In this document: one piece after another, positions 1-64,000 of the stretch
Layout of the letters: each line of letters opens with the position of its first letter
How positions within the stretch are numbered: the stretch's first letter is position 1
Made by a program: the position numbers and the translations under genes
Assembly (NCBI GenBank): GCA_017623705.1
Contig: JAGAOQ010000018.1
Location: 949 to 64,948, forward strand
Origin: Clostridia bacterium
GTDB taxonomy: Bacteria > Bacillota > Clostridia > Christensenellales > UBA1242
Length of the DNA stretch: 64,000 bases
Direction of reading: 5' to 3'
Notes under the pieces: generated by a model
What the model was told of the DNA's origin: nothing
Seen by the model: the letters and a program-made list of their open reading frames with translations, nothing else
Database searches by the model: none

Positions 1-685
1 ACGAAGTAATGAACAAGCGTTTATCTTTGTATTGAGCAAACAATTCATCTAAACGTTCACCAACGGTTGTTTCACTCATGGTAAAACCTTCACGTTCAAT
101 GTTCGTACTTTCGCATAACATCAAAGAAACACCCTTACGACCAATTTCCCCGATGCGAGCCAAATCAATCGGTTGGTTATCCACTGGCGTTAAGTCAATC
201 TTCAAGTCCCCGCTGTGGAAAACAGTTCCCAACGGTGTCGTAATTGCCACTGCAAACGCCCCAGGGATTGAGTGGTTGACATGGACAAATTCAACCGAGA
301 ATTCACCGATTTTAACCACCGCACGGGGACGTACCGCCACCGCCTTAACTTTCAAACCCGAGTGTTCACGCAACTTGTGTTCGATTAAGCCCAACGTCAT
401 ACGACTTGCATAAACCGGAGCCGGAACTTCTTTCAAAGCAAACGGCAAGCCACCAATGTGGTCTTCGTGTCCGTGTGTAATGATGTACCCTTTAACTTTG
501 TGCTTGTTACGGATTAAGTAGGTAATGTCTTGAACGACTAAATCAATCCCGGGCATTTTGTTATTGTCGGGAAAACCTAACCCTGCATCAACCACGATGA
601 TGTCATCACCAAATTCAAAAACGGTCATGTTTTTACCGATTTCACCCAGTCCCCCCAAGAAACTAATCCTTAAATTTTTACTCAT
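1..685 (-). CDS. rnj: Ribonuclease J, N-terminal part (C-terminus lies beyond the window start)
   Basis: Absent from the ORF track because it runs off the edge. My reverse translation from ATG 685-683 gives MSKNLRISFLGGLGEIGKNMTVFEFGDDIIVVDAGLGFPD, followed by the metallo-beta-lactamase motif GYIITHGHEDHIGG. An AAGGAG SD lies at 697-692. Confidence 0.85.
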   Translation of the reverse strand, partial: MSKNLRISFLGGLGEIGKNMTVFEFGDDIIVVDAGLGFPDNNKMPGIDLVVQDITYLIRNKHKVKGYIITHGHEDHIGGLPFALKEVPAPVYASRMTLGLIEHKLREHSGLKVKAVAVRPRAVVKIGEFSVEFVHVNHSIPGAFAVAITTPLGTVFHSGDLKIDLTPVDNQPIDLARIGEIGRKGVSLMLCESTNIEREGFTMSETTVGERLDELFAQYKDKRLFITS

Positions 686-702
686 TTTTCTCTCCTTACT
701 AT

Positions 703-2718
703 CTAATTTAGATTCACAATTTTATTGTAAATAGCACTTTTGCTCAATTCCGTCGTACGTTCATTGTGGATTGTTAAACGGTTACGCACGACTTCATAAA
801 TTCCCAGTTGTTGAAATACCGCAAAACAGAAGACAAACTGGAAGATGTTTTTCTTTGGTAACACGATTTTGCTAAATAATTTTAAGGGTGATTGACAAAA
901 ATTATTTTGATTTACCAAATTTAGCGTTGCTTTATAATAATCAATAAAAACCGACCTGTCAACACTTAACCCGCTAATAATGGCTTGCAAGCTTTGGTCA
1001 GGGGTAACCGCCAACTCATCATGTAAGTAACGTTGCAGTACCAAAGCTTTTTCATCATCGTTAATCGCAAACGGAATCACACACTTAACCACCGCTTGCG
1101 GAGCTGTGCCGTCATTTTGTTGCAATTCAAATATCACACTCTTGTTACAAGGCGACGCCAAAATTTCGTTAAAGACTGCCCCGCCGAAGAAAATAAACTT
1201 CAACTGCCCGTTGTCAAATTTAGTATGAATCGGGTGGCTTGGCAAACTCACAGCATGCGTTTGGCGTAAGACGGTCATCAAAACTGGTGCTGGATTACCA
1301 CAGCCCGTCGGTTCAAGCATGGCAACTTCTTGGAAAAATTGTTGGTTCAATTCTTCGGCACTAATTTCAAAATCATAGTACTTACAATTTTCCGTCGTTT
1401 GCGTTGCCAAAGTATCCGTAACAATTTGTTGGAACAACGTACGGAACTGCGTAAAGTTCGCCACTGGCAAAGACATACCCGCCGCCATGGCATGCCCACC
1501 AAAAGTTGATAAGTATTCCGCCGCTTTGGTAATACATTCCACTAAATGTACACCCACAATACTACGTCCGCTCCCTTTGTAGACTTCACCTTTACCACCT
1601 AACACAATACAAGGTCGCCCGTACTTTTCCGCCAGACGTACCGCAACAATACCTAACACACCGCTTTCCCATTCGGGTTTAGCCACCACAATCGCACTGT
1701 CATTTTGTAAGTTTTCCGCTTCAATCATTTTCACGCACTCGTTAAAAATTACCGTACACAATTCTTGACGTTTCGTGTTCAAGTACAATAAGTTCTTAAC
1801 AATTCGTTCTAAGCGAATTTCGTCTTGTTCCAAAATCACATCTAACCCACGTTTCGCATTTCCCATGCGTCCACTAGCGTTAATTTTCGGGCCTAAACGG
1901 AAACTAATATCACCACTCTTAATCTTGCCACGAATATTGCAAGCCCGTGCCAAAGCGGTAATCCCTGGCACAGTTCCAGCATTTAACATCTGCAAACCAT
2001 GATGCACGATGACACGATTTTCATCGGTTAAAGACACAATGTCTGCGACCGTGGCAATCGCACAAATGTCAAAGTACTGTTTCGCAACCGCTAAACCTTC
2101 CATTGCTTGCACCAGTTTCAAAGCCACACCTGCTCCGCACAAATCGTCAAACGGATAAGCTTGGTCCTTAAATTTCGGGTCAACACAAATACAGTTCGGT
2201 GTTTGTTCGGGAATCGCATGGTGGTCAGTAACAATACAGTCAATCCCTAACGATTGAGCATACTCAATTTCTGCGGGGCAAGAAATCCCGCAGTCCACCG
2301 TAATCAACAAGTCAGGGTGGAATTTTTCATTCAAGCGACCAACTAAGTCAATGTTCAAACCATAGCCATCGGCATCACGTTCGGGCAAAAAGTACGAAGT
2401 ACGAACCCGTTGTGTTAGTAAGTACTTATACAAAATGGCAGTGGCACAAATACCATCAGCATCATAATCGCCGATAATTAACACTCTTTGTTTACGGTCA
2501 ATAGCATTGTGCAACCTTTCCACCGCCTCCGGCATACCTTTCAATAAGAACGGGTCGTGTAGTTGTTCAGGGTCGAAGTTAAAAAACTTTTCAGCTTTTT
2601 CCCGAGTGTCAATACCTCTTTCAATTAACAAACGGATAAACTTTTCACTATACCCTAGTTGGTTGAACTCCGCCAGTTGCCGAGGGGTTACTTCCCCGCA
2701 CCTGACTTTATATTCCAT
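703..2718 (-). CDS. recJ: Single-stranded-DNA-specific exonuclease RecJ (DHH/DHHA1 family)
   Basis: 671-aa ORF with DHH-family motifs IIGDYDADGICATA, ITVDCGIS and VTDHHAIP, and a GGHAMAAG DHHA1 motif. Confidence 0.9.
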   Translation of the reverse strand: MEYKVRCGEVTPRQLAEFNQLGYSEKFIRLLIERGIDTREKAEKFFNFDPEQLHDPFLLKGMPEAVERLHNAIDRKQRVLIIGDYDADGICATAILYKYLLTQRVRTSYFLPERDADGYGLNIDLVGRLNEKFHPDLLITVDCGISCPAEIEYAQSLGIDCIVTDHHAIPEQTPNCICVDPKFKDQAYPFDDLCGAGVALKLVQAMEGLAVAKQYFDICAIATVADIVSLTDENRVIVHHGLQMLNAGTVPGITALARACNIRGKIKSGDISFRLGPKINASGRMGNAKRGLDVILEQDEIRLERIVKNLLYLNTKRQELCTVIFNECVKMIEAENLQNDSAIVVAKPEWESGVLGIVAVRLAEKYGRPCIVLGGKGEVYKGSGRSIVGVHLVECITKAAEYLSTFGGHAMAAGMSLPVANFTQFRTLFQQIVTDTLATQTTENCKYYDFEISAEELNQQFFQEVAMLEPTGCGNPAPVLMTVLRQTHAVSLPSHPIHTKFDNGQLKFIFFGGAVFNEILASPCNKSVIFELQQNDGTAPQAVVKCVIPFAINDDEKALVLQRYLHDELAVTPDQSLQAIISGLSVDRSVFIDYYKATLNLVNQNNFCQSPLKLFSKIVLPKKNIFQFVFCFAVFQQLGIYEVVRNRLTIHNERTTELSKSAIYNKIVNLN

Positions 2719-2780
2719 GTCAAAAACAAATTACCATAAATTTAGTTGTTTTGCAACCAAAAACCAATTATGCTACTAAT

Positions 2781-3623
2781 ATGGAAAAAATTAAAATTAC
2801 CGCAGACAGTACCTGCGACTTACCAGCAGAAATTTTAGCCGAATTTGACATTGCCACCGTACCACTCCACATTCATTTAGGCGACAAAGAATTACACGAC
2901 CACGAACACATTGCGGAAGAAATTTATCAATATTTCCGTGCGACCAAAAAGACACCCAAAACTTCGGCAGTTAGTGTTCCCGAATACACCGCATTTTTCC
3001 AAGCCAATTTACCTGCTGACGGCAGTATTATCCACTTCAACATTTCGGGCGAACTATCATGTACCCACACGAACGCCGTCAATGCCGCCAAAGAATTGAA
3101 AAACGTCTACGTTATTGACAGTCGCTCTTTGGCAACAGGAACAGCTGTTTTGATGTTACGTGCGATTAAATACCGTAACGAAGGCATGACCGCTCCCGAA
3201 ATCGTGGCACGCATTAACCAAGAAGTAAATAAAGTCCAATGCAGTTTCATTGTCGATGACTTAACGTTCTTACACCGTGGCGGACGTTGCAGTGGTACGA
3301 CCAAATTTTTTGCCAGCGTACTCCGCATTAAACCCGAATTAGTTTTGAAAGACGGCAAGATTGAAACCGGTAAAAAATTCCGTGGCAATTTCAATTTTTG
3401 CGTCAAACAATACGTTGACAACATTTTTAACACTAATCCACAACCCGACTTGTCCGTACTTTTCATTACGCACACCAAAATGAGTAACCCACAAATTATC
3501 GAAGATATTAAACAACAAGCATTGGCACGTTATCCTTTTGCCCGTGTGATTGAAACTATCGCCAGCGGAACAGTAACCGCACACTGTGGCGAAAATACAG
3601 TCGGCGTGATTTACGGTTTATAA
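2781..3623 (+). CDS. DegV family fatty-acid-binding protein
   Basis: MEKIKITADSTCDLP is a typical DegV N-terminus. I chose ATG 2781 rather than the ORF-track start at 2751. Confidence 0.85.
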   Translation: MEKIKITADSTCDLPAEILAEFDIATVPLHIHLGDKELHDHEHIAEEIYQYFRATKKTPKTSAVSVPEYTAFFQANLPADGSIIHFNISGELSCTHTNAVNAAKELKNVYVIDSRSLATGTAVLMLRAIKYRNEGMTAPEIVARINQEVNKVQCSFIVDDLTFLHRGGRCSGTTKFFASVLRIKPELVLKDGKIETGKKFRGNFNFCVKQYVDNIFNTNPQPDLSVLFITHTKMSNPQIIEDIKQQALARYPFARVIETIASGTVTAHCGENTVGVIYGL

Positions 3624-3659
3624 CCGCATAAATTTTGCGATAATCCGCAAGCTAACAAT

Positions 3660-4304
3660 ATGGTTAAGCGTAAAAAAGCCAAAGTACCCTTTTTGTTAGC
3701 AATCGCCTTTACTGTCGGTTCAGTCCTTTGTTTTACTTTTGGACAAGATTATAATCCATATTTTTTATGGGCGGGCTTAGGTCTCGCCTTTTTAGCACTG
3801 GTTTGCTTCTTGGTCGGTTTAACCCGCTTTTTACGTAACCGCTCGATTGCCAGCGGTTTATTGATTGCCACAACTACCGCTACCGTAGTCTACTTTGTTG
3901 GCAACCGCTTTATCAGTTCTGCCATGCCCCGAGTTATGTCGAACTTATCAATCGCAGGTGTGGAAGGCGTTGCAAACAACAGCAACGGTTGGTTTACGCC
4001 ACTGTTCTTTGCCCAAATCGGTTTGTTCGCCCTTTGGTTTTTGTTAATTCTTTTCATTATCTACGTCTACGTTCGTCCCATTAAACGTATTGACCAACTA
4101 CTCGCCCAAATTATCGACGCCAAAGAAATTAAAAAAATGAAACTCGGCAAAAGTCGTCAATACGAAGCGATTGCCGAAAAACTGCAAATCTTAGCGGACG
4201 AAAAACACGCTACCGCCCTAAAACGACAAGCTCGGCAAATCCAAGCTCGGCAACGGGCGTTAGCCAAACACCGCTCAATAATCAAAAACAAAAAGCAGAA
4301 ATAA
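3660..4304 (+). CDS. Hypothetical membrane protein with a basic coiled-coil C-terminus
   Basis: 214-aa ORF with about 4 hydrophobic segments and a K/R/Q-rich tail. No recognisable family. Confidence 0.55.
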   Translation: MVKRKKAKVPFLLAIAFTVGSVLCFTFGQDYNPYFLWAGLGLAFLALVCFLVGLTRFLRNRSIASGLLIATTTATVVYFVGNRFISSAMPRVMSNLSIAGVEGVANNSNGWFTPLFFAQIGLFALWFLLILFIIYVYVRPIKRIDQLLAQIIDAKEIKKMKLGKSRQYEAIAEKLQILADEKHATALKRQARQIQARQRALAKHRSIIKNKKQK

Positions 4305-4306
4305 AC

Positions 4307-4576
4307 TTATTTATCACACTCGGCAAAAGAACTTATCGTCTGCAATAACAAAGCGTAAATTGGCTTTAACTGTTGATACAAAAGTAAAGCACGAGGTAAC
4401 GGCATAATGCCACCCCGTTCAACTACAAACAACTTGACTTGTAATTCACGTTGCAATTCATGAATGTTATAACTAACTGTCGGTTGACTCACCCGTAACT
4501 TTTCCGCCGCTTTACTGACAGTCTTTTCTTCCATGACGGCTAAAAAGTACTTATACAAGTTCAAGTTAACGTCCAT
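4307..4576 (-). CDS. LysR-type HTH domain only (no effector-binding domain)
   Basis: MDVNLNLYKYFLAVMEEKTVSKAAEKLRVSQPTVSYNIHELQRELQVKLF is a canonical LysR N-terminal wHTH. The ORF stops after about 88 aa, directly against the stop codon of the neighbouring gene. A TATAAT box (4590-4585) lies 8 nt upstream of ATG 4576. Confidence 0.65.
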   Translation of the reverse strand: MDVNLNLYKYFLAVMEEKTVSKAAEKLRVSQPTVSYNIHELQRELQVKLFVVERGGIMPLPRALLLYQQLKPIYALLLQTISSFAECDK

Positions 4577-4643
4577 TAACATGTATTATAGAATAATTCT
4601 ATATCCCTTGTTTGCAACCACTCTCTTTGCTACATTTTTATAC

Positions 4644-5147
4644 ATGAACAAAACAGCAATCACAAAAACATTATTCACCATTTGGCCGAGTCTTGATGAC
4701 TACGAAACCATGCTAGCGGAACGAGTCCACAACCACGCACTGTGCAGTTGTAACACACCACTACTCACCAACCGCATTATCGACAAAATTATTGAACTCA
4801 ACGTTAAGCAACAAACAATTCACAATCTAGCACTCCGCTTGAACCGAGTCATCGAAAAACTACCTGCGGATACGCAAGCCATCTTACGCAGTTACTACCG
4901 CAGTTACGGGATAGCCACAAACATACCCGTCCAAGCCAAACAACTCGGGATTGCCGAACGCACTTTTTATCGCCACCTTGACCGAGCCAATGAATATCTA
5001 GCACGCCACTTAACCAACATCGGGATTAACTTTTTCACGTGGCAAGACTTACTGCACGAACACCAATGGATTAAAGCTACCTTTATGCGTCAATGCCCAC
5101 CAAACCCGCAGCGAAAGACTGTGCGTCAAAAGGAACTAAATCATTAA
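4644..5147 (+). CDS. Sigma-70 region-4-like / ArpU-RinA-like HTH protein (tentative)
   Basis: LPADTQAILRSYYRSY..AKQLGIAERTFYRHLDRANEYLARHL resembles a region-4 HTH. The start is placed at ATG 4644 to avoid overlap with the divergent LysR-like gene. The 3' end overlaps ftsY by 65 nt. Confidence 0.4.
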   Translation: MNKTAITKTLFTIWPSLDDYETMLAERVHNHALCSCNTPLLTNRIIDKIIELNVKQQTIHNLALRLNRVIEKLPADTQAILRSYYRSYGIATNIPVQAKQLGIAERTFYRHLDRANEYLARHLTNIGINFFTWQDLLHEHQWIKATFMRQCPPNPQRKTVRQKELNH

Positions 5148-5985
5148 GTTGTTCCCCAACACCCACGTACCAAACGGGCAAGTCAAATTGTTGCTTAATT
5201 GCCACGACAATCCCACCTTTGGCAGTACCGTCTAATTTGGTTAAGATAATTCCATCTAAACCAACGGCTTCGTGAAAGTATTCTACTTGACTCAACGCAT
5301 TACCGCCTGTGGTTGCGTCAATGACTAACAACTTGCGGTAGTTTGCTTCGGGCATAACTTTTCCCACCACACGGTCAATTTTTTGTAACTCTGCCATTAA
5401 ATTTACTTTGTTATGCAAACGCCCCGCCGTATCCACAATCGCTACTTGTTCGTGCTTTGCTTTCATCGAAGTCAAGGCATCAAAGACTAACGAAGCCGGG
5501 TCCGCTCCTGCACCTTGTTTCACAATACGTACGCCCGCCCGTTCACTCCATTCAACTAACTGTTCAGTTGCCGCCGCACGGAAAGTATCCCCCGCCACCA
5601 ACAACACGGATTTACCGTCTTCCTTTAATAAATGCGATAACTTGCCAATCGAAGTTGTTTTGCCAACACCGTTCACACCCACCACCATTAACACCGTCGG
5701 GTCAGTTAAGACTGGCTTCTCATCAGCTAAAATTTCCGCAATGCTTTGCACTAAACGTTGCTTTAATTCTTCTTCGGTTTTGATTTTTTCCGCTTTTACA
5801 GTTTGCTTAATATCCGCAATGATTTTTTCCGTCGCTGCTACGCCCAAGTCCGCACTAATCAAAACAGTTTCCAAATCTTCGTAAAATTCGTCGTCAAAAG
5901 TCTTGTTAAAAATTGACGCAATGCCACTGGTAACAGCCGCCGCCGTCTTCTTTAATCCGCCAAAAAGTTTTTTGAAAAAGCCCAT
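5083..5985 (-). CDS. ftsY: Signal recognition particle receptor FtsY
   Basis: NG-domain motifs VVGVNGVGKTTSIGKL, DTAGR and TKLDGTAKGG. Confidence 0.95.
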   Translation of the reverse strand: MGFFKKLFGGLKKTAAAVTSGIASIFNKTFDDEFYEDLETVLISADLGVAATEKIIADIKQTVKAEKIKTEEELKQRLVQSIAEILADEKPVLTDPTVLMVVGVNGVGKTTSIGKLSHLLKEDGKSVLLVAGDTFRAAATEQLVEWSERAGVRIVKQGAGADPASLVFDALTSMKAKHEQVAIVDTAGRLHNKVNLMAELQKIDRVVGKVMPEANYRKLLVIDATTGGNALSQVEYFHEAVGLDGIILTKLDGTAKGGIVVAIKQQFDLPVWYVGVGEQLNDLVPFDAQSFAAGLVGIDA

Positions 5986-6422
5986 TATTTTACTCCACTG
6001 GCTAATGCCATACGTCTTTGATATTTAGGATTTGGATTCATCGGTGTGTTCAAGAAAGTATCAACCATCGTCAACGCCACCGCTGTATCCACGAAACGTC
6101 CGCCCAAACATAACACATTTGCATCGTTATGTTCCCGAGCTAACCGAGCGTAATCCACACTATGAACTAACGCCGCCCGAATGCCCGCATGATGATTAGC
6201 GGCAATCGAAACACCAATCCCCGTGCCACATACCAAGATACCACGGTGATTGACATCGCTTAAAACTCCGTCAACGACAGGTGTAACAAAAGTCGTGAAA
6301 TCATCTTCGCTGTCAAAAGTTGTGTTGCCACAGTCAGTAACCGCTAACCCTTGTTTTTCCAAATGTGAACGAATTGCCTCTTTCAAAGCAAAACCGCCGT
6401 GATCACAACCGAGATAAATCAT
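5985..6422 (-). CDS. rpiB: Ribose-5-phosphate isomerase B
   Basis: MIYLGCDHGGFALKEAI..CGTGIGVSIAANH is typical of RpiB/LacAB. 145 aa. Confidence 0.9.
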   Translation of the reverse strand: MIYLGCDHGGFALKEAIRSHLEKQGLAVTDCGNTTFDSEDDFTTFVTPVVDGVLSDVNHRGILVCGTGIGVSIAANHHAGIRAALVHSVDYARLAREHNDANVLCLGGRFVDTAVALTMVDTFLNTPMNPNPKYQRRMALASGVK

Positions 6423-6425
6423 GCT

Positions 6426-6851
6426 TTATGATAGCACGGGGTGTGGATTTTTCAAATCAAAAATCTGGTGGTACAACACTTCCAAATCATGCAGTAGTTT
6501 TTCACAAACTTGGTCATACATGGCTTGCCCGTAACCGTAAGGGTCAGCATAATCACGCAAATCAAAAATGTAGTGGTACTGCTTTTGCATTTTTGGTAAG
6601 TACTGTTTTGCTACGTGCGGTTTTTTGGGAATGGCAATGCCACAGTTCTGTAACGCAATAATTACTTCGGGCATCATATCCGAACCAACCGCCGCCGCCG
6701 TCCCTGCACTCCGTACAATCACACCCGTGCGACGATGACGTTTGCAAATCGCTTTGAAAATTACTTCCGCCATCGGGCTACGACAAGTATTCCCTGCACA
6801 GACAAATAAAATTTTTGTTTTTGGTTTTGGTTGTGTTTTGACGGTTGCCAT
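6426..6851 (-). CDS. Low-molecular-weight protein phosphatase (YwlE-like)
   Basis: The CX5R(S/T) P-loop ILFVCAGNTCRSPMAE is present. The gene sits immediately upstream of rpiB, as in the B. subtilis ywlE-ywlF arrangement. Confidence 0.85.
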   Translation of the reverse strand: MATVKTQPKPKTKILFVCAGNTCRSPMAEVIFKAICKRHRRTGVIVRSAGTAAAVGSDMMPEVIIALQNCGIAIPKKPHVAKQYLPKMQKQYHYIFDLRDYADPYGYGQAMYDQVCEKLLHDLEVLYHQIFDLKNPHPVLS

Positions 6852-6859
6852 TTTTTGTA

Positions 6860-7399
6860 TTACTCCTCATTCTCTGGTAAGACTGGTACAACTGGATATT
6901 TGAACTGCCCGATAAAAATTGCGAACATGTCCCAAACCCACATACCCAAAGCAAAAATACCTAACAAATCACCTGGAAATAAATAAGTACGACTCTCGAA
7001 AGCATAACGAATATCATTGCCCTGCGGAAACACGCACAACGTTACAATAAACGCCACCGTCAACAACAACATCACAGCTCCCCGTAAATAACGTTTTGCC
7101 ATGAAACAATGAACACCAAGGAAACCAAAGATACCACCGACCCCCATTTTCCATAAAGGCATCTCCGCTGGCCGTACTTTGGAAAATAAAATGTTTTGTC
7201 CGGGTTTGTACGGAGCAGTTAATTTCGCATAGTAAATTTGTTCTTTGGTCAACGCACAGTTTTTACATTTGGAAGTCCCTTTCGGCATTTTGGTTTGGCA
7301 GTACGGACAACGCATTTCTTTCATGTACAAAATATCTAACCGTTCGTCAGTCGTAATGCGTTTGCTAGCAACCGTTGGTTTATTGTCCGTTACTGTCAT
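6860..7399 (-). CDS. Zinc-ribbon plus TM2-like-domain membrane protein
   Basis: CPYCQ..CKNC zinc ribbon followed by GGIFGFLGVHCFMAKRYLRG (TM2-like) and further TM helices. An alternative start exists at 7324. Confidence 0.55.
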   Translation of the reverse strand: MTVTDNKPTVASKRITTDERLDILYMKEMRCPYCQTKMPKGTSKCKNCALTKEQIYYAKLTAPYKPGQNILFSKVRPAEMPLWKMGVGGIFGFLGVHCFMAKRYLRGAVMLLLTVAFIVTLCVFPQGNDIRYAFESRTYLFPGDLLGIFALGMWVWDMFAIFIGQFKYPVVPVLPENEE

Positions 7400-9002
7400 G
7401 TGTTTTTCTCCTGTTAGTTAAGTATGACCTAAAAATTCCTAAAATCCAAACTAAAAATGAACCGCCCCCCAAAACACAAAGAGCAAAAAACCAGTCGATT
7501 TCTTTCTCACTCACCTTCGCACCACTTGGCTCCGCTTTATCAGCATCTTCACTCGGGGTAACTTCATATTGAATCTCGACCAACTGTGGAATAGCGTCAG
7601 CTTGATGAAAGCCCTGTACCGAAACAATCCCGTAACCAAAATATTCATCGTAGCCCGCAACTTTTTTATCGCCGTAAGTTGCCGCCGCTGCCAACAAAGC
7701 TTTATGAGCATAACTCATGTAATGTTGGTCTGCCCCTTCACCGTCCCAAGCCGATAACCCAAAATCTTCCGCACTAGCTTTGGCAACATCACTCATCAAC
7801 ATCGCATAACAAGCGGTAACATACGGCGTTGCCATACTTGTTCCGCTACTACGCATGTAATAATTTCCTGCCTCGTCTTGGCGAACAAACCACTTCACCG
7901 TATCGTTGAACGGCGGATTGTAATAGTATTTGTATTGAGCATATTCACCGAATTCATCTTCATCAATTTCCATCACATCGGTGTAGCTATTACTCAACAA
8001 GTCGGCAATATCTTGACTGCACGCCGACCAAATTTCTACCCCTGGGGCAGCAATACTCACAAAATCGTTATGGTACGAAAAAGATGCTAACGCCGAAGTT
8101 TTATCCGTATTATCATAAGCCGATACCGCCAACACGCCATCGCAAGCCCCTGGCAACGAATAATAAGTTTGTGTTTTGGATTCGCTTGACCCCAAATTGC
8201 CAGCCGCCACAATCGGCAACATCTCGTACTTAATCAAAAGGTCAACCACATCTTGATAACCACTGTATTCAACACCATTTTCCTTGTAACCATATTTATC
8301 TTTTTCGAAATCTGCCATTGCTTCACTGTCTTTGACGTTATAGCCATCAGTCCCCAAACTCAAATTCACCGCAATGATGTTAAGCTTAACTTTATTCTTG
8401 TTACATGTCCCTGTTTCATAACCTTTGTCGTCAATTAACTTCATAGTCTTCCCCGTTTTCAAAGCACAAAGGTAACGCACCGCATTTTCAAACGAGTAAT
8501 CGTCCATGTTGTTGCTATGACCGTGGAAAATTTTAATCGGCAAAATCTTAACATTATCCAAAGTCATGTCGGCAATCAAACCTGCCACGTGTGTCCCGTG
8601 TCCATTAAGGTCGTTATTCCATTGATTCAAAGCGGTACTGTCGCTAATCCCTTGGCTAAAATTGACAGCGTATTCACTTAACACACGATTCGCAAAAACT
8701 GGGTGCGTTGGGTTTAAGCCCGTATCCACGACCGCAACCACAACATCTTGCAAACCTTGACTGGCATCTAACGCCGCCAAATAGTCATTGTAAACTTTAA
8801 TGCCTAACAAATCGTAGACCGTTTGTTCCGTGTCAGCATCTTCATTATATTGGTCTAAATAATAACTTTTGGTAACCGCACCTTCGTCTTGTGGCGACAA
8901 TACCAAAGCTACTGGTGTGTAACCAACAAACAGTTGTCCCCAACTTACCACCACCAGCACAGCAATCAGCAAGAACTTATTTGCAAAATTGCGTAATTTC
9001 AT
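7380..9002 (-). CDS. Subtilisin-like S8 serine peptidase, membrane anchored
   Basis: Catalytic triad motifs VVAVVDTGL (Asp), NGHGTHVAG (His) and [10 protein letters not shown] (Ser). Hydrophobic segments are present at both the N- and C-terminus. Confidence 0.9.
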
Positions 9003-9018
9003 ATATCTTAATTATATT

Positions 9019-10044
9019 ATGGCAGAACAAGAAAAAAGTAAAGCATTGCAAGCCGCATTAGCGACAATTGAAAAAATTTACGGGAAAGGTGCAATCATGA
9101 AAATGGGCGACGGGCCAGTTGTCCGCAACGTCAAAGTCATTTCGACTGGTTGCTTAACCCTTGACTATGCGTTAGGTATTGGCGGGATTCCTCGTGGCCG
9201 TATCACAGAAATTTACGGGCCAGAATCCAGCGGTAAAACGACCGTTTGTTTACACGTCGTTGCCGAAGCTCAAAAAATGGGTTTGACTTGTGCGTACATC
9301 GACGCCGAACAAGCACTTGACCCAATTTACGCCGAAGCTCTTGGCGTTAACGTTAAAGACTTAATTATCAGCCAACCCGACAGCGGCGAACAAGGTTTAG
9401 ACATTGCCCATAAGTTAGTTGAATCGGGCTGTGTCGACTTGATTATTATTGATAGTGTGGCAGCATTGACTCCCCGTGCCGAAATCGACGGCGACATCGG
9501 CGACGCTCACATTGGTTTGCAAGCCCGCTTAATGAGTCAAGCTTTGCGTAAATTAACACCGATTATCAACAAGACGGAAACTGCTTTGGTATTCATCAAC
9601 CAATTACGTGAAAAAGTTGGTTTAATGATGCCGGGACAAAATCCCGAAACAACACCAGGTGGTAAAGCATTAAAGTTCTATTCATCAATGCGTTTAGACG
9701 TCCGTCGTATCGGTAGCGTCAAACAAGGCGACGAAGTCATCGCAAACAAAACCAAAGTTAAAGTGGTTAAAAACAAATTAGCATCACCATTCAAGATTGC
9801 CGAATTTGAAATTACTTTTGGTAAGGGTATTTCTAACGAAGGTTGTATTTTAGACCTCGCCATCGCAAACGACATCATTCAAAAAGCTGGTAGTTGGTTC
9901 TCGTACCAAGGCGAACGCATTGCCCAAGGTAAAGAAGCTACCAAGGCATGGTTAGACAGCGACCCGAAAATTAAGGAAGACATCTTGAACCAAGTCAAAG
10001 CAACTATGACGAAAAGCAACATTGCCCCAGTTGAAGAAAACTAA
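9019..10044 (+). CDS. recA: Recombinase RecA
   Basis: [49 protein letters not shown] chose ATG 9019 over the TTG at 8989. Confidence 0.97.
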
Positions 10045-11288
10045 TATTGTTCGGGCAAATCGTTAATGATTAGTAGAATATCCCCTTTGGTGAGCCACTG
10101 GGGATATATTTTTTTGGCACTTTCACGGTCGGGGACGTAAGCAACTGCCCCGTGCCACCCGTGTAAACCTTTGACAAAAGCTGGACGGTTGAGTTCGCCC
10201 ACCACAATCACGGCATCGGCAACCGCTTTCAACTGTTCGCAAAAGTCCGCATGAGCTTGTGCCGTATTTGTTCCTTGTTCCACAAAACCAGGCGTCTGCA
10301 CGACTTTGCGAGTCGGGTAATTTTTAATCACGTCCAAAGCACTTTCCGCACTTGCTGGATTGGCGTTGTAGCTGTCATCAAAGATAATAATTCCGTTCGG
10401 GGCAACAATTTTTTCTAAACGGTGCGGTGTCGGTTGCAAAGCTAACGCCACTTGTTGAATTGCATCTTCATCGACCCCCAACCGCCGAGCCAGAGCAACC
10501 GCCATTTGTAAGTTCTTTTGTTGGTGCTTCCCTAACAACGACGTCGGCAACCATGTTTGTTCCGCCATTTTAATCAACACTTTGTCGGCACGTTCCACCG
10601 CACAACACCAAGCATTATCGCCGTCCGTTACCGCAATCCCACCACTCGGCAACATGGCAAACAATTCGCCTTTGGTTTTCGCCACCGTTGCCATGTCCCC
10701 AAACGTTGCTAAATGGCAAGCTCCAATACTGGTGATAATCCCGTGGTGCGGTTGTAACAATTCACACAACTCACGAATTTCACCCTGCCGTCTTGCTCCC
10801 ATTTCCATAATCAAAACTTGCGTGTCCGCACGTAAATGTTCGTTCACCGTCCGTGCTAATCCTAGTGGGGTATTAAAACTTGACGGACTTGCCACGACCC
10901 GATATTTGGTTTTTAACAATTCCGCCAGTATGTTTTTCACCGAAGTCTTACCATAACTGCCCGTAATTCCAATTTTGATTAAGTCGGGACGACGGCGTAA
11001 AATCCGTTTGGCTCGTCGCAAATAATACCGCTGGACCATTTTTTCGTAAGGTTGCAACAACCAATTTGCCCCCGCCACTGTGCGAGTTAAACATAACCAC
11101 GGTAACCCCAACCCACACACAACTAACACCCACACCACCACTCGCAACCGTTTGAGCCGAGCTGTGTTTTGAGCTGTCCCGTGCGTTGTTTTTCCCATCA
11201 AAGTCCCATAGTCATGGTTGCGGTAACCACTTAACTGCATCTTATATAATAATTCACCCAAACTGCGACGCATCTCATTGCACCTCAC
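10041..11288 (-). CDS. murF: MurF-like Mur ligase with an atypical N-terminus containing a TM segment
   Basis: [16 protein letters not shown]-loop and [17 protein letters not shown], both MurF-typical. The first 100 aa or so contain [20 protein letters not shown] instead of a recognisable MurF domain 1. Confidence 0.7.
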
Positions 11289-11940
11289 GGTCTAAAAAAC
11301 GCAAGACATCACCGATAAAACGAGCATAATTTTCCAAGTAAGCAAAATGACCTTTGCCACGATAAATTATGGTTTGTGCCTGTGGCACGCAAGTTTGCCA
11401 ACGCCGTAATTCCGTCAGCGGAGTTGCCCGATCACGACTGCCCCACACCAGCAAAGTTGGAGCAGTAATTTGCCGAGCTTCCCAACTCAAATCACGGTGG
11501 ATAATGTTTTGGAAAGTCCGTTTCCCGTTGGCATCTAACTTACGATAATCTGCACTGCCACCCTGTACCCGCCAACCCAAACGCCGACAAAATTTATACC
11601 AACGAATCTTACAGCGAACCCACCACGACGGACGGACTGGCAAACCTGCCCCACCCGTAAGTATGATGTGCGTAAATAATTGCGGGTGGCGAGCATTTAA
11701 CAAAGCCACTAACCTTGCCCCAAACGAATGAGCAATGACAACGCAACGAGTAACTGCCTGTTGTTGTAAATAAGCATCGACATCGTCGACGTAATTTTCC
11801 AAAGTATAAACTTCACACGGCGGACAAGGTAAACTCGGTGTCAACACCCGACAATCTGCCCGTTGAGCAAAATATTGACTAATGGGAGCAAAACTATCCG
11901 CATTACCGCCCCAGCCGTGCAAAAACAAAAACGTCCGCAT
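11275..11940 (-). CDS. Alpha/beta hydrolase fold protein
   Basis: FLFLHGWGGN oxyanion region and the nucleophile elbow IAHSFGA. 221 aa. The 3' end overlaps the murF-like gene by 14 nt. Confidence 0.7.
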   Translation of the reverse strand: MRTFLFLHGWGGNADSFAPISQYFAQRADCRVLTPSLPCPPCEVYTLENYVDDVDAYLQQQAVTRCVVIAHSFGARLVALLNARHPQLFTHIILTGGAGLPVRPSWWVRCKIRWYKFCRRLGWRVQGGSADYRKLDANGKRTFQNIIHRDLSWEARQITAPTLLVWGSRDRATPLTELRRWQTCVPQAQTIIYRGKGHFAYLENYARFIGDVLRFLDREVQ

Positions 11941-11974
11941 AATGTTATATATGAACTAACATTAACGGACGTTT
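11929..11974 (-). terminator. Extended hairpin (intrinsic-terminator-like) after the small-protein operon; its 3' arm contains the ATG of the hydrolase gene
   Basis: On the minus strand: AAACGTCCG-TTAATGTTA-loop-TAACATTA-TG-CGGACGTTT, followed by TTGTTTTTG. The arms lie at 11966-11974/11929-11937 and 11957-11964/11940-11947. Confidence 0.5.
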
Positions 11975-11994
11975 GTTAAATATTTTTTTAAGTC

Positions 11995-12198
11995 TTAACG
12001 AGCTAATTCAGTTTGTTGACAACTTTGTTCAACCAATACGTTTTGTTTCAAAGCTTTTTTGTTAACTTCAATCATTTTTGATTTACGTGCAGCTTTGTTT
12101 GCCAAGGCAACCATTTGACTGGTTACTTCCATGTTGTTCAAAACGCCTGACTCCATCAAGTTTTCACATTGTTCTTCGTTTAATTCAAACTTTGCCAT
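11995..12198 (-). CDS. Small hypothetical protein (67 aa)
   Basis: MAKFELNEEQCENLMESG... The start is placed at ATG 12198 (AAGGAG lies 13 nt upstream); the ORF track extends to 12261. No family recognised. Confidence 0.45.
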   Translation of the reverse strand: MAKFELNEEQCENLMESGVLNNMEVTSQMVALANKAARKSKMIEVNKKALKQNVLVEQSCQQTELAR

Positions 12199-12281
12199 AA
12201 TTTTCAAAATTCTCCTTTTTTTTGATAACCCATTATCCCACATTCGACCAGCAAAAGTCAATAGTGGTTTTTGTCAAAAAC

Positions 12282-12584
12282 TTACATTCCGGCAACAATA
12301 AGTTCGGCAACTTTTTCTTCTTCAAGTACTACTTCGTTGTTAGCTTTCACATGTTCGTGGTGAAAACCATCTTTCACAAATTTAGTCAATTTTGGCGAAA
12401 TCACATCAGGAATTACGCCATTATCCAAAGCGTCAATGAAACTTTCGTTAACGTTTTCAAAATCTAGTTGTTCTGCCACTGCTCTTTTTTTATCTTTCAC
12501 TTTTTGTGCCTTGCAAGAATACTTACTAAATTCCTTGGCTTTTGATAATTTCTTAAAATGTTTTGCTACTTTTGGACTTCTCAT
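12282..12584 (-). CDS. Small hypothetical protein (100 aa) with a basic N-terminal half and an acidic C-terminal half
   Basis: A strong SD (AAGGAG) lies 6 nt before ATG 12584, with a near-consensus promoter upstream. No family recognised. Confidence 0.65.
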   Translation of the reverse strand: MRSPKVAKHFKKLSKAKEFSKYSCKAQKVKDKKRAVAEQLDFENVNESFIDALDNGVIPDVISPKLTKFVKDGFHHEHVKANNEVVLEEEKVAELIVAGM

Positions 12585-12611
12585 GTTTACTCCTTTTTTG
12601 ATTAAAAGACT

Positions 12612-12639
12612 ATTTTAGCATGTTTAATTTTAATGTCAA
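12612..12639 (-). promoter_or_regulatory. Sigma-70-type promoter for the small-protein operon
   Basis: On the minus strand: TTGACA (12639-12634), 16-nt spacer, TGcTAAAAT (12620-12612). Confidence 0.6.
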
Positions 12640-12645
12640 CCCCCC

Positions 12646-13023
12646 CTATTTTTTCTGGTTAACAACAAACTCGCCATTATAAAACGGTTGCAAAGCGAAA
12701 GGACTGACTGTTTCACCCGCTCGAAATTTTCGCATCGCTTCATCAACATCTAAACGTTCAGTTAAGGCAATCACGGGAATTTTTTGTGCATAAGCAAATG
12801 CTTTGGCAACGGCTAAGCCGACCCGAATCCCTGTCCATGACCCTGGACCAGTAACAACCGCCACTGCATCAAACTTTGCCACGCCGAGTTCACTAATTAA
12901 GCGGTTAACATTTTTATCATGCTGGCGTTGTTCATCGCAAGTTTTGGTAACCGTAACCACCCCGTCCACCGCCAAAGCCACCACTAACTGGGTTTGCGTA
13001 CTATCCAATAATAACAAATTCAC
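12646..13023 (-). CDS. tsaB: TsaB (t6A biosynthesis), half-size version
   Basis: VVTGPGSWTGIRVGLAVAKAFA motif. Only 125 aa. The start overlaps the end of tsaE. Confidence 0.8.
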   Translation of the reverse strand: MNLLLLDSTQTQLVVALAVDGVVTVTKTCDEQRQHDKNVNRLISELGVAKFDAVAVVTGPGSWTGIRVGLAVAKAFAYAQKIPVIALTERLDVDEAMRKFRAGETVSPFALQPFYNGEFVVNQKK

Positions 13024-13405
13024 GATTGCCGTTCTCCTTCACCGTAATTTTAATTTGAATTGCGTTAGGAATTTGCAATTCATTTGGCCATTCAATAAAG
13101 ACATAATTACCCGCCACACACAAATCTTCCAAACCGATACTCTGCATCACACTTGCCAAAGATTGCTTGCCATTTTCCCACAAGCGGTATAAATCAGCAT
13201 GGAAAATATTTTCCGCATACTGGTTAATAATGGTGTAAGTTGGACTTGCTGGTAAAGCTTGTGGACACAACGTGCGGACAACTTCACCGACGAAAGTCGT
13301 TTTGCCTGCCCCCATTGCACCCGACAATAAAACAACACCGCCGTTACTTTGTTGTAGACGGTGGGCAAGTTGTCGAGCTAACATCGTTGTCTTGCGACGG
13401 TTCAT
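13001..13405 (-). CDS. tsaE: TsaE (t6A biosynthesis ATPase)
   Basis: LSGAMGAGKTTFV Walker A, SPTYTIINQY, and HADLYRL. Confidence 0.85.
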   Translation of the reverse strand: MNRRKTTMLARQLAHRLQQSNGGVVLLSGAMGAGKTTFVGEVVRTLCPQALPASPTYTIINQYAENIFHADLYRLWENGKQSLASVMQSIGLEDLCVAGNYVFIEWPNELQIPNAIQIKITVKENGNREFVIIG

Positions 13406-13799
13406 GCTTGATTATATCAGTTTTTGTCGGCGGTGCAAAGCGACTAATCGCCGCCAACGTAAAAACCAAACAAGCAACAATAATGTAGTAGATGTGAAAC
13501 CGCACTACATAGCTGGTTAACAACAAAATGATACCCGCAAAAACCAAACCTTTGGTGCGTTCCCGAGCAAAAGCTCTCCGCCACAAATCACGCAGAACAA
13601 CTCGCCAGTTGCGACGTGGTTTTTTGGGAGCTGTCCGCCAGTCATGCCAAAATTTACGTCCCGCTGTCAGCTCATAGATTATGTTAATGGCGACGGCAAA
13701 AAACATTGCCCAACCCCAGTTACGGAACAATAATTGACCAACAATAAAGATGAAAAAACCCCGCACAAAAATATTCAATAAATAAGCAGTACGATTCAT
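13344..13799 (-). CDS. Hypothetical membrane protein
   Basis: About 4 hydrophobic segments. The start is placed at MNRTAYLL (13799); the ORF track extends to 13835. The 3' end overlaps the tsaE start. Confidence 0.5.
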   Translation of the reverse strand: MNRTAYLLNIFVRGFFIFIVGQLLFRNWGWAMFFAVAINIIYELTAGRKFWHDWRTAPKKPRRNWRVVLRDLWRRAFARERTKGLVFAGIILLLTSYVVRFHIYYIIVACLVFTLAAISRFAPPTKTDIIKHEPSQDNDVSSTTCPPSTTK

Positions 13800-13900
13800 A
13801 AATTTATTATTGACAACAGGGGTTGAACATTGCATAATAACTCAATTTTTATTGCGTTGAAAACCGCAAAATTAAACAAAAAAAGGTAGGGTTTTATGCA

Positions 13901-15331
13901 GTGGCAAAATTCACAGGAGAAAAAATTATCGAACTAAAAAACGTCGTAAAAATCTACGACAAGGAAAAGGCCGTAGATGACGTTTCCTTATCCATTAAAA
14001 AAGGAGATTTCGTAACCATTTTAGGTCCATCAGGTTGTGGCAAGACAACGATTTTACGTATGATTGCTGGGTTCGAACAACCAACCGCCGGAGCGATTTA
14101 TTTGGAAGGTGCGGACGTTACTTCCGTTCCCCCTTATAAACGCAACATCAATACCGTCTTTCAAAAGTACGCTTTGTTCCCACACTTGAACGTGTTTAAC
14201 AACATCGCTTACGGTTTGAAATTAAAGACTGTTCCCGATGCAAGTGCCAAAAAAGGTTACCGCTTGCTCAGTCAGCAAGAAATTAACGACAAAGTTAACC
14301 GTGCTTTGCGTATGGTTGACTTGGAAGACTACGGACACCGTGATATTGACAGTCTTTCCGGTGGTCAACAACAACGTATTGCGATTGCTCGTGCGATTGT
14401 TAACGAACCAAAAGTTTTATTATTAGATGAACCATTATCCGCACTCGACTTAAAAATGCGAAAAGAAATGCAAATCGAATTACGTCGTTTGCACAAAGAA
14501 TTAGGGATTACCTTTATCTACGTTACACACGACCAAGAAGAAGCCATGACCATGAGTGATACCATTGTCGTCATGCGAGATGGTCAAATCCAACAAGTTG
14601 GTACACCGAAAAAAATCTATGACGAACCACAAAATGCTTACACCGCCGACTTCATTGGCGAAAGTAACATTATTTCGGGTAAAATGGTAAAAGACAATTT
14701 AGTCGAATTCTTTGGCCACCAATTCCCTTGTTTAGATAAAGGATTCAAACCGAACGAACCAGTTGATATTGTTGTGCGTCCCGAAGACGTAAAAATCAGC
14801 AACAAAGACGCTCAATTTGAAGGTACGGTTATGAACGTAGTTTTCAAAGGAACATTTTACGACATTACGGTTGTTTTGGACAACTACGAATTATCGGTTA
14901 AGAACACGAAAGCATACACCGTTGGCGACAAAATCATGATGAGCATTGCTCCCGACGGAATCCACGTTATGCCGAAAGAAGCAATTACCAACGAATACAA
15001 AACCGAAATTATTGGCGAAAATACAATTACGATTGGCGATGTCGACTTCGAGTTTATTCCTACGGCAGGTGAAACTTATGAAAAAGGCGACAAAGTCATT
15101 GCAACGATTGACTTTGACAAGATTGAATTAACAGACGACGAAAACGAAGGACAAATCAGCGGTAACATCACCGACATGATTTATAAGGGCAAATACTACC
15201 AAGTTAAAATTTGGTTAGATAATGATACAGCGTTAATCGTGGATACGCCGTACGACTGGAACACCGACGACCGAGTTGGTTTAGTAATTAAAAAAGCAGA
15301 TATTAAGGTACGCCACGATGAAAAAGATTAA
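13901..15331 (+). CDS. potA: Spermidine/putrescine ABC transporter ATPase PotA with a long C-terminal extension
   Basis: GTG start with AAGGTAGGG upstream. GPSGCGKTT, LSGGQQQRIAIARA and LLLDEP motifs. 476 aa. Confidence 0.9.
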   Translation: MAKFTGEKIIELKNVVKIYDKEKAVDDVSLSIKKGDFVTILGPSGCGKTTILRMIAGFEQPTAGAIYLEGADVTSVPPYKRNINTVFQKYALFPHLNVFNNIAYGLKLKTVPDASAKKGYRLLSQQEINDKVNRALRMVDLEDYGHRDIDSLSGGQQQRIAIARAIVNEPKVLLLDEPLSALDLKMRKEMQIELRRLHKELGITFIYVTHDQEEAMTMSDTIVVMRDGQIQQVGTPKKIYDEPQNAYTADFIGESNIISGKMVKDNLVEFFGHQFPCLDKGFKPNEPVDIVVRPEDVKISNKDAQFEGTVMNVVFKGTFYDITVVLDNYELSVKNTKAYTVGDKIMMSIAPDGIHVMPKEAITNEYKTEIIGENTITIGDVDFEFIPTAGETYEKGDKVIATIDFDKIELTDDENEGQISGNITDMIYKGKYYQVKIWLDNDTALIVDTPYDWNTDDRVGLVIKKADIKVRHDEKD

Positions 15332-16115
15332 CTTTAATTCACGCAGTTTATTTGCCCTTCCCTATTTAATTTACATGTTCATTTTCGTTGTTGTGCCGTT
15401 GTTTATGCTCCTCGGTTACGCATTCTTCGGCAATGGCAACTTCTCCTTTGACGAAGTTTCCGCTTTCTTCACCGACAGCAGTCAATGGGCGACAATCGGC
15501 CGTAGTCTACGTATCGCCTTAACCGCCGCTTTGGCTTGCATCTTAATCGGTTTCCCTTTGGCTTACATCATTGCTAAAATTCGTTCTAAAACCGCTCAAT
15601 ACATGGTTTTAATGGCTTTGGTAGCTCCAATGTGGATTAACGGTTTGTTACGTACCATCGCCTTGAAAGATTTAGCAACTTTAATCCATTTCGGCACAGG
15701 TGAAACCTTGCTTACTTTGGGTTTAATCATTGACTACCTACCTTTCATGTTAATGCCAATCTACTTAGTCATTACCGGGATTCCAAAGTCTTACTTAGAA
15801 GTTAGTGCCGACTTAGGTGCTTCACCATTGATTACTTTTGTCAAGGTTGTTTTGCCTTTGTCAATGTCTGGGATTATCAGCGGTTTCTTGATGGTATTCA
15901 CCCCTGCCGTCTCCACTTACTACATGAGTGAATATCTCGGCGACCAAAGTACCTTCATGATTGGCGAACAATTAAACACCATGTTCACCAAAGACAACAA
16001 ATCAGGTGCTGCCGTAATTGCTTTGGTCTTACTTGCTTTGGTTGGCTTGTCAGTCTTCATTGCGAACCGTTTATCACGTATCGGTAACAACAAAAAAGAA
16101 GGAGGTCTTGCATAA
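15318..16115 (+). CDS. potB: Spermidine/putrescine ABC permease PotB
   Basis: 6-TM binding-protein-dependent permease. Overlaps potA by 14 nt and shares a TAATG junction with the next gene. Confidence 0.85.
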   Translation: MKKINFNSRSLFALPYLIYMFIFVVVPLFMLLGYAFFGNGNFSFDEVSAFFTDSSQWATIGRSLRIALTAALACILIGFPLAYIIAKIRSKTAQYMVLMALVAPMWINGLLRTIALKDLATLIHFGTGETLLTLGLIIDYLPFMLMPIYLVITGIPKSYLEVSADLGASPLITFVKVVLPLSMSGIISGFLMVFTPAVSTYYMSEYLGDQSTFMIGEQLNTMFTKDNKSGAAVIALVLLALVGLSVFIANRLSRIGNNKKEGGLA

Positions 16116-18394
16116 TGGGTTTGACGTTTGTTTTCTTAGTCATGGCAATCGTATATTTGCCAATTCTGTTACTCGTTTTCTTATCATTTAGCGACGGCTT
16201 AGAATTTTACGTACAATTATTTACTACCACAGAATACATGACCGCTATCGGTAACACACTTTTGATTGCCGTTGTAGCGTCTTTCATCGCCACAATTATT
16301 GCCACAATGGCAGCGACAGGTATTTTGTACTTAGGTAAACGTACCCGTGCCATCACCATGGCAGTCAACCAACTACCTGTCATCAACGCCGACATCGTAA
16401 CTTCATTTAGTTTGGTTTTGCTTTTCGTCGGTTTAGGTATGACTAATCTCGGCTTGCTCAAATTACTTTTGGCACACATCTTGATTGCTCTACCTTTCTG
16501 CTTACTCACAATTTTACCCAAAATGCGTCAGTTAGATGCAAACTTAATCGACGCTGCGTTAGACTTAGGTGCTTCACCGTTCAAAGCTTTTACCAGCGTG
16601 ATTGTGCCACAATTAGTCCCTGCCATGATTCAAGCGTTCCTACTCGGGTTCACTTTGTCATTGGACGACTTCGTGATTACGCAATACAACAACAGTGGCG
16701 TTGCCACGATTTCTACTGTCGTTTACGGAGCAATCAGTCGTCGTGATATTCCCGACGCTTTCAAAGCCCTAACCACCATTATCTTCATCGTAATTTTGTT
16801 AGTGTTGGTAGTCATGAACTTAAATGCAGCACGTATCCGCAAAGGCATTAAATTAAACAAAAAAGTGATTGCCGGTATTTTGGCAGGGATTTTGTTACTT
16901 ACCGGAGCAGGTGTTATTCCTGTCATCGTAACCAACTTAACGCCACGTTCATTAGTTTTGAAAGTTTACAACTGGGAAGACTACATTGAAACCAGTTTGT
17001 TAGACGACTTCACCGATTACTACCGTGAACAACTTGCCGACCAAGGTGTCAAAGACGCCGACAAATTTAGGATTGAATACCACACTTTTACGGACAACGA
17101 AGAACTATACAGCAAAATCAACACGCAACACGCCGACTACGATTTGATTTTCCCGTCCGAATACATGGTCGAAAAAATGGCAACCGAGGGCTTACTTCAA
17201 CCAATTAACGGAAGCCGTATTACCGAACCAATGGACGGAACAATTTTGGCACGTACATCAGCTTTCACAACGGTCTACGACCAAGACAACAATCCTGTTG
17301 CCGACCAAGTTTGGGCAATCCCTTACATGATTGGTACGGTCGGAATCATGTACGATACTTCGGTTATCACCAAAATGCAAGACGAAACTGGACTTGACAT
17401 TGACGACTTTGAAACCATGTTAGCCGAATATGGTTTTGGTATCTTGTTTGGCGAAGGCGAATCCACCAAATACAGCGGACGTATCACCATGAAAAAATCA
17501 GCTCGTGATTCAATCGGAATTGCCATGATTTACAGCGAACAACGTAAATCAAGCACCCACAAAGTTAACGACGCCGAATATTATTTGCCACAAATTATTG
17601 ACGAAGACTATGACAACACCATGTTGGAAGAAATCTTAAACATGGACGGCGATTACTCGATTGACGCTGCACGTGCCGTTTTAATGGAACAAATCCGTAC
17701 TATGCACCCCGTTTACGAAAACGATAACGGTAAAAAATCTTTCATTGACCCTAACAACGATGACTTTGCTTACGGTTTGTTTTGGAGTTGTGATGCTGGT
17801 ATCGCTATGTGGGAAATGGACGAAGCAAACGCCGACAACGAAGACTTTGAAAATCCATTACGTTTCTACGCACCTAACGGTACCAACTTATGGACAGACA
17901 ACTTTGCAATTCCAACCTATGCGAAAAACACCGACGCAGCTTACGAATTCATTAACTTCATGTTAAACCACGAAAATGCAGCCGTTAACACCGATTACGT
18001 CGGCAGTCAAATGATTGCTGTCGGTGATGCAATCGACGACTTAAAATACGGCGAAGACGGTTATGGCGTTCCCGAACCAGGCGTTATTTACGACATTTTT
18101 GACCAAGAAACCAACTACGCTTGTACAATTTTCCCAACCGAAGACAATATTACTTATTCGGCAATCATGCACAACTTTGACGCCAAGAAAGAAAAAGCTG
18201 TCAACAGCTTAATGGTTGACGTCCAAAACAAAGCAGCCCAACTCACCGAGGAAGCAGGCACCAGCGTAAACTGGTTCTTAATCGTTATCGCCGTGTTAAT
18301 CGTGGCAACCTTACTGTGGTGGTTAATCTACAAACTAACCCACCGCCGTCCACGCTTCACGCCAACCCCACTCCTCCCCAACCAACAAGCATAA
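16115..18394 (+). CDS. potCD: PotC permease fused to a PotD-like substrate-binding domain, plus a C-terminal TM anchor
   Basis: The first 260 aa or so form a permease. LVLKVYNWEDYIE..YDLIFPSEYMVEKM..WAIPYMIGTVGIMYD then matches PotD-type SBPs. The final hydrophobic segment is WFLIVIAVLIVATLLWWLIY. Confidence 0.85.
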   Translation: MGLTFVFLVMAIVYLPILLLVFLSFSDGLEFYVQLFTTTEYMTAIGNTLLIAVVASFIATIIATMAATGILYLGKRTRAITMAVNQLPVINADIVTSFSLVLLFVGLGMTNLGLLKLLLAHILIALPFCLLTILPKMRQLDANLIDAALDLGASPFKAFTSVIVPQLVPAMIQAFLLGFTLSLDDFVITQYNNSGVATISTVVYGAISRRDIPDAFKALTTIIFIVILLVLVVMNLNAARIRKGIKLNKKVIAGILAGILLLTGAGVIPVIVTNLTPRSLVLKVYNWEDYIETSLLDDFTDYYREQLADQGVKDADKFRIEYHTFTDNEELYSKINTQHADYDLIFPSEYMVEKMATEGLLQPINGSRITEPMDGTILARTSAFTTVYDQDNNPVADQVWAIPYMIGTVGIMYDTSVITKMQDETGLDIDDFETMLAEYGFGILFGEGESTKYSGRITMKKSARDSIGIAMIYSEQRKSSTHKVNDAEYYLPQIIDEDYDNTMLEEILNMDGDYSIDAARAVLMEQIRTMHPVYENDNGKKSFIDPNNDDFAYGLFWSCDAGIAMWEMDEANADNEDFENPLRFYAPNGTNLWTDNFAIPTYAKNTDAAYEFINFMLNHENAAVNTDYVGSQMIAVGDAIDDLKYGEDGYGVPEPGVIYDIFDQETNYACTIFPTEDNITYSAIMHNFDAKKEKAVNSLMVDVQNKAAQLTEEAGTSVNWFLIVIAVLIVATLLWWLIYKLTHRRPRFTPTPLLPNQQA

Positions 18395-18395
18395 C

Positions 18396-18430
18396 AAAAA
18401 AAAGACGCACCAAGCACGGTGCGTTTTTTT
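18396..18430. terminator. Bidirectional rho-independent terminator
   Basis: A8 run, stem ACGCACC (18405-18411) paired with GGTGCGT (18418-18424), then a T7 run. It lies between convergent genes. Confidence 0.8.
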
Positions 18431-18449
18431 ATGAACATTGACAGTCAGC

Positions 18450-18977
18450 TTATTTTCTTTTTTTGCTTTTTTTCTTACTGTCCACGGTGGCAAAAACCAA
18501 GCCCGCACTGGCAAGTGCAAAAATCGGGAATAGCCAACCCATTACATTAGCAACAATGCTTGAACCGTTCGTAACTTTGTTACCAAATAGTTCGGTTGTT
18601 TCAAAATTGCTGTTCGTAAATTGGTTCACCAACAAAGTAATGACTGCCAAAATACCAATGACTAACAAACTAACCGCCAAGACTTTTTCCACGTTTTGCA
18701 ATTTCAAAACTTTCAAATCGTCCAAAATTGCTACTACCAACGTGATAACGGCAACCGCCAAAGCCATAATCACCAAGACACGTAACGCTACAATCCAGAA
18801 CGGATTGAAGTCTTTCACTAACGCCTCCATGTCTTCCAAGTCTTCAAACAAACCTACTGTTTCGCTCGTCGACGCATTAGCAATCTTCAAGGTATAAACT
18901 AATGGTGCAACCAACAACGGTAAACCTGTTAAAAGACCCACAGCTAAGCCGATGTACTTTAACACTTTTTTTAACAT
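18450..18977 (-). CDS. Hypothetical membrane protein (175 aa)
   Basis: Multiple TM segments and a GGAG SD. Last gene of the TetR-adjacent operon. Confidence 0.55.
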   Translation of the reverse strand: MLKKVLKYIGLAVGLLTGLPLLVAPLVYTLKIANASTSETVGLFEDLEDMEALVKDFNPFWIVALRVLVIMALAVAVITLVVAILDDLKVLKLQNVEKVLAVSLLVIGILAVITLLVNQFTNSNFETTELFGNKVTNGSSIVANVMGWLFPIFALASAGLVFATVDSKKKSKKRK

Positions 18978-19023
18978 TGTTTTTTCTCCTTTTAATAATC
19001 TATGTTAGATATAACATACGAAA

Positions 19024-19899
19024 TCAATTTTGAACAACTTTTTTTAATTGACGGTGGCCTTTAATCATCATAAAAAGTGCCATGGCAATCGCAAAGATAA
19101 TCACAACTGCTCCCGTGATTGCCAGCAAAATTTGGCGGAATAGCGGACTTTCCGTTGTTCCAAACGTAGTTAGCATGGTAGTTTCTAACGTGAGCATGGA
19201 CACACAAGCGGAAATCAAAGTGATAATTTTCGCACTCGAATAAACGGGACTTTGGTATTTGCGATAGCGGATTAAATTGATGATGGCAAAAGTAAAGGTA
19301 ACAAACGTATAAGTAGCCATGGCGATGGTCGTAATCATGTGGTGTTGGAAAGTTGCGTCCCAATAGACAATTAAGAACACCATCACTGCCAGTGTCAAAT
19401 TCATTAACAACAGCAACCACCCGCTAGCGATATATTTTTTAATTTCGACTGCCGTAACTTCATTAGCTTGATATTTGCGAGTATATTTGAGCAAGAAAAA
19501 TCGCATTAAACCTAACAAGATGTAGTAGCCCGCCAACGTGTAAAACCAAAACGAACGGTAAAAAATTCCCAAACCGAATTGCAAAATACCAAACGCCAAA
19601 TTCCAAACCAGTGAACCATACAGCGAAGCATTCATTCGCAAACGCACATCACTCGACCAACGTTGCAAAAATTGATTTGATTGCTTAAAATTACGCCAAA
19701 ACTTAACCAGCCGTGGCAGGCGGAAACACAGCACCAATAATTCGTAAAACGACAACAAGTAAGCCACTATCGCCCAAACCGATGCTGGACTTAAAAAAAC
19801 CAACGCCAACACCAAAGCCACAACCGAAATCGGCAGTAACAAAATCATTACTGCCCAGTGTGGATATAACAAAGCTAACCCAAATTTTTTCCAACTCAT
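19024..19899 (-). CDS. Hypothetical polytopic membrane protein (291 aa, about 8 TM)
   Basis: Highly hydrophobic ORF on the same strand as the ABC genes, immediately downstream of them. Confidence 0.6.
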   Translation of the reverse strand: MSWKKFGLALLYPHWAVMILLLPISVVALVLALVFLSPASVWAIVAYLLSFYELLVLCFRLPRLVKFWRNFKQSNQFLQRWSSDVRLRMNASLYGSLVWNLAFGILQFGLGIFYRSFWFYTLAGYYILLGLMRFFLLKYTRKYQANEVTAVEIKKYIASGWLLLLMNLTLAVMVFLIVYWDATFQHHMITTIAMATYTFVTFTFAIINLIRYRKYQSPVYSSAKIITLISACVSMLTLETTMLTTFGTTESPLFRQILLAITGAVVIIFAIAMALFMMIKGHRQLKKVVQN

Positions 19900-19933
19900 T
19901 GCAACACCAATTCCAGTTTACGCCATACTTGAA

Positions 19934-20707
19934 TTAAACTAAACTGGTTTTTGCTAAAATTACTTTGCTACCAAAACCAATGCCAAAACTAAACAATACA
20001 CCACCAACCGCACTCAATAAAACATGCATCAACCCCGCATTCAAAGGCGTAACCAACGGAATCATCATAAACATCAACATACCAATCCCCATTGACAACA
20101 ATAAAGACAACCACAGCTTTTGTTTGGCAATCACGCTCGCCAAAATGTAAATTGCCACAAAGATAGCAACTAACGCAATTTTAGCCAACAAACACAAGCA
20201 AATATTGCCCGCCGTTACACCGTCCAAAGTAAATGGTAAACCTGCAATCGCCCCGCCAAACATCGCACCAACGAAGAAAGCCACCAACATGCTTGCCCCA
20301 GCAAAGAAACAAGCAATCGTTTTTGAAAGTACATAATCGCCTTTTTTTGCACGCACCGTGAACAAGTTTTTCACATAACCACTGCGGAAATCATCACCCA
20401 CGAAAAGACAAACAAATACCGACATAACAAAGAACAACAGATTGATATTGCACATGCTGGTAAGACCCATACTCATGCTTTGCGAGTTACCACTCACCGA
20501 GCCGATAATTTGCCACACGTTATCAAAACCTTCCATTACTGTTTCAACACCAGTTTGCGGGTCAACTGTTACCGTACCGTCCATCATCGTCGTCATCACC
20601 AAAATTAAGACGGGCATGACCAAACTAATTCCCACCATGATGTAGTACAACGGCGAAGTCATCATGCGACGAAAATCAACGCCTAACATACTGCTCAACT
20701 TTTTCAT
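19934..20707 (-). CDS. ABC-2 type permease (copy 2)
   Basis: 6-TM profile. Paralogous to 21623-22417, with a shared G.DF/Y(R/K)SGYVK(N/Q)LFT motif. Abuts its ATPase gene. Confidence 0.75.
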   Translation of the reverse strand: MKKLSSMLGVDFRRMMTSPLYYIMVGISLVMPVLILVMTTMMDGTVTVDPQTGVETVMEGFDNVWQIIGSVSGNSQSMSMGLTSMCNINLLFFVMSVFVCLFVGDDFRSGYVKNLFTVRAKKGDYVLSKTIACFFAGASMLVAFFVGAMFGGAIAGLPFTLDGVTAGNICLCLLAKIALVAIFVAIYILASVIAKQKLWLSLLLSMGIGMLMFMMIPLVTPLNAGLMHVLLSAVGGVLFSFGIGFGSKVILAKTSLV

Positions 20708-21613
20708 CTATTTACCCTCCTTACGTGCCATCAAGTTAATGTAATATTCTTCCAACCCAATTTTGTCAGTTTTTAATGCCGTAACAATAATCCCTTGTGC
20801 GTATAAATACTTAACCACACTTTCCGCACTTTCAGCATCGTAAACCCGCAAAAACTCTTGCTGTTCATCGGTTAAGACTTGCTTGTATTGCTTTTCCAAA
20901 ACCGTTTTCGTGGTGGCCAAATCTTTGGTTTGCAACGCAACAAATGTCGGGCAACTGCGTTCCAATTCATCGGCAGTCATTTCGACCACCATTTTACCAT
21001 GTCGCATAATACCGTAATGTGTTGCTACTTTTTCCAGTTCGCCCAAGATGTGTGACGAAATTAAAACCGTCGTACCTTTGCGGGCAACATCGACCAAAAT
21101 TTCTCGCATGATTCGCATGCCGTCCGCATCTAAACCGTTAATCGGTTCGTCCAAAACCAGCAACTTCGGTTGCCCTAACAAAGCCATGGCAATCCCAACC
21201 CGTTGCTTCATACCAAGTGAACAATTTTTGTATTTGTTCCCCGCCGCTCCTTCCATACGCACCAAAGTCAAGACTTCACGCACAGCATCAGCTTTGTTTG
21301 GCAAAGACAAGTTCGTCGCTTGAATCATCAAGTTGTTCCACACCGTTAAAGCGGGAAAACACCCGGGACTTTCAATCAGCACCCCAATGCTTGACCTTAC
21401 TGCGGCGTCCGTGTAGTCTTTGCCGAATAGCTTGATTGAACCACTTGTCGGGTGAATTAAGCCACAAATAATTTTTTCGGTTGTTGATTTCCCGCAACCG
21501 TTTTCCCCGATAAAGCCATAAATTGCTCCCACCGGAACAGTCATTTGCAACCCAGCCAACGCTTGTTTTTCGCCGTAATTTTTTGTTAAGTTACTAATTT
21601 CAATCGCATTCAT
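20708..21613 (-). CDS. ABC transporter ATP-binding protein (copy 2)
   Basis: GENGCGKSTT Walker A, CSLGMKQRVGIAMAL signature, and LVLDEP Walker B. Confidence 0.9.
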   Translation of the reverse strand: MNAIEISNLTKNYGEKQALAGLQMTVPVGAIYGFIGENGCGKSTTEKIICGLIHPTSGSIKLFGKDYTDAAVRSSIGVLIESPGCFPALTVWNNLMIQATNLSLPNKADAVREVLTLVRMEGAAGNKYKNCSLGMKQRVGIAMALLGQPKLLVLDEPINGLDADGMRIMREILVDVARKGTTVLISSHILGELEKVATHYGIMRHGKMVVEMTADELERSCPTFVALQTKDLATTKTVLEKQYKQVLTDEQQEFLRVYDAESAESVVKYLYAQGIIVTALKTDKIGLEEYYINLMARKEGK

Positions 21614-21622
21614 CTTGCTCTC

Positions 21623-22417
21623 CTAATACACATCACTTTTGTTCAGGATATATGTTCCCACTAAATTATAAATCACAGTCCAAACTGCCGAACACAAGCC
21701 ACAAACCACCACCGACAACAAGTTACTGGATAAGCACGCATACACGGACGAACCGTACAAGAAAAGATTTAAGACGGCAGAATTACCCACTAACCCAGCC
21801 ACACCAATGATTAAAATTCCCGTCCCAAAGAAAAACGACAACATAATCGAAATCCAAAAATGTTTGCGGAAAATAATATTGATTAGCACGTACAAACTCG
21901 CCCAGCCAAAACTCATGAGCAATTTACCCAGCAAAGCACAAACCAATGACCCAAAGTTCACACTAAACGATAAACCAACCAGCAAACCAGCCAACACTGT
22001 CCCCAATAAATAAGTTAGACACATGGTTGCCATGGCGAACGCACAAGTAATGGTTTTGCTCATCACGTAGTCTTGTTTTTTGGCGTGCGTCGTAAACAAC
22101 TGTTTAACGTAACCGCTCTTGTAGTCATGACCGATAAAAATGGAAACCATAATTCCGCCAAAAATAAAAACCATGTTCATGTTAGCGTACTGCCCAATCG
22201 TTTCAATCACGTATAACGGATTTGCAACGGCAATCGCTTCCCAGACGTTAGTAAACAACGGAGCGGTTTGACTGCCTTCCATACCCGTTGTCCCGATAAT
22301 CATGGCAGGAATAATCGCTGCAATCGCCAAAAAGATGTACCACAACGGCGTATGCAACAAGCGATAAAAATCAACCGCTAACATACCTTTCAAACGTTGA
22401 AAACTTTTGTTCCCCAT
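21623..22417 (-). CDS. ABC-2 type permease (copy 1)
   Basis: 6-TM profile. Paralogue of 19934-20707. Confidence 0.75.
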   Translation of the reverse strand: MGNKSFQRLKGMLAVDFYRLLHTPLWYIFLAIAAIIPAMIIGTTGMEGSQTAPLFTNVWEAIAVANPLYVIETIGQYANMNMVFIFGGIMVSIFIGHDYKSGYVKQLFTTHAKKQDYVMSKTITCAFAMATMCLTYLLGTVLAGLLVGLSFSVNFGSLVCALLGKLLMSFGWASLYVLINIIFRKHFWISIMLSFFFGTGILIIGVAGLVGNSAVLNLFLYGSSVYACLSSNLLSVVVCGLCSAVWTVIYNLVGTYILNKSDVY

Positions 22418-22418
22418 C

Positions 22419-23321
22419 TCACTGCCCCTCCTTTTGCGTCATGACTTCCAAATAGTATTCTTCTAAGCCAACTTTGTTTTGCTTAATTTCACTCGGCACA
22501 ATGTGATTGTCCAGTAAGTATTTGGTTACCGCTTCCACGTCTGCCACATCATAGACCCGCACATAACCTTGTTCACAACGCACATTTGCGTACTGCTTGC
22601 GTAAAAGTTCACAAGCTTTTTCTGCCTCAGCGACTTTGTACGCAATGAAAATTCTTGCTCGGGCGTCCATTGCTTGTGCAGTAATTTCTTGCACCATACA
22701 CCCCTGCCGAATAATGCCATAGTGCGTCGCAATTTTTTCTAACTCGCCCAAGATGTGCGACGAAATCAGTACGGTACAGTGATAATTTTGCGTAATGTCG
22801 ACCAAAATTTCTCGCATCATTTTCATGCCGTCCGTATCCAGTCCGTTAATCGGTTCGTCCAAAATCAACAAAGCCGGACTGCCCAACAAAGCCATGGCAA
22901 TGCCGACCCGTTGTTTCATACCGAGTGAACACTTCTTAAATTTTAATTGAGCATGTTCCTGCATTTTTACAATGCGTAACACACGTTCGATTTCAGCATC
23001 AATATCGGTAATCCCCAAATTCAAGGCCTGCATTTTCAAATTCGTGTAGATACTTGAATTAGGAAAACAGCCCGCATTTTCAATTAAAGCCCCTACTTTC
23101 ATGCGTAAATCGGCGTCAGTATAATCTTTGCCGAACAATTTAATACTGCCCCCGTCCTTAACCAAATGACCGCAAATAAGTTTTTCCGTCGTCGACTTCC
23201 CGCTACCATTTTCTCCAATGAAGCCGTAAATTGCCCCCATCGGGACAGTCATGTTTAAGCCGTTCAAAGCGTGCATACCACGGAAAGATTTTTTCAAATC
23301 CCTAATTTCGATTGCGTTCAC
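22419..23321 (-). CDS. ABC transporter ATP-binding protein (copy 1)
   Basis: GTG start with a GGGGG SD. GENGSGKSTT, CSLGMKQRVGIAMAL and LILDEP motifs. The N-terminus is closely similar to copy 2. Confidence 0.9.
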   Translation of the reverse strand: MNAIEIRDLKKSFRGMHALNGLNMTVPMGAIYGFIGENGSGKSTTEKLICGHLVKDGGSIKLFGKDYTDADLRMKVGALIENAGCFPNSSIYTNLKMQALNLGITDIDAEIERVLRIVKMQEHAQLKFKKCSLGMKQRVGIAMALLGSPALLILDEPINGLDTDGMKMMREILVDITQNYHCTVLISSHILGELEKIATHYGIIRQGCMVQEITAQAMDARARIFIAYKVAEAEKACELLRKQYANVRCEQGYVRVYDVADVEAVTKYLLDNHIVPSEIKQNKVGLEEYYLEVMTQKEGQ

Positions 23322-23333
23322 GGATACCCCCTT

Positions 23334-23388
23334 TTTGATTATTCCAACACTTGACTATTTAATCAAATTATTTTACAACATAATCAAA
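23334..23388. promoter_or_regulatory. Putative TetR operator: three copies of the 8-mer TTTGATTA/TAATCAAA in the divergent promoter region
   Basis: TTTGATTA at 23334-23341, and TAATCAAA at 23360-23367 and 23381-23388. The first two form an inverted repeat separated by 18 nt. A candidate tetR promoter is TTGACT (23351-23356), N17, TACAAC. Confidence 0.4.
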
Positions 23389-23442
23389 AAAAGACCCGCA
23401 ACAAAAAACCAGTTTTTGTCGGGATAATCACAGGAGTTACTC

Positions 23443-23982
23443 ATGAACACAAAAAACAATTCACGCTACAAAACCAGCAGTCAAAAAATTGAAGACGCTT
23501 TCCTTTCTTTAATCCACAAACACAAATACGAGAGCATTACCATCTGCCAAATTTGCGAACAAGCCCACATCAACCGCAGTACCTTTTATACGCACTACGA
23601 CGACATCAACGACTTAATCATCAAAATTGAAAGCAACTTTGCGAATTGTATGGCAAAAATTTTCCACTACGGAACTCGTCAAACGCACGAAGCTTTTATC
23701 GAAATGTTTACTTTTATTCGTAATCATCAAGCATTTTACAAAGCATTTTTGAACATACCGTATGCCACGCTCGCCGAGTCGAACACCAAAACTGCCGTGC
23801 TGTCCAACATCGAAAATCTTAAAACCAATGACTTATCGGGTTTTGCCTTGTACTACCGAGCTAGTTTCTTCGGTGCAGGTATTAAAGAAATGTGTCGTTT
23901 ATGGCTAGCGAGAAATTGCCAAGAAACACCCGAGCAAATGGCAACGTTATTATTGGCAGAATATGCTCACCGTGAACGCTAA
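23443..23982 (+). CDS. TetR/AcrR family transcriptional regulator
   Basis: N-terminal HTH SITICQICEQAHINRSTFYTHYDDINDL. Transcribed divergently from the ABC operon. A CAGGAG SD is present. Confidence 0.85.
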   Translation: MNTKNNSRYKTSSQKIEDAFLSLIHKHKYESITICQICEQAHINRSTFYTHYDDINDLIIKIESNFANCMAKIFHYGTRQTHEAFIEMFTFIRNHQAFYKAFLNIPYATLAESNTKTAVLSNIENLKTNDLSGFALYYRASFFGAGIKEMCRLWLARNCQETPEQMATLLLAEYAHRER

Positions 23983-23984
23983 TT

Positions 23985-24923
23985 TTAGATTAAACCTAAT
24001 TGAATATCACGTTCAATTGCTTTGCTTTCGTTGACAACGTTGGCAACAGTTTCCGCCGCTTTGTACAACAAGCATTCAAATTCAAAAGCTATGGCGTCCG
24101 TATCAAGTTCCAACTTGTTGGCTTTTTCTGTTGTAATTAACATGTTCGGTGTCACTGTGCCTAACTTATCAATCACAGCGTGATGTTGTTGATAGTATTG
24201 ATAGTCGTTCAAATCCGACCAACGTTGGTAGAACTTACTGCCCGTACTTGTCAGCTTTTTCCAACGATTCGGTGCATTTTTCGCCAAGATACCGTCTGGA
24301 CTAACGACTGCGTTCATATTATCCATGCTGTAATTATTAAAGAAAGTTTGACGCTTCACCTTATCCCGCCACAAGTCAGCATTTGTTTCCAAACCGATTT
24401 CGGTACTGCCCCGTTCTACACCCAAAAACGTCATCGCATTTACCACCCGATCACGGAACAACTGGTCATAGTTCAAAGCGTTACGTTCGTCAGTTTTGAT
24501 AATCCCTTTGGAAAAGAAATCATCAGCTTGATAATCCAAAGTCATGTTAATGTAAGCACGGACAAGATTTTGTTCGTAGTAGCTACGGACAGCATCAAAC
24601 TTTGGCGATTCTTCGACGTACTTTTTGATGTAGCTCAAAGTTACACCGACATGAGCCCGTTGCGAACTAAACTTTTTCAAAGCTTGTGTTTGGTTAAAAA
24701 CTTGTTCTAAATAATTTGCCAGCCAAAAAGTATCCCGAGTATGGAACGGCAAAAAGTTTTTCTTGTAGTAATTGACATTTTTTTGTACTGGCGTAAGATT
24801 TTTCAAATTAGCATTGATATATTCTTGATTCGGGAAAAGACCATACAAACAATCGTCCAACAATTTGTTGACACGTAAATGTTCTTGATGAAAAGTATTC
24901 GGCACAACTTGATTGAGTTTCAT
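23985..24923 (-). CDS. Uncharacterised cytoplasmic protein, tandem paralogue 1
   Basis: Shares the motifs LPFHTRD.WL, SPKFDA.R, NYD.LFRDRVV.AM, NADLWR and DL.DY.YY..H with the next two ORFs. No signal peptide or TM segment. Confidence 0.7.
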   Translation of the reverse strand: MKLNQVVPNTFHQEHLRVNKLLDDCLYGLFPNQEYINANLKNLTPVQKNVNYYKKNFLPFHTRDTFWLANYLEQVFNQTQALKKFSSQRAHVGVTLSYIKKYVEESPKFDAVRSYYEQNLVRAYINMTLDYQADDFFSKGIIKTDERNALNYDQLFRDRVVNAMTFLGVERGSTEIGLETNADLWRDKVKRQTFFNNYSMDNMNAVVSPDGILAKNAPNRWKKLTSTGSKFYQRWSDLNDYQYYQQHHAVIDKLGTVTPNMLITTEKANKLELDTDAIAFEFECLLYKAAETVANVVNESKAIERDIQLGLI

Positions 24924-24931
24924 AAGCATCT

Positions 24932-24960
24932 ATTATAAGCTAGTAATTTGGTAAAGTCAA
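24932..24960 (-). promoter_or_regulatory. Consensus sigma-70-type promoter for paralogue 1 (predicted leaderless)
   Basis: On the minus strand: TTGACT (24960-24955), N17, TATAAT (24937-24932), N8, ATG 24923. No SD. Confidence 0.6.
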
Positions 24961-24973
24961 GGCGAGTAACGAC

Positions 24974-25894
24974 TTAATTTTGCGTACGCCCTTGCTCTTG
25001 ATTGTTCAACAACAATAATTGATTATTGCACGTCGCATCAATGTATTCGTAAGTTTTACGTTGCAATTTGCAGTTCAAATCCAAAGCTTTGCCCGCCGAA
25101 ATTTTCATGTTTTCCGTAGCTGTTCCCACCGCATCAATCACAGGACGATGATTTTGATAATACTTGTACTCATAATCCTGCATCCACAAATTTAACAAAT
25201 CAAATTCTTTGTTCACAAAATCTTCCCACGCATAAGGGTCTTGACGGGATAAAGCAATCCGTTCTTCCTTATTCAAAAGACTCGGGTGCGAAGTTTCCAA
25301 CTGGTTAAAAAACGTTTTGCGTAAAACTTGTCTAAACCATAAGTCCCGATTCTTTTCCAAAAACATTTCCGCATCTAAGGATCTCATACCCAACATTTTC
25401 ATTGACTTAATGACATCATTGCGGAAAAGAACGTCGAAGTTTTCATTATTTTCCCGAGCATTGATTTTTTCTTGACTCGGCAAAACCAAACTGTTTGGTT
25501 GCGGTTCGTTCAACCAGTCGTTGATAAACCCTTTCATGATGTTGCCTTCGTATTCACAACGTAAAGCATCAAATTTCGGCGAAGTTTTCACATAATCAAG
25601 CACGTCATCGAACTCAATTTTGTCGACACGGCGATTGCGACGATGTTTCGCAACTTCCTTCACGTAGCAAGCCAACCAGTTATCATCACGAGTATGGAAC
25701 GGCAAAAAACTTGCATTGTAAACGAAGTCGAGTTGCTTATCATTCAAAGAAATCCAGTTCAAACTTTCCATGGCAAAATCTTCGCTCGGGAAAAATTTAG
25801 CAATTTCATGATCCAAAACGAACTTATTTTTTTCTTCGTGCAAACGACAGCTTAATTGTTTAATGTTACTCGCCAAAAATTTTCTTAACTTCAT
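24974..25894 (-). CDS. Uncharacterised cytoplasmic protein, tandem paralogue 2
   Basis: Same motif set (FLPFHTRDDNWLA, SPKFDALR, NFDVLFRNDV, NRDLWF, QDYEYKYYQNH). Lies 15 nt downstream of paralogue 3. Confidence 0.7.
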   Translation of the reverse strand: MKLRKFLASNIKQLSCRLHEEKNKFVLDHEIAKFFPSEDFAMESLNWISLNDKQLDFVYNASFLPFHTRDDNWLACYVKEVAKHRRNRRVDKIEFDDVLDYVKTSPKFDALRCEYEGNIMKGFINDWLNEPQPNSLVLPSQEKINARENNENFDVLFRNDVIKSMKMLGMRSLDAEMFLEKNRDLWFRQVLRKTFFNQLETSHPSLLNKEERIALSRQDPYAWEDFVNKEFDLLNLWMQDYEYKYYQNHRPVIDAVGTATENMKISAGKALDLNCKLQRKTYEYIDATCNNQLLLLNNQEQGRTQN

Positions 25895-25909
25895 GAGTAC
25901 CGATCCTAC

Positions 25910-26881
25910 TTATCTTTCAATTCCAGCATCTAGTGTGTGTGGAGCAATGACAGTTTTATTTTCAAACAAATCACGGTTATTAGCGTGTAATTCAGGCAAA
26001 GCAACTTTGTACCATTCGCCCAAACCAGCCAACTCAATATTTTTCATCATCGCAGTGTAAGAAGACATTTTCATGGCATGGTTAACTTTACCATATTTTT
26101 TTACAGCGTTGCCATGAGCTTTGAAATATTCGTAATCACGCAAATCAGTCCACGTTTTCTTTAACATGTTTTCATTCTTTTCAAATTCACGCCATTCAAC
26201 TGGGTGCACATCGTTCATAATCTTACGTTCATTTTCGTTGGTTAATAAACCGCTAAAATTGTAAGCATTTGCGAAACTAATCGCACGGGTTTGTGGACGC
26301 CACAAGTCAGCATTGATTTCCAAACTTGCTTCAACGACATCTTGATTCAAGTTCAAAACGCCCATTGCTTTCACAACACGATCACGGAATAACACATCAT
26401 AGTTGTTGTCATAACGTTCACTTGCTTTGGTGTTCGGGCAAGCACAGAAATCACCGTTGCGAGTATCTTGTGCCAAACCGATGTAAGCTTTAATTAAATT
26501 TTGTTGGTAAGCTTGACGTTTTCCGTTAAATTTTTGTGAAGTAGCCACGTACTTGCGAGCAATATCCATACGCTTGCAAATTGCTTTTTCGGTGTCCAAA
26601 TCAGTACCATTAGCGTTTTGTTTGCTTAAATAGTTAGTTAAAGCTTTTTCGACATATTGAACTAACCAAGGGTTATCGTTCGTGTGGAAAGGTAAATATT
26701 TAGCAATAACTTCTTTGGCATCTTTGTCTTTGTGTAAAAGACTGCGTAAATTTTTGTCGAGTTCGCCCCCCTTGGCGAAGATCACATCAAGTAGTTGATC
26801 CAAGATGTTAAAATACTTTTTTTCATTCTTACGCAAATGAATTTGATTAAATTTTGCTGATAATTTTTGTTTTAATTTCAT
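25910..26881 (-). CDS. Uncharacterised cytoplasmic protein, tandem paralogue 3
   Basis: Same motif set (YLPFHTNDNPWL, NYDVLFRDRVVKAM, NADLWR, DLRDYEYFKAH). The start is placed at MKLKQK (26881), matching the MKL starts of the other two. Confidence 0.7.
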   Translation of the reverse strand: MKLKQKLSAKFNQIHLRKNEKKYFNILDQLLDVIFAKGGELDKNLRSLLHKDKDAKEVIAKYLPFHTNDNPWLVQYVEKALTNYLSKQNANGTDLDTEKAICKRMDIARKYVATSQKFNGKRQAYQQNLIKAYIGLAQDTRNGDFCACPNTKASERYDNNYDVLFRDRVVKAMGVLNLNQDVVEASLEINADLWRPQTRAISFANAYNFSGLLTNENERKIMNDVHPVEWREFEKNENMLKKTWTDLRDYEYFKAHGNAVKKYGKVNHAMKMSSYTAMMKNIELAGLGEWYKVALPELHANNRDLFENKTVIAPHTLDAGIER

Positions 26882-26887
26882 GCCCAT

Positions 26888-26916
26888 ATTATAAGATGCC
26901 CCCACCGCAAAGTCAA
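26888..26916 (-). promoter_or_regulatory. Consensus sigma-70-type promoter for paralogues 3 and 2 (predicted leaderless)
   Basis: On the minus strand: TTGACT (26916-26911), N17, TATAAT (26893-26888), N6, ATG 26881. Confidence 0.65.
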
Positions 26917-26950
26917 TACAGCCAACCAAAAATTTTCAACAATTTTTTCC

Positions 26951-28870
26951 TTACGCATTTTTACTGCGGTTGAGAATGTATTGATCTGAACCATCGGACA
27001 TATAAATATTTTCGCCGTCCGTCCAAATATGTTCAGCATAAAAACCAGAATCCGAAGTAACCCACTTCTTATCCAACCAAGTATTTGTTGTTTGATCCAA
27101 AACATAATGCTCATTATAATTTGAATAGTAAGTATTTGTACCATCGGTCCAAATATATCGACTATCAAAGCTGGTTAAACCAGTCCATGTGATTTTTTCC
27201 CAAGTGTTATCTGCACCTAAAACATATTGTGTACTATAATCTGAATAATAAGTATTTTCGCCGTCTGTCCAAATATATTGACCATATACTAGAACAAAAT
27301 CACCCTGCCATACGACATCTTCCCATTCCATGGTTGCTTTGTTTAATTTATATTGCGTATAATCACCAGAAGAATAATAGGTATCTTGTCCGTCCGTCCA
27401 AATTTCACTCGCAGTAATAGTTTTATTCCATTCAACCGCTTCCCATGTTTTGGTTGCTTTGTTCAATTTATATGAACCAGAATATTCAAGATAAGTTTCA
27501 ACACCATCAGTCCAAATATATTGACCAGAAAATTCTATTGCATTACCACTTAATCCCTGCCAAGTAATTGGTTCCCATGTACGAGTATTTGACGCTAAAA
27601 CAAAATGCTTACCCGACTCAGAATAGTATGTATTTATACCATCGGTCCAAATATTATTTTCTGCTCTAAAATTTCCTTTTAGCCCTTTCAGCACCGCAGG
27701 AACCCAGTTTTTGATAGTTTTATCAAAAGTAAAATGCATATTATTATAGTAAAAATATTGTTTTCCATTATGCGTCCAGATATTAACACCCCATGCAGGT
27801 ATCCGCTTTTGATTGTATTCAAATTGAATACTTGACCATTTTTTATTCGCTTTGTCTAAAATATAATTATCATTATTACTACAAAAATAAATATCATTGC
27901 CGTCCGTCCAAGTATACCTACCACTAAAACTGGTTAAACCCGTCCACGTTACCGTTTCCCATGTGTTATTTTCAACCAAAACATATTGTGTGCTACTAGT
28001 CGAATAATAAGTATCTTCGCCGTCCGTCCAAATATATTGACCATTAAAGCTGGTTAAACCTGTCCATGTGATTTTTTCCCAAGTTTCATCTGCACCTAAG
28101 ACATATTGTGTACTATAATTTGAATAATAAGTATTTTCGCCATCCGTCCAAATATATTGACCATCAAAGCTGGTTAAACCATTCCATGCAATTTTTTCCC
28201 AAGTGTTATCTGCACCTAAAACGTATTGATTACTGTTATATGAATAATAAATTTTTTCGCCGTCCGTCCAAACATATTGACCATCAAAGCTGGTCAAACC
28301 ATTCCACGTAATTTTTTCCCAAGTTTCATCTGCACCTAAGACATATTGTGTACTATAATTTGAATAATAAGTATTTTCGCCGTCCGTCCAAACATACATA
28401 CCATCAAGATTTTCACACAAACCACCCCATGAAGCTACGGTAAACCAGTCTTTTTCCACCATGTTGGCCACAAATTTGGTATTTTCTTTAATCGTGGTAC
28501 TGTCTGTCATTTTTTCGCCAACACCGTCAATTTGCCAGCCGTCGAAAGCATGTGTGTCGGTGTCAGGTGCGGTTGGCAAATAAATACTGTTACCTTTTTT
28601 GGTAACGTCGATTTTCCAAATTTTACCGTCGACTTCGTAAGACACAACCGCCGACGCAGGGTCCATGTTAATCGTGTTTTGTAAATCACTTACCGCATCG
28701 TTCAATTTTTCGTTTTCTTGCGTTAAGTCTTGGTTGTCTTGTGTTAAGTCTTGATTGTCGTGGTCTAAGGTTACGTTCGACAAACCGAAACTAACCGCAA
28801 GCAATGTCGAGATTGACGAAATACAAATCGCCAAGAACATTAAAATGATACGGAAAATTTTATTATTCAT
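26951..28870 (-). CDS. Surface protein: N-terminal signal/anchor, Listeria-Bacteroides-type repeat, then 12 propeller-like repeats (IWTDG..YYS)
   Basis: The start is placed at MNNKIFRIILMFLAICISS (28870; AAGGAG SD). The segment AFDGWQIDG..TKFVA matches an InlB-B/Flg_new-like repeat. Twelve WTDG/WTHNG units follow, spaced about 40-46 aa apart. Confidence 0.8.
   Translation of the reverse strand: MNNKIFRIILMFLAICISSISTLLAVSFGLSNVTLDHDNQDLTQDNQDLTQENEKLNDAVSDLQNTINMDPASAVVSYEVDGKIWKIDVTKKGNSIYLPTAPDTDTHAFDGWQIDGVGEKMTDSTTIKENTKFVANMVEKDWFTVASWGGLCENLDGMYVWTDGENTYYSNYSTQYVLGADETWEKITWNGLTSFDGQYVWTDGEKIYYSYNSNQYVLGADNTWEKIAWNGLTSFDGQYIWTDGENTYYSNYSTQYVLGADETWEKITWTGLTSFNGQYIWTDGEDTYYSTSSTQYVLVENNTWETVTWTGLTSFSGRYTWTDGNDIYFCSNNDNYILDKANKKWSSIQFEYNQKRIPAWGVNIWTHNGKQYFYYNNMHFTFDKTIKNWVPAVLKGLKGNFRAENNIWTDGINTYYSESGKHFVLASNTRTWEPITWQGLSGNAIEFSGQYIWTDGVETYLEYSGSYKLNKATKTWEAVEWNKTITASEIWTDGQDTYYSSGDYTQYKLNKATMEWEDVVWQGDFVLVYGQYIWTDGENTYYSDYSTQYVLGADNTWEKITWTGLTSFDSRYIWTDGTNTYYSNYNEHYVLDQTTNTWLDKKWVTSDSGFYAEHIWTDGENIYMSDGSDQYILNRSKNA
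27901..28400 (-). repeat. Tandem 120-nt (40-aa) coding repeats, partly identical
   Basis: Units begin at 27901, 28021, 28141 and 28261, with a partial unit at 28381. About 60 nt at 28081-28140 is repeated exactly at 28321-28380. A related copy lies at about 27140-27280. Confidence 0.8.
28718..28759 (-). repeat. Two tandem 21-nt units encoding DNQDLTQ-DNQDLTQ
   Basis: ttgcgttaagtcttggttgtc (28718-28738) and ttgtgttaagtcttgattgtc (28739-28759), with 2 mismatches. Confidence 0.75.
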
Positions 28871-28929
28871 TTGTTTTTCTCCTTTTTCGCATAATTCCAC
28901 AGTTAGTATGTGGAACTACTACTAAACGT

Positions 28930-28956
28930 ATAATAGAAAAAAAAAAAAAAAATCAA
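28930..28956 (-). promoter_or_regulatory. Candidate promoter whose spacer is a 16-nt homopolymer (T16 on the coding strand)
   Basis: On the minus strand: TTGATT (28956-28951), then the remaining T run plus C (15-nt spacer), then TATTAT (28935-28930). The A16 run on the plus strand spans 28937-28952. Confidence 0.45.
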
Positions 28957-28958
28957 CT

Positions 28959-29004
28959 AAAAAAAAGTCCGCCGACGATTTTGACGTCATTTGGCGGACT
29001 TTTG
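28959..29004 (-). terminator. Rho-independent terminator after the NfeD-SPFH operon
   Basis: On the minus strand: stem AGTCCGCC (29000-28993) paired with GGCGGACT (28973-28966), followed by T8 (28966-28959). Confidence 0.75.
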
Positions 29005-29028
29005 TACCCAATTTTTACGGGAATAGGT

Positions 29029-29940
29029 TTATTTTTGTTTGGTTTTCGTGGCTTTCTTATCGGCGGTCGAATTATTTTGCCCCAAAGTTTCTTTAATCGT
29101 GGTAAACAATGTCGCCACATTTGCTAAATCGTTCGGCACAATAATTTTAGTTGCTTCGCCGTTTGCCATCACTTTCAAAGCTTCGTAACCTTGTAAAGTC
29201 AAATATGATGCGTCGGGTTTGGCTTCCATAATCTTTTCAATCGCACATTTTTGTCCTTCGGCTTCGGTCAACAACGCAATCTTACGAGCTTCTGCCCTTA
29301 AAATTTCGGCTTCCTTTTCGCCTTCGGCAACCAAAATCTTACTACGCTTTTCACCCTCTGCCAACAAAATGTTTTCACGACGTTCACGTTCCGCACGCAT
29401 TTGCTTTTCCATGCTTTCTTGAATTGCTGCCGGTGGCAAAATGTTTTTCAATTCAACACGGTTAACTTTAATGCCCCACGGGTCAGTTGCCGTATCAATA
29501 ATTTCACGCATCTTCGTATTAACCGTATCACGACTGCTTAAAGTTTCGTCTAATTCCAATTCACCCACAATGTTACGCAATGTCGTAGCGGTCAAATTCT
29601 CAATCGCCGACATCGGTCGTTCGATACCATAACTGTACAATTTCGGGTCAACAATTTGAAAGAAAACTACGCTGTCAATTTGCATCGTTACGTTGTCTTT
29701 GGTAATCACTGGTTGTGGTTTGAAATCAGCAACTTGTTCTTTCAAACTTATCATCGGCAAAGCACGGTCGATGAACGGCACGATAAATCGCAAACCCGTT
29801 CCCAACGTGCGGTGATACTTTCCTAAACGTTCCACAATGACCGCTGTTCCCTGCTTGACAATGCGAATTGATAAAGCAAAAATTACCAATAACGCTGCTC
29901 CAATAACAATAATCGCTATTAACCAAGGTTCTAATTCCAT
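29029..29940 (-). CDS. SPFH/band-7 (stomatin/QmcA-like) protein
   Basis: N-terminal TM segment, then IVKQGTAVIVERLGKYHRT..FIVPFID and a coiled-coil AE-rich segment. Confidence 0.9.
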   Translation of the reverse strand: MELEPWLIAIIVIGAALLVIFALSIRIVKQGTAVIVERLGKYHRTLGTGLRFIVPFIDRALPMISLKEQVADFKPQPVITKDNVTMQIDSVVFFQIVDPKLYSYGIERPMSAIENLTATTLRNIVGELELDETLSSRDTVNTKMREIIDTATDPWGIKVNRVELKNILPPAAIQESMEKQMRAERERRENILLAEGEKRSKILVAEGEKEAEILRAEARKIALLTEAEGQKCAIEKIMEAKPDASYLTLQGYEALKVMANGEATKIIVPNDLANVATLFTTIKETLGQNNSTADKKATKTKQK

Positions 29941-29943
29941 TTT

Positions 29944-30390
29944 TTATGCTCCTTTTTTCTTTTCCGCAACGACGGCTTTAACCACCATTTTGTTGCCTTC
30001 AACGCTTTCAATCGTAACTTCGGCGTCTTTTAACAATGCTTCTTCACACAAAGCTGTCCAAACGACGTCATTGATTTTAACCGAAGTTTTACCGTCAACG
30101 ACGTCCGCCAACAAACGCACTTTCTTACCAAAATACTGGTCGAGATTTGTCGGGACAGTCGGTTTATGCAAAAACTTCTTAACCAAAGGTCGTGTTGCAC
30201 AAATTGCGATAATCGAAACCACAAAGAACACCAAAACTTGCCAAATCAAATCGACACCGCACGCCGCCAAAATCAAGCAGACAATTCCGCTAAACGAAAA
30301 GCAACATGACAAGAAATCGACCGTGAAAAACTCTAATAACAAAGTTGTGGCAATTACAACCGACCAAATGATAATCATTGTTGTTGTCAT
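29944..30390 (-). CDS. NfeD family membrane protein
   Basis: 3 TM segments plus a C-terminal OB-like soluble domain. Lies directly upstream of the SPFH gene, the classic NfeD-SPFH pairing. Confidence 0.8.
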   Translation of the reverse strand: MTTTMIIIWSVVIATTLLLEFFTVDFLSCCFSFSGIVCLILAACGVDLIWQVLVFFVVSIIAICATRPLVKKFLHKPTVPTNLDQYFGKKVRLLADVVDGKTSVKINDVVWTALCEEALLKDAEVTIESVEGNKMVVKAVVAEKKKGA

Positions 30391-30409
30391 ACTTTATCTT
30401 ATCAATTTT

Positions 30410-32362
30410 TTAATGCTTATGTCCACTTTTTTTTTGCTGTAAAGCGTTTATCCGTTCTCGGTATTGAATTGCTAACTCAAAGTTCAAATTTTCGCTGGCG
30501 GTATTCATCAACGCCGTTAACTGCTCGACGGTCAAGTCTTCTTCCGCCTGTTTGCTCTGTTCTTTTTTCGTGATATAAAGCGAATTTTTAATCGAACTAT
30601 AAACGGTTTTTGGCACGATATGATGTTCTGCGTTGTACGCCATTTGAATTTGACGGCGACGTGCCGTTTCGTCCATCGCCGACTTCATGCTCGGCGTAAT
30701 CTTATTGGCGTACAAAATTACCCGTGCTTTGGCGTTACGAGCTGCCCGTCCGATTGTTTGAATCAAAGCTCGGGTTGAACGGAACAATCCTTCTTTATCC
30801 GCATCTAAAATTGCCACCAGTTCAACTTCGGGCAAATCCAAACCTTCACGCAACAAGTTAATCCCCACAATCACATCAAACTGGTCTTGACGGAACGCTG
30901 TTAAAATTTCGGTACGTTCCAACGTGTCAATTTCGCTATGCAAGTAACGCACCCGCACTTGATTTTCGGTTAAGAACGCAGTTAAATCTTCCGCCATTTT
31001 TTTGGTTAATGTCGTTACCAGAATTTTACCTTTATTTTGAGCTACTGCTCGAATTTCGTTCAACACATCACTAACTTGGTGATCTTTTTCACGCACAATC
31101 ACAACCGGATCTAACAAGCCCGTTGGACGAATAATTTGTTCCACCACGTTCTCGCCCGCCAGTTCGAGTTCGTAACTTTCGGGTGTCGCCGAAACATAAA
31201 TACACTGCCCTAAACGTTGGTTAAATTCTTGGAAGTTCAACGGGCGGTTATCGTAAGCCGACGGCAAACGGAAACCGAAATCGACCAACACTTTTTTGCG
31301 AGCACGGTCGCCGTTATACATACCACGAATTTGAGGCACGGTAATGTGCGACTCGTCGATGAAAACAAGATAGTCATCAGGGAAATATGACATCAAAGTA
31401 TACGGCGGTTCACCCGGCTGTCGTCCGTCGAAATAACGAGAATAATTTTCAATGCCTTTCACAAAGCCCAATTCCGCTAACATTTCTAAATCGTAATTTG
31501 TTCGTTGCGTAATGCGATGACTTTCGACCACCATATTGTTGTCATCAAAGAACTTTTTTTGAATCGCCAAATCAGCACGGATATTTTCGATTGCTTTTTG
31601 CAAACGTTCCGAACCGACTGCAAAGTGCGACGCTGGATAAATCGCAATATGTGCCAGCGAAGAAATTTTATTTCCCGTCAAAGCATCAACTTCAAAAATG
31701 CCTTCGATTTCGTCGCCCCAAAATTGCACCCGCACGGCAACATTCGACGCATACGACGGGATAATATCAACCACATCACCATGAGCTCGGAAACTGCCCC
31801 GCACAAAATCGACATCAGCACGTTTGTATTGATTATCCACCAAACGACGCACCAAATCTCGACGGTTCAGTTCCATGCCCGGACGCAAAGAAATTCCCAT
31901 TTTGAAATACTCTTGCGGTTCGCCCAAACCATATATACATGATACCGAAGCTACCACAATCGTATCGTTACGTTCACACAAAGACGAAGTCGCTGCATGT
32001 CGCAGCTTATCAATTTCGTCATTGATTGCCATGTCTTTTTCGATATACGTATCCGTTGCCGGCAAATAAGCTTCGGGCTGGTAATAATCATAATAGCTAA
32101 CAAAATACTCAACACGGTTTTGCGGGAAAAACTCACGGAACTCGTTGCAAAGTTGTGCCGCCAAAGTCTTGTTATGAGCAATCACCAAAGTCGGTTTATT
32201 AACGTTTTTAATGACGTTTGCCATCGTAAACGTTTTACCACTACCCGTAACCCCGAGTAAGACTTGATGTTGCAAACCATTTTTAATGCCTTGTGTCAAC
32301 TTTTCAATCGCTTGCGGTTGATCACCCGTCGGTTGGTATTTAGCAACTAATTTGAAATCCAT
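30410..32362 (-). CDS. uvrB: Excinuclease ABC subunit B
   Basis: YQPTGDQPQAI, GVTGSGKTFTMA and the C-terminal UVR domain. Confidence 0.97.
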   Translation of the reverse strand: MDFKLVAKYQPTGDQPQAIEKLTQGIKNGLQHQVLLGVTGSGKTFTMANVIKNVNKPTLVIAHNKTLAAQLCNEFREFFPQNRVEYFVSYYDYYQPEAYLPATDTYIEKDMAINDEIDKLRHAATSSLCERNDTIVVASVSCIYGLGEPQEYFKMGISLRPGMELNRRDLVRRLVDNQYKRADVDFVRGSFRAHGDVVDIIPSYASNVAVRVQFWGDEIEGIFEVDALTGNKISSLAHIAIYPASHFAVGSERLQKAIENIRADLAIQKKFFDDNNMVVESHRITQRTNYDLEMLAELGFVKGIENYSRYFDGRQPGEPPYTLMSYFPDDYLVFIDESHITVPQIRGMYNGDRARKKVLVDFGFRLPSAYDNRPLNFQEFNQRLGQCIYVSATPESYELELAGENVVEQIIRPTGLLDPVVIVREKDHQVSDVLNEIRAVAQNKGKILVTTLTKKMAEDLTAFLTENQVRVRYLHSEIDTLERTEILTAFRQDQFDVIVGINLLREGLDLPEVELVAILDADKEGLFRSTRALIQTIGRAARNAKARVILYANKITPSMKSAMDETARRRQIQMAYNAEHHIVPKTVYSSIKNSLYITKKEQSKQAEEDLTVEQLTALMNTASENLNFELAIQYRERINALQQKKSGHKH

Positions 32363-32365
32363 ATT

Positions 32366-32740
32366 TTATTTTCCGGTAATTTTATTCAATAAGATACCGA
32401 TGACGAAAGCTAAAACTGCACCACCAACAGTCAATGCCAACTTCCACATCAGTGATTTCATCATTTGACGTTTTTGAGATTGACGTTCACGGTCAAAAGC
32501 TGCACCACGCATTGTTAATGAAACTAAGAAATAAATTTTACCTTCTTTATCTTTTTTTTCACATTCAATGTAATCGTCCAAAGCTAAATTGCTCATTACG
32601 ACATCAAGTTGTTTAGCCGTAATTTCAATTTTTGGCATCAAGCACGCAAGCAATTCCTTAGGGGTGAAAATACCTTTATTCTCACCCTTGCACTTTTCAA
32701 AGATGTAGGACATGACGCAACTTTCAGTCTTATTTAGCAT
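32366..32740 (-). CDS. Small protein with a winged-helix-like N-terminal part and a C-terminal TM anchor
   Basis: 124 aa. Overlaps the 3' end of the 1471-aa gene by 11 nt. The final hydrophobic segment is LALTVGGAVLAFVIGILL. No family recognised. Confidence 0.5.
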   Translation of the reverse strand: MLNKTESCVMSYIFEKCKGENKGIFTPKELLACLMPKIEITAKQLDVVMSNLALDDYIECEKKDKEGKIYFLVSLTMRGAAFDRERQSQKRQMMKSLMWKLALTVGGAVLAFVIGILLNKITGK

Positions 32741-35700
32741 CTTTTTCAGCTTCCTCTTTTTTTACTTCATCTTTTTTTTGTTCGTCTTTTTTTGGTTCTT
32801 CGTTTGCTTTTGGAGCTTTGATTTTATTTTTCGCCATACGAGGAGCATCAACGAAACGTGTTGCACGAGCAGTTTTAACGAAGTAGTAAATGACACCTGC
32901 TAACAAACCAACTGACAAGACAATTAAGATAATACCCCAAACGTTGTTCAAGTTAGTTTTCTTGTTTGTAACATCAACGTCGATTGTGAATTCGATTGAA
33001 GCTGAAACACTAGAAGCGGTGTATTTATTTGGCATCGAGATATTAACTTTGTAAGTACCACTGCCTTTGCTCAAATCGAATTTGTACATGAATTTACCAT
33101 CTTCGGTAATTTTGATTGCTGTGGTTTCGTCTTCCGTATCTTTCCAATCGCTGTAATCAATGAAAGCACCACCTTCGAAGCTAACTGTAACTTTAACATT
33201 TTCCATGTAGTAAGCTTCGGCTAATTTTGCTTGGTCGTAACCATCATTGTTATTTTCTGGATTTGGACCTTGGGCAATTAAGTCTTCCATGTCAGCGTTA
33301 CCGGTAAAGTAAACTTTTGACATATCGATTGTTACATAACGATGACCATCAATTTCTTCGATTACAACTTCACTAGCATTGTCGTTAGAAATTTCTTGTT
33401 TACCTTCACCATCGTCATTATCGTAAGTTAAGAAACCTTCGTTCCATGATAATGAACCGTTTTGAACGTTACCAAAAGTAACATTGAAGCTCAAACTGGT
33501 ATCGTTAGTTTTGTAAGCTACGGTATAAACACCGGCTGCCCCACTTTGACTGGTTGTTGCTTTCAAGTAGGTATCTGCATCATAATTATCTTTACAATCC
33601 GCAGCGAATTTTCCTTCAGGACGGAATACATAGTAATCGCCAATTTTGTCAATCACACTTGCTTTATTGGCACTGCCACCAGCATTCTTTTTCTTGTTAG
33701 AAACTAAGTAACTGCTGTTACCGCTCTTTTGAACTGTAATTTCAACATCGTCAGAGCTGGTTGCTTCGCCAACCATGTTTGGCAATGGAATAGCAATCGC
33801 TGGATACATATAACCAGTAATCGCACCATCTTTATAGATTGGTTCTAAGTAATCGAACAATGATGCACTGTCAACAACGAAATCAGTTGCTGCCCCGTAG
33901 TTTGACATAGTGAATTGATTTAAGGTAATGGCAAAAGCTGGTTTCTTGTCAGTACCTGTATCGCCTGTACCAACGTCGTAAGTTGTACCACTGGTACCAC
34001 CGATAGTTGCTTGTTCGCCAGTGCCAGTAAATGTTACGCCTGCGTTCCACAATACTTTTTCAACACCATAGTCTTCACCCATGCGAATGTTGGCATCGGC
34101 ACTGCTGTCGCCGTTGACTTGAACAACATAGTTAACAGTTTTAATTGAATCTTCGCTAGCACCTAAATAGAAGTTATATTGGAAAACGTATTGACCATTT
34201 TGGTTTGGTGCAAATTTATTACCGATAATACAGTTAGCATCGTTAACATTCAAAACAGTAATTGTGTAGTTACCTGATGCGGTATCGGCAATATCGCCAT
34301 TGCTGTCATATAAGAAAAGTTGACGATTTTTTGCAAAATATTTGTCTGAACCTTTGTTAACAATCCAGTTTGGTAAAACCAAAGATTCGCCAATGCTGAT
34401 TGTTTTGTCAACGGTATAATCCGAAGTAGCCATTGGGTTTAAGCTCAATGGAGATACTTCAACGTCGGTATCATTAGAATCAATGGTAATTTCACGAACC
34501 AAAGTATTTGATTTGTTGCTTGCGTGATTTTTGGCAGTTACAACTAAAATGTATTTACCATTGGTTGGTGTAAATGATAAATTTTTCAAAGTGTATAATG
34601 CACGGTTGAAAGAAACTGAACTAACAACTTCATCATCACTATTCACAACGTTAACTGGAACTAAAACGTTATCCGCATTAACTTTGTAAACAGCAACACT
34701 CATTTGACCGTCAACAGGATTTGCACCCCAGTCAGCAGTAATAGTATCAATGATAACTTCTTGACCTGCTTTGTATTGGTTGCCAGTGTTGAATTCCGAC
34801 GTAATATCTGCAACGGCACTGGTTGTATCGACCGTATTGATGTTGAATTCGGCACGTTTCCATGCGTAACCGTATTGAGCTAATTCGTCTTTATCGTTGT
34901 GTGCACCAGTAAATAATTGAGTTTTGAAAACTGCATCAGTTGCTTCCATATCAGGTGTAGTAACATTCATTTTAGCTTTCAAATTTGATTGCATTGCGTT
35001 GAAGTTACGAGCCACAGCATAGATATAGAATTTTGAATAGCCACCATTGGTAATGTCAGCCAATGCTAATTTAGTTTCGGTGTTTTCGTCTTTAACGTCG
35101 TCGTAAGTATACAAGTTTTCCAAATCAACGTTAACACGTAAAGCATTTGAACTTGCATCTAATTTTGACAAGATGTCATAGCTGGTACCTTTGTAACCAA
35201 CGAAATAGTAATCAGTTTGAATTGCATCGTTTGGTGTGTGAGCATCGCTGAAAGTTGGTTTTTTGAATTCAAAGTTGTTGCCTTCCCATAAATAAACATC
35301 ACTAACTTGGAAAACGTTGTTTTCGTCAATAACTGGTGAGTTACTATCGTTGGCACTGGTTTCGCATTCAAATTTGTCGTCAACATAGAAATACATGTAT
35401 TTAGTTTTTTGGTTAGCATACCCTGCACTGTATTTTTCGCCGTCCGCATAAGTTGGTTGTTTTTCTTCAACCGTGATACGTACACGGTATAAACCTGGGT
35501 GATTAACAAGCACAACATTGTTGTTGCCATTGGTACGGCTTACACCTTCGTCAACGAAAGAAATTTGCAAACGTTTTGACATATCGTAAACGAAATATTT
35601 ACTATTGTCGCCGTTGTCTTTTTCAGTACTCCAAACATAGTTATCGCTAACGGTATCACCATTTTGGTCTTGAATTTGGTCGATGTTAACCGCAGTAACT

Positions 35701-37145
35701 TTCATATCAGCAAATGCTGTTGCATTGTCGTGTGGGAAAATTGCTGGTAAAACCAAACCTTGTGTTGGGTTTACGGTAATTTTTTTAGTGGTTGAAGCAT
35801 CTGGTTTTTCGCTCATTGGTAAGCTGGTTGCATAATCATCTAACAAGTCGCTGAAATTTTCGTTCATTTCGTTAACTGCTTCTTCGTTAGCTTTGTCATA
35901 TTGAGCTACCCATGCAAAGTTTGGTTCAGTTGTATCACGGTAGATACGAACACTATCACTCCAATAACGAACATAGGTATTGTTTTCGTCTTGTTCAATA
36001 TTAACACTGTCAGTATCAAATTCTTCGTCTAATTGATAACCGAATAAAGTTGTTGTTTCAAATTGGAAACGATACCAACCCAAACTTTTAACTTTTACGG
36101 TCAAACCGTCAACTTCAAGATATTGGTTAGTTACTTCGCCGTTTTCTTTCACAACCCATTTGCCGTCATTATCTTTTTCAACGGTCAAAGTGTGAATTTT
36201 GTCATTGTTCTTTGCTGACCAATCTTTTGGTTCAGTTGAATATGGAGAACATTGTACTTTGAAAATTTTGGTTTCAGCTTCAACACTGAAAGAAGTTGCA
36301 TCAACTTTGGCACTGTCTGCCGTTGGAGCAGTCAAATTAACTGCTGAATAGTAAGCTAAATTTTTAACACTTGGTGCCGATGGAATATTAGCAAAAGTTA
36401 CTTCGTCAGCAGTAACATCTTTGATTTCGATATTTGATAAAGGTAAAACTGACAATAATTTGCTACCGTCTGCATTATATAAGTGGTAAGCAACTCTTAA
36501 TGTACCAGTTTTGTTTGCTTCCATATCAATTACCAAACCGTTTTGGTCAATCGCAATTTGGTCATTATAGGAACGGTTTTCTAATGATACGTTGGCAGTT
36601 AAACGATAAGCAACTGCACCGTCAACTGTGATGTTAGCGAAGTTACCGCTACCCTTTTCAATCTTTTCAACTTTCACAGCTTTACCGTCAACTTTATAAG
36701 CACTTGGCAATGGTAAAGTTAATTTGTCTAAATTTTTTGGTGCCACAGTCGCAACATTGCTTGGCATTGTCATTGCATAGGCTGCATCGGTTACGGTAAC
36801 AACTTGTGTGGTAAACAACGTGTCGTTAGCATAGAAACGCCATTCGTATTGACCGATTTCTTCGTAAGTGTACTCATCGCCACTAAGATCAATGTAACGA
36901 CCAGCGTGGCACAACTTAACTTCACCACCCGAAATTTCCGGCATGGCAATCTTAGTGCCGATTTCCACACTACGTGTCGGTAAGTCCGTAATCGCATATT
37001 GTGTACCTGCGGAAACACCCATGGTGTTAACACGCAAAGCTGCTGCCACGGAAACTACCGGACTAAACACACCCATAATTGCCACTAACATAACCACAAT
37101 GGCAGGTGCAAATAAATGTTTCAATGATTTTTTCAATTTGTCCAT
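32730..37145 (-). CDS. Giant surface protein (1471 aa): signal peptide, long T/N/D/V-rich beta-type ectodomain, single C-terminal TM, K/E-rich tail
   Basis: N-terminus LFAPAIVVMLVAIMGVFSPVVSVAAA. C-terminal TM WGIILIVLSVGLLAGVIYYFV (about 32877-32939). Tail KKDEQKKDEVKKEEAEKDAK. No LPXTG motif. Confidence 0.8.
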   Translation of the reverse strand: MDKLKKSLKHLFAPAIVVMLVAIMGVFSPVVSVAAALRVNTMGVSAGTQYAITDLPTRSVEIGTKIAMPEISGGEVKLCHAGRYIDLSGDEYTYEEIGQYEWRFYANDTLFTTQVVTVTDAAYAMTMPSNVATVAPKNLDKLTLPLPSAYKVDGKAVKVEKIEKGSGNFANITVDGAVAYRLTANVSLENRSYNDQIAIDQNGLVIDMEANKTGTLRVAYHLYNADGSKLLSVLPLSNIEIKDVTADEVTFANIPSAPSVKNLAYYSAVNLTAPTADSAKVDATSFSVEAETKIFKVQCSPYSTEPKDWSAKNNDKIHTLTVEKDNDGKWVVKENGEVTNQYLEVDGLTVKVKSLGWYRFQFETTTLFGYQLDEEFDTDSVNIEQDENNTYVRYWSDSVRIYRDTTEPNFAWVAQYDKANEEAVNEMNENFSDLLDDYATSLPMSEKPDASTTKKITVNPTQGLVLPAIFPHDNATAFADMKVTAVNIDQIQDQNGDTVSDNYVWSTEKDNGDNSKYFVYDMSKRLQISFVDEGVSRTNGNNNVVLVNHPGLYRVRITVEEKQPTYADGEKYSAGYANQKTKYMYFYVDDKFECETSANDSNSPVIDENNVFQVSDVYLWEGNNFEFKKPTFSDAHTPNDAIQTDYYFVGYKGTSYDILSKLDASSNALRVNVDLENLYTYDDVKDENTETKLALADITNGGYSKFYIYAVARNFNAMQSNLKAKMNVTTPDMEATDAVFKTQLFTGAHNDKDELAQYGYAWKRAEFNINTVDTTSAVADITSEFNTGNQYKAGQEVIIDTITADWGANPVDGQMSVAVYKVNADNVLVPVNVVNSDDEVVSSVSFNRALYTLKNLSFTPTNGKYILVVTAKNHASNKSNTLVREITIDSNDTDVEVSPLSLNPMATSDYTVDKTISIGESLVLPNWIVNKGSDKYFAKNRQLFLYDSNGDIADTASGNYTITVLNVNDANCIIGNKFAPNQNGQYVFQYNFYLGASEDSIKTVNYVVQVNGDSSADANIRMGEDYGVEKVLWNAGVTFTGTGEQATIGGTSGTTYDVGTGDTGTDKKPAFAITLNQFTMSNYGAATDFVVDSASLFDYLEPIYKDGAITGYMYPAIAIPLPNMVGEATSSDDVEITVQKSGNSSYLVSNKKKNAGGSANKASVIDKIGDYYVFRPEGKFAADCKDNYDADTYLKATTSQSGAAGVYTVAYKTNDTSLSFNVTFGNVQNGSLSWNEGFLTYDNDDGEGKQEISNDNASEVVIEEIDGHRYVTIDMSKVYFTGNADMEDLIAQGPNPENNNDGYDQAKLAEAYYMENVKVTVSFEGGAFIDYSDWKDTEDETTAIKITEDGKFMYKFDLSKGSGTYKVNISMPNKYTASSVSASIEFTIDVDVTNKKTNLNNVWGIILIVLSVGLLAGVIYYFVKTARATRFVDAPRMAKNKIKAPKANEEPKKDEQKKDEVKKEEAEKDAK

Positions 37146-37151
37146 GATGAT

Positions 37152-37180
37152 AATATAAAACCAAACCGCAAGATTGGCAA
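37152..37180 (-). promoter_or_regulatory. Promoter for the 1471-aa gene (predicted leaderless)
   Basis: On the minus strand: TTGCCA (37180-37175), N17, TATATT (37157-37152), N6, ATG 37145. Confidence 0.5.
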
Positions 37181-37200
37181 GATATTATTTGCAACAATTC

Positions 37201-37230
37201 TTGACTTTATTTCAAAAACAAGACTACAAT
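37201..37230 (+). promoter_or_regulatory. Promoter for corA (predicted leaderless)
   Basis: TTGACT (37201-37206), N18, TACAAT (37225-37230), N5, ATG 37236. Confidence 0.6.
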
Positions 37231-37235
37231 AAGTT

Positions 37236-38270
37236 ATGACAAACGTAATGATCAACCGTGATGGCAAATGCGTGAAGTTGGAACATGCCAATTTATTGGA
37301 CTTACCCAAAGACGAACGCATCTGGATTCAACTTGTCAATCCTAATGAAATTGAAGTTCATCGTATTATTGATGAGCTAAATATTCCCGAAGATTTTGTG
37401 CGTTCTGCACTGGACGATGAAGAAGGACCACGTCTGGACAAAGATGAAGACACTCAATATACATTGATGGTTTTCGACATTCCTGTCATTCAACGTGAGC
37501 ATAACAGTGATGCTCCCTACACCACGATTCCGTTATCGGTAATTAAGAAAGATAACGTTACGGTTACCGTTTGTTTACAAGACAATTTCAAATTCCAAGA
37601 AATCAAACAAGGTACGTTACGCACCAACATCTTATTGGATAGTAAAAAAATCGACTACCAATTCTTATTAGCGTTCCATAGTCTATATGAAGTCTACTTG
37701 CGTGCGATTGACCGTTCCAGTACACGTTTGGAAAGTAAATTGATGCAATCTCGTGATACCGATACCAACTTGCGTGAATTGATGCGTTTGAAAAATGCTT
37801 TGATTTACTTTGCGTCTTCCTTACGTCAAAACATTATTGTTGCCGAAAAGCTCATGGCTCAAAAGAACTTGACCGAAGATGATATTGAAACTTTGGACAA
37901 CATCGTCATTGAAATTAAACAAGCGTTCGCAACTTGCAACCTACAACGAGAGTTGATGACCGAAACGATGAGTACTTATTCAAACATTGTGAGCAATCAG
38001 TTGGCAGAACGTATGCGTTTGTTAACCATTGTTACCATTATCCTAGCAATTCCAACTTTGATTGCTGGTGTTTACGGTATGAACGTTCCACTACCCTTCG
38101 ATAATTTAGGTAACTTAATTCCGTTCTTTATTGTCTGTGCGTTCATGATAGTTCCTTGTATCCTCGTAGCAATCTTCATGATTCCAAACCGTCATGCAAT
38201 CAATAAACCACACAAGAAAAGTCAACACCGCAAACATAATCACAAAGCGAAATTAGAAAGCGACGACTAA
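37236..38270 (+). CDS. corA: CorA family magnesium/cobalt transporter
   Basis: C-terminal two TM segments with the GVYGMNV (GMN) motif. Confidence 0.9.
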   Translation: MTNVMINRDGKCVKLEHANLLDLPKDERIWIQLVNPNEIEVHRIIDELNIPEDFVRSALDDEEGPRLDKDEDTQYTLMVFDIPVIQREHNSDAPYTTIPLSVIKKDNVTVTVCLQDNFKFQEIKQGTLRTNILLDSKKIDYQFLLAFHSLYEVYLRAIDRSSTRLESKLMQSRDTDTNLRELMRLKNALIYFASSLRQNIIVAEKLMAQKNLTEDDIETLDNIVIEIKQAFATCNLQRELMTETMSTYSNIVSNQLAERMRLLTIVTIILAIPTLIAGVYGMNVPLPFDNLGNLIPFFIVCAFMIVPCILVAIFMIPNRHAINKPHKKSQHRKHNHKAKLESDD

Positions 38271-38278
38271 ATTAAAAC

Positions 38279-39847
38279 TTAATGATGATTTGCTAATAAC
38301 GCCCGTGCATGTGCCAAGGCAGTTTCGCCGCCGCCAATGATACGGGCGATTTCTTTTTCACGAGCTGGTAAATCTAACGGATAAACGTTAGTAACCGTTT
38401 GCTCCGCACTAACATTTTTTTGAATCAAGAAATGCGTATCCGCCTTAGCTGCGACCGCAGCCAAATGTGTTACCACCAAAATTTGTGATTGCTGTGCTAA
38501 CGAACGCAATTTTTCCGCCAAAGCAACACCCATTTGTCCCGAAATTCCCGTGTCAATTTCATCAAAGACCAAAGTCTTTTCCGGATTCGGGTTCGCCACA
38601 GTTTTAACCGCCAACATTAAACGGCTCATTTCCCCACCCGAAATAATTTGTGCCAACGGACGCAAAGGTTGTCCCACGTTCGCCGAAAATAAAAACTCAA
38701 CCGCATCTGCTCCATTGCTTTTAGGTTCAACCGCTGTGAACTGGACGGCAAATTGCGTTTGTGCCATACCTAAATCTTTCAGTTGTTCAATCAAACGGTT
38801 GGCTAACTCATGCCCCGCCGCTTGTCGAGCTTGCGTAACCGCCGTCGCTAATTGTTGGACAATCGCCGTTTGTTGAGCAATCTGGGTTTGCAAAGCTTGA
38901 ATCTTATCGCCTGCCGACAATAACCGTGCTTGCTCAGCTTGTGTTTTAGCTAGAAAAGCCAGTATTTCGGGAATCGTTGCTCCGTATTTGCGTTTCAAAT
39001 TTTTGATTTCATCTAAACGGTCATACACACTTTCCAAAGCATCGGCACTAAAATCCATATTGTCCGCATAATCACGCAATTCCATAAATATATCGCCGAG
39101 TTCACCACTTGCCACACTTAACCGCTCTGCCAAGGTTTGTAACTTACTGTCGTACTGTTGAATCCCGAGCAAACGCTTTTGAGCTGTTCCAATTCCGCTA
39201 TCCGCATCACCACAATAGTCAATTACTTGTTGCAAGCCCTCCGCCAACTTTTCGGCATTGCGTAATACCAAAGCTCGTTGGTTCAAACTTTCTTCTTCGT
39301 CGACCGACAAGTTTGCCCGCTCAATTTCGTTGATTTGATATTGATATAAATCCAACAAGCGAGCCCGTTCTTCGGGATTGTCGCCGTAGGTTGCTAACTC
39401 ATGACGTAAAGTTTGTAACTGGCTGTACGCTGTTTGGTAAGCGGTTAAATCAGTTTTTGCAAAAGCGTCCAAAATATTTAAGTGATTTTTAGGGTCTAAT
39501 AATTTTTCGGTATCGTGTTGTCCGTGAATATCAATGAGATGACTTGCCACTTCCCGTAAACCTTTCAAAGTCATCGGTTCATCGTTAACCCGAATTTCAC
39601 TTTTCCCGTTCGCATGTAAGGTACGCACAATAATGGTATCGTCGAAAACCGCCGTTACCCGAGCAAACTCTGCACCATGGCGAATTGCGTTCACCGATAA
39701 TTTATCGCCAAAAATGAAGTTCAAACTCCCGATAATAATCGACTTCCCCGCCCCCGTTTCACCAGTTAAGACGTTAAACGCTGACCCAAAGTTAATTTCA
39801 ACTGCGGGAATTAAAGCCATGTTTTGAATCCGCAACGTATTCAGCAT
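38279..39847 (-). CDS. recN: DNA repair protein RecN
   Basis: NVLTGETGAGKSIII Walker A, a long coiled coil, and a C-terminal ISGGEMSRLMLA signature with LVFDEIDTGISG. Confidence 0.9.
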   Translation of the reverse strand: MLNTLRIQNMALIPAVEINFGSAFNVLTGETGAGKSIIIGSLNFIFGDKLSVNAIRHGAEFARVTAVFDDTIIVRTLHANGKSEIRVNDEPMTLKGLREVASHLIDIHGQHDTEKLLDPKNHLNILDAFAKTDLTAYQTAYSQLQTLRHELATYGDNPEERARLLDLYQYQINEIERANLSVDEEESLNQRALVLRNAEKLAEGLQQVIDYCGDADSGIGTAQKRLLGIQQYDSKLQTLAERLSVASGELGDIFMELRDYADNMDFSADALESVYDRLDEIKNLKRKYGATIPEILAFLAKTQAEQARLLSAGDKIQALQTQIAQQTAIVQQLATAVTQARQAAGHELANRLIEQLKDLGMAQTQFAVQFTAVEPKSNGADAVEFLFSANVGQPLRPLAQIISGGEMSRLMLAVKTVANPNPEKTLVFDEIDTGISGQMGVALAEKLRSLAQQSQILVVTHLAAVAAKADTHFLIQKNVSAEQTVTNVYPLDLPAREKEIARIIGGGETALAHARALLANHH

Positions 39848-40035
39848 TATTCCTCCATTAACTTTTCCACGTCGTCAATCACTTCGTAAACCTTGCCTTC
39901 GGCTTGATCCAGTTCTTGTAAAACCGTTTTCACTAATTGAGCACCACTAATAAAACTATCCAAAGCTTGATCGATTCGTTTCTCCGCTTGAATGGTTTGT
40001 GTCAACTTTTCTAATTCAGTAATTGTTTTATTCAT
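39847..40035 (-). CDS. xseB: Exodeoxyribonuclease VII small subunit
   Basis: 62-aa helical protein overlapping the xseA 3' end by 8 nt. The position and size are canonical. Confidence 0.7.
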   Translation of the reverse strand: MNKTITELEKLTQTIQAEKRIDQALDSFISGAQLVKTVLQELDQAEGKVYEVIDDVEKLMEE

Positions 40036-41026
40036 CGACTGTTACTCCAATTCTACCATCATTAAAGCAAATTTGCAATTTGTCTTTCGGGTGCAAATCA
40101 CGGACACTCTTCACCACTTGGCCGTTTTTTGCTACCGCCACAAAATCCTTGGGAAATAAATTCAAAAAACCTAACGCTTGGGTGCGAACTTGTTGTAAGC
40201 GACTGGTAATACTATATTTCATTTGCGACCAAAGACGTAACACAACATCTTTTTGCGAAATCAATTCGGGAATCACCATTTCCGCCGCTGCCGATGGCGT
40301 CGGGGCACGTAAGTCAGCAACATAATCCACCAAAGTAAAATCCGTTTCATGCCCAACCGCCGCTACGATGGGCAGTTCACTCCCCGCCACTGCACGAGCA
40401 ATGTTTTCGGTATTAAAACAAGACAAATCTTCGTTTGAACCACCACCCCGAGCTACGATAATCAAGTCGACGTTTTTGGTACGGTTAAAGTAGTCAATCC
40501 CCGCACAAACTTCACGGACAGCATTTTCACCTTGCACCGCCGCAGGATAAAGCACAATATCCACCGACGGATTACGTCGTTTCGTAACATTCATAATATC
40601 ATGAATCACTGCCCCGTAACGAGAACTAACCACACCAATGCGTTTAACTTTGGCAGGCATCGCTTTCTTCTTATCGAACAGACCTTCTTTTTTTAATTTT
40701 TCGGTTAAAGCTTTCAGTTGTTCTAACAAATCGCCTGCCCCAGTTTTAACCAAAGCATAGACATTGAAATTGATTTTTCCAGCTTTTTGCCAGTAATCGA
40801 CTGTACCACGCACCGTTACTTGATCGCCGTTTTTAACCGCACAACGACTTTGTTCCCAACAAACACACGGAATAGTTGCTTCACGATCACGTAAGGTAAA
40901 CCAAACGCCGTTACCACGAACCGACGCACCCGAAACTTCACCCGTCAAAAGCACATTATGTAACATCTCCTCGGCAACGAAAACCGACTTGATGTAGTTA
41001 TTTAATTGAGTTACCGATAACTCCAT
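40028..41026 (-). CDS. xseA: Exodeoxyribonuclease VII large subunit (short form, 332 aa)
   Basis: The N-terminal OB fold starts SVTQLNNYIKSVF, with IGVVSS..GAVIHDI and IIVARGGGS motifs. Confidence 0.85.
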   Translation of the reverse strand: MELSVTQLNNYIKSVFVAEEMLHNVLLTGEVSGASVRGNGVWFTLRDREATIPCVCWEQSRCAVKNGDQVTVRGTVDYWQKAGKINFNVYALVKTGAGDLLEQLKALTEKLKKEGLFDKKKAMPAKVKRIGVVSSRYGAVIHDIMNVTKRRNPSVDIVLYPAAVQGENAVREVCAGIDYFNRTKNVDLIIVARGGGSNEDLSCFNTENIARAVAGSELPIVAAVGHETDFTLVDYVADLRAPTPSAAAEMVIPELISQKDVVLRLWSQMKYSITSRLQQVRTQALGFLNLFPKDFVAVAKNGQVVKSVRDLHPKDKLQICFNDGRIGVTVDE

Positions 41027-41027
41027 T

Positions 41028-41429
41028 TTACTCCGCCAATTTGGCTAAAATACCATTCACGAAACTACCACTCTGTGGCTCGCCGTACTTCTTTGCTAAA
41101 TTCACTGCCTCGTTGATAATTACGGCAGTCGGGACTGATCCCAACATCATCTCCGCCATTGCCAAACGCAGAATTGCTAAATCAGTTTGACGTAAGCGAT
41201 CCAAAGTCCACTTTTGTAAATGTTCACTAATGCGTTGGTCAATCTTGGCTTGTAAATCACAGAAAGTATTGACAACTTGATTGATGTATTGTCGTTCTGG
41301 TTCGGGAGCAGTCTTGCCGTCCAAAGCCAATGCCCACGCATCATCGTCCAATGCTGTTGCTTTGCCCACAGCAAAAATCAAACGGAAAGCAACTTCACGA
41401 GATTCACTTCTGCTTAGTGCTTGCCCCAT
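41028..41429 (-). CDS. nusB: Transcription antitermination factor NusB
   Basis: SRSESREVAFRLIF.. is typical of NusB. I chose the start at 41429; the ORF track extends to 41465. Confidence 0.85.
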   Translation of the reverse strand: MGQALSRSESREVAFRLIFAVGKATALDDDAWALALDGKTAPEPERQYINQVVNTFCDLQAKIDQRISEHLQKWTLDRLRQTDLAILRLAMAEMMLGSVPTAVIINEAVNLAKKYGEPQSGSFVNGILAKLAE

Positions 41430-41769
41430 ACTTGGCACCCCGTACATAAATATTAACTTTGTCAATTTTGTCTTTGGTAAATTGACTAGCAGTATTCAAC
41501 ACAGCTTCTTGTACACGGTAAGCAACATCTGGCACAGGGAAACCCGTTAAAACAGATAAATTAACATCAACAATTAAGTGGTTACTATCTTTGCAACGAC
41601 TAATTTTAATGCCTGTGTCTTTAACCTTATTTTTATATGGTTTCTTGCCAACGCCAGCAACACCAGGAACTTCCTTAATCGAAAGTGCCAAAGATTCTTT
41701 TAACAAGTCGCTTGCGAAACGTGTCTGCCCAAGGTACTCGCCATTTTCAATGTGAATAATCGTTTCCAT
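41404..41769 (-). CDS. Asp23/Gls24 family envelope-stress protein
   Basis: IHIENGEYLGQTRFASDLLKESLALSIKEVPGVAGV resembles Asp23. Its position upstream of nusB matches B. subtilis yqhY. Confidence 0.8.
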   Translation of the reverse strand: METIIHIENGEYLGQTRFASDLLKESLALSIKEVPGVAGVGKKPYKNKVKDTGIKISRCKDSNHLIVDVNLSVLTGFPVPDVAYRVQEAVLNTASQFTKDKIDKVNIYVRGAKYGASTKQK

Positions 41770-41772
41770 TAT

Positions 41773-42435
41773 TTATAGTTTAATATATTTTGCCAAGGTG
41801 TCAATGGTTTGTTCCAACGTTAAATTACTGTTATCAATGTAGATTGCATCGGGAGCTTGTCGTAACGGAGCAATCGCACGGTTCATATCTTGTTCATCAC
41901 GTTCTTTAACTTGTGCCATAACTTCCAACAAGGAGTACTCCTCCCCTTTGGCATCTAAATCAGCTTTACGACGTTTCGCACGTACTTCTAACGAAGCGGT
42001 TAAAAAGAACTTGTAATCAGCGTTGGGTAAAACTACCGTACCAATATCACGCCCTTCCAAAATGTAGTTACCTTGCGACGCTACCAAAGCAATTTGGCGA
42101 TTAACATAATCACGTACACCGACGTAAGCCGCAACAACAGGAACCGCTAAACTAACACGGTTTTCACGAATTCGTGGCGTTACATCTTGCCCTTGTGTAA
42201 AAACACGCAAGTCGTGATTTTCGGCTAAATACAAACGCACGCTAATTTTATTCAAAGACATTAAAATCTTTTTTTCGTCGTGAATATCAATTTCGTTGTC
42301 TAACAAGAACAACGTTACCGCACGGTAAATTGCACCAGTGTCTAATGCTGGTATACCTAATTTCTTTGATAACCCTTTGGTTACCGCTCCTTTACCACTC
42401 GCTACTGGTCCGTCAATCGCAATGTTAATACTCAT
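41773..42435 (-). CDS. cmk: Cytidylate kinase
   Basis: IAIDGPVASGKGAVTK P-loop. 220 aa. Confidence 0.9.
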   Translation of the reverse strand: MSINIAIDGPVASGKGAVTKGLSKKLGIPALDTGAIYRAVTLFLLDNEIDIHDEKKILMSLNKISVRLYLAENHDLRVFTQGQDVTPRIRENRVSLAVPVVAAYVGVRDYVNRQIALVASQGNYILEGRDIGTVVLPNADYKFFLTASLEVRAKRRKADLDAKGEEYSLLEVMAQVKERDEQDMNRAIAPLRQAPDAIYIDNSNLTLEQTIDTLAKYIKL

Positions 42436-43202
42436 AATTTAATTCCCGCCTTTTGTAAAGCAGTTACTGCCTCCCCTTTTAATAAATCTAATTTTAATGG
42501 TGTCATCGTAATGTACCCTTGTTTGAGCCAATACAAATCAGCTTTTTGCTCGTAAGCGTCTAAGCCAAATTCCATGAGCGGACTCTTTAACCAAGCAAAT
42601 GTTGAACCAAACGGATTGACTTCAATTTCATATTCGTTATCCAACAGTCCGTCAGTTAAATGTGTCGGCATGATGTTTTTCGGCTTAACCTTTTCCGGAA
42701 AGTTGACGTTCAACACACCGTAATCCGGAGTATGCTTTGCCAAAAATTCCAACCGACGAGCCACAAACTTAGCCACTTTTCGATAAGCACGTTCTTTCTT
42801 TTCGTTCGCAATTACCGCACTCACCGCAATGCTTTTAATCCCTTGAATTGCCCCTTCAATCGCTGTCGATACGACACCACTGGTATAAATCATATTACCA
42901 CGATTATTCACGGGGTCAATTCCGGTAATAATCATGTCGGGTTTATCTAACAAAAGTTTATCCAACGCCAAAGCAACACAATCACATGGCGTCCCGTCAA
43001 CCGACCAAATTTTTACGTTATCTAAAACAAACCATTGTTCTGCGTGTAAGGGACGTTGGTCAACCGTTAAGGAATGTCCTGCCCCAACTTGCTTTGTCAA
43101 TGGGGCAACAATGCAAACTCGGTGGTCCTTACATAATTCTTTCGCCAGGGCGACAATGCCCGGGTGGAAACAACCTGCCTCGTTCGTTAAAAGAATTTTC
43201 AT
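42432..43202 (-). CDS. surE: SurE-like protein with a degenerate metal-binding site
   Basis: SurE-like features are DGTPCDCVALAL, ITGID..N.G..IYTSGVVSTAIEG. The N-terminus reads MKILLTNEAG where NDDG is canonical. Confidence 0.7.
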   Translation of the reverse strand: MKILLTNEAGCFHPGIVALAKELCKDHRVCIVAPLTKQVGAGHSLTVDQRPLHAEQWFVLDNVKIWSVDGTPCDCVALALDKLLLDKPDMIITGIDPVNNRGNMIYTSGVVSTAIEGAIQGIKSIAVSAVIANEKKERAYRKVAKFVARRLEFLAKHTPDYGVLNVNFPEKVKPKNIMPTHLTDGLLDNEYEIEVNPFGSTFAWLKSPLMEFGLDAYEQKADLYWLKQGYITMTPLKLDLLKGEAVTALQKAGIKL

Positions 43203-43999
43203 TTCAAGACCTCCTTTTGCATTTGTTCTAGGTACGCCACATCGGTACTGTTGTAAGTTAATGGTGCCATGATGATATAATTTTTCTTAAAATAACTCAT
43301 GCCTGCCGTCGGAGAAACATCAGCACTCGCCGAACTATCACGTTCAACCAACTGTGCCCAGTAGTACTTGTTGCCCTTGCAGTCCACCTTTTCCAAATAA
43401 CGGGTCATCTTGGTTAAGTTATCCATGGACGAAATGCCAACACCTTGGAAGTCATCATACTTTTTAACAATCGGGATTGTAACGTTCAAGAATGTATCTG
43501 TCGGCAACTTGGCCTTAGCAAACTTATCCACGTTTTTGGCAATGAACTGTGCCGCTGGCAATAAATCAGCTTCCTTATGTCCACCGAGTTGCATTGGAAC
43601 ACCAACCGCAATGCAAGGTACATTATTAAACGCAGCTTGCATCGCCATACCAATATTCGACGAACAAAATACGTCCGTGCCTAACGAAATACCATTGCTA
43701 ATCCCGCAAATGACAAGCTGTGGTTTGCGGTGCTTCATAATATTGCCCAACATAATCGAAATCATGTCGGCAGGTGTCCCTTGGAATTTATAGGCAGGAA
43801 TCCGTGTCCCGTTAATCACGTAATTTGAAATTTGCTTGTACTTAATCGGGAAACCACTGTAAGAAAAAGCATTCCCTTTTTGACGGGCTGAACCTTCCAA
43901 AGAACAAACAGTTACCGAATGTTTTTTTGACAACTCACCCGCCAAAACTTTCAATTCGGCAGACTCTAAATTTCTCACATTTGCAATTAGGATATTCAT
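43199..43999 (-). CDS. Second, more divergent SurE-like paralogue
   Basis: QGTPADMISIML and ICGISNGISLGTDVFCSSNIGMAMQAA resemble SurE. The N-terminus reads MNILIANVRN, with no DD pair. Shares an ATGA overlap with the downstream paralogue. Confidence 0.55.
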   Translation of the reverse strand: MNILIANVRNLESAELKVLAGELSKKHSVTVCSLEGSARQKGNAFSYSGFPIKYKQISNYVINGTRIPAYKFQGTPADMISIMLGNIMKHRKPQLVICGISNGISLGTDVFCSSNIGMAMQAAFNNVPCIAVGVPMQLGGHKEADLLPAAQFIAKNVDKFAKAKLPTDTFLNVTIPIVKKYDDFQGVGISSMDNLTKMTRYLEKVDCKGNKYYWAQLVERDSSASADVSPTAGMSYFKKNYIIMAPLTYNSTDVAYLEQMQKEVLK

Positions 44000-44007
44000 T
44001 AGTTTTA

Positions 44008-44016
44008 TGATATACT
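44008..44016 (+). promoter_or_regulatory. Extended -10 element for the pseudouridine synthase gene (predicted leaderless)
   Basis: TGaTATACT (44008-44016), N8, ATG 44025. No SD. Confidence 0.45.
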
Positions 44017-44024
44017 TTTTTTAG

Positions 44025-44735
44025 ATGAGAGTAAACAAATATCTTGCGTTATGTGGACTAGGCAGTCGCCGTCATGTCGAAACCTTGGTTACGGCAGGTC
44101 GTGTACGGCTCAACGGTGTCGTCATTACCGACTTAGCAACCTTAATTCCCGACGATGCGACCGTTACCGTGGACAATCGTCCTGTTAAACCGATTGCGGA
44201 CAAAGTCTACATTTTATTAAACAAACCTGCTGGCGTAGTCTCCACGACTTACGACCCACAAGGTCGACCAACCGTACTGGATGTGTTACACAACAATCCG
44301 AAACAATACGCAACTTTATTAAAGTCGGTACGTTTATACCCGATTGGTCGTTTAGACTATCACACTTGTGGTTTAATTTTACTTACCAACGACGGAGCTT
44401 TAACCAAACAACTAACGCACCCGTCCACACACGTAGATAAACTGTACCATGCAACCGTCAACCGCCCTGTTACCAAAAGTGAATTAGAAACATTGTCCCA
44501 AGGTGTCAAGATTGACGGTGTAATGACAGCACCAGCATCATTTGCTTACATTAAGCACGACCGTATGCAAATTCAAGTAGTGATTCACGAAGGGCGTAAC
44601 CGCCAAATTCGTAAAATGTTTGAAACGCTAGGCATTAAAGTTACCCACTTAATCCGCTTACAAGAAGGCAAGTTAAGTTTAGGCAACCTTGCAACGGGTG
44701 ATTGGAAGTTTGTCCGCAAAAGTCAAATTATTTAG
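44025..44735 (+). CDS. rluB: RsuA/RluB-family pseudouridine synthase with an S4 domain
   Basis: MRVNKYLALCGLGSRRHVETLV (S4 domain) and the GRLDYHTCGLILLTNDG catalytic motif. Confidence 0.85.
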   Translation: MRVNKYLALCGLGSRRHVETLVTAGRVRLNGVVITDLATLIPDDATVTVDNRPVKPIADKVYILLNKPAGVVSTTYDPQGRPTVLDVLHNNPKQYATLLKSVRLYPIGRLDYHTCGLILLTNDGALTKQLTHPSTHVDKLYHATVNRPVTKSELETLSQGVKIDGVMTAPASFAYIKHDRMQIQVVIHEGRNRQIRKMFETLGIKVTHLIRLQEGKLSLGNLATGDWKFVRKSQII

Positions 44736-47226
44736 TCCCAAAGATAACTTGACGGAACATTTCCACGGGCAACATCGACAGAGCCAAGACGCCAGCAAAT
44801 AGCACATAACCCCAGTCGACGGGAACAGTTCTAAACACGCCACCGCCGAACGCAATAATGAAAAATTGAGAACAAATAATTGCTACCATAATAATTACGA
44901 AAGCTTTATTTTTGAACAAGCCACGTAACAAATTCAAACCATTAGCTCGGGCATTAAAAGCATTACAAACATTAAGGAACATAAAGAAAGTAAAGAACAC
45001 GGTAACAAAAACTTGTTGGTTGCCGACAATTTTTTGAATGTAAGGCGAAAGCAAGAACCACATGCAAATCAAACTGCCAAAGACACTACCCCAGATAATT
45101 TTGCCCCACATCGACGACGTAATTAAACTTTCATCACGCCGTTTCGGTGGTTGCTTCATATAAACGGGAGCTGGTTTTTCACCACCGAAAGCTAACCCCG
45201 CCAGCGTATCCATCACCAAGTTAATCCACAACATTTGAATCACGGTAATCGGTGCTGCTATCCCGAACAACGGAGCCAAAATACAAATCACCATAGCAAT
45301 AAAGTTAATGGTTAGTTTGAAGACTAAAAACTTACGGATACTTTCAAACAAGGTTCGTCCAAAAGATACCGCTTTGGTAATGGATTGAATGTTGTCGTCC
45401 ATAATGACAATGTCGCCCGCTGCTTTGGCAACTTCTGTCCCGCTCCCCATCGCAAACCCTAACTCGGCTCGTTTCAAAGCGGGGGCATCGTTAACGCCAT
45501 CGCCCGTCATACCCACCACCAAGTTCAAACTTTGAGCAACACGTACCAAACGACTTTTATCTTGTGGATAAGCCCGTGCCACTACTTGCAAACGTGGTAA
45601 CATCTGTGCCAAGGTTTTGTCGTCCAAGCGGTTTAATTCTTCGCTGGTCAACACTAAACCGTTGTCGTCCAAAATACCAACTTCACGTGCCACCGCCACC
45701 GCCGTATCACGTGCATCTCCTGTTACCAAAACAACTTGAATTTGTGCGGTATGTAACGTGGCAATACTGGGTCGTGCTTCGGGGCGTACCGCATCTCGAA
45801 TCACGACAAACCCCAACAAGACATCGCCTTGGGCAACGCAAATCACTCGCATCGCTTGTTGACTTAACGCATTGACTTTTTGCAATAAACGTTTGCGTTG
45901 CAAATTATCCAGCTGACAACGGGGTAACAAAACTTCGGTTGCTCCCTTGTAATACGTATCGCCTTGTGCCGTTGTCGTCGCCATATACTTTGTGGCCGAA
46001 GAAAATGGTTCGACATTTTGTTTACTAATCTTTGGCAAAGCACCACCCAACAATTCGCTGCCGAAACCAGCTAACACACGGTCGGTAATGTTACCACCAA
46101 TGAAACCTTGTGCCGTCGATTCGGCTTCGTTGTTCACAACTAACGCCGTACCGAGTAATTGTCCAAAACCACCTAACTGCGAAACAAAGTCTTGTGTTAC
46201 ATATTGCCCGTTCGGCAATAAAACGCCACACACAGTCAATTTACCTTGCGTAATTGTTCCCGTCTTATCCGTAAACAAAATGTTCAAACTGCCTGCTGTT
46301 TCTACCGCACTCAATTTCCGCACCAACAGGTGGTCCCGCATCATGGCTCGCATATTTGAAGACAGCACAACGGTAATCATCATCGGCAAGCCATCTGGCA
46401 CAGCCATAACTACAACCGAAACGACCAAGGTTATCGCTGCTAAAATTTCTTGAAAAGTAATGCCACCACCACTCACGCTAATTAAAAAAGTTATGGCGGC
46501 AATCGCTGCCCCAATGTAACCAATCGCCGAAACTAAATTGGCTAATTTGGAGAGTTTAACTTTTAACGGACTGGTTGGTGCGGATTCGGTTAACCCCTGA
46601 GCAATTTTACCGTAAGCTGTTTGGTCGCCCACCGCTGTAACTCGCATCACACCACTGCCACCAGTAACCACCGTCCCCGAAAACAACTGCCCCGCCGACA
46701 AGAAATCAACTTTGCTTTCGCCCGTGCTTTGCGTTACATGTTTGTGGCATTCCAAACTTTCGCCGTTCAAAATACTTTGGTCAACACTTAACGTGCCATC
46801 AACCATGATACCATCGGCAGGAATTTTGTCCCCACTACCCAGCAAGACTAAATCACCAACCACAATTTGTGTGGCGGGGAGCAAAACTGTTTTCTCACTT
46901 CTTTTTACCCGTGATTGTATTTGCCCCGACATCGTTTCCAATTTCTTAAAAGCGGACTCACTGCCTAATTCGCTTAACGTACTAACCATGACGGCAATGC
47001 AAATGGAAACGACAATCCCAAAAGTTTCTAAAAAGTTATGGGTATAAAATAAACATGCCAAATTGATACCCGTAACAATCATCAAAATCTTCATGATTGG
47101 ATCGCCCAAGTTACCAACAAAAATTTGCCAAAAGCTACGCTTCCGTGGTGGCGTTAATGTATTACTACCGAACTGTTTACGAGCTTTTTCAACATCTTGC
47201 GGATTCAAACCATGAAACTCTTGCAT
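44728..47226 (-). CDS. P-type ATPase, type II (Ca2+-ATPase/YloB-like)
   Basis: DKTGTITQG phosphorylation site, TGDARDTA, MTGDGVNDAPAL, and an N-terminal cation-ATPase-N segment HGLNPQDVEKARKQFGSN. Confidence 0.9.
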   Translation of the reverse strand: MQEFHGLNPQDVEKARKQFGSNTLTPPRKRSFWQIFVGNLGDPIMKILMIVTGINLACLFYTHNFLETFGIVVSICIAVMVSTLSELGSESAFKKLETMSGQIQSRVKRSEKTVLLPATQIVVGDLVLLGSGDKIPADGIMVDGTLSVDQSILNGESLECHKHVTQSTGESKVDFLSAGQLFSGTVVTGGSGVMRVTAVGDQTAYGKIAQGLTESAPTSPLKVKLSKLANLVSAIGYIGAAIAAITFLISVSGGGITFQEILAAITLVVSVVVMAVPDGLPMMITVVLSSNMRAMMRDHLLVRKLSAVETAGSLNILFTDKTGTITQGKLTVCGVLLPNGQYVTQDFVSQLGGFGQLLGTALVVNNEAESTAQGFIGGNITDRVLAGFGSELLGGALPKISKQNVEPFSSATKYMATTTAQGDTYYKGATEVLLPRCQLDNLQRKRLLQKVNALSQQAMRVICVAQGDVLLGFVVIRDAVRPEARPSIATLHTAQIQVVLVTGDARDTAVAVAREVGILDDNGLVLTSEELNRLDDKTLAQMLPRLQVVARAYPQDKSRLVRVAQSLNLVVGMTGDGVNDAPALKRAELGFAMGSGTEVAKAAGDIVIMDDNIQSITKAVSFGRTLFESIRKFLVFKLTINFIAMVICILAPLFGIAAPITVIQMLWINLVMDTLAGLAFGGEKPAPVYMKQPPKRRDESLITSSMWGKIIWGSVFGSLICMWFLLSPYIQKIVGNQQVFVTVFFTFFMFLNVCNAFNARANGLNLLRGLFKNKAFVIIMVAIICSQFFIIAFGGGVFRTVPVDWGYVLFAGVLALSMLPVEMFRQVIFGTK

Positions 47227-47264
47227 GCTCTATATATATAGGGTCGCAAGGTAAAATTTGCTTG

Positions 47265-49886
47265 TTATTCAAAGACTTGACGAATATCATTGCTGGTTTC
47301 GATACGAATCGTCGAACGAGCCACAGGTCCGTACATAAAGAAGCATTGCCCACGTGGTGCAGCGACAATCGTTTCTTGTTCACGTTTATTGATACCACCA
47401 GCATTTTTATACAAAGTTACCAAGTCGGTCATATCGTTAGGAGCTAACGAGAAGATTAAACTATATTGCGAAGCGTTAATAATCGCAGCCGACTTTTTAG
47501 CAATCGCAGGCGAACCCACAAAGTCTTTAATATTTTGGGTAATAACGATTTGCATACCGTCATACTTACGGATACGTTTTGCCATTTGGAACATGAAGTC
47601 CAAAGCAATCGGGCGTTGTTCATCAATGAAAACGTGAGCTTCATCGACAACGACAATAATTTTACGTTTGGTATGGTATTTAGTATTGAAATCACGGTTC
47701 TTAATAACTTCCCCTTCCAAGTACTTAAACACCAACAACATTTGAGCATTAGCAACCAACTCGTTTTTGTTTGACAACAAAGTTAAGAAGTTAAACACGA
47801 AGAAATTTTCTTCGGTACGAATTGTATTTGGACCGTTCCACAAACCAGAGTAACGTCCGCCTTCCGCAAACTTTTCCAAATAGGTCGTCAATACACGGTA
47901 GTTGATACGTGAGAATTCATCTTTGGCTTGTGCGTAACTACGTTTAGCCAATTCATATAATTCGTCGAAAATCGGGAACTGTTCCGGCTTAACTTTGGCG
48001 AAGTCAGTGTATTTGTCAATCCCCTTCATACTATACAGACGGTTAACCAAACTATTCAAAGCTTCCAAAGCATCACTGCGGATACCTTCCATAACAATTT
48101 TGAAGAAACTTTCCAAGAAACGTAAATGCCCTTCAAAGGTATCATCGTATTCTTCGCCCGTGTCATCATCTTCTTCCAACATGTTAGGATAAATATGGAA
48201 CGGGTTAAAGCGACCATGCCCCGCATTACCCACGTCAATCATACCACCATGCAATTTCTTTGCCATGGTTGAATATTCTTTTTCAGGGTCGCAAATATAA
48301 ATTCGAGCATTATCCGCTGCCAAGTTGGTCAAAATTGATTTCGTCGCAAAGGATTTACCACCACCAGATTTACCGATGATAATCATGTTACTGTTAACAC
48401 GAACATCATTACGTTGGAAGAAATCCACAAAAACAGGGTTACTGTTGCTACCCAGCATAATTCCCTTTTCGTCCATTAACAAGTCGGAAACAAATGGGAA
48501 GCAAGCACCTAACGTACTGGTAACCATACCACGTTCAATCGCATCATATTTATCCAACTTAGAAACATTTGCCGATACAAAAGCGTCAATTTGCTTACCC
48601 GAGTTATTGCTAAATTTGAAACCTTCTTCGGTAATCGTATGACGTAATTCGGACGCCGTCTTCGTATCCGTCGTAATGTGAATCTTGACGTTGAACATTT
48701 GTTCGTTACCCGTCTTTAATTGTTGTAACATTTGTTCGATGGTTTGCAATTGGCTTTGCTTTTCCATCTTTTGACTTTCCTTACCTTTGTGTTCTTGCGA
48801 ACGCATTTCGATAATCGCACGGTCAATCAATTTTTCAGATTCAGCTTTTGGCATCTGTGTAAAATTCATGACGGTACGACAATTAGGATAGTTAAAGAAA
48901 GTATACAACCATGCCGGCCCAACATTCATTGGATAATCGGTAATCGTCAATGTAGTCTTATCTTCGCCGTCCATATTGAAACGACTAACACCAAACTTAA
49001 TTTTGCCAGGGTGAGTCCACTCTGTACGTTTGTCAAACGGAGCGTGGTCAAAATCTTTTTCGTTAAAATATTTATTGTAGTTACCACGCAAGAAAACGTA
49101 TAAATCTTTACCGACCACACGACGAGCATGCAATGACGCACCTAACGCCGTAATAACACTGGACGTAGTGTTGTCAATCTCGTCTTTTTTCGACGAATAA
49201 ATTACTAAATAATAACCCGTACGATAAACCTTAGCTTCTTCATTCATGAATTCCAAAGTTTGTCCACGTGAATTGAACACGACTTCACGAGCTTCCAATT
49301 CTTCTTGCGAGAAAGTACCCCGCTCCACGTTACGAGTCAGTTGGTCATACTTTTCAATTTCGTTATCAATGTAATTATCGAAAAGCAAAGGTTTTTCAAA
49401 CGAAATTAAGCTTCCCGAATTGTGCGTACCAATACGACGCAAAGCATTAGCAAAGTTATTCATTAACATGGTTTGAGCTTCGGGTCCCAGCAAACCAAAT
49501 TCAACGGGCATAATTTCGATAACCGAAGCTACATAACTGCCGTAATCAATTAAATTGTCGTTAATGATACCATTATAAGGGACAATGCGTTGCATTTCCA
49601 CATAACCCTTTTCTAAAACTTTGGCGTACTTTTTTGGATAAGCAAGGAAACGGAAATACCAAATGAACGACTCATATTTACGGTCGCCCGCACTATCTTT
49701 CAACATACCGATGATAACTAGGAAAGCAAGAATCCCCCCTAGAATCATCAACGGTAATAAACCCGAAGCAAACAGTAACCCGACCGCACCAGCCCCAAGT
49801 ACCAACCAAATTAAGTCAGTGGACGTTAAGCCCTTGACGAAAATGGTCTTAATCTTGGTTTTCCGCGGGATAAAATAATCACCCAT
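47265..49886 (-). CDS. VirB4/TrsE/ConE-type T4SS ATPase with an N-terminal two-TM (VirB3/PrgI-like) module
   Basis: Walker A MIIIGKSGGGKSFATK (nt 48351-48386), then ICDPEKEY..RFNPFHIY, then Walker B IIVVVDEAHVF (about 47634-47663), then RIRKYDGMQIVITQNIKDF. The N-terminus GLTSTDLIWLVLGAGAVGLLF..LMILGGILAFLVIIG gives 2 TM segments. An AAGGGG SD lies 6 nt before the ATG. Confidence 0.85.
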   Translation of the reverse strand: MGDYFIPRKTKIKTIFVKGLTSTDLIWLVLGAGAVGLLFASGLLPLMILGGILAFLVIIGMLKDSAGDRKYESFIWYFRFLAYPKKYAKVLEKGYVEMQRIVPYNGIINDNLIDYGSYVASVIEIMPVEFGLLGPEAQTMLMNNFANALRRIGTHNSGSLISFEKPLLFDNYIDNEIEKYDQLTRNVERGTFSQEELEAREVVFNSRGQTLEFMNEEAKVYRTGYYLVIYSSKKDEIDNTTSSVITALGASLHARRVVGKDLYVFLRGNYNKYFNEKDFDHAPFDKRTEWTHPGKIKFGVSRFNMDGEDKTTLTITDYPMNVGPAWLYTFFNYPNCRTVMNFTQMPKAESEKLIDRAIIEMRSQEHKGKESQKMEKQSQLQTIEQMLQQLKTGNEQMFNVKIHITTDTKTASELRHTITEEGFKFSNNSGKQIDAFVSANVSKLDKYDAIERGMVTSTLGACFPFVSDLLMDEKGIMLGSNSNPVFVDFFQRNDVRVNSNMIIIGKSGGGKSFATKSILTNLAADNARIYICDPEKEYSTMAKKLHGGMIDVGNAGHGRFNPFHIYPNMLEEDDDTGEEYDDTFEGHLRFLESFFKIVMEGIRSDALEALNSLVNRLYSMKGIDKYTDFAKVKPEQFPIFDELYELAKRSYAQAKDEFSRINYRVLTTYLEKFAEGGRYSGLWNGPNTIRTEENFFVFNFLTLLSNKNELVANAQMLLVFKYLEGEVIKNRDFNTKYHTKRKIIVVVDEAHVFIDEQRPIALDFMFQMAKRIRKYDGMQIVITQNIKDFVGSPAIAKKSAAIINASQYSLIFSLAPNDMTDLVTLYKNAGGINKREQETIVAAPRGQCFFMYGPVARSTIRIETSNDIRQVFE

Positions 49887-49896
49887 GAATTACCCC

Positions 49897-52800
49897 TTAT
49901 TTAGCCCCTGGTAAATTTTTCAATTTTGCCATTTGTTCTTGTAATGAACCTTCTTGTGCTTTGATACCGTTGTTCAATTCATCCTGACGATCACTTAATT
50001 CGTTAGCTTCATTGGCACGGGCAATACCCAAAGTAAAGGTTTTGGCGATACCTAATTGTTCTTGATACGCTAGATCGTTAATGTGTGCATCACGGAATTT
50101 TTCAAATGCTTCAGTCACTTTTTTTACTTTTTCATTTTTCAAACTAGTACCAGAATTAACCGCAATCATCGTATCACGTAAAAGATTTGTAAAATCACTT
50201 TCGCTAGCAACACCTAATTGATTACGTAATTCTTTCCACATAGCACCCGAGAAGTTAGTTTCAATTTGCCCTAAGATTTGGTTAACTTCACTACGTGCTC
50301 TTGCTTCATTATGTGCAGCATCTTCCAATGCGGCATTGAACTTATTAATAATAATTTTTTTCTCGGCCAGTGAAGTTACTTGAGCAAACGCAGTTTCCAT
50401 ACCTAACATTGTATCACCACCCATAGCAGCACTCGTACTGCCCATGTGAGCTGCATCAAGCACACCTAAACCACGAATACCGTTCAAACGATCCGTATCG
50501 CCACGTTGTTCCCAGAAGCGTAATTTATCAATAGTATCCTGATCAACACCAAGAGATTTTGCTCCTTCGTAATCGTGTTGCATAACTTTATCAACAACTT
50601 GTTGTAAAACCAAACCAGCACCAGCATAATCACCTCTGTTGTGCATTTCTTGAATTTTACTATCATTAACAACAACTTGAACCGACATCGCATCCATTTT
50701 CGTACCAATATGGAATTCACGTTGATGTTGATACTCTGTCATCATTGACATAGTATCAATCGCATTCTTTGATTCGACGAATTTCTTTGAAACATCATGA
50801 CGGCGAATATCGTCAGCATAACGAGCTTCAAATTCTTTCAATTTAGCATCTAACATAGCTTTCATGCGTTTCTTTTCAGCATCAATCGCAGCTTGACACG
50901 CAGGATTGTCTAAACCACCTTTACCTTCGTAGCTTTCGATAATTGCATTGATTTTGAAACCAAGCGAGTTTTCGTTGGTTGAAGTATAATCTTCATCATT
51001 AACGTCAGCGACAATTTGTAAGATTGCTTGTTTGTCTTCGGCAGAAACGGAATCACCGATTTTACCTCTAAACATTTCATCACCTTTTTCGTACAATTTT
51101 GCCGCTTCCAATGCCGCTTTTAACGCATGCATATCATGACTATTTTGAACGAAAGCACTGTCAGTAGTTTGTGCCATGAAGATAGCTGCTGTTTTTTGTG
51201 CTTCTTTTTCGTCTACCCCAGCGGCATCAGCAATTTTACCAACAACACTTTCAAACGCAGTACCAGCTTCAACTTTTTCCAAGGTTTTGGCAATGGCTTT
51301 AACTGTTTTTTCATCACCCTCCTTACCCATTGCTTGTGCCATTGAGTATGCCATTGAGTTGATTGCATTTGTTTGTTTTTCGGTTGCCGCAGCAAGTTCA
51401 GTACCAATATTATCTGAACCACTTTGTGCTTTCAAGCGTAATTCGCTTTCCAATTTTTTCAAACGTTGTTTAATCTTTTCATCTTTGAAATCAACGCCGA
51501 GATCAAGATCCAATCCCGATAACCCTTTCAAACCACGAGCCAAGCCGTCAGCCAATTTATTATCACCACCTAACTCGTTATACAGATCTTGCTTTTCGTT
51601 TTCGTTCATGTTGAAAGTTTTAAGTTTTGCATCACGTCTTGCATCTTCAAAGGATTTACCTTCTGCCATGTATTTTTCTGTTAACAACCCTGTCAACTTA
51701 TCGTCCATCGCAAAATTATTTTTCTTTGCTTCAAACTCTTCTCTGATTAATTGTTTTTTTACTTCGTCGGCAATAACTTTATTACCTTTAACGGTATTTT
51801 CGCCCCCCATGGTTAAACCACTAGCCAAAGCTTCACGATATTTTTTCAACTCAGCTTCACGTGTGATTTCTTTATTAGCAAAGTCATTCATTGCTTTTTG
51901 ACGAGCAAGTGGATCACGCCAACGATTAAATTCACCCCACAAGGAATTCTTATCTTGGGTTTTGGTTCCGTCAATACCATATTTAGAACGGATTGCTTCA
52001 CCAATGGTTGACCCCTTACCAAACAATCGTTTACCGATTAATTGAGCACGAGCACCTGCTTTCGTATCCCCAATAGCACTCAAAACATTTTTTGCTCCTT
52101 GAATAGCCCTATTACTTTTAATAACGCCACTAACCGATTTTCTAAAATCAGGATTACTCAACAAATTAGTTTTTTCTGCATTAACACGTGCTGCGTACTG
52201 TTCCTTTGTTTCACCTTTTTGCTTGCCGCCAATATTACGTTTAGCTTGCATTTCAGCAGCTTTTACTTGACGGTCATACATTCTTGATTGACGTTTTGTT
52301 AAACCATCTTTACTACCCTTTGCAATGGCTGCATCAATTTTCTCTTGATTTTCTTTACGCTTTGATTCTTTGGCTTTTGCTTTATCTAGTTTTGCTTGTG
52401 CCCAACTACCAACTTTACCACCTCGTGCAGCCTTCTTTGCTAGGAAATCATCTCGCCAAGCTTTACTATCTTTTTTTAAGGCAGCGACACGGTCGCGTGC
52501 ATTACGTAAACCAGCACCGAAGCCGGCAGCTTTCTTGCCAGCGTTCTTTAAGCCCTTCATAATGCCGTTGTCCATTGACTTTTTAGCATCGCTCCAAACT
52601 GAACCAAGACTCTTGGCACTCATTTGACCCGCACCCAAAACTGTGCAAATTGTGTTGCGGATTTGTGGCAACATAGAAACAAACGCAACCAAACTCAACC
52701 AACTTAATATAGATCCTGACATACCGCCACCAGTAACTTCCTTTACGGCATCTTCAACCGGCTGCATTAAGACAATGAAGATATTAAGCGAAGCAATAAC

Positions 52801-55800
52801 GGCAAATGCACTGATTGCTTCCTTGTAGAACGGAGTAACAAATTGTGAGTTAAATTTAGAACCGTCGTCGAATGGATAGAAAGCGATTGTAACGGGACTC
52901 ATGACGTACAAGACAGCCATGTTAACAGCACGTTGAATTAAACCAAAGGCAAAGTTAAGGTAAACACCTAATGCCGCAATAATAGCAATATAACCGACAG
53001 CAAAGTTAATTTTTATAACATCGTATAATTTACGCACAACATCAGGATCAGAATAAGAGAATGTACCAATATAACTTTGTAAGTTTTTTCCATCTTCACC
53101 AATATTGACTGTATTTTTAGCGGTTAACATTAAATAGCGACGAACATCACCACCAGCAGCACTTGCCATCATGTCATCAATCTCATCAGCGGTAAAATTA
53201 TAAAGCATTTTAGCATTATAACTACCAGTCGGCTTCGCATTGGCGACATTTTTACACCAGTCTTTTAATACTTTTTTATCTTCACTTTGTTGACTTGTAG
53301 CTCGAAGATCACGGAAAGTAATAATATTTTTTTGGAACTCGGTCATCAATTCAGTATCAATTTCAGCATCAGTATCAGCCAACGCTTCAATTTCGCTTAA
53401 AGTACTTAATTTACCAGCGTTAACTAACGCATTGAGATTAGCCGATGATGTACGAACAGCAGATAAATCAACCGACGCAAGACTCAAAGCACTGGTTGTT
53501 GGACCGCTATGTTCAATAAAACCACTGTTAAGACTGTTACCTTTTGGCAATCCGTTTTGATATTCTTGGTAATAACGTGTATCACCCATTGTAACACCAC
53601 GAGAACCCCAATAAGAGCTATCACGGAAACTTTTATTAAATCCACCAGCACGTGTTTGTTTAATAAATGGGTTATTACTTTGGAAAGCCGTGTTAGAAAT
53701 AAAATAGTTCAAACCAACAGATTCCCAACTTTCATTTTGTTCATAATTCATGAATACCAAATCGTCCTGACTCTTATGTTTAATCATTGGCGTATTATCA
53801 TGAGATTCACTTTTTGGATCAATTGGGTTTGCACAATAAAAATCAATATAATCACCAAATACGTCCTTAATACCACCATTAGCATTTGTCATACCACAAT
53901 ATGCTGACCAGTCGATCAGGCGATATGCTTTATTGTCTTCGAAGAACATATTAACAGTAACTTTACCGTTATTATCGTCTTTGTTGAACATTGCGTTACG
54001 AACTTCGCTGGCAGACATCGACAAAGCACGATTTTCCGTCATATTCAATTCGATAATTGGTTGGTAAATTGATGGAACGATACGCAAATCGGCAAAATTA
54101 TTAGTTGGTCTGATTTCACTAAACAATGGACTAACTCCCACATAAGCACTCACTAAATTAGCAAAAGTACTGGTAATTGAAGATTCTAGTGTTTCCCAAG
54201 TACCTGGGAAACCTTTTGACGCCAATAAATCGTCAACTAAGCCAGTTCCAATACCTCCTTCATATCCTGTTTCAAAATCTGGATATTGGGTTAACAATGC
54301 TTCGTATAAATTCAAGTAGTTTCCCAATTTAGATAACATGCTGATCGCATTTTTATTATATAAATTAATTCTAGCATCATAATCCCGCCATTCTTTTTGG
54401 TCGGTAGTAATTTTATTGCTAAGTCCATTTAATTCTTCAACATCTGTTTCATAATTATCCCAAGACATACCGCTTGATTGCTCCATTTGGTTAATAAGAT
54501 CCTTAAAACTATCAGTTAATTGACTCCATAAGGTAATAAAATGGTTAGCAAATTGATACTTTTCAATCGTCAAATCCAAAAATTGTGCTCTATCATTAAC
54601 ACTAACCCAAATATCGCCGTTATGCGTTGACGGTCCAACGACGAAAGTTTCCGCTAATGGATTTCCATTTTCGTCCTTGGGGATAAGTCCAAGATTACCC
54701 ATAAAGGTTTCGTTCATGTTTTGGAAAATTTTCATAAGCAGTGGACCAAGTAATTGTAAATAATTAATGTCAACCGCAAATATATGTGTCGAAGCTGGAA
54801 TCATCGGGATCGCTTCAACTGCTTTTTGTGTTAAATTGGTATAAACTACGTTTGTTAAAATTGTCGACAAAAGACCAAGGAAAAGTTCTGGCTTAAAGGT
54901 GTCCAAAGAGAAGCTTGCCGACACTTCATCACCTTGTAAACCAACTTTTCCTTCAAAAGTAAATCCAAATTTTTTGGCACTATCTTCCAAAGATTTCTTA
55001 ACGGGTTCTCCCTTACTCTTGTAAGCAACGAAAGTAGTACCCATTGGGATCTTAGTACCAGACCCCATAACAGTCGTATCAATATCATGTGAAATATACT
55101 TAACTTGATCTAACGCATAAAAATAATCCACAATATCAACAGGCGACCACGCCAAATTGATACTTGGTTGAACATTAGTAGTAAACGCACTGAGAATATC
55201 ACTACGGAAACCGAATGAACCAGATACTTCACCATTTTCAATAAAATCATCTACATCTGTAATATCACCACTTGTTTGTTCAAACTCTATATAGTCTTCA
55301 AAGTCTTTTTTAGTTTCATCACCGAATTCAGCCCAACTATCGTTCCATCTTTCACCCCAACTACTATCATCGCTTTCTTCATCGGCTAAGATTTGTGCCC
55401 ATTGCGACAAAGGAGTAATTGAACCATCAGCATTAACTACGCCGTAATGTGATGATGGAAACAATTCATAATATTTATCACGCCATTCAGCAGCCGTTGT
55501 TGGCTTATTTTTATCCGTCATTTCAATCAAAACATATTTACCATCATCGGTATGATCACCAATCAAACGATAAATGTGCTGATTTCGCATATCTGCACCA
55601 AAAGCGTCTTCCTCTGTAACCAAACCTATTCGCTTACGGTTTGCGTCATAAGCCATTGCCTTAAAGACTGAACCCGCAATACTAGCTGTATTACCACTGC
55701 CAGTTGCAGCGTCCAACGCTCTGAACATGACTTGCGTCGTCTTCAAACCAACTGATACTGCTGCACTAACAAAAAAGAACATTAACAAACCTTTGAAAGT

Positions 55801-56154
55801 ACGGATAACAATTTTATACGGATTGCCACCATCTTTTTCTTTGTAATGTTCTTGAATAATTTTAATAATGGTAAAGAAAATAATTAGTGCCGTCGATAAA
55901 CCAATCAAGTTTTTGAAAATTGCATCAACGCTTTTATTCTGAATAATCAAGGTTATCATATCTTTACCCGATTCACCGATACCAGCCAAATTGCGGAAAA
56001 TACTTTCAACACCACTAACAATCCATGCCAACAATCGCCAAATCATATAAAGGAAACTTGGGAGCATTTCCAATACATTATCGATGATCATATAGATAAA
56101 GTTACCCAAACCTTCTACGAAAACATTTTCAAGCAACAGATTTCCCCAATTCAT
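49897..56154 (-). CDS. Giant polytopic membrane protein (2085 aa); a VirB6/ConG-like role is proposed only from topology and synteny
   Basis: Uninterrupted 6.26-kb ORF. Hydrophobic clusters lie at aa 15-145 and aa 1048-1175, with about 900 aa between them. The C-terminal 910 aa or so are K/A/E-rich. Lies 10 nt upstream of the VirB4-like gene. Confidence 0.8.
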   Translation of the reverse strand: MNWGNLLLENVFVEGLGNFIYMIIDNVLEMLPSFLYMIWRLLAWIVSGVESIFRNLAGIGESGKDMITLIIQNKSVDAIFKNLIGLSTALIIFFTIIKIIQEHYKEKDGGNPYKIVIRTFKGLLMFFFVSAAVSVGLKTTQVMFRALDAATGSGNTASIAGSVFKAMAYDANRKRIGLVTEEDAFGADMRNQHIYRLIGDHTDDGKYVLIEMTDKNKPTTAAEWRDKYYELFPSSHYGVVNADGSITPLSQWAQILADEESDDSSWGERWNDSWAEFGDETKKDFEDYIEFEQTSGDITDVDDFIENGEVSGSFGFRSDILSAFTTNVQPSINLAWSPVDIVDYFYALDQVKYISHDIDTTVMGSGTKIPMGTTFVAYKSKGEPVKKSLEDSAKKFGFTFEGKVGLQGDEVSASFSLDTFKPELFLGLLSTILTNVVYTNLTQKAVEAIPMIPASTHIFAVDINYLQLLGPLLMKIFQNMNETFMGNLGLIPKDENGNPLAETFVVGPSTHNGDIWVSVNDRAQFLDLTIEKYQFANHFITLWSQLTDSFKDLINQMEQSSGMSWDNYETDVEELNGLSNKITTDQKEWRDYDARINLYNKNAISMLSKLGNYLNLYEALLTQYPDFETGYEGGIGTGLVDDLLASKGFPGTWETLESSITSTFANLVSAYVGVSPLFSEIRPTNNFADLRIVPSIYQPIIELNMTENRALSMSASEVRNAMFNKDDNNGKVTVNMFFEDNKAYRLIDWSAYCGMTNANGGIKDVFGDYIDFYCANPIDPKSESHDNTPMIKHKSQDDLVFMNYEQNESWESVGLNYFISNTAFQSNNPFIKQTRAGGFNKSFRDSSYWGSRGVTMGDTRYYQEYQNGLPKGNSLNSGFIEHSGPTTSALSLASVDLSAVRTSSANLNALVNAGKLSTLSEIEALADTDAEIDTELMTEFQKNIITFRDLRATSQQSEDKKVLKDWCKNVANAKPTGSYNAKMLYNFTADEIDDMMASAAGGDVRRYLMLTAKNTVNIGEDGKNLQSYIGTFSYSDPDVVRKLYDVIKINFAVGYIAIIAALGVYLNFAFGLIQRAVNMAVLYVMSPVTIAFYPFDDGSKFNSQFVTPFYKEAISAFAVIASLNIFIVLMQPVEDAVKEVTGGGMSGSILSWLSLVAFVSMLPQIRNTICTVLGAGQMSAKSLGSVWSDAKKSMDNGIMKGLKNAGKKAAGFGAGLRNARDRVAALKKDSKAWRDDFLAKKAARGGKVGSWAQAKLDKAKAKESKRKENQEKIDAAIAKGSKDGLTKRQSRMYDRQVKAAEMQAKRNIGGKQKGETKEQYAARVNAEKTNLLSNPDFRKSVSGVIKSNRAIQGAKNVLSAIGDTKAGARAQLIGKRLFGKGSTIGEAIRSKYGIDGTKTQDKNSLWGEFNRWRDPLARQKAMNDFANKEITREAELKKYREALASGLTMGGENTVKGNKVIADEVKKQLIREEFEAKKNNFAMDDKLTGLLTEKYMAEGKSFEDARRDAKLKTFNMNENEKQDLYNELGGDNKLADGLARGLKGLSGLDLDLGVDFKDEKIKQRLKKLESELRLKAQSGSDNIGTELAAATEKQTNAINSMAYSMAQAMGKEGDEKTVKAIAKTLEKVEAGTAFESVVGKIADAAGVDEKEAQKTAAIFMAQTTDSAFVQNSHDMHALKAALEAAKLYEKGDEMFRGKIGDSVSAEDKQAILQIVADVNDEDYTSTNENSLGFKINAIIESYEGKGGLDNPACQAAIDAEKKRMKAMLDAKLKEFEARYADDIRRHDVSKKFVESKNAIDTMSMMTEYQHQREFHIGTKMDAMSVQVVVNDSKIQEMHNRGDYAGAGLVLQQVVDKVMQHDYEGAKSLGVDQDTIDKLRFWEQRGDTDRLNGIRGLGVLDAAHMGSTSAAMGGDTMLGMETAFAQVTSLAEKKIIINKFNAALEDAAHNEARARSEVNQILGQIETNFSGAMWKELRNQLGVASESDFTNLLRDTMIAVNSGTSLKNEKVKKVTEAFEKFRDAHINDLAYQEQLGIAKTFTLGIARANEANELSDRQDELNNGIKAQEGSLQEQMAKLKNLPGAK

Positions 56155-56204
56155 AGTTCCAGCTTAAACTATATCGTAAAAATCGCCAAACGCTTTTTCG
56201 GTTT

Positions 56205-57122
56205 TTAGACGTTAAATTTGAAATGGATAATGTCGCCGTCTTGTACCACGTAATCACGACCCTCTTGACGAACCCGACCGTGGTCTTTGGCGGACAGCAA
56301 ATTGCCGTATTTAACAAAGTCGTCGTAAGAAACAACTTCAGCTTTAATAAAACCACGCATGAAGTCGGTATGAATTTTACCCGCTGCGATTAAAGCAGTG
56401 TCGCCCTTTTTAATTGTCCAAGCACGGACTTCGGGTTCGCCAGCAGTTAAATAAGAAATCAAACCTAATAAATGGTAACCTGCCACGATGAGTTTATCTA
56501 AGCCACTTTGTTGTAAACCGTACATTTGCATAAACTCGGCACGTTCGCTTTCATTTTGCAAAGCTGCCAATTCATTTTCAACATGAGCACAAATACCAAT
56601 CACTTGGGCGTTATCCGCTTTCGCAATTTCCTTAATCTTCGCAAAGTGCGGATTGTTTGCTCCGTCGTCGGCAATGTCGCTTTCATTATAATTTGCCACA
56701 TAAATCACGGGCTTATCAATGCCAGCGTACATCAATTCTAATTTAATGGTGTCAATATCACTTTCGGGGTTTGCTCCACCATCAACATGCGTAACATTAG
56801 GGTCATCAAATGCTCGTACGACATGCACAATCGCATCGACTTCACGGATATGTGATAAAAATTTATTTCCCAAACCTTCGCCTTGTGAAGCACCTTTAAC
56901 CAAACCAGCAATATCAACAAACTTAACCGTTGAATTGATGACAGATTTTGCTTGATAATGTTTGGCTAAAAAATCAACACGGGGGTCAGGCACAGGCACA
57001 ATACCAATGTTCGGCTCAATCGTACAAAACGGATAGTTCGCGACTTCCGCCCCAGCACGAGTAATCGCATTAAATAAAGTACTTTTTCCTACATTAGGTA
57101 AACCAACAATTCCAATCTTCAT
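56205..57122 (-). CDS. ychF: Ribosome-binding ATPase YchF (short form lacking the helical insertion)
   Basis: [29 protein letters not shown] and a C-terminal TGS-like domain ending [11 protein letters not shown]. 305 aa. AAGGAG SD. Confidence 0.9.
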
Positions 57123-57140
57123 TTTTCCAACTCCTTTGTT

Positions 57141-57878
57141 TTAATCCCGACGACGACCAAAAATCATCATAAAATAGGACAAATATCTTAAAAAGTAAAT
57201 TAACGACATCGCAAAACTAACGACATAAGTATTCGCCGCTGCCCGTAAAACCTTATTCACACCACGTCGTTCTTGTTTCGTATCAATAATTTGCATAGCT
57301 TGCAACATGGCTTTACCACGGCGAGAAGCATCGAACTCGGTTGGCAAGGTAATCAAACTAACTACCGCACTCAAACCGTAAACAATACAGAAACCTAACA
57401 ACAACCATTTGACGTAGATTTCTGCTCCCATGCCCATGGTAAAGAAAGAAGCAACTAAACTAATAATAATCAATGGTGTTAGTAAACGACTGGAAAAATT
57501 ACTAAGGCGAATTACTAAATTACGGACACGCAATGGTAAATAGTTTTCTGCGTCTTGCATGGCATGTCCGCATTCATGAGCCGCAATCGCCATCGCAGAA
57601 ACCGATGAACTATGCAAAACTTTTGCCGTCAAACGAACTGCCTTCGCCGTCGGGTCATAATGGTCGCCTTCGCCGTCGCTCGCTTCTTCAACGTGAATAT
57701 CTAATTGGTTTTCGGTTGCAATGCGTTGCACCAAATCTTTGGCCGTAAGGTTGCTCCCGCTTTCCATGTGATGATAATGGTTAATTACCGTGGTAACTCG
57801 AATGGAAGCAATGATGGCAAATAACAAGACAGGCAACATTGCCAAACCCGAGAGAAAATAAATTAGTTCCCAAGTCAT
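57141..57878 (-). CDS. YugP-like membrane zinc metallopeptidase
   Basis: HECGHAMQD (HExxH) motif flanked by TM segments. 245 aa. Confidence 0.8.
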   Translation of the reverse strand: MTWELIYFLSGLAMLPVLLFAIIASIRVTTVINHYHHMESGSNLTAKDLVQRIATENQLDIHVEEASDGEGDHYDPTAKAVRLTAKVLHSSSVSAMAIAAHECGHAMQDAENYLPLRVRNLVIRLSNFSSRLLTPLIIISLVASFFTMGMGAEIYVKWLLLGFCIVYGLSAVVSLITLPTEFDASRRGKAMLQAMQIIDTKQERRGVNKVLRAAANTYVVSFAMSLIYFLRYLSYFMMIFGRRRD

Positions 57879-57891
57879 AATCTATTATGAA

Positions 57892-58461
57892 TTATTTTAC
57901 CATTTGTAACAACAAATTTTTCAACTCTGCCATGTCTTTCACGTGGATAATTTCCGCACCGTTTTGTACGTCTGGATTATTATCACGACTACGAAAGAAA
58001 TCATTGACCGTATCAAAGATTTGTCCAGCTCCGCCAAATTCATCAACAATAATCATTTTCTTTTTTGCAAAGAACGAAAACAATAATTCACTAAACGTTC
58101 CCCAACTGCCACCCAAAGCAATGACAACATCACTGTATGGTGTCATATCCATACTGCGTTTCAAGAAGTTTTCACTGTTCGTTGGCAAAATGTTTTCGTT
58201 AAAAACTAAATCGGTAACGCCGTCCGTGGTAAATTTGTAGCGTTCCAAATGTTCTTGTAAATCGACCGCAGGTGTGTAGCCAATAACTTTGCCGTTCGCT
58301 TGCACTGCACCACGTCCAACATAATAAGGATAGCCACCACAAGCACCCGTTAAAATTTCAAAGCCATTGTCTGCCAAAAACTTACCCAAATCTGCACAAG
58401 CTTGAATTTCTTTTTCGCTGTAATGTTTATTGTTTGTTCCGCCATAAACGGTAATTTTCAT
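57892..58461 (-). CDS. LOG/TIGR00725-type (SLOG) Rossmann-fold protein
   Basis: ILTGACGGYPYYVGRGA and ALGGSWGTFSE resemble the LOG-family GGGxG and PGGxGTxxE motifs. Confidence 0.7.
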   Translation of the reverse strand: MKITVYGGTNNKHYSEKEIQACADLGKFLADNGFEILTGACGGYPYYVGRGAVQANGKVIGYTPAVDLQEHLERYKFTTDGVTDLVFNENILPTNSENFLKRSMDMTPYSDVVIALGGSWGTFSELLFSFFAKKKMIIVDEFGGAGQIFDTVNDFFRSRDNNPDVQNGAEIIHVKDMAELKNLLLQMVK

Positions 58462-58463
58462 AT

Positions 58464-60026
58464 TTAGAATCCCTCCCTTAAACCGATGGTTTTATTAAAG
58501 ACCAAACTATCTTGTTGGTCGAGTACATAATAACCTTTACGCACGAATTGATATTTTGATGACACATCATTGCGGTCAGCTAACCATTTTTCCGCATAGC
58601 CATGACTTTCATGTAAAGAATCACGGTTAATGTTTGCGTCGTTCAAGTCGGTACCTTCCTTTAACAATGGTTCAAACGAACGAATTGTTACTGACACAGC
58701 ATCACGAGCATTAACATATTGAATTACGCCCTTGGCTTTTTCGTCGGTAATTTCACATTCCAAAACATCACCAACTTGACGCAAGCACTTAATCTTATAA
58801 GCTCCACGTAATTGCACAACACCACCTACGGTTAAGCGTTTATATTTCGGTGGCGGATTATCGCTAAAATCACTGCCGTCAATCCAGATTTCGTTAGAGA
58901 AGCTAATTTCATGCGTGCCAGCAGTTTCATCGTGCGGATTATTTGTAACGGCAAAAACTTCGTTTTGATCATAATTGACAATCTTTACTCTAATCGGGTT
59001 TTCCACAACGGCAACACGTAAAGCACATTTGTCTAATTCGGTACGCACATAATATTCCAAAGCAGACAATGGTACAGTCATCACATTTTTAGTAACGCCA
59101 GTTGATTGCACAAAATCCATAATTGCTTTGGCAGGATAACCACGACGACGCATACCGCAAATTGTTGGCATACGTGGGTCGTCCCAACCACTAACCAAAC
59201 CTTCATCAACGAAGCGTTTTAGCCAACGTTTACTCATCACAAAACGTTCGATGTTCAAACGAGAAAATTCGTATTGTTCGGGTGGAATTGCTGGCAAGTC
59301 TGGTAAAGCACCTTGACATTGTTCCACGCACCAATTATAGAGTGGACGATGATCTTCAAATTCCAAACTGCATAAGCTGTTACTAATGTGTTCAATGTAA
59401 TCGCTTAAACTGTGAGCAAAGTCGTACATCGGGTAAATACACCAAGCATTGCCTGTGCGGTAATGAGTTTGACGGTTAATCCGGTACAAGACTGGATCAC
59501 GCATGTTCATATTCGGTGAAGCCATATCAATTTTAGCCCGCAAGACGCGACTGCCGTCCGCAAATTCACCAGCACGCATGCGTTGAAACAAGTCTAAATT
59601 TTCTTCAACTGTACGGTTGCGGTAAGGACTTAATTGCCCCGGAACACCTAACTCACCACGCATGGCTTTGATTTCTTCCATCGAGCTATCATCGACGTAA
59701 GCCAAACCACGTTTAATCAAATGCACGGCACATTGAAATAATTTTTCGTAGTAATCGCTGGCAAAAACAACTTGGTCGTATTCCACACCGAGCCAGTTCA
59801 AATCACGTTTAATTCCTTCCACATATTCCATGTTTTCTTTGGCAGGGTTGGTATCATCAAAACGCAAATTAGCTTTGCCATGATATTTGCAACGCATACC
59901 ATAAGAAATACTAAACGCTTTCGCATGACCAATGTGCAGAAAGCCGTTTGGTTCAGGTGGATAACGTAAAATAATATTTTGCCCACGATTTTGGGCTTTC
60001 ACTAATCCTTCTTCAATAAAGTTCAT
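58464..60026 (-). CDS. glnS: Glutaminyl-tRNA synthetase
   Basis: RYPPEPNGFLHIGHAKA (HIGH motif), FSRLNIERFVMSKRWL (KMSKS-like motif), and a GlnRS-type C-terminal anticodon-binding region. Confidence 0.88.
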   Translation of the reverse strand: MNFIEEGLVKAQNRGQNIILRYPPEPNGFLHIGHAKAFSISYGMRCKYHGKANLRFDDTNPAKENMEYVEGIKRDLNWLGVEYDQVVFASDYYEKLFQCAVHLIKRGLAYVDDSSMEEIKAMRGELGVPGQLSPYRNRTVEENLDLFQRMRAGEFADGSRVLRAKIDMASPNMNMRDPVLYRINRQTHYRTGNAWCIYPMYDFAHSLSDYIEHISNSLCSLEFEDHRPLYNWCVEQCQGALPDLPAIPPEQYEFSRLNIERFVMSKRWLKRFVDEGLVSGWDDPRMPTICGMRRRGYPAKAIMDFVQSTGVTKNVMTVPLSALEYYVRTELDKCALRVAVVENPIRVKIVNYDQNEVFAVTNNPHDETAGTHEISFSNEIWIDGSDFSDNPPPKYKRLTVGGVVQLRGAYKIKCLRQVGDVLECEITDEKAKGVIQYVNARDAVSVTIRSFEPLLKEGTDLNDANINRDSLHESHGYAEKWLADRNDVSSKYQFVRKGYYVLDQQDSLVFNKTIGLREGF

Positions 60027-61075
60027 ATTAGATTGTAAATTTCATTTTTGAGTTTGTCTATTCCAATTTTTTGCATTGCCGAAATAACAATTGCTCCGTC
60101 AGGGGCAATGAAGTCAGGACGCTTATCAATTTTATTAAAAACTAACAACTGTGGAATTGCACCAGCACCGATATTTTGCAAAACTTGATTGACCACGGCA
60201 ATTTGCTTTTCGTATTCAGGGTTAGCACAATCCACGACATGGATTAACAAATCCGCTTCCCTGGTTTCGTCCAAAGTTGCTTCAAACGCACGGATAAATT
60301 CATGTGGTAAACGATTGATAAAACCAACGGTATCCGTCAAAACAAAATTTTTACCGTCCAAATAAATACCACGAGTTGTTGTATCCAAAGTTGCAAACAA
60401 TTCATCTTTGGCGTAAACCCCCGCTTTGGTTAATAAGTTGAACAAAGTTGACTTCCCGCTGTTCGTGTACCCGACCAAACAAACACGTTGTTGGTGATGG
60501 CGTTGACGCACGGAAATTTCACGAGCTTTTTTCACATCGGCTAACTTGCGTTCCAAAGCACTAATCTCATCACGGATTAAACGTTTGTCTAATTCAAGTT
60601 TCTTTTCGCCCGGACCACGCATACCAACACCGTTCCGCATTTTACTCATCAAACCACCACTACCAATCAAGCGTGGTAAGTTGTAACGCAACTGTGCTAA
60701 TTCAACCTGCAACTTGCCTGCCGCACTTTGAGCCCGTGCCGCAAAAATATCCAAAATAACTTTACTACGATCCAAAACCGGAACGCCGAGTGCTTGTTCC
60801 AAATTACGAACTTTACTACCAGATAGTTCAACATCGAAAACTACGACGTTTGCGTTCGTTTCCGCAATCAGTTGTTTCAGCTCATCAACTTTACCCTTAC
60901 CGATATAATAAGTAACATCAATGTCTTTGCGGTTTTGAATCACACGACCCACCGTTTGTAAATTACAGGTGGCACACAGTAAAGATAATTCGTCTAAATC
61001 TTCAACAGAAAAAATTTGGTTGACACCAACGCCAACCAAAATTGCTAAATCAGGGGCAACCTGATTATTGTGCAT
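60023..61075 (-). CDS. hflX: GTPase HflX
   Basis: LVGYTNSGKSTLFNLL (G1), DTVGFI (G3) and FNKID (G4). The start is placed at 61075; the ORF track extends to 61129. Confidence 0.88.
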   Translation of the reverse strand: MHNNQVAPDLAILVGVGVNQIFSVEDLDELSLLCATCNLQTVGRVIQNRKDIDVTYYIGKGKVDELKQLIAETNANVVVFDVELSGSKVRNLEQALGVPVLDRSKVILDIFAARAQSAAGKLQVELAQLRYNLPRLIGSGGLMSKMRNGVGMRGPGEKKLELDKRLIRDEISALERKLADVKKAREISVRQRHHQQRVCLVGYTNSGKSTLFNLLTKAGVYAKDELFATLDTTTRGIYLDGKNFVLTDTVGFINRLPHEFIRAFEATLDETREADLLIHVVDCANPEYEKQIAVVNQVLQNIGAGAIPQLLVFNKIDKRPDFIAPDGAIVISAMQKIGIDKLKNEIYNLI

Positions 61076-61295
61076 TGCGTTCAGCCGCCGCTTTGGCTTT
61101 TTTTGCCTTGACGTCGTTTTTTGTTTCAATACGTTTTAAACCGTCATAGTAACCACATTCAGGGCAAACGATGTGAGGCATAATTTTTGCCTTACATTGT
61201 TTACATTCGGTTAACGTCGGCACAGTTAATTTACTGTTATTTGCATTACGTGTATTACGACGTGCTTTCGATACTTTGTGTTTTGGTACTGCCAT
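61065..61295 (-). CDS. rpmF: 50S ribosomal protein L32 with a K/A-rich C-terminal tail
   Basis: MAVPKHKVSKARRNTRNANN..CKQC..CPECGYY. The start is placed at ATG 61295, not the extended ORF start at 61355. Confidence 0.85.
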   Translation of the reverse strand: MAVPKHKVSKARRNTRNANNSKLTVPTLTECKQCKAKIMPHIVCPECGYYDGLKRIETKNDVKAKKAKAAAERNAQ

Positions 61296-61303
61296 AATGA
61301 AGT

Positions 61304-61332
61304 AGTTTAACAAATAATACTTGAAATGTAAA
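61304..61332 (-). promoter_or_regulatory. Promoter for rpmF (predicted leaderless)
   Basis: On the minus strand: TTTACA (61332-61327), N17, TAAACT (61309-61304), N8, ATG 61295. No SD. Confidence 0.5.
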
Positions 61333-61349
61333 GAACTTTCATATATATT
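61321..61349 (+). promoter_or_regulatory. Promoter for the SleB-like hydrolase gene (predicted leaderless)
   Basis: TTGAAA (61321-61326), N17, TATATT (61344-61349), N6, ATG 61356. Confidence 0.6.
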
Positions 61350-61355
61350 TATCAA

Positions 61356-62165
61356 ATGGGTTTATTAGCAAGAGCAACCGAACTATTAGAACAAGAAGAA
61401 GCTAAGGCAGTGGCGGCAGCAACAAATGCCAAAACTTTCAAAAGCTATACGAAAAAACAACAGAAAACCAGAACTAACAAAAACCAAAAACTCAACCACC
61501 AATTCCGTAAATTGCGTAAGTTTGTACTTGCAGTTACAATGAGCATGACATCGCAAATCACGACGCCAGTAACTTTTGATGCCAACTTATTCAATTTCAA
61601 ATACCAAGAACCATTAAAGATTGAAATGACAATGCCGACGGCTGACCAAGAAAAAGCTCTCAACCAACACATTGAGAACTTTGCCCAAGGTTTACAATCC
61701 AAAGTTAGCCAAAGCGAACGTGAAGTTTTAGCACGTATGCTTTACGGTGAAGCAGGACGTGGTGCAGACCCGTTTGAAGTCTTGCATACCGTCTTAAATC
61801 GTGCCGCTTCCCCACTTTTCAAAGGTTCATTAACCGACATCGTAACACAAAAAAATCAATACGTTGGTTATAACGCCAAAAACCCACTCACCAAAGACTA
61901 TCTCGACATGGTTGACCTAGTCATTGATGAATGGGAAGCAAACGATTGCAAAAAAATTGACGGTTGTAATCATTACTATTTTGTTACTGGTATTCCAGGT
62001 GTTTGTAATAAATTTGAAGTTAGTCCAGACAAACACGGCAAATGGGTACCGACTAAATCGAAAAAATACGCAACCATGCAACATTACTGCGACACCGCCA
62101 CGGCACAAGCAGAACGCTTTTTCGCAGAACGTAATCAACAACAAGAAAGTGAACGTTCACTTTAA
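61356..62165 (+). CDS. Cell wall hydrolase, SleB/CwlJ (Hydrolase_2) family
   Basis: LARMLYGEAGRGADPFEVLHTVLNRA..IVTQKNQYVGYN is typical of the Hydrolase_2 domain. Confidence 0.75.
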   Translation: MGLLARATELLEQEEAKAVAAATNAKTFKSYTKKQQKTRTNKNQKLNHQFRKLRKFVLAVTMSMTSQITTPVTFDANLFNFKYQEPLKIEMTMPTADQEKALNQHIENFAQGLQSKVSQSEREVLARMLYGEAGRGADPFEVLHTVLNRAASPLFKGSLTDIVTQKNQYVGYNAKNPLTKDYLDMVDLVIDEWEANDCKKIDGCNHYYFVTGIPGVCNKFEVSPDKHGKWVPTKSKKYATMQHYCDTATAQAERFFAERNQQQESERSL

Positions 62166-63197
62166 TTAGCGTTGCAATAATTGTTCACATTCCAAAGCAA
62201 TCATCAACTCTTCATTCGTCGGAATGATGAGTTTTTTGCAGTTTGGCAAGAAATCTAAATGTGCCATCACTCGGTCGGAAACGAACTTACGATGCACACC
62301 AATGCCACCCGTCCAAACTACCGCATCGCAACCTTTCATTTGAGCAACGTATGCACCAACATACTGCACTAAACGATGGATAAAGACATCAAGAGCAATT
62401 TTAACTCGTTCGTTTGTTTGCATTGCTGGTTCTAAATCACGCATGTCGGACGAAACACCTGACAAACCTTTCAAGCCCGATTCTTTATTCAAATAAGTAA
62501 TGGCTTCATCAATCGTGAAGTTATGTTCCTTACAAATAATACTCAAAGCTGCGGCATCAATATCACCCGCACGTGTTCCCATAACCAAACCAGCTAACGG
62601 TGTCATGCCCATACTGGTATCAACACATTTACCGTTTTGTACCGCACAAACACTTGCCCCATTACCAATATGACAGGTAATGATTTTCAAGTCTGCTAAC
62701 GGACGGCCTAATTGTTCAGCCGCTTGCATGGCAACGTAGTGATGACTTGTCCCATGGAAACCATATTTACGCACGCCATATTTTGCGTAGTCTTCATAAG
62801 GAACACCATACAAGTAAGCACCTGGTTCCATCGTACTATGGAACGCCGTATCAAAAACTAAAACGTTCGGCAAGTCGGGCATTTGTTGGCGACAAGCACG
62901 AACACCCGCCATCGCTGCGGGATTATGCAACGGAGCTAAAAATTCAATGCGATCCATTTCCGCCAATACTTCGTCATCAACAATGACGCTGTGCTGGAAG
63001 TTTTCACCGCCGTGCACGACACGGTGTCCCACCGCTTTAATTTCACTGAGGTCGACTTTGCTTAAAATTTCTTGAATCGCCGACGCATGGTCGGTTACCC
63101 TTTGAATATCATCATCGACAATTTTTTCCTTAGTAGTGGTTTCAATTACTTGGTATTTAACCGAACTACTGCCACAATTTAAGACTAATATCTTCAT
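62166..63197 (-). CDS. ackA: Acetate kinase (compact, 343 aa)
   Basis: MKILVLNCGSSSVKYQV, GHRVVHGG, FDTAFH, and KYGFHGTSH. The start is placed at 63197. Confidence 0.9.
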   Translation of the reverse strand: MKILVLNCGSSSVKYQVIETTTKEKIVDDDIQRVTDHASAIQEILSKVDLSEIKAVGHRVVHGGENFQHSVIVDDEVLAEMDRIEFLAPLHNPAAMAGVRACRQQMPDLPNVLVFDTAFHSTMEPGAYLYGVPYEDYAKYGVRKYGFHGTSHHYVAMQAAEQLGRPLADLKIITCHIGNGASVCAVQNGKCVDTSMGMTPLAGLVMGTRAGDIDAAALSIICKEHNFTIDEAITYLNKESGLKGLSGVSSDMRDLEPAMQTNERVKIALDVFIHRLVQYVGAYVAQMKGCDAVVWTGGIGVHRKFVSDRVMAHLDFLPNCKKLIIPTNEELMIALECEQLLQR

Positions 63198-63203
63198 ATA
63201 ATG

Positions 63204-63212
63204 ATTGTAGCA
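63204..63212 (-). promoter_or_regulatory. Extended -10 element for ackA (predicted leaderless)
   Basis: On the minus strand: TGcTACAAT (63212-63204), N6, ATG 63197. Confidence 0.55.
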
Positions 63213-63234
63213 TATATTTTTTTTGTGGTATAAT
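63205..63234 (+). promoter_or_regulatory. Promoter for tmcAL (predicted leaderless)
   Basis: TTGTAG (63205-63210), N18, TGgTATAAT (63226-63234), N6, ATG 63241. Confidence 0.55.
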
Positions 63235-63240
63235 AATTTA

Positions 63241-64000
63241 ATGAAGATTGCTGTGATTATTGCCGAGTTTAATCCCTTACACAAGGGTCATGAGTATTTA
63301 ATTCAACAAACTCGTGCCTTAACCGACTGCACACACATCGTAGTTGTCCAAACAGGTAACTTCACGCAACGTGGCGAACCCGCAATTATTGAAAAACATT
63401 TACGTGCCGAAAGTGCGGTGATGTGCGGAATTGACGCAGTTTTAGAAATGCCAACCGCTTACGCCACCAGCAATGCCGAAGTCTTTGCCAAGGCAGGTGT
63501 CCAAATTGCAAACGTAATTCCGCATGCCAGCTACCTTGTCTTCGGGGTTGAAGATAACAACATGGCAATTCTCAAACAAATTGCTTACGTCAAATTAAAA
63601 CAAAGTCGTGAGTTTGAAAAGTACATCAAAATTCACTTAAAAGCTGGTTTGTCTTACACGGCTGCCCAAGGCGAGGTTATCAAAAAATTACTGCCGAAAA
63701 TTCCACCCACAGTGATTACCCGCATTTTAAGTGGCACAAACAATAATTTAGCCATTGAGTACTTACGTGAACTTTATCGTTTGCGTAGTTCAATTCAACC
63801 GATTGCCGTAACACGTTTCAAAGACGAAGCCAAACAAACCAACACCAGTGCTTTGGCGATTCGTGATGCGTACTACGCCAAGAATATGTCCATCGAACAA
63901 TTTATTCCTGCCAAAGTTTTACCATTCATGATGGAATCAATCGAAAAACACCCCATCAAAGAAATGTTCGAGTCAACCATTCTGTTTAATGCGAATAACG
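63241..64000 (+). CDS. tmcAL: tRNA(Met) cytidine acetate ligase TmcAL (YlbM/UPF0348 nucleotidyltransferase), 3'-truncated by the window end
   Basis: My own translation gives MKIAVIIAEFNPLHKGHEYLIQQ..VVVQTGNFTQRGEPAI..NNNLAIEYLREL. Absent from the ORF track because it runs off the edge. Confidence 0.8.
   Translation, partial: MKIAVIIAEFNPLHKGHEYLIQQTRALTDCTHIVVVQTGNFTQRGEPAIIEKHLRAESAVMCGIDAVLEMPTAYATSNAEVFAKAGVQIANVIPHASYLVFGVEDNNMAILKQIAYVKLKQSREFEKYIKIHLKAGLSYTAAQGEVIKKLLPKIPPTVITRILSGTNNNLAIEYLRELYRLRSSIQPIAVTRFKDEAKQTNTSALAIRDAYYAKNMSIEQFIPAKVLPFMMESIEKHPIKEMFESTILFNANN

Follow-up and report, generated by a model that had tools for sequence, protein, structure and literature searches.

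The stretch of DNA analysed here, referred to as the window, comprises 64,000 nt from the draft genome of an uncultured small-genome gut Clostridia bacterium (assembly of 635 kb in 21 contigs, 74% complete). On its minus strand, the window carries the gene of P0001, a protein of 639 aa. The translated product features an N-terminal transmembrane (TM) helix and a long helical stalk (coiled coil), which extends to about residue 68, as well as a small beta domain (residues 73-144). Some 12 repeats of about 47 aa, which share the motif WTDG..YYS..QYVL..TWE, were modelled as tandem beta-propellers. Searches in Pfam, NCBIfam and PDB returned no sequence match, and information on the family came from the predicted fold. 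The AlphaFold (AF2) model, obtained with eight family members as input, has a pLDDT of 79 and a pTM of 0.68, and its top Foldseek matches are the double-propeller ectodomains of BT4663/BT4673 and PorZ. Thus P0001 is predicted, with support from the model, to be a membrane-anchored extracellular surface protein. The predicted TM anchor, stalk and double beta-propeller ectodomain agree with the original prediction, which had called the product a surface protein, and with the surface-exposed product expected of a contingency locus.

The P0001 family is multicopy, with at least six copies or fragments in the source genome, mostly at contig ends, and is limited to part of the genus. Genes of another, unrecognised family of about 310 aa ('MKL...') flank the surface-protein genes in triplets: one triplet is found in the window downstream of P0001 (23985-26929), the other upstream of a related gene with a T17 tract on contig C6 of the same genome (~490-3600). 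In other assemblies, P0001 is bracketed by both 'MKL...' triplets.

Upstream of P0001 lies an operon assigned as NfeD/SPFH from Band_7 and NfeD matches. It is followed by a hairpin with a dG of -20.9 kcal/mol and a z-score of -5.27, and none of 200 shuffled sequences folded as well. The strength of the fold, together with the U8 stretch behind it, makes the hairpin a good terminator of this operon. From the terminator on, the minus strand reads GGCGGAC-T8-AG-TTGA-T16-C-TATTAT-ACGTTTAG; the immediate surroundings of the tract are AGTTGA-T16-CTATTATAC, in the wider context ...GGCGGACTTTTTTTTAG TTGA T16 C TATTAT ACGTTTAG. The features of the region are listed in Table 1.

Table 1. Predicted and observed features between the upstream operon and the end of the P0001 gene, in the direction of transcription; positions are those of the window.
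Feature	Position	Strand	Description
Intrinsic terminator of the upstream NfeD/SPFH operon	28959..29003	-	stem AAAAGUCCGCC...GGCGGACUUUU, inner GACG/CGUC helix, then U8
Candidate -35 box TTGATT	28951..28956	-	4/6 matches to TTGACA; its final TT opens the tract
T16 homopolymer (A16 on the plus strand)	28937..28952	-	proposed slippage-prone spacer element
Candidate -10 box TATTAT	28930..28935	-	5/6 matches, A2 and T6 present; 15 nt after TTGATT
Overlapping weaker -10 alternative TATACG	28927-28932	-	spacer would be 18 nt
Predicted 5' leader, ~55 nt	28871..28927	-	hairpin and Shine-Dalgarno AAGGAG; putative start
Leader hairpin	28889-28922	-	core TTCCACA/TGTGGAA, loop ACATACTAA region; dG -12.8 kcal/mol, z -3.0
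Shine-Dalgarno AAGGAG	28879-28884	-	8 nt upstream of the ATG at 28870
Gene of P0001, 639 aa	26951..28870	-	translation; ATG at 28870

The candidate hexamers TTGATT and TATTAT flank the tract. They were chosen by their match to the consensus and by their conservation in 13 copies of this promoter region, hereafter called cassettes; the transcription start placed behind them is putative. The spacer of 15 nt is composed of 14 T and the C. No other pair resembling -35 and -10 boxes was found in the 90-nt gap between the terminator and the start codon. The original prediction had proposed that the T16 tract lies between such boxes with a spacer of 15 nt, directly behind a terminator and in the sole place available for a promoter. 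Its sequence and coordinates (28930-28956) are exact, the terminator is real, and the hexamer pair is the single one in the gap. A consensus promoter scan made no call at the T16 locus, since its spacer range was 16-18 nt; the same scan calls TTGATT-17-TATTAT on a T18 allele of a sister species. The leader is conserved in paralogues and sister species, and its hairpin may serve mRNA stability or act as a further regulatory element; comparison of the region with known RNA elements gave only sub-threshold Rfam matches. Across three species, almost every cassette copy retains the loop region ACATACTAA, also when its stem is different.

Long A/T runs are rare in the source genome. The whole 635 kb contain 2897 runs of 5 nt, 96 of 8 nt, 7 of 9 nt and one each of 10 and 11 nt, and none of 12-14 nt. 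Three runs of at least 12 nt are present (15, 16 and 17 nt), all of them directly preceded by TTGA on the coding strand. Extrapolation with even a gentle 0.3-fold decay per base gives an expectation of fewer than 0.05 runs of 15 nt or longer. The T16 tract is far above chance and is an outlier in its genome. It is an uninterrupted repeat over-represented in relation to genome composition, as in contingency loci, the next longest runs being of 11 and 10 nt. Two of the three long tracts precede paralogues of one gene and share the same -10 box, leader and signal-anchor codons.

The third, TTGA-T15, lies outside the window on contig C21 (58174-58188), after 23S-5S rRNA genes. It stands upstream of a 180-aa ORF without a membrane anchor, and the same terminator hairpin flanks this ORF on both sides. 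No convincing -10 box was found at a workable distance from the T15 tract, which fits a promoter model poorly and counts against the interpretation of such tracts as switches.

The preferred spacing of promoter boxes was estimated from near-consensus pairs in the source genome (TTGACA/TATAAT, at least 11 of 12 matches), counted for each spacer length. There are 42 pairs at 17 nt, 11 at 16, 15 at 18 and 6 at 15; other spacers yield 0-7 pairs, except for 15 at a spacer of 22. The sharp peak at 17 suggests that the housekeeping sigma factor is strict about this length. With TATTAT as the -10 box, the spacer equals the tract length minus one, so that T18 and an 18-nt interrupted copy of the tract both give exactly 17 nt. 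T16 gives a 15-nt spacer, a length at which promoter-like pairs are no commoner than at most off-optimum spacers. As its spacer is 15 nt against an optimum of 17, the T16 allele of the window is probably low or OFF, judging by sequence, and the interrupted paralogue behind smpB would be locked ON. The original prediction had held that two more T would bring the spacer to the optimal 17 nt, and this fits the peak in the genome, two T18 alleles in a sister species and the paralogue fixed at a length of 18 nt.

The interpretation that we favour, with a probability of about 75%, is that the T16 tract forms the spacer of a sigma-A-type promoter, TTGATT-N15-TATTAT, and acts as a simple-sequence contingency switch. 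Replication slippage would add or delete T residues in the tract, and each gain or loss would shift the -35 box relative to the -10 box, both in distance and in rotational phase. Since its -10 box is not of the TG-extended type, the promoter should be reliant on the -35 box. About T18, with a 17-nt spacer, would be fully active, T17 and T19 would be intermediate, and T16 or fewer, as well as T20 or more, would be weak or silent. The -35 box, Tn tract, -10 box, conserved hairpin leader, Shine-Dalgarno sequence and signal-anchor codons would together make up a portable cassette heading each member of the family of stalked double-propeller surface proteins, and each paralogue would be switchable on its own, as in Mycoplasma hyorhinis vlp. 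We infer the identity of the hexamers, the transcription start, the ON lengths, the reversibility and the rate of switching.

The same switch could also work in another register, with TATACG (TATAAG in the sister species) as the -10 box. The spacer would then be the tract length plus two, T15 would be optimal, and T16, with 18 nt, would be near-ON. In favour of this register, TATAAG, found in the sister genomes G005 and G012, differs from TATAAT at one of the 6 positions, and alleles of T14 to T16 are common. The final T of the sigma-70 -10 box is near-invariant; TATACG and TATAAG do not have it, whereas TATTAT has both A2 and T6. In addition, the intact paralogue with the invariant 18-nt interrupted tract would acquire a 20-nt spacer and be permanently off, and both T18 alleles would be off too. 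Owing to the missing final T and the permanently silent locked copy, this register is ranked lower than TATTAT and is considered unlikely.

Tract lengths were compared across public assemblies, which were found by exact copies of neighbouring housekeeping proteins; the tracts were counted and their flanks compared. At the SPFH locus of the window, T16 (the window), T17 and T16 were observed, and one further contig ends after T16. There are no differences in 400 nt upstream, and for the assembly with T17 the full 2972 nt upstream were compared and are identical to the window. At the MKL311 locus, which has T17 in the source genome, the other assemblies carry T20, T22 and T20, with no differences in 450 nt among the three. 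The rpsO locus (T7 in the source genome) has T8, T8, T14, T14, T16 and at least T22, with 2-7 mismatches per 300 nt. The control, the interrupted tract T8GTGT7 behind smpB, is invariant in three assemblies with identical flanks in all three. Repeat number thus varies while the flanks are conserved, as in contingency loci; the flanks of the sister loci have 98-99% identity or no differences at all, with a divergence of at most 2.5% at rpsO. The comparison of tract length among strains that the original prediction had put forward as a check accordingly gave variation, both here and, to a larger extent, at the sister loci (T20/T22/T20 and T7 to at least T22).

These lengths bear on the explanation that the tract is a static, AT-rich, rigid spacer of fixed length and that the differences between assemblies are short-read homopolymer or assembly errors. 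All the data are metagenome assemblies. At the window locus only T16 and T17 occur, and a difference of one T is within the short-read consensus error for a homopolymer of 16-17 nt. Several contigs (L078, L093 and L120) have one of their ends within the tract or beside it, where assemblers struggle; the breaks are accounted for by paralogy, as the boundary of the repeat lies at the tract. For the same reason, contigs ending inside the tract were rejected as evidence of length heterogeneity. Errors of this kind would not produce the differences of 4-15 nt at the other loci (T7/T8/T14/T16/T22; T11 vs T18; T17 vs T20-22), which exceed consensus error by far, and k141 contigs are the source of at least some of the data. 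The interrupted tract of equal total length is constant in three assemblies. Hypervariable pure tracts beside a constant interrupted copy make the pattern that of slippage, because assembly noise would hit both kinds. Since the run varies from 7 to 22 T between sister genes and near-identical strains, an on/off or dimmer switch driven by slippage is very probable, and a static spacer with assembly noise is quite unlikely. The larger length differences, which come from paralogous and orthologous loci, could represent slow evolutionary drift and not rapid switching.

Cassettes were searched for in the genus by the -10/leader motif alone, and the search is therefore unbiased with respect to the tract. 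Thirteen copies were found, all in three species: the source genome (G000) and the MEGAHIT k141 assemblies G005 (JAZNFA01) and G012 (JAZSAE01). Their tracts are T7, T8, T11, T14, T15 (after TTG), T16, T16, T17, T18 and T18, two interrupted ones (T8GTGT7 and T8GGT6) and a degenerate one; both T18 alleles belong to one sister species. TAYTAT is conserved in all 13 copies, and the similarity between them starts at about TTGA. Between the copies G012:C70 (T18) and G005:C7 (T11), no difference was seen in the compared flanks of 70 nt upstream and 110 nt downstream. The ORF is truncated in all three cassettes with a collapsed or degenerate tract, G000:C8 (T7, 108 aa), G012:C53 (T8, 32 aa) and G012:C27 (degenerate, 58 aa), and is open in the other ten (p ~0.0035, Fisher's exact test, hand calculation). 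Long tracts are therefore kept where the gene is alive, and such a coincidence of tract collapse and truncation is not expected of assembly noise.

The T7 copy, linked to rpsO on contig C8 of the source genome (251-630), lacks the C behind the tract, and its short ORF results from a stop codon together with 2 nt inserted into an A-run; it is a decaying member of the family. A scan of JGI metagenomes for the cassette pattern gave no matches, and the collection seems to be without this lineage. A looser pattern applied to GTDB contigs recovered the G005 and G012 cassettes, as well as matches in Gemella, Bacteroidales and others, which were dismissed as chance since inspection showed no long T run.

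Related tracts occur beyond this cassette. TTGA followed by at least 11 T was found in 7 of 19 genomes of the genus and in 3 of 146 other genomes of the family that were sampled; a control with the reversed pattern gave no matches. Among the 26 tracts of at least 12 T in the genus, 20 start directly at a hexamer containing TTG and end 1-3 nt before a hexamer resembling the -10 box, and the remainder are terminator tails or artefacts. The -10 contexts fall into five groups: CTATTATA; CAGTAAACT; CTGTAATAT; CACAATAAT, which follows a perfect TTGACA; and (T)ATAAT. In the CTGTAATAT context, an ATG stands at +18 or +20, and these transcripts are probably leaderless mRNAs. The genes behind nearly all of the 20 tracts encode TM-anchored proteins or lipoproteins, which belong to several unrelated families. 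Spacers in the single-copy classes are mostly 16-17 nt (range 16-20), with -10 hexamers picked by eye.

Some of these loci deserve mention on their own account. At L032 (G005:C2), L037 (G004:C3), L029 (G001:C11) and L035 (G017:C2), in other species of the genus, a distance of only 16-20 nt separates the tract of a TTGA-T14-16 promoter from the start codon, as in CTGTAATAT...ATG; the genes, which encode lipoproteins or anchored proteins, have no Shine-Dalgarno sequence, and this suggests leaderless mRNAs. A switch of this kind may also exist outside the genus: in another one of the family, two tandem paralogues for small membrane proteins (L054/L055, G020:C47 353-977) are preceded by TGTTGA-T13 and TGTTGA-T11, respectively, and the flanks are near-identical. 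At L042 (G004:C41 ~6725), about 20 C are followed by T15 and then by an N block, and the sequence looks like an assembly or scaffolding artefact.

The arrangement of the tracts also bears on the suggestion that the T-tract is not a spacer at all, but a curved or rigid UP-like or protein-binding element, or an extra terminator tail of the upstream operon. The tract does follow the terminator directly, and the Helicobacter pylori sabA gene offers a precedent of a poly-T beside the promoter that tunes expression (PMC2715451, PMC11162790). However, the terminator has a U8 of its own, TTGA is interposed between it and the tract, and other cassette copies follow quite different upstream sequences without an adjoining hairpin. 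Downstream of the tract there is no alternative pair of -35 and -10 boxes. Finally, in five different -10 contexts the tract starts at TTG(A) and ends 1-3 nt before a -10-like hexamer. A role outside the spacer is thus very improbable.

The genes behind the tracts differ between assemblies. In two other assemblies, an exact or near-exact P0001 is located behind the MKL311 locus (T20 or T22), and the gene driven by the SPFH locus (T17) is a paralogue of 629 aa with about 60% identity to P0001, followed by an MMPL transporter gene. In the source genome, P0001 is at the SPFH locus and the 629-aa gene is on contig C14 (36051-37718), cut at codon 74. The loci compared for this site swap are window positions 26951-28956 and L076/L119, L095, L083 and L120. 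Tract length follows the upstream locus, and any crossover would therefore lie in the shared leader and 5' coding sequence of about 110 nt. The swap of P0001 between sites reflects either real recombination or a chimeric contig.

The absence of mismatch repair, as in mycoplasmas, was considered and rejected, as mutS and mutL are present throughout the genus: MutS matches were found in all 19 genomes, 18 of them above the curated cut-off, and MutL likewise in all 19. The elevated slippage of repair-deficient mycoplasmas is consequently not to be assumed here, which counts against the switch. Tentatively, and with more doubt than confidence, this clade of genome-reduced (~0.7-1.1 Mb) gut and rumen Clostridia may possess a mycoplasma-like, two-tier surface variation despite intact mismatch repair. 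The first tier may be a genus-wide 'phasome' of at least five promoter designs, in which a poly-T of 13-19 nt is the whole spacer before genes of unrelated anchored-protein and lipoprotein families. In the second, the cassette (Tn, -10 box, leader and signal anchor) may be the recombination substrate that moves propeller-ectodomain genes between sites.

Switches based on slippage in promoter spacers are textbook knowledge in Neisseria, Haemophilus, Bordetella and mycoplasmas; a full-text literature search found no report of them in gut Clostridia. The porA (poly-G) and opc (poly-C) tracts of Neisseria meningitidis and the fim poly-C of Bordetella pertussis are promoter-spacer tracts. As proposed here, a homopolymer between the -35 and -10 boxes sets the spacer in these systems and gives ON, intermediate and OFF levels of a surface protein. 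Their tracts are of G/C, 9-14 nt long and part of the spacer, whereas the tracts described here are of T, 14-22 nt long, and make up about the entire spacer together with part of the -35 box.

A close parallel in layout is found in M. hyorhinis, where each vlp promoter contains a homopolymeric A tract (Citti & Wise 1995, summarised in PMC10502178 and also cited in PMC4198240). Both systems have an A/T homopolymer of about 17-20 nt in the promoter of each gene of a surface family and belong to a small-genome, host-associated bacterium. Both have one tract per gene, which would allow combinatorial expression, and a conserved promoter-leader-signal cassette in front of repetitive, variable ectodomains. 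The proteins have no sequence homology: P0001 is predicted to be a TM-anchored double beta-propeller, whereas Vlp is a lipoprotein with short charged repeats. The homologous prolipoprotein signal, lipobox cysteine and Vlp-type repeats that define the Vlp family are absent from P0001, which has a signal anchor with a coiled coil and 47-aa propeller blades, and no family match. Also unlike M. hyorhinis, the present host is a member of the class Clostridia, uses the standard genetic code and has both mutS and mutL intact. For vlp, switching was demonstrated experimentally, whereas here it is deduced. By analogy, the locus is Vlp-like in mechanism and not a Vlp homologue.

TA dinucleotide repeats occupy the promoter spacer of Vmm in Mycoplasma mycoides and of Vmc in M. 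capricolum (Persson 2002, via PMC10502178). On the description given there, the gene of a variable surface protein has its -35/-10 spacer filled by a simple-sequence repeat, as here; unlike here, each step is 2 nt, as the repeats are dinucleotides, and the proteins are unrelated. In H. pylori sabA, the variable promoter T-tract adjoins the -35 box and lies outside the spacer (PMC2715451, PMC11162790). Both are promoter poly-T tracts of variable length that tune the expression of a surface protein, an adhesin in sabA and, by our reading, P0001 here. The sabA tract works via DNA topology and the positioning of a regulator, and sabA also has a CT repeat in its coding region.

An uncultured, genome-reduced commensal lineage thus appears to have converged on the design of Mycoplasma vlp, in which a long A/T tract constitutes the entire spacer and is copied before each gene of a variable surface family. 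If this is true, the lifestyle of these tiny-genome gut bacteria would include stochastic variation of the surface; they possibly live as epibionts or face strong pressure from phages or immunity. TTG(A)-T>=12-(-10) would then be a simple signature by which variable surface genes could be found in metagenomes, and homopolymer length at such sites would have to be read as biology, not as assembly noise.

Follow-up and report, generated by a model that had tools for sequence, protein, structure and literature searches.

In an uncultured gut/rumen Clostridia bacterium, the genes for a VirB4-type ATPase and for a giant membrane protein form a pair that is set between housekeeping genes. This pair is probably what is left of a monoderm T4SS of Mollicutes-ICE-like (MPF_FATA-related) type: fixed in the chromosome and inherited vertically, it would have been reduced to the "translocon plus motor" core. 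The occurrence of a conserved motor beside a giant protein that varies strongly between strains suggests a surface-contact device in an arms race. This hypervariability, which arises via recombination, is the most unusual property of the giant and was absent from the earlier note on this DNA; the fuller gene cluster of sister lineages likewise goes beyond that note. All coordinates refer to the 64-kb stretch of DNA that was analysed, here called the window.

The gene pair and its chromosomal context

The pair consists of two intact ORFs on the same strand (Table 1). Their separation by 10 nt and the presence of a Shine-Dalgarno sequence before the second one had been described, and both are confirmed. 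The overlap of the Shine-Dalgarno sequence with the stop codon of the giant gene is consistent with translational coupling from the giant to the ATPase. Gene coordinates also agree with the flanks as described, which are ychF (gap of 50 nt) and a Ca-type P-type ATPase gene (gap of 38 nt), both on the same strand. All related loci that span the two genes have intact orthologues of both, and on these grounds the two ORFs are genuine genes and not chance reading frames. Among the relatives, YchF has an amino acid identity of 95-100%.

Table 1 Features of the gene pair and its flanks, in window coordinates.
Feature	Position	Strand	Evidence or remark
PMCA-type Ca2+ P-type ATPase, downstream housekeeping flank	44728..47226	-	TIGR01517, 531 bits (cut-off 507)
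VirB4-type T4SS ATPase, 873 aa, fused N-terminal two-TM hairpin	47265..49886	-	ORF list; MBO5229673.1
ATPase Walker B VVVDEAH, aa 745-751	47634..47654	-	translation
ATPase Walker A GKSGGGKS, aa 505-512	48351..48374	-	translation
ATPase N-terminal TM hairpin, about aa 25-63	49698..49814	-	sequence and hydropathy; alignment to Mollicutes VirB4 model starts at aa 10
10-nt spacer between giant and ATPase	49887..49896	-	TAA-GGGGTAATTC-ATG; G-rich Shine-Dalgarno overlaps stop codon of giant
Giant ORF, 2085 aa, VirB6-like extended membrane protein	49897..56154	-	ORF list; MBO5229674.1, "hypothetical protein J6B20_02675"
Giant, C-terminal tail, aa 1198-2085, K/E/A-rich, all-helical	49900..52563	-	AF2 model
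Giant, TM cluster 2, aa 1005-1197, about 4 helices, conserved VirB6-like core, second half	52564..53142	-	NCBIfam and Pfam TrbL_4 matches
Giant, central loop, aa 161-1004, orphan domain of mixed alpha/beta type, acidic and S/T/N-rich	53143..55674	-	net charge -51
Giant, TM cluster 1, aa 22-160, about 3 helices, conserved VirB6-like core, first half	55675..56091	-	AF2 model and hydropathy
ychF, upstream housekeeping flank	56205..57122	-	TIGR00092, 393.7 bits

The VirB4-type ATPase

The best curated family for the ATPase is the VirB4 protein of Mollicutes ICEs. Model NF045975 (VirB4_plasma) aligns over aa 10-872 with 578.7 bits, 11 bits short of its cut-off of 590. Pfam P-loop_TraG is matched with 85 bits (cut-off 25.8), and the solved VirB4 C-terminal domain (PDB 4AG5) with an E value of 3.5e-50. 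By these matches the protein is a VirB4-type ATPase and not one of the HerA/FtsK clade, and its earlier assignment to VirB4 is upheld. All motifs that had been quoted are found in the translation; besides Walker A and Walker B these are DPEKEY (aa 533-538), NPFHIY (aa 561-566) and RKYDGMQIVITQ (aa 773-784). Invariant among relatives are G505, K506, S507, G508, G510, K511 and S512 of Walker A and D748, E749, A750 and H751 of Walker B, and the catalytic residues are unchanged in relatives with 46-89% identity. The N-terminal two-TM module was also recovered and is VirB3-like by position and topology.

The dN of the ATPase is 0.044, compared with 0.029-0.076 for the neighbouring housekeeping genes (ychF, 0.029; glnS, 0.057) and 0.45 for the giant. 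By this measure the rate of evolution of the ATPase is as low as that of core genes. Its relatives are encoded in at least 459 GTDB species.

The VirB6-like giant protein

The giant is built from two conserved TM clusters with an orphan loop of ~850 aa between them, followed by an all-helical tail of ~890 aa. Two clusters of TM helices had been noted before and reappear in the hydropathy profile at about aa 27-138 and 1052-1164. Conservation is 0.6-0.8 in TM cluster 1 and 0.5-0.8 in TM cluster 2, as compared with 0.13-0.45 in the rest of the protein. TM cluster 2 is the segment that matches Mollicutes CDS16-type models. The giant from the window stays under the curated cut-offs of all VirB6-like models, namely NCBIfam NF045848 (MMCAP2_0566; 79 bits, E 3.4e-22, cut-off 90), NF045889 (Mbov_0396; 49 bits, aa 1018-1175, cut-off 70) and Pfam TrbL_4 (20, cut-off 27). 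Its homologues in group C (the groups of related loci are described below) exceed the curated cut-offs and cover the NF045848 model in full, and in each of groups A to C, HMMs of the two TM clusters match the protein encoded 5' of the ATPase. Because of the profile matches, the group C homologues above cut-off, and TM clusters that are homologous across groups, the giant is classified as an extended VirB6-like polytopic protein of the mycoplasma-ICE CDS16 family. The proposed pairing of VirB4 with a VirB6-like partner is thus supported by profile homology. A VirB6/TrbL-like fold, for which the earlier note had suggested a structural search, was not recognised: Foldseek returned no structural neighbour in the PDB for either AF2 model, so that the VirB6 assignment is one of profile homology only.

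Among 1.84 billion representatives, the central loop has 39 relatives, each of which is a giant of the same family or a fragment thereof. Its AF2 model reaches a pLDDT of 70-92 at aa 550-870, and a Foldseek search of this model against the PDB returned nothing at E<1 and no adhesin fold. The tail is modelled as all-alpha (mean pLDDT 78, pTM 0.54) and had no Foldseek match in the PDB. Seven predicted helices place loop and tail on one side of the membrane. At odds with this topology, the strongly K/R-rich start of the tail suggests that the tail is cytoplasmic. The loop is a putative ectodomain and varies between strains.

Strain-level variability of the giant

Between conspecific strains the giant gene has a nucleotide identity of 54-89%, while its flanks are 96-100% identical. 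In GCA_965319205.1 the whole giant gene is divergent to this extent, with an amino acid identity of 57% for the giant and 99% for the ATPase. In another strain (L089), codons 1 to about 1055 have been swapped and the tail has been kept (dS 0.106). There are also genomes (L091 among them) where the tail is merely 46-49% identical at the amino acid level next to an ATPase that is 99% identical. The central loop has a nucleotide identity of 50-85% to conspecific strains, with flanks of 97-100%, and TM cluster 2 forms an island of 0.89 nucleotide identity inside the variable gene. The upstream edge of variability is at ychF, where nucleotide identity falls from about 56250-56200. When proteins are clustered at 90% identity, the ATPase cluster has 29 members and that of the giant only two.

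From these patterns the giant gene is a recombining island whose alleles are exchanged between conspecific strains. In the variable parts dN/dS is 0.2-0.4 and thus not above 1; the diversification is attributed to allele exchange, and dN/dS gives no sign of positive selection.

Related loci and the reduction series

The synteny of the pair is kept across genus-to-family-level relatives, and an NJ tree sorts the loci by architecture. The related loci are referred to as groups A to D. The gene order is ychF-giant-ATPase-(V-ATPase operon)-Ca-ATPase in group A and ATPase-V-ATPase-Ca-ATPase in group B, the latter at 54-58% ATPase identity. A comparison of synteny had been proposed in the earlier note, and the conserved order in both groups, together with the ATPase dN, bears out its view that the pair is fixed and selected rather than decaying.

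Group A orthologues of the giant have 2002-2402 aa, with loops of 740-863 aa, and are intact wherever the locus covers the whole gene; neither VirD4 nor pilins occur within the group A stretches examined. In group B the loops measure 390-615 aa, and pilin-domain proteins are found occasionally (two loci). In group C, a chromosomal cluster codes for VirD4, 2-4 pilin paralogues (VirB2-like arrays), a shorter VirB6-like protein (loop of 75-160 aa, a few of 260-440 aa) and VirB4. In group D, the VirB4 gene lies among housekeeping genes and apart from any VirB6-like gene, and its neighbourhood codes for large surface proteins and for small TM proteins. A rapidly evolving protein of 600 to >3600 aa follows the ATPase in nearly all cases in groups C and D; those of group D that were examined carry both a signal peptide and a C-terminal anchor.

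The description of the pair as an orphan module thus holds locally but not for sister lineages, where VirB4 and a VirB6-like protein are encoded jointly with VirD4 and pilin arrays. As these lineages have a fuller chromosomal cluster, the pair in the window has probably arisen by reduction, as the last step of a reduction series. Its nearest relatives are of the Mollicutes ICE/plasmid type (Mbov_0395/0396/0397), not the Tn916, ICEBs1 and pCF10 systems that had served as reference. Closest in concept are the chromosomal T4SS of Patescibacteria.

Possible function and alternative explanations

In the reduced T4SS that we favour, a VirB4 hexamer would dock via its hairpin onto the TM core of the giant and power assembly and/or translocation through this core. 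The variable loop would be exposed at the cell surface and may replace the pilins and other partners of sister lineages in a contact and wall-spanning role, because it grows from ~100 to ~400-600 to ~850 aa as VirD4 and pilin genes vanish nearby, a correlation that comprises three lineages only. Hypervariability may then reflect an arms race or partner specificity at the surface, with the loop involved as a phage receptor, in host immunity, or in exclusion or mate recognition. A MurF-like gene indicates that the organism probably has a cell wall, and peptidoglycan crossing by a two-protein device counts against this explanation.

A less likely but still sizeable possibility is that the pair is the visible part of a complete, dispersed chromosomal T4SS. 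The genes for VirD4, pilins, hydrolases and wall-spanning proteins may then lie in other parts of the genome, and their products would allow pilus-assisted contact and VirD4-dependent transfer of DNA or protein. That group C keeps all such parts together, that VirB4 is already separated from the VirB6-like gene in group D, and that two group B loci retain pilin-domain proteins would fit this, as would the figures for Patescibacteria, where 148 of 5,713 VirD4-type T4CP homologues are near virB4 (PMC12102498). However, tblastn and jackhmmer found no VirD4 or pilin in the 64-kb window, VirD4 is absent from about 20 group A/B loci with flanks of up to 10 kb, and the steady growth of the loop suggests replacement of partners, not their relocation.

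We regard it as rather doubtful that the giant is a variable surface adhesin or S-layer-like antigen, with VirB4 co-opted only for its insertion, extraction or assembly and no transfer to another cell. Exposed antigens and receptors typically show extreme variability at the strain level, the central loop is an orphan domain, the association of the ATPase with large surface proteins recurs in groups C and D, and VirB4-driven pilin dislocation provides an analogue for an ATPase acting on such a protein. Yet no precedent is known for a VirB4 dedicated to one protein, an adhesin fold was not detected, and conservation within the giant is highest in its VirB6-like TM core, which suggests that a channel or platform function has been retained.

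A decaying integrated conjugative element remnant, kept by chance, has next to nothing in its favour except that both genes belong to conjugation-type families with ICE models as their nearest curated models; it is contradicted by the intact ORFs in every covering relative, the housekeeping-like ATPase dN and a synteny kept down to 54-58% ATPase identity. Pfam and NCBIfam searches of the window ORFs and of identical contigs revealed no integrase, relaxase, transposase or VirD4, ARAGORN found no tRNA anywhere in the window, and a scan of the 15-kb region that holds the pair (44000-59000) gave no att-like direct repeats, only short imperfect intragenic matches. These results agree with the earlier note, which had seen neither conjugation partners nor a recombinase, tRNA or repeats. 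Close mobile relatives are also absent: the nearest plasmid VirB4 shares just 28% identity with the ATPase, and 2.9 M viral contigs yielded a single distant match. Given the lack of mobile genes and att repeats, the conserved synteny and the ATPase dN, the pair is, on sequence evidence, not an ICE. A 671-aa ORF (703..2718), considered as a candidate mobile-element gene, turned out to be RecJ.

It is equally hard to maintain that the ATPase is a HerA/FtsK-type, defence-system or phage terminase-like NTPase with no role in secretion, as the weak P-loop-level matches (PADLOC mad8, 57 bits; HerA, 35; PHROG terminase, 62; Pfam DUF87, 38) stand against the full-length VirB4 alignment, the 4AG5 match, a VirB6-like upstream partner and relatives that are clustered with VirD4 and T4SS pilins.

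The gene pair and its surroundings

Two long open reading frames on the minus strand, coding for a giant polytopic protein and a VirB4-type ATPase, are separated by a spacer of 10 nt (TAA-GGGGTAATTC-ATG). A G-rich Shine-Dalgarno sequence overlaps the stop codon of the giant gene, a layout that is consistent with translational coupling. The ychF gene lies 50 nt upstream of the pair and a gene for a PMCA-type Ca2+ P-type ATPase (Ca-ATPase) 38 nt downstream, all on the same strand. The exact proteins of the pair are on record in a rumen/gut MAG labelled 'Clostridia bacterium'. Our scan of the locus for promoters and terminators performed no better than on shuffled sequence. According to Pfam, the window and identical contigs carry solely housekeeping and transport genes, among them recJ, degV, ftsY, recA, a murF-like gene, tsaE/D, ABC transporters, uvrB, corA, recN, xseA, cmk, two surE copies, rsuA, glnS, hflX and ackA.

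An earlier note, made from the sequence alone, had described the pair as an orphan T4SS-like module that is domesticated rather than a decaying ICE. Its description of the locus was borne out. Both ORFs and their spacing are as it had reported, and all the ATPase motifs that it quoted (GKSGGGKS, DPEKEY, NPFHIY, VVVDEAH and RKYDGMQIVITQ) occur in the 873-aa translation. The N-terminal two-TM module of the ATPase corresponds to a two-helix hydrophobic hairpin at about aa 25-63, and the two TM clusters of the giant to hydrophobic clusters at about aa 27-138 and 1052-1164. The absences that it had listed were found as well: ARAGORN gave no tRNA across the 64 kb, the 15 kb scanned around the pair have no att-like direct repeats at its borders, and Pfam/NCBIfam annotation gave no integrase or transposase in the 64 kb.

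Features of the window, with positions, strands and protein lengths
Feature	Position	Strand	Length (aa)	Remarks
RecJ	703..2718		671	considered as VirD4 candidate and rejected
Homologue of two-TM protein p214	6860-7399	-	179	jackhmmer E 2.6e-33
Three tandem paralogues	23985-28900	-	314, 306, 339	about 30% mutual identity; no family matches
ORF directly upstream of uvrB	32730-37145	-	1471	N-terminal signal-like helix, C-terminal TM anchor; low-GC DNA
Two adjacent SurE-family genes	42432-43999	-	256, 266
Site without V-type ATPase operon	47226-47265			operon present in some relatives
VirB4-type ATPase	47265..49886	-	873	ORF listing; MBO5229673.1
Giant	49897..56154	-	2085	ORF listing; MBO5229674.1, locus tag J6B20_02675
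YchF	56205-57122	-	305	matches 368-position model in two stretches
GlnRS	58464-60026	-		TIGR00440, 529 bits
SleB-type ORF	61356-62165	+	269	Pfam Hydrolase_2, 22 bits (cut-off 27)

Assignment of the ATPase to VirB4

Nearly the whole ATPase (aa 10-872) aligns with positions 7-893 of NCBIfam model NF045975 (Mbov_0397 family ICE conjugal transfer ATPase, VirB4_plasma). The score of 578.7 bits is 11 bits short of the equivalog cut-off of 590. Other VirB4 models are matched with 152 bits (Clostridioides CD1110 VirB4 family) and 113 bits (F-type TraC), Pfam P-loop_TraG is matched with 85.2 bits (cut-off 25.8), and aa 471-864 match the solved C-terminal domain of VirB4 (PDB 4AG5, E 3.5e-50). The HerA, FtsK, defence and terminase models are matched over short P-loop stretches only. 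The 873-aa protein is therefore a VirB4/TraE-type T4SS ATPase at the superfamily level. A HerA/FtsK or defence-associated NTPase, with matches of 28-57 bits, was rejected, and the placement of the protein within VirB4 rather than in such a non-T4SS clade, as the earlier note had assumed, holds. Judged by its score, the ATPase represents a sister clade of the NF045975 equivalog and not one of its members; its identity to annotated members from Spiroplasma and Mesomycoplasma plasmids is 28-30%. Walker A (aa 505-512), Walker B (aa 745-751) and the downstream catalytic motifs are invariant in 14 relatives with 46-89% identity.

Two other origins of the ATPase were considered and rejected. A defence-system or phage origin is countered by the weak P-loop matches, the only ones found with PADLOC and PHROGs, and by a search of 2.9 million viral contigs that returned a single match with 27% identity. 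For a plasmid origin, the best match is TraE from Spiroplasma citri with 28% identity.

Distribution and architecture of related loci

A family-specific pattern scan of GTDB species representatives showed that a relative of the ATPase is encoded in at least 459 species. From these, 80 loci were sorted by architecture into four groups. By their labels, nearly all of the 80 belong to MAGs of uncultured Clostridia, Christensenellales-like bacteria or Bacillota, with rumen, gut and termite gut as sources; a few contigs bear the names Prevotella, Spirochaetales or Lachnospiraceae. Three loci of groups A or C in MAGs labelled Prevotella sp. or Spirochaetales (L004, JAMPCO010000017.1; L005, CAZXAV010000007.1; L080, JBFXFT010000009.1) are considered to be mis-binned Clostridia contigs because of their gene content and sequence identity, with flanks that are, for example, 88-94% identical to the window.

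Group A, which includes the window, has ATPases with 81-92% identity and the gene order glnS-SLOG-Zn peptidase-ychF-giant-ATPase-Ca-ATPase, the giants having 2002-2402 aa. In group B, from termite-gut MAGs, the ATPase (54-69%) follows a giant of 1470-1660 aa. Those group B loci that reach far enough (L085, L017, L018) have a V-type ATPase operon and the Ca-ATPase downstream, as do members of group A. In the synteny check proposed in the earlier note, the order ychF-giant-ATPase-Ca-ATPase is kept in group A, and its downstream part also in group B. That the downstream synteny is shared at 54-58% ATPase identity speaks for long vertical inheritance.

The gene set of group C (45-48% to the window) is much richer. 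After a VirD4 gene (PF02534/TrwB/TraG-D_C) on the opposite strand come 2-4 paralogous VirB2-like pilins (PF18895; NF045849, Mbov_0395 pilin-like) and one or two unknown proteins. Next in order are a VirB6-like protein (700-1260 aa) and the ATPase; a fast-evolving protein of 600-1600 aa lies between the latter and the adjoining housekeeping genes. A relaxase or integrase domain was detected neither within these clusters nor beside them. Examples are L086, L030, L038, L058, L060 and L068, together with about 15 further loci, at a conserved position beside mnmA or FBA/GAPDH; FBA/GAPDH neighbours are common to groups B and C. This chromosomal T4SS cluster, carried by many uncultured Christensenellales-like species, is a close parallel to the T4SS locus of Patescibacteria and appears to be undescribed. 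In group D, the ATPase gene stands alone among housekeeping genes, and the gene directly behind it often codes for a surface-anchored protein (2400 to more than 3600 aa). No VirB6-like gene adjoins VirB4 there (L087 12690-22676, L048, L074, L081). The VirB4 locus of L087 adjoins spoIIGA-sigE.

In a neighbour-joining tree, group A is nested in group B, and A+B is sister to C+D. The VirB2-like pilin array of group C is absent from the window and from group A, and among the window and the group A and B loci, jackhmmer detected pilin-like domains in two group B loci only and VirD4 in none. In the simplest reading, a T4SS-like chromosomal locus would be ancestral to the clade and would have been progressively reduced to VirB6 and VirB4 in the lineage of the window, while the VirB6 loop grew.

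In some loci of groups A and B (L006 12667-20663, L008, L009, L010, L017, L018, L085 13860-22476), the VirB4 gene and the Ca-ATPase are separated by the complete V-type ATPase operon (subunits D, B, A, F, C, E, K, I), which runs on the opposite strand. It is missing at this site in the window and in L003, L007, L023 and L091. No V-ATPase genes were seen in the 64-kb window, and the operon has been either lost or relocated.

A putative VirB6-like protein of giant size

The segment aa 1018-1175 of the giant matches NF045848 (MMCAP2_0566 conjugal transfer protein; 79.1 bits, E 3.4e-22) and NF045889 (Mbov_0396 ICE transmembrane protein; 48.9 bits, E 6.2e-13), in both cases below the cut-offs of 90 and 70, respectively. 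A match to Pfam TrbL_4 (20.2 bits) is also below its cut-off of 27. Models of the NF045848/NF045889 type represent CDS16 of mycoplasma ICEs, presumed to be the VirB6 there (PMC12857230). HMMs of TM clusters 1 and 2 both match the protein encoded directly upstream of the ATPase in dozens of loci of groups A-C. The shorter homologues from group C pass NF045848 with 105-135 bits, covering model positions 2-321 of 322, and reach 66.8-103 bits on NF045889, clearly above 70 in three of five cases. Because the TM-cluster HMMs link the giant to homologues that pass curated cut-offs, we consider it to be a VirB6-like protein, the core of which is apparently split by a loop.

The spacing between the TM clusters is mostly about 100 aa in short homologues (75-160, in a few cases 260-440), 390-615 aa in an intermediate lineage and 740-863 aa in the lineage of the window, and the C-terminal tails vary from 300 to 1200 aa. 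Over 37 giants, conservation is 0.6-0.8 at both TM clusters and 0.13-0.45 elsewhere. In the window, the central loop (aa 141-1015) is acidic (net charge -51), with many S, T, N and aromatic residues, and the tail (aa 1176-2085) is rich in K, E and A. With the seven predicted helices, the loop would be on the same membrane side as the tail, whereas the beginning of the tail, being K/R-rich, points to the cytoplasm.

An AF2 monomer model of aa 1-1200 (pLDDT 68, pTM 0.42) has TM helices and a loop of mixed alpha/beta structure with pLDDT 70-92 over aa 550-870, and the tail is modelled as all-helical (mean pLDDT 78). Foldseek gave no match with E<1 in PDB for either model, and solely spurious alpha-repeat matches were returned when PDB was searched with the sequence of the giant. 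A phmmer search with the loop among 1.84 billion representative proteins retrieved 39 relatives, all of them giants of the same family or fragments thereof. With jackhmmer against all ORFs of 90 loci, loop and tail could be linked neither to the loops of group B nor to the large ATPase-adjoining proteins of groups C and D, and no internal repeats were found in them. Loop and tail are orphan, lineage-specific domains.

Variation of the giant between closely related strains

The giant differs strongly even between strains that are nearly identical in the neighbouring genes. In the near-identical strain represented by locus L089, flanking genes show 98.8-100% amino acid identity and dS values of 0.04-0.14. 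From codon 1 to about codon 1055 of the giant, dS rises to 0.5-1.7 and dN to 0.12-0.45, and in the tail dS is 0.106, as in the flanks. At the nucleotide level, identity drops from 97-100% to 50-85% between about 56250 and 52990 of the window and then returns to 93-99%. In a further conspecific genome (L091, GCA_965319205.1), the flanks are 96-100% identical over 6 kb upstream and 5.8 kb downstream, while the whole giant gene shows 54-89% nucleotide identity with higher islands at TM clusters 1 (0.86) and 2 (0.89). The corresponding amino acid identities are 99% for the ATPase and 57% for the giant. Clusters at 90% identity, with 29 members for the ATPase and two for the giant, are consistent with this hypervariability.

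As dS and dN increase in parallel and their ratio remains at 0.2-0.4 in the variable parts, the variation is due to allele replacement by homologous recombination and not to positive selection in situ. The giant has at least two exchangeable modules: one comprises the N-terminal part and the loop, the other is the tail, and crossover is predicted at TM cluster 2. Exposed surface determinants typically vary in this way.

Mobility and selection

No relaxase, type IV coupling protein (VirD4) or integrase/DDE recombinase was found in the 64-kb window or in the loci of groups A and B. The pair occupies the same site in all group A loci, which is not the patchy distribution of an ICE. The ATPase is not encoded on an ICE or plasmid: its flanks are housekeeping genes, synteny is conserved, and neither an integrase nor an att site nor a transposase was found. 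The pair is not a mobile element here.

Selection was assessed against the genus-level relative L003 by dN alone because dS is saturated (>1), which makes dN/dS unreliable; near-identical strains were used for that ratio instead. With a dN of 0.044, the ATPase is comparable with ychF (0.029), glnS (0.057) and the Ca-ATPase (0.076), and thus it is constrained like core genes. The giant (dN 0.45) evolves about ten times faster than the ATPase, yet it is always maintained: in every completely covered orthologue of either gene, the ORF is intact. Intact orthologues, conserved synteny and an ATPase dN at housekeeping level bear out the view of the earlier note that this is a domesticated pair under selection rather than a decaying ICE.

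Comparison with known systems

By sequence family, the closest known system is the core of Mollicutes ICEs and plasmids, which also includes TraE of Spiroplasma plasmids. In Mycoplasma agalactiae/bovis, CDS15-CDS16-CDS17 code for the pilin-like Mbov_0395, the VirB6-like Mbov_0396 and the VirB4/TraE protein Mbov_0397, and CDS5 codes for VirD4. Both window proteins score best, among curated families, with those of this core, as do the pilin-like and VirB6-like proteins of the sister clusters. Also shared are the order of VirB6-like and VirB4 genes, a VirB4 with an N-terminal TM module and a minimal gene set with no recognisable VirB1 or VirB8 (PMC12857230). However, the pair is not a member of this core with respect to curated score, location and size. 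It is not on an ICE or plasmid and has no VirD4, pilin-like gene or DDE transposase in the window; its ATPase is only 28-30% identical to TraE of Spiroplasma/Mycoplasma and remains 11 bits under the equivalog cut-off; its VirB6-like protein is about seven times longer (2085 versus about 306-322 aa); and its host, having a murF-like gene, appears to be a walled Clostridia bacterium.

In concept, the closest system is the chromosomal, relaxase-less, MPF_FATA-related T4SS of Patescibacteria/CPR with its pilin arrays (PMC12102498). The group C clusters closely resemble it, and the window pair would be a further reduced form. The pair is chromosomal and vertically inherited, has a VirB4 that is MPF_FATA-related by profile affinity, and lacks a nearby relaxase. 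Both systems are inherited vertically in a large uncultured lineage, which the earlier note had called compact-genomed in our case, and VirB2-like PF18895 pilin arrays are found in the sister group C clusters. For the Patescibacteria system, repurposing towards a lifestyle that depends on a host or partner has been proposed (Quinonero-Coronel et al. 2025, PMC12102498; Wang et al. 2023, cited in PMC12857230). In contrast to that system, the window belongs to another phylum (Bacillota/Clostridia) and neighbouring pilins and VirD4 have been lost, its VirB6 is giant and hypervariable, and a VirB3-like hairpin is fused to its VirB4, while no such fusions were found in CPR (PMC12102498).

Precedents for VirB6 gigantism exist in MPF_FA systems, with homologues of 700-900 aa, and in Rickettsiales, where the VirB6 paralogue VirB6-4 of Anaplasma has 4322 aa (PMC7648143). 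As in the giant, a hydrophobic core of VirB6 type is combined with large central or C-terminal hydrophilic extensions (PMC12857230), and these proteins, too, are found in genomes that are reduced and have unusual sets of T4SS genes. Extended VirB6 proteins differ from the giant in that they act in otherwise complete T4SSs, including VirB8-11 and VirD4, and no sequence similarity to them was found for its loop and tail. Polymorphism of TraG from the F plasmid and SXT sets partner or entry-exclusion specificity and is a precedent for allelic variation and allele-specific partner recognition in an extended VirB6. We know of no extended VirB6 protein for which cassette replacement of this magnitude has been described at the strain level.

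Archaeal Ced/Ted systems for DNA import combine the VirB4/HerA-like CedB with polytopic CedA, are chromosomal and serve cell-to-cell DNA exchange. They resemble the pair in their small gene set without relaxase or VirD4, in which a VirB4-like ATPase accompanies a polytopic membrane protein. Unlike the pair, Ced is archaeal and uses pilins, and the match of our ATPase to CedD (NF053655) is a marginal P-loop match of 17.9 bits. In the literature library that was searched, no paper joins Christensenellales, type IV secretion and VirB4.

Possible function

The pair consists of a conserved VirB4 motor with a membrane hairpin and a VirB6-like polytopic protein, fixed together in the chromosome. In known T4SSs, VirB4 hexamers dock on an inner-membrane complex of VirB3, VirB6 and VirB8, and the pilus or channel is assembled on VirB6 as the central platform or stalk; in extended versions of VirB6, additional hydrophilic domains of unknown role are present (PMC12857230). 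Some T4SSs have no VirD4 (Ptl, Brucella). We consider it fairly probable that the pair is a domesticated VirB4-VirB6 core which acts as an ATP-driven surface-contact device. Confidence is high for the identity of the pair and its domestication; for the mechanism, the chances are somewhat short of even. The core would have been retained in the lineage of the window as an ATP-driven membrane device, with the expanded variable loop of VirB6 displayed at the cell surface. There, the loop may replace pilins and other partners for contact and wall spanning, and its hypervariability may reflect pressure from phages, from host immunity or from partner/exclusion specificity.

The main alternative, which we consider less likely, is that VirD4, pilins and wall enzymes are encoded elsewhere in the genome and that the system works like that of group C. 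Dispersal of T4SS parts does occur in group D and in Patescibacteria.

The surface-contact device can be pictured more boldly as a T4SS-derived machine of two proteins that works with neither pilus nor VirD4 and in which a strain-variable VirB6 of about 2000 aa is both platform and wall-spanning contact fibre and is driven by VirB4. It would then be central to a partner- or host-dependent lifestyle of reduced uncultured Clostridia, a Bacillota counterpart of the essential T4SS of Patescibacteria, with allelic cassettes setting partner, phage or exclusion specificity. That all of this applies we consider unlikely.

Dedicated non-conjugative T4SSs in Gram-positive bacteria are a long-standing question, for which the Patescibacteria system is a striking new case (PMC12857230). 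The loci described here would add a second large uncharacterised clade of chromosomal, vertically inherited and apparently relaxase-less T4SS-like loci, present in at least 459 GTDB species of uncultured Clostridia from gut, rumen and termite gut. Their natural reduction series, from VirD4 and pilin arrays to a bare VirB6-VirB4 pair, could reveal what the minimal core does alone. Besides clade size and reduction series, the interest of these loci rests above all on the hypervariable giant VirB6. Its strain-level variation provides a testable handle on the role of extended VirB6 domains, listed as unknown in PMC12857230, and makes it likely that this protein is a determinant on the surface of abundant gut bacteria (phage receptor, immune target or mating/exclusion specificity).

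Other features of the window

The 179-aa protein is homologous to the two-TM protein p214, which borders group C clusters. It is encoded 40 kb from the pair, where its neighbours are a subtilisin-like peptidase and recA. Given this distance and its location among housekeeping genes, it probably does not belong to the system. The SleB-type ORF, which lies on the other strand some 5 kb upstream of the pair, is the sole wall-hydrolase-like candidate in the window; because its match is too weak, it was not linked to the pair.

For the 1471-aa ORF, no Pfam, NCBIfam, PADLOC or PHROG match was found. Upstream of uvrB, group D locus L088 codes for a topologically similar protein of 1138 aa, along with small TM proteins; at the sequence level, the two large proteins showed no similarity. 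The three tandem paralogues adjoin a 649-aa protein with a signal peptide, and this stretch has the lowest GC content of the window (0.356-0.39).

YchF lacks an internal segment, as indicated by its two-stretch match to a longer model. The window also codes for a bona fide GlnRS, which is unusual for Bacillota. The duplication of the SurE-family gene is kept in group A relatives.

Follow-up and report, generated by a model that had tools for sequence, protein, structure and literature searches.

The 2085-residue ORF examined here encodes an intact, oversized VirB6-like protein, related to the membrane-channel subunit of type IV secretion (T4SS) machines, that is kept as an ordinary chromosomal gene in a gut Clostridia lineage with very small genomes, and whose two large added domains vary and recombine as modules among strains of a single species. 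Oversized "extended VirB6" proteins with central and/or C-terminal hydrophilic domains are an already named class (PMC12857230, PMC7648143), and size alone is therefore not new. The new result concerns variation, which an earlier note on this gene, made from sequence alone, had missed. The observation made in that note, an unusual four-part architecture, is confirmed by our analyses, whereas its interpretation, an adhesin-like ectodomain and a cytoplasmic scaffold fused to a VirB6-like channel, is only partly supported.

Architecture of the giant protein

The ORF occupies positions 49897..56154 (-) of the 64,000-nucleotide window analyzed, and has an ATG start, 2085 codons for amino acids and no internal stop. 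The nucleotide and amino acid boundaries proposed in the earlier note are all arithmetically correct. The note had named an assembly or frameshift fusion as one outcome that would overturn its view, but this is not the case, since twelve other loci hold intact ORFs of 2002-2402 aa with the same layout, and 33 homologues were found, down to 31% identity at about 100% coverage. In total, more than 30 independent assemblies carry full-length homologues of 2025-2402 aa. The gene is also somewhat AT-rich, as the note had judged by eye, although the effect is modest. Its GC content is 37.7%, compared with 41.0% for the window and 39.0% for the genome, and GC3 is 27-28% in the two big domains, 37% in the transmembrane (TM) clusters and 35.5-46% in the flanking genes.

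Hydropathy of the protein and of a 27-member family alignment reveals two clusters of conserved hydrophobic helices. The first (55705..56064 (-), aa 31-150) holds three conserved TM helices, at about aa 31-53, 79-100 and 118-140, together with the invariant K-rich loop QEHYKEKDGGNPYK, and its identity to the reference is 63-81%. The note had placed this cluster at aa 15-145, but the additional segment at aa 6-24 is weak and is not conserved. The second cluster (52630..53034 (-), aa 1041-1175) has three to four helices and is the most conserved part of the protein, with 84% identity to the reference in the window aa 1051-1100. Hydropathy suggests four segments here, at about aa 1052-1074, 1077-1095, 1110-1131 and 1145-1166, whereas AlphaFold2 (AF2), at low pLDDT, shows three long helices, and the number of membrane passes is thus unresolved. 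Nothing after aa 1166 is hydrophobic.

These two clusters are the two halves of a ~320-aa VirB6-like core of the type found in mycoplasma ICEs. NCBIfam models match both the whole protein and its separate halves. In these searches, aa 34-159 match positions 9-138 (E 1.1e-6) and aa 1023-1175 match positions 162-314 (1.7e-13) of the 322-position MMCAP2_0566 conjugal-transfer model, with weaker hits of the second half to Mbov_0396 (7e-10) and pLS20_p028 (6e-5), and a Pfam hit to TrbL_4. However, the giant itself scores below every curated family cut-off (79.1 against 90, 48.9 against 70, and 20.2 against 27). In contrast, a normal-size family member passes the curated cut-offs (118.9 bits against 90, and 103 against 70), and it lies in the order pilin-like, two VirB6-like genes and VirB4, with VirD4 divergent.

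The core is split by a central insert of ~870-890 aa (53035..55704 (-), aa 151-1040), which is mixed alpha/beta in character. The region aa 146-1047 is acidic, with a net charge of -54, and rich in N/S/T/Y/W. AF2 gives moderately confident sub-domains and long helices at aa 539-623 and 653-679. An acidic linker at aa ~251-335 (55150..55404 (-)) contains the stretch ADEESDDSSWGERW... and falls in the least conserved, gappy part, with an identity of 0.12 and a gap fraction of 0.35 in the window aa 251-300, and pLDDT below 50 for aa 259-335. The insert is probably extracellular, as the earlier note had proposed, because its composition score of +0.027 is exo-like and lies above the 95th percentile of this genome's cytoplasmic proteins. 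Moreover, a sub-domain at aa ~543-865 (53560..54528 (-)) is homologous to the C-terminus of the mature part of an 845-849-aa surface lipoprotein found in other species of the genus, which has a lipobox, four Flg_new repeats and a BspA-type LRR_5 region. BLASTP gives 29% identity (E 3e-27) to residues 551-835 of one such lipoprotein (G199), and the lipoproteins match the giant alleles at about 27-37% identity. Nevertheless, the term "adhesin-like" used in the note is an inference, as no adhesin fold was found.

The second cluster is followed by a 910-aa C-terminal tail (49900..52629 (-)) that is rich in K (11.5%), A (12.6%) and E (7.7%). Although the note considered this region to be helical or disordered, AF2 predicts it as folded and all-alpha, with a mean pLDDT of 75.8 and 671 of 918 residues at 70 or above, consistent with helical bundles and not disorder. 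No PDB or viral fold match and no PDB sequence match was found for the tail. Only 58 relatives exist among 1.84 billion representatives, and every full-length one belongs to this giant family, while the shorter hits look like C-terminal fragments. The tail is probably cytoplasmic. A cytoplasmic scaffold role, as the note suggested, is only weakly supported, by the positive-inside rule and by composition, and it sits awkwardly with the tail being the most variable part of the protein.

The insert and tail are additions to the VirB6-like core. Members of this family are mostly 460-1000 aa, and the giant is thus about 2.5 times the usual size, in agreement with the note. Relatives of 465-1000 aa have only about 10-135 aa between the clusters, sister genera with proteins of 1483-1665 aa have about 390-600 aa between them, and this genus has proteins of 2003-2402 aa.

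A chromosomal VirB6-like and VirB4 gene pair outside any mobile element

The gene lies directly upstream of an 873-aa VirB4 ATPase (47265..49886 (-)), which begins 10 nt downstream and carries two N-terminal TM helices, evident from its sequence, as a VirB3-like fusion. This partner scores 578.7 bits against a cut-off of 590 for NF045975 (the Mbov_0397 family), and the TraG P-loop domain is present. The pair is not part of an ICE. The giant is syntenic between YchF and VirB4 in the loci that span both sides, and the order HflX, GlnRS, SLOG, (peptidase), YchF, giant, VirB4, Ca-ATPase recurs, wholly or in the parts present, in the loci of this genus, with no integrase or repeats in the flanks. 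A termite-gut relative keeps the pair between glycolysis and V-ATPase genes.

In this family, whose genomes are 0.7-1.4 Mb, VirB6-like genes are present in 184/201 genomes and 55/58 genera, and VirD4 is present in 79/81 genomes and 58/58 genera. A VirD4 coupling protein lies at a second locus next to another giant surface protein, and a VirB2-like pilin gene lies at a third locus in the genus, where the pilin-like NF045849 is over its cut-off in 18/19 genomes. Relaxases of the two families tested, PF03432 and PF02486, are over cut-off in 0/19, although the genome studied here is 74% complete.

Modular variation within one species

Five strains of one species have flanking genes at least 98% identical in protein, with dS of 0.04-0.13, dN of at most 0.016 and omega of 0.01-0.23, and VirB4 is 98-99% identical among them. 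Their giant alleles, however, are only 56-87% identical, with dS of 0.19-1.06, dN of 0.09-0.36 and omega of 0.32-0.53. Nucleotide identity drops from 96-99.6% to 51-74% for most of the gene and to 85-89% over the two TM clusters, and the drop falls within the 250-nt windows that hold the two gene borders. Amino acid identity among conspecific strains is 59-90% for the insert, the first hypervariable module, and 41-97% for the tail, which comprises a second and a third (aa ~1200-1440 and ~1441-2085). In contrast, the second TM cluster is under purifying selection (omega 0.1-0.3).

The insert and tail segments recombine independently, as evidenced by block-wise mosaicism and incongruent segment trees, and one switch between divergent and shared alleles occurs at the conserved second TM cluster. 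The giant also diverges faster than two bona fide giant surface proteins, with about 47% identity against 67-69% in the nearest species. No window shows dN/dS robustly above 1, and hence positive selection is not demonstrated. What is demonstrated is only the existence of old, recombining alleles with relaxed constraint.

Interpretation

We consider it likely that the ORF encodes an extended VirB6-like polytopic membrane subunit of a domesticated monoderm T4SS, a machine that is no longer part of a mobile element but is a vertically inherited core system of a reduced-genome gut Clostridia family. Our data establish the split VirB6-like core, the insertion of an ~870-aa domain into the loop between its halves, the addition of the helical C-terminal domain, the pairing with a VirB3/4 ATPase, the VirD4 and pilin genes at other loci, and the modular reassortment of deeply diverged insert and tail alleles within one species while the TM core and neighboring genes stay conserved. 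The remainder of the model is inferred. Expression is assumed, and function in secretion is deduced from homology and gene neighborhood only. In this view, the core would form the membrane channel with VirB3/4, as VirB6 does in other systems, the inserted domain would project outside through the wall and make contact with another cell or surface, and the tail would be made on the cytoplasmic side. The allelic diversity may be kept by diversifying or balancing (frequency-dependent) selection because these domains face a variable partner or enemy, such as a partner-cell surface, phage, host immunity or an exclusion factor. With no relaxase found in the two families tested, classical self-transmissible conjugation is unlikely, and a cell-contact transfer or uptake role, like that proposed for the essential T4SS of Patescibacteria, is the best analogy.

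A cytoplasmic tail that is the most variable part of the protein is hard to explain by surface-directed selection. It is possible, although we regard it as less likely, that both big domains are exposed, either through a 7-pass topology that puts the tail outside, or because the tail is made inside and then threaded or cleaved and delivered through the T4SS onto or into the partner cell, such that its hypervariability would reflect direct contact with the target. With four true passes in cluster 2, as the family hydropathy profile suggests, either the insert or the tail would be on the other side. The tail is also a very long all-helical protein, is 41-67% identical between allele classes and reassorts independently. 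Moreover, the C-terminal extensions of Anaplasma VirB6-3/4 were found to be trypsin-accessible on intact cells, and threading or release into the target cell has been proposed for extended VirB6 proteins (PMC7648143, PMC3556328). However, the 30 residues after the last TM carry four K/R and one acidic residue and the next ~150 are strongly basic, which marks a cytoplasmic flank, the tail's composition score (-0.043) matches this genome's cytoplasmic proteins, there is no cleavage site or secretion signal that could be tested, and AF2 models three helices in cluster 2. More doubtful is the possibility that the variable domains are a self/non-self or mating-compatibility determinant, wherein alleles decide which cells the machine can dock with or is excluded from, as with TraG-Eex in SXT/R391 or ConG-YddJ in ICEBs1, and the lipoprotein with the homologous domain acts as a mimic or exclusion factor. 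VirB6-type proteins are targets of exclusion proteins. The C-terminal domains of TraG/TraG_SXT are mentioned in connection with exclusion (PMC7648143). The alleles are old, recombining and monophyletic within the species, with dS far exceeding that of the rest of the locus, which is the pattern expected for frequency-dependent recognition loci, and in one species the lipoprotein sits beside the Rep and serine recombinase of a small integrated element. Nevertheless, no exclusion gene lies next to the giant, the lipoprotein domain is no closer to the resident allele than to foreign alleles (32% against up to 37%), this genome's copy of the element carries an unrelated 339-aa lipoprotein, and no DNA transfer has been shown for this lineage.

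A locally raised mutation rate, in place of old alleles, might be suspected from the raised dS and dN, from the monophyly of the conspecific alleles, and from GC3 being about 10 points lower in the variable modules than in the TM core and flanks, as an AT-biased mutation load would give. This explanation is very unlikely, because a near-clonal strain from another sample differs by 1 nt in 6258 in the gene and 1 in 12000 in the flanks, where a tenfold higher rate would predict about 5 differences in the gene. Furthermore, long blocks of 91-100% identity alternate with blocks of 45-65% between the same two strains, which is recombination and not mutation, and we found no tandem repeats, no retroelement-type template and no donor cassettes in the assembled genome. 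That the pair is a decaying remnant of an integrated conjugative element, or that the ORF is a fusion artefact, is effectively refuted. The closest curated families are ICE proteins of mycoplasmas and the T4SS genes are scattered over at least three loci, but intact ORFs of the same architecture recur in independent assemblies, the TM core is conserved, the genes are near-universal across 55-58 genera, and the flanks are housekeeping genes in conserved order.

Relationship to other T4SS systems

The nearest known system is the conjugation module of the M. agalactiae/M. bovis ICE (pilin-like Mbov_0395, TM protein Mbov_0396/MMCAP2_0566, which is the CDS16-type VirB6-like protein, VirB4 Mbov_0397, which is CDS17, and VirD4, which is CDS5). 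These are the best-scoring curated families for the giant's TM core and for the adjacent VirB4, the order VirB6-like then VirB4 is the same, a less rearranged genus of this family keeps the full order pilin-like, VirB6-like, VirB4, and both are minimal monoderm systems (PMC12857230). However, the pair described here is not on a mobile element, its genes are dispersed over several chromosomal loci, and the giant, at about 6.5 times the 322-position model, scores below the family cut-offs and is hypervariable within a species.

The extended VirB6 proteins of Rickettsiales (RvhB6 paralogues, and Anaplasma/Ehrlichia VirB6-3 and VirB6-4) and F/SXT TraG likewise have a TrbL/VirB6-type polytopic core plus very large hydrophilic domains, and occur in reduced-genome bacteria with split T4SS loci, and in both cases VirB6 is the most strain-variable channel subunit (PMC3556328, PMC7648143, PMC12857230). 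Those are diderm P-type or F-type systems whose variation comes mainly from tandem-repeat copy number in the C-terminus, whereas the giant has no repeats, varies by whole-module allelic replacement and has a large central insert. No sequence similarity outside the core was found. The chromosomal, essential T4SS of Patescibacteria (Southlakia epibionticum and relatives) is also of the monoderm-conjugation type, with VirB3, VirB4, VirB6, VirD4 and pilin-like genes retained as a lineage-wide feature of bacteria with ~1 Mb genomes (PMC12102498, PMC12857230). The phylum differs, however, this lineage belongs to Clostridia and its VirB4 is nearest the mycoplasma-ICE type, and no giant, hypervariable VirB6 is reported in those papers. 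Finally, the Gram-positive VirB6-like proteins ConG (ICEBs1), TcpH (pCW3), PrgH (pCF10) and pLS20 p028 are polytopic cores with a C-terminal hydrophilic domain, encoded next to VirB4, and their usual size of 700-950 aa matches most members of this bacterial family. The hit to the pLS20_p028 family is weak, and the giant differs in having no associated relaxase of the two families tested, in being 2.5 times larger, in being chromosomal and core, and in showing extreme allelic diversity.

Architecture of the giant protein

The minus-strand ORF at 49897-56154 is open for 2085 codons from an ATG, and the observation recorded in the earlier note, a four-part layout of transmembrane (TM) cluster, large polar region, second TM cluster and long tail, is correct. 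The interpretation offered there, of a VirB6-like channel protein fused to an adhesin-like ectodomain and a cytoplasmic scaffold, is partly supported. Kyte-Doolittle analysis of the protein and of a 27-sequence family alignment gives conserved hydrophobic helices at about aa 31-53, 79-100 and 118-140, and a second group at 1052-1074, 1077-1095, 1110-1131 and 1145-1166, with nothing hydrophobic beyond aa 1166. Six to seven conserved hydrophobic segments are thus seen, and the AlphaFold2 (AF2) model has helices at the same places. The middle region is acidic (net charge -54) and rich in N/S/T/Y/W, whereas the tail has K 11.5%, A 12.6% and E 7.7%. The acidic stretch singled out in the note lies in the least conserved, gappy and low-confidence linker at aa ~251-335.

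The note also judged by eye that the gene is AT-rich, and this is modestly true, with a GC content of 37.7% against 41.0% for the window and 39.0% for the genome. The difference is concentrated at third codon positions of the two large domains (49900-52629 and 53035-55704), where GC3 is 27-28%, about 10 points lower than in the TM clusters of the same gene (37%) and below the 35.5-46% of the flanking genes. The ORF is not an artefact. We found 33 homologues, of which the full-length ones are 2025-2402 aa and go down to 31% identity at about 100% coverage, and twelve other loci contain intact ORFs of 2002-2402 aa.

A split VirB6-like core

The whole protein matches two NCBIfam models of mycoplasma ICE membrane proteins, MMCAP2_0566 (NF045848, E 3.4e-22, 79.1 bits against a cut-off of 90) and Mbov_0396 (NF045889, E 6.2e-13, 48.9 against 70), and weakly matches Pfam TrbL_4 (PF19597, E 4.3e-4, 20.2 against 27), so that its E-values are significant but every score is below the curated cut-off. 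However, a 708-aa homologue in the same bacterial family passes both NCBIfam cut-offs, with 118.9 and 103 bits. Scanning the pieces of the giant separately shows the structure of the match: aa 34-159 align to positions 9-138 of the 322-position MMCAP2_0566 model and aa 1023-1175 align to positions 162-314, the two parts being separated by about 860 residues. One ordinary VirB6-like core of about 320 aa has therefore been split by an ~870-aa insertion and extended by 910 aa. There is also a weak hit to the pLS20_p028 conjugation membrane protein. The presence of large central and C-terminal hydrophilic domains agrees with the definition of the 'extended VirB6' subtype (PMC12857230).

The gene that begins 10 nt downstream (47265-49886) encodes an 873-aa VirB4 of the Mbov_0397 family (578.7 bits, cut-off 590). 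It has two N-terminal TM helices, that is, a VirB3-like fusion, and the pairing is conserved in every related locus that reaches past the end of the giant gene.

Genomic context and distribution

The genome is 635 kb at 74% completeness, and the giant-VirB4 pair lies in a co-directional run of housekeeping genes, with HflX, GlnRS, a SLOG protein, a Zn peptidase and YchF upstream and a Ca-ATPase downstream. The same order, in whole or in the part covered by each sequence, is seen in the loci of this genus, and a termite-gut relative keeps a 1520-aa version plus VirB4 between glycolysis genes and V-ATPase genes. No integrase or transposase was found nearby. Hence, the pair is not carried on an integrative conjugative element, and the evidence points instead to a core machine.

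Across the taxonomic family, whose genomes are all 0.7-1.4 Mb, a VirB6-like homologue is present in 184 of 201 genomes and 55 of 58 genera, and VirD4 in 79 of 81 genomes and 58 of 58 genera, often within a few kb of the VirB6-like gene. A pilin-like gene of the Mbov_0395 family is over its cut-off in 18 of 19 genomes of the genus, with only a weak hit in this incomplete genome. At C18:18117-18299 (contig C18 of this genome), a 244-aa ORF has a weak match (24.5 bits) to the Mbov_0395 model, and similar hits in ORFs of about 250-280 aa occur in most other genomes of the genus. It may be a second pilin-like-domain protein of the system. A self-transmissible conjugation system of the MPF_FATA type would be expected to carry VirB4, a type IV coupling protein and a relaxase. 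The first two are present, VirD4 (664 aa) being encoded on contig C21, but the relaxase families PF03432 and PF02486 are over cut-off in 0 of 19 genomes of the genus, a search that did not extend to MOBV, MOBF, MOBH and MOBC types. A small HUH Rep element does exist elsewhere in the genome.

In one less rearranged genus (locus L027, genome G194, contig C4) the cluster consists of a pilin-like gene of the Mbov_0395 family, a 724-aa VirB6-like gene, the 708-aa VirB6-like gene that passes both NCBIfam cut-offs, VirB4, a 1000-aa unknown gene, and a divergently transcribed VirD4 followed by a giant gene. The 1000-aa protein, which has no family match, and the 724-aa VirB6-like paralogue, which no curated model recognises, correspond to L027:2380-5382 and L027:10554-12728. 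Protein sizes show stepwise growth within the family. Most genera have proteins of 460-1000 aa with about 10-135 aa between the clusters, three sister genera have 1483-1665 aa with about 390-600 aa between the clusters, and this genus has 2003-2402 aa.

Modular variation within a species

The main new result concerns variation among strains. A locus from another assembly (L002) is 96-99.6% identical in DNA to the window on both sides of the gene, but identity falls to 51-74% for most of the gene and 85-89% over the two TM clusters, with the change occurring within the 250-nt windows that contain the two ends of the gene. With three more strains added to give a five-strain comparison, the flanking genes (GlnRS, YchF and VirB4) have protein identities of 98-100% (97% over one partial VirB4), dS of 0.04-0.13, dN of at most 0.016 and dN/dS of 0.01-0.23. 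In contrast, the giant has a protein identity of 56-87%, dS of 0.19-1.06, dN of 0.09-0.36 and dN/dS of 0.32-0.53.

This variation is block-wise, as is evident when the alleles of the individual strain loci (L002, L024, L025 and L026) are compared. The window's allele and L024 share the tail (91-99% nt from aa ~1141 onward) but differ in the insert (55-88%). L002 and L026 share aa 1441-2085 but differ at aa 1201-1440, L002 and L025 show the reverse pattern, and a small block at aa 601-660 also changes partners. Trees for the insert, the proximal tail and the distal tail each keep the five conspecific alleles monophyletic, although their internal topologies differ. The alleles therefore arose within the species lineage and recombine with each other, and trans-species polymorphism is rejected. 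Across species, the giant diverges faster than two bona fide giant surface proteins of the same genomes, being about 47% identical in the nearest species against 67-69% for those proteins.

The evidence speaks against local hypermutation as the source of this diversity. A strain from another sample differs from the window by one base in the 6258-nt gene and by one base in 12,000 nt of flank. No tandem repeats were found, no paralogue or silent donor cassette was found in the assembled genome, and promoter- and terminator-like sites were no more frequent than in shuffled sequence. The best reading is that old allele classes are kept in the population and reshuffled by homologous recombination, with the conserved second TM cluster, and presumably the conserved flanks, serving as crossover points. 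However, sliding-window pN/pS analysis gave no window reliably above 1, and diversifying or balancing selection is thus inferred from the pattern and is not proven.

The two added domains

AF2 run on shallow, 13-sequence alignments gave a mediocre model for aa 1-1200 (pLDDT 58.6), in which the insert has several moderately confident alpha/beta sub-domains and long helices at 539-623 and 653-679, and in which pLDDT is low in the membrane parts. The tail model is better (pLDDT 75.8) and is entirely helical, with helices of up to about 69 residues. Foldseek searches of both models against PDB, and of the tail against a viral structure library, gave nothing below E 0.05, the hits being generic helical proteins and tape-measure proteins with TM-scores at or below 0.11. 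Profile searches against PDB sequences found nothing, nor did a PHROGs search, nor Pfam and NCBIfam searches with the isolated insert and tail. A profile of the tail found only 58 relatives among 1.84 billion representative proteins, of which the full-length ones all belong to this giant family and the shorter ones look like its C-terminal fragments. Word-indexed homologue searches with the insert alone and with the homologous lipoprotein domain described below found almost nothing new. The layout of a TM segment, large ectodomain and TM cluster also resembles that of YueB/EsaA/PIP-type phage-receptor membrane proteins, but the resemblance is in layout only, because the sole hit was the EsaA fragment 7jqe at E 1.5 and probability 0.02.

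Two independent lines place the insert outside the cell, a location that we consider likely. On a composition score trained on this genome's own proteins it scores +0.027, where the 95th percentile of cytoplasmic proteins is -0.004 and the median of signal-anchored proteins is +0.023. Moreover, residues ~543-865 are homologous to the C-terminal domain (~285 aa) of an 845-849-aa lipoprotein in two other species of the genus (L032:1092-3641 in genome G199, contig C1, and L034:1521-4058 in genome G240, contig C69), at E 3e-27 for the window's allele and up to 1e-40 for others. That lipoprotein has a lipobox, four Flg_new repeats and a BspA-type LRR region. The tail, in contrast, scores -0.043, which is cytoplasm-like, and starts with a strongly basic stretch right after the last TM helix, which favours a cytoplasmic location; we consider it more likely than not that the tail is inside at synthesis. 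These assignments rest on hydropathy, charge bias, composition and homology, and they depend on segment 1077-1095, which is the most conserved in the protein and follows the invariant Q1074-R1075. If this segment is a full membrane pass, the insert and the tail would lie on the same side. Alternatively, if it is re-entrant, or is part of one long helix as in the AF2 model, every charge consideration fits a layout with the N-terminus inside, the insert outside and the tail inside.

In G199 the lipoprotein gene sits beside an HUH Rep and a large serine recombinase, that is, on a small integrated element, and it is possible that the protein is a mimic, docking factor or exclusion factor for the type IV secretion system (T4SS). 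Capture of the resident allele by the lipoprotein is rejected, because its domain is 32% identical to the resident allele against up to 37% to others. The Rep (88-96% aa) and serine recombinase (97% aa) of the element are nearly identical between this genome (C6:30831-33374; L036:6902-9386) and G199, a different species of the genus, which is well above the 92-95% identity of the housekeeping proteins compared with that species, so the element appears to move between species. In this genome it carries an unrelated 339-aa lipoprotein and restriction-modification-like genes.

Interpretation and comparison with known systems

Our analyses establish homology to VirB6-like cores, pairing with VirB3/4, lineage-wide retention together with VirD4 and a pilin-like gene, the absence of two relaxase families, and modular allelic variation. 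What the protein does can only be inferred from these results. In this view, the core would form the membrane translocon with VirB3/4 and take part in substrate transfer, the insert would extend through the wall as the contact or recognition part, and the tail would recruit or interact with variable partners on the cytoplasmic side. Alternatively, as proposed for other extended VirB6 proteins (PMC3556328, PMC7648143), the tail may be threaded or released toward the target cell. The allelic diversity would reflect frequency-dependent pressure from whatever is contacted. Candidate functions for the machine are DNA or protein exchange with conspecifics, or interaction with a host bacterium, and the closest functional analogy is the essential chromosomal T4SS of Patescibacteria (PMC12102498, PMC12857230).

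A more far-reaching possibility, which we regard as unlikely on present evidence although it is not excluded, is that the giant VirB6 is a recognition or compatibility locus of a domesticated T4SS. Its external insert, and a tail that is threaded or delivered through the channel, would contact the partner cell directly, and frequency-dependent selection from partner-surface variation, exclusion factors or partner defences would then maintain ancient allele classes. The DNA exchange that shuffles the modules could itself be carried out by this machine, and the lipoprotein bearing a homologous domain would be a mimic used to dock to or block it.

'Extended VirB6' is a named class, and a recent review states that what the extra domains of these proteins do is 'not yet known' (PMC12857230). 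Strain-variable VirB6 paralogues are known in Anaplasma, where the variation comes from tandem repeats (PMC3556328). Three things are new here: a monoderm example that has both a central insert and a C-terminal domain, its status as a core chromosomal gene of a reduced-genome Clostridia family with a mycoplasma-ICE-type machine, and whole-module allelic shuffling within a species. A literature search found no paper describing this. T4SSs kept as core chromosomal machines in monoderm bacteria with ~1 Mb genomes have so far been described mainly for Patescibacteria, where the system is essential for growth on a host cell, and this locus shows a second, unrelated lineage keeping such a machine, a many-genus family of gut Clostridia from ruminant, termite and other samples. 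It also provides a natural experiment, in that the channel subunit, as inferred from homology, carries two huge add-on domains that are the fastest-evolving, recombining part of an otherwise near-identical chromosome region, which would mark them as the interface with whatever the machine touches. Because these domains occur as discrete, swappable alleles, the question of their role becomes testable by comparing strains, and such a system may also reveal how these uncultured tiny-genome gut bacteria depend on other cells.

Other giant proteins of the genome

A second 'orphan' T4SS locus, at C21:33983-43911 (locus L023:3983-13911), holds the VirD4 coupling protein followed directly by a 2620-aa beta-rich protein with an N-terminal signal/anchor and a C-terminal TM anchor. 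This locus too is flanked by housekeeping genes, PNP and Ppx/GppA, and the pairing of VirD4 with a giant recurs in the less rearranged genus (L027). On the minus strand of the window, at 32730-37145, a 1471-aa surface protein with a signal peptide and a C-terminal anchor also evolves fast, with 41-67% identity across the genus against about 80-95% for housekeeping proteins, although it is still slower than the VirB6-like giant. A third giant signal-anchored protein, of 3153 aa, is encoded by an ORF at index 17714 of contig C12 (strand not recorded). Together, the four giants (3153, 2620, 2085 and 1471 aa) take up about 28 kb, roughly 3% of an estimated ~0.86 Mb genome.
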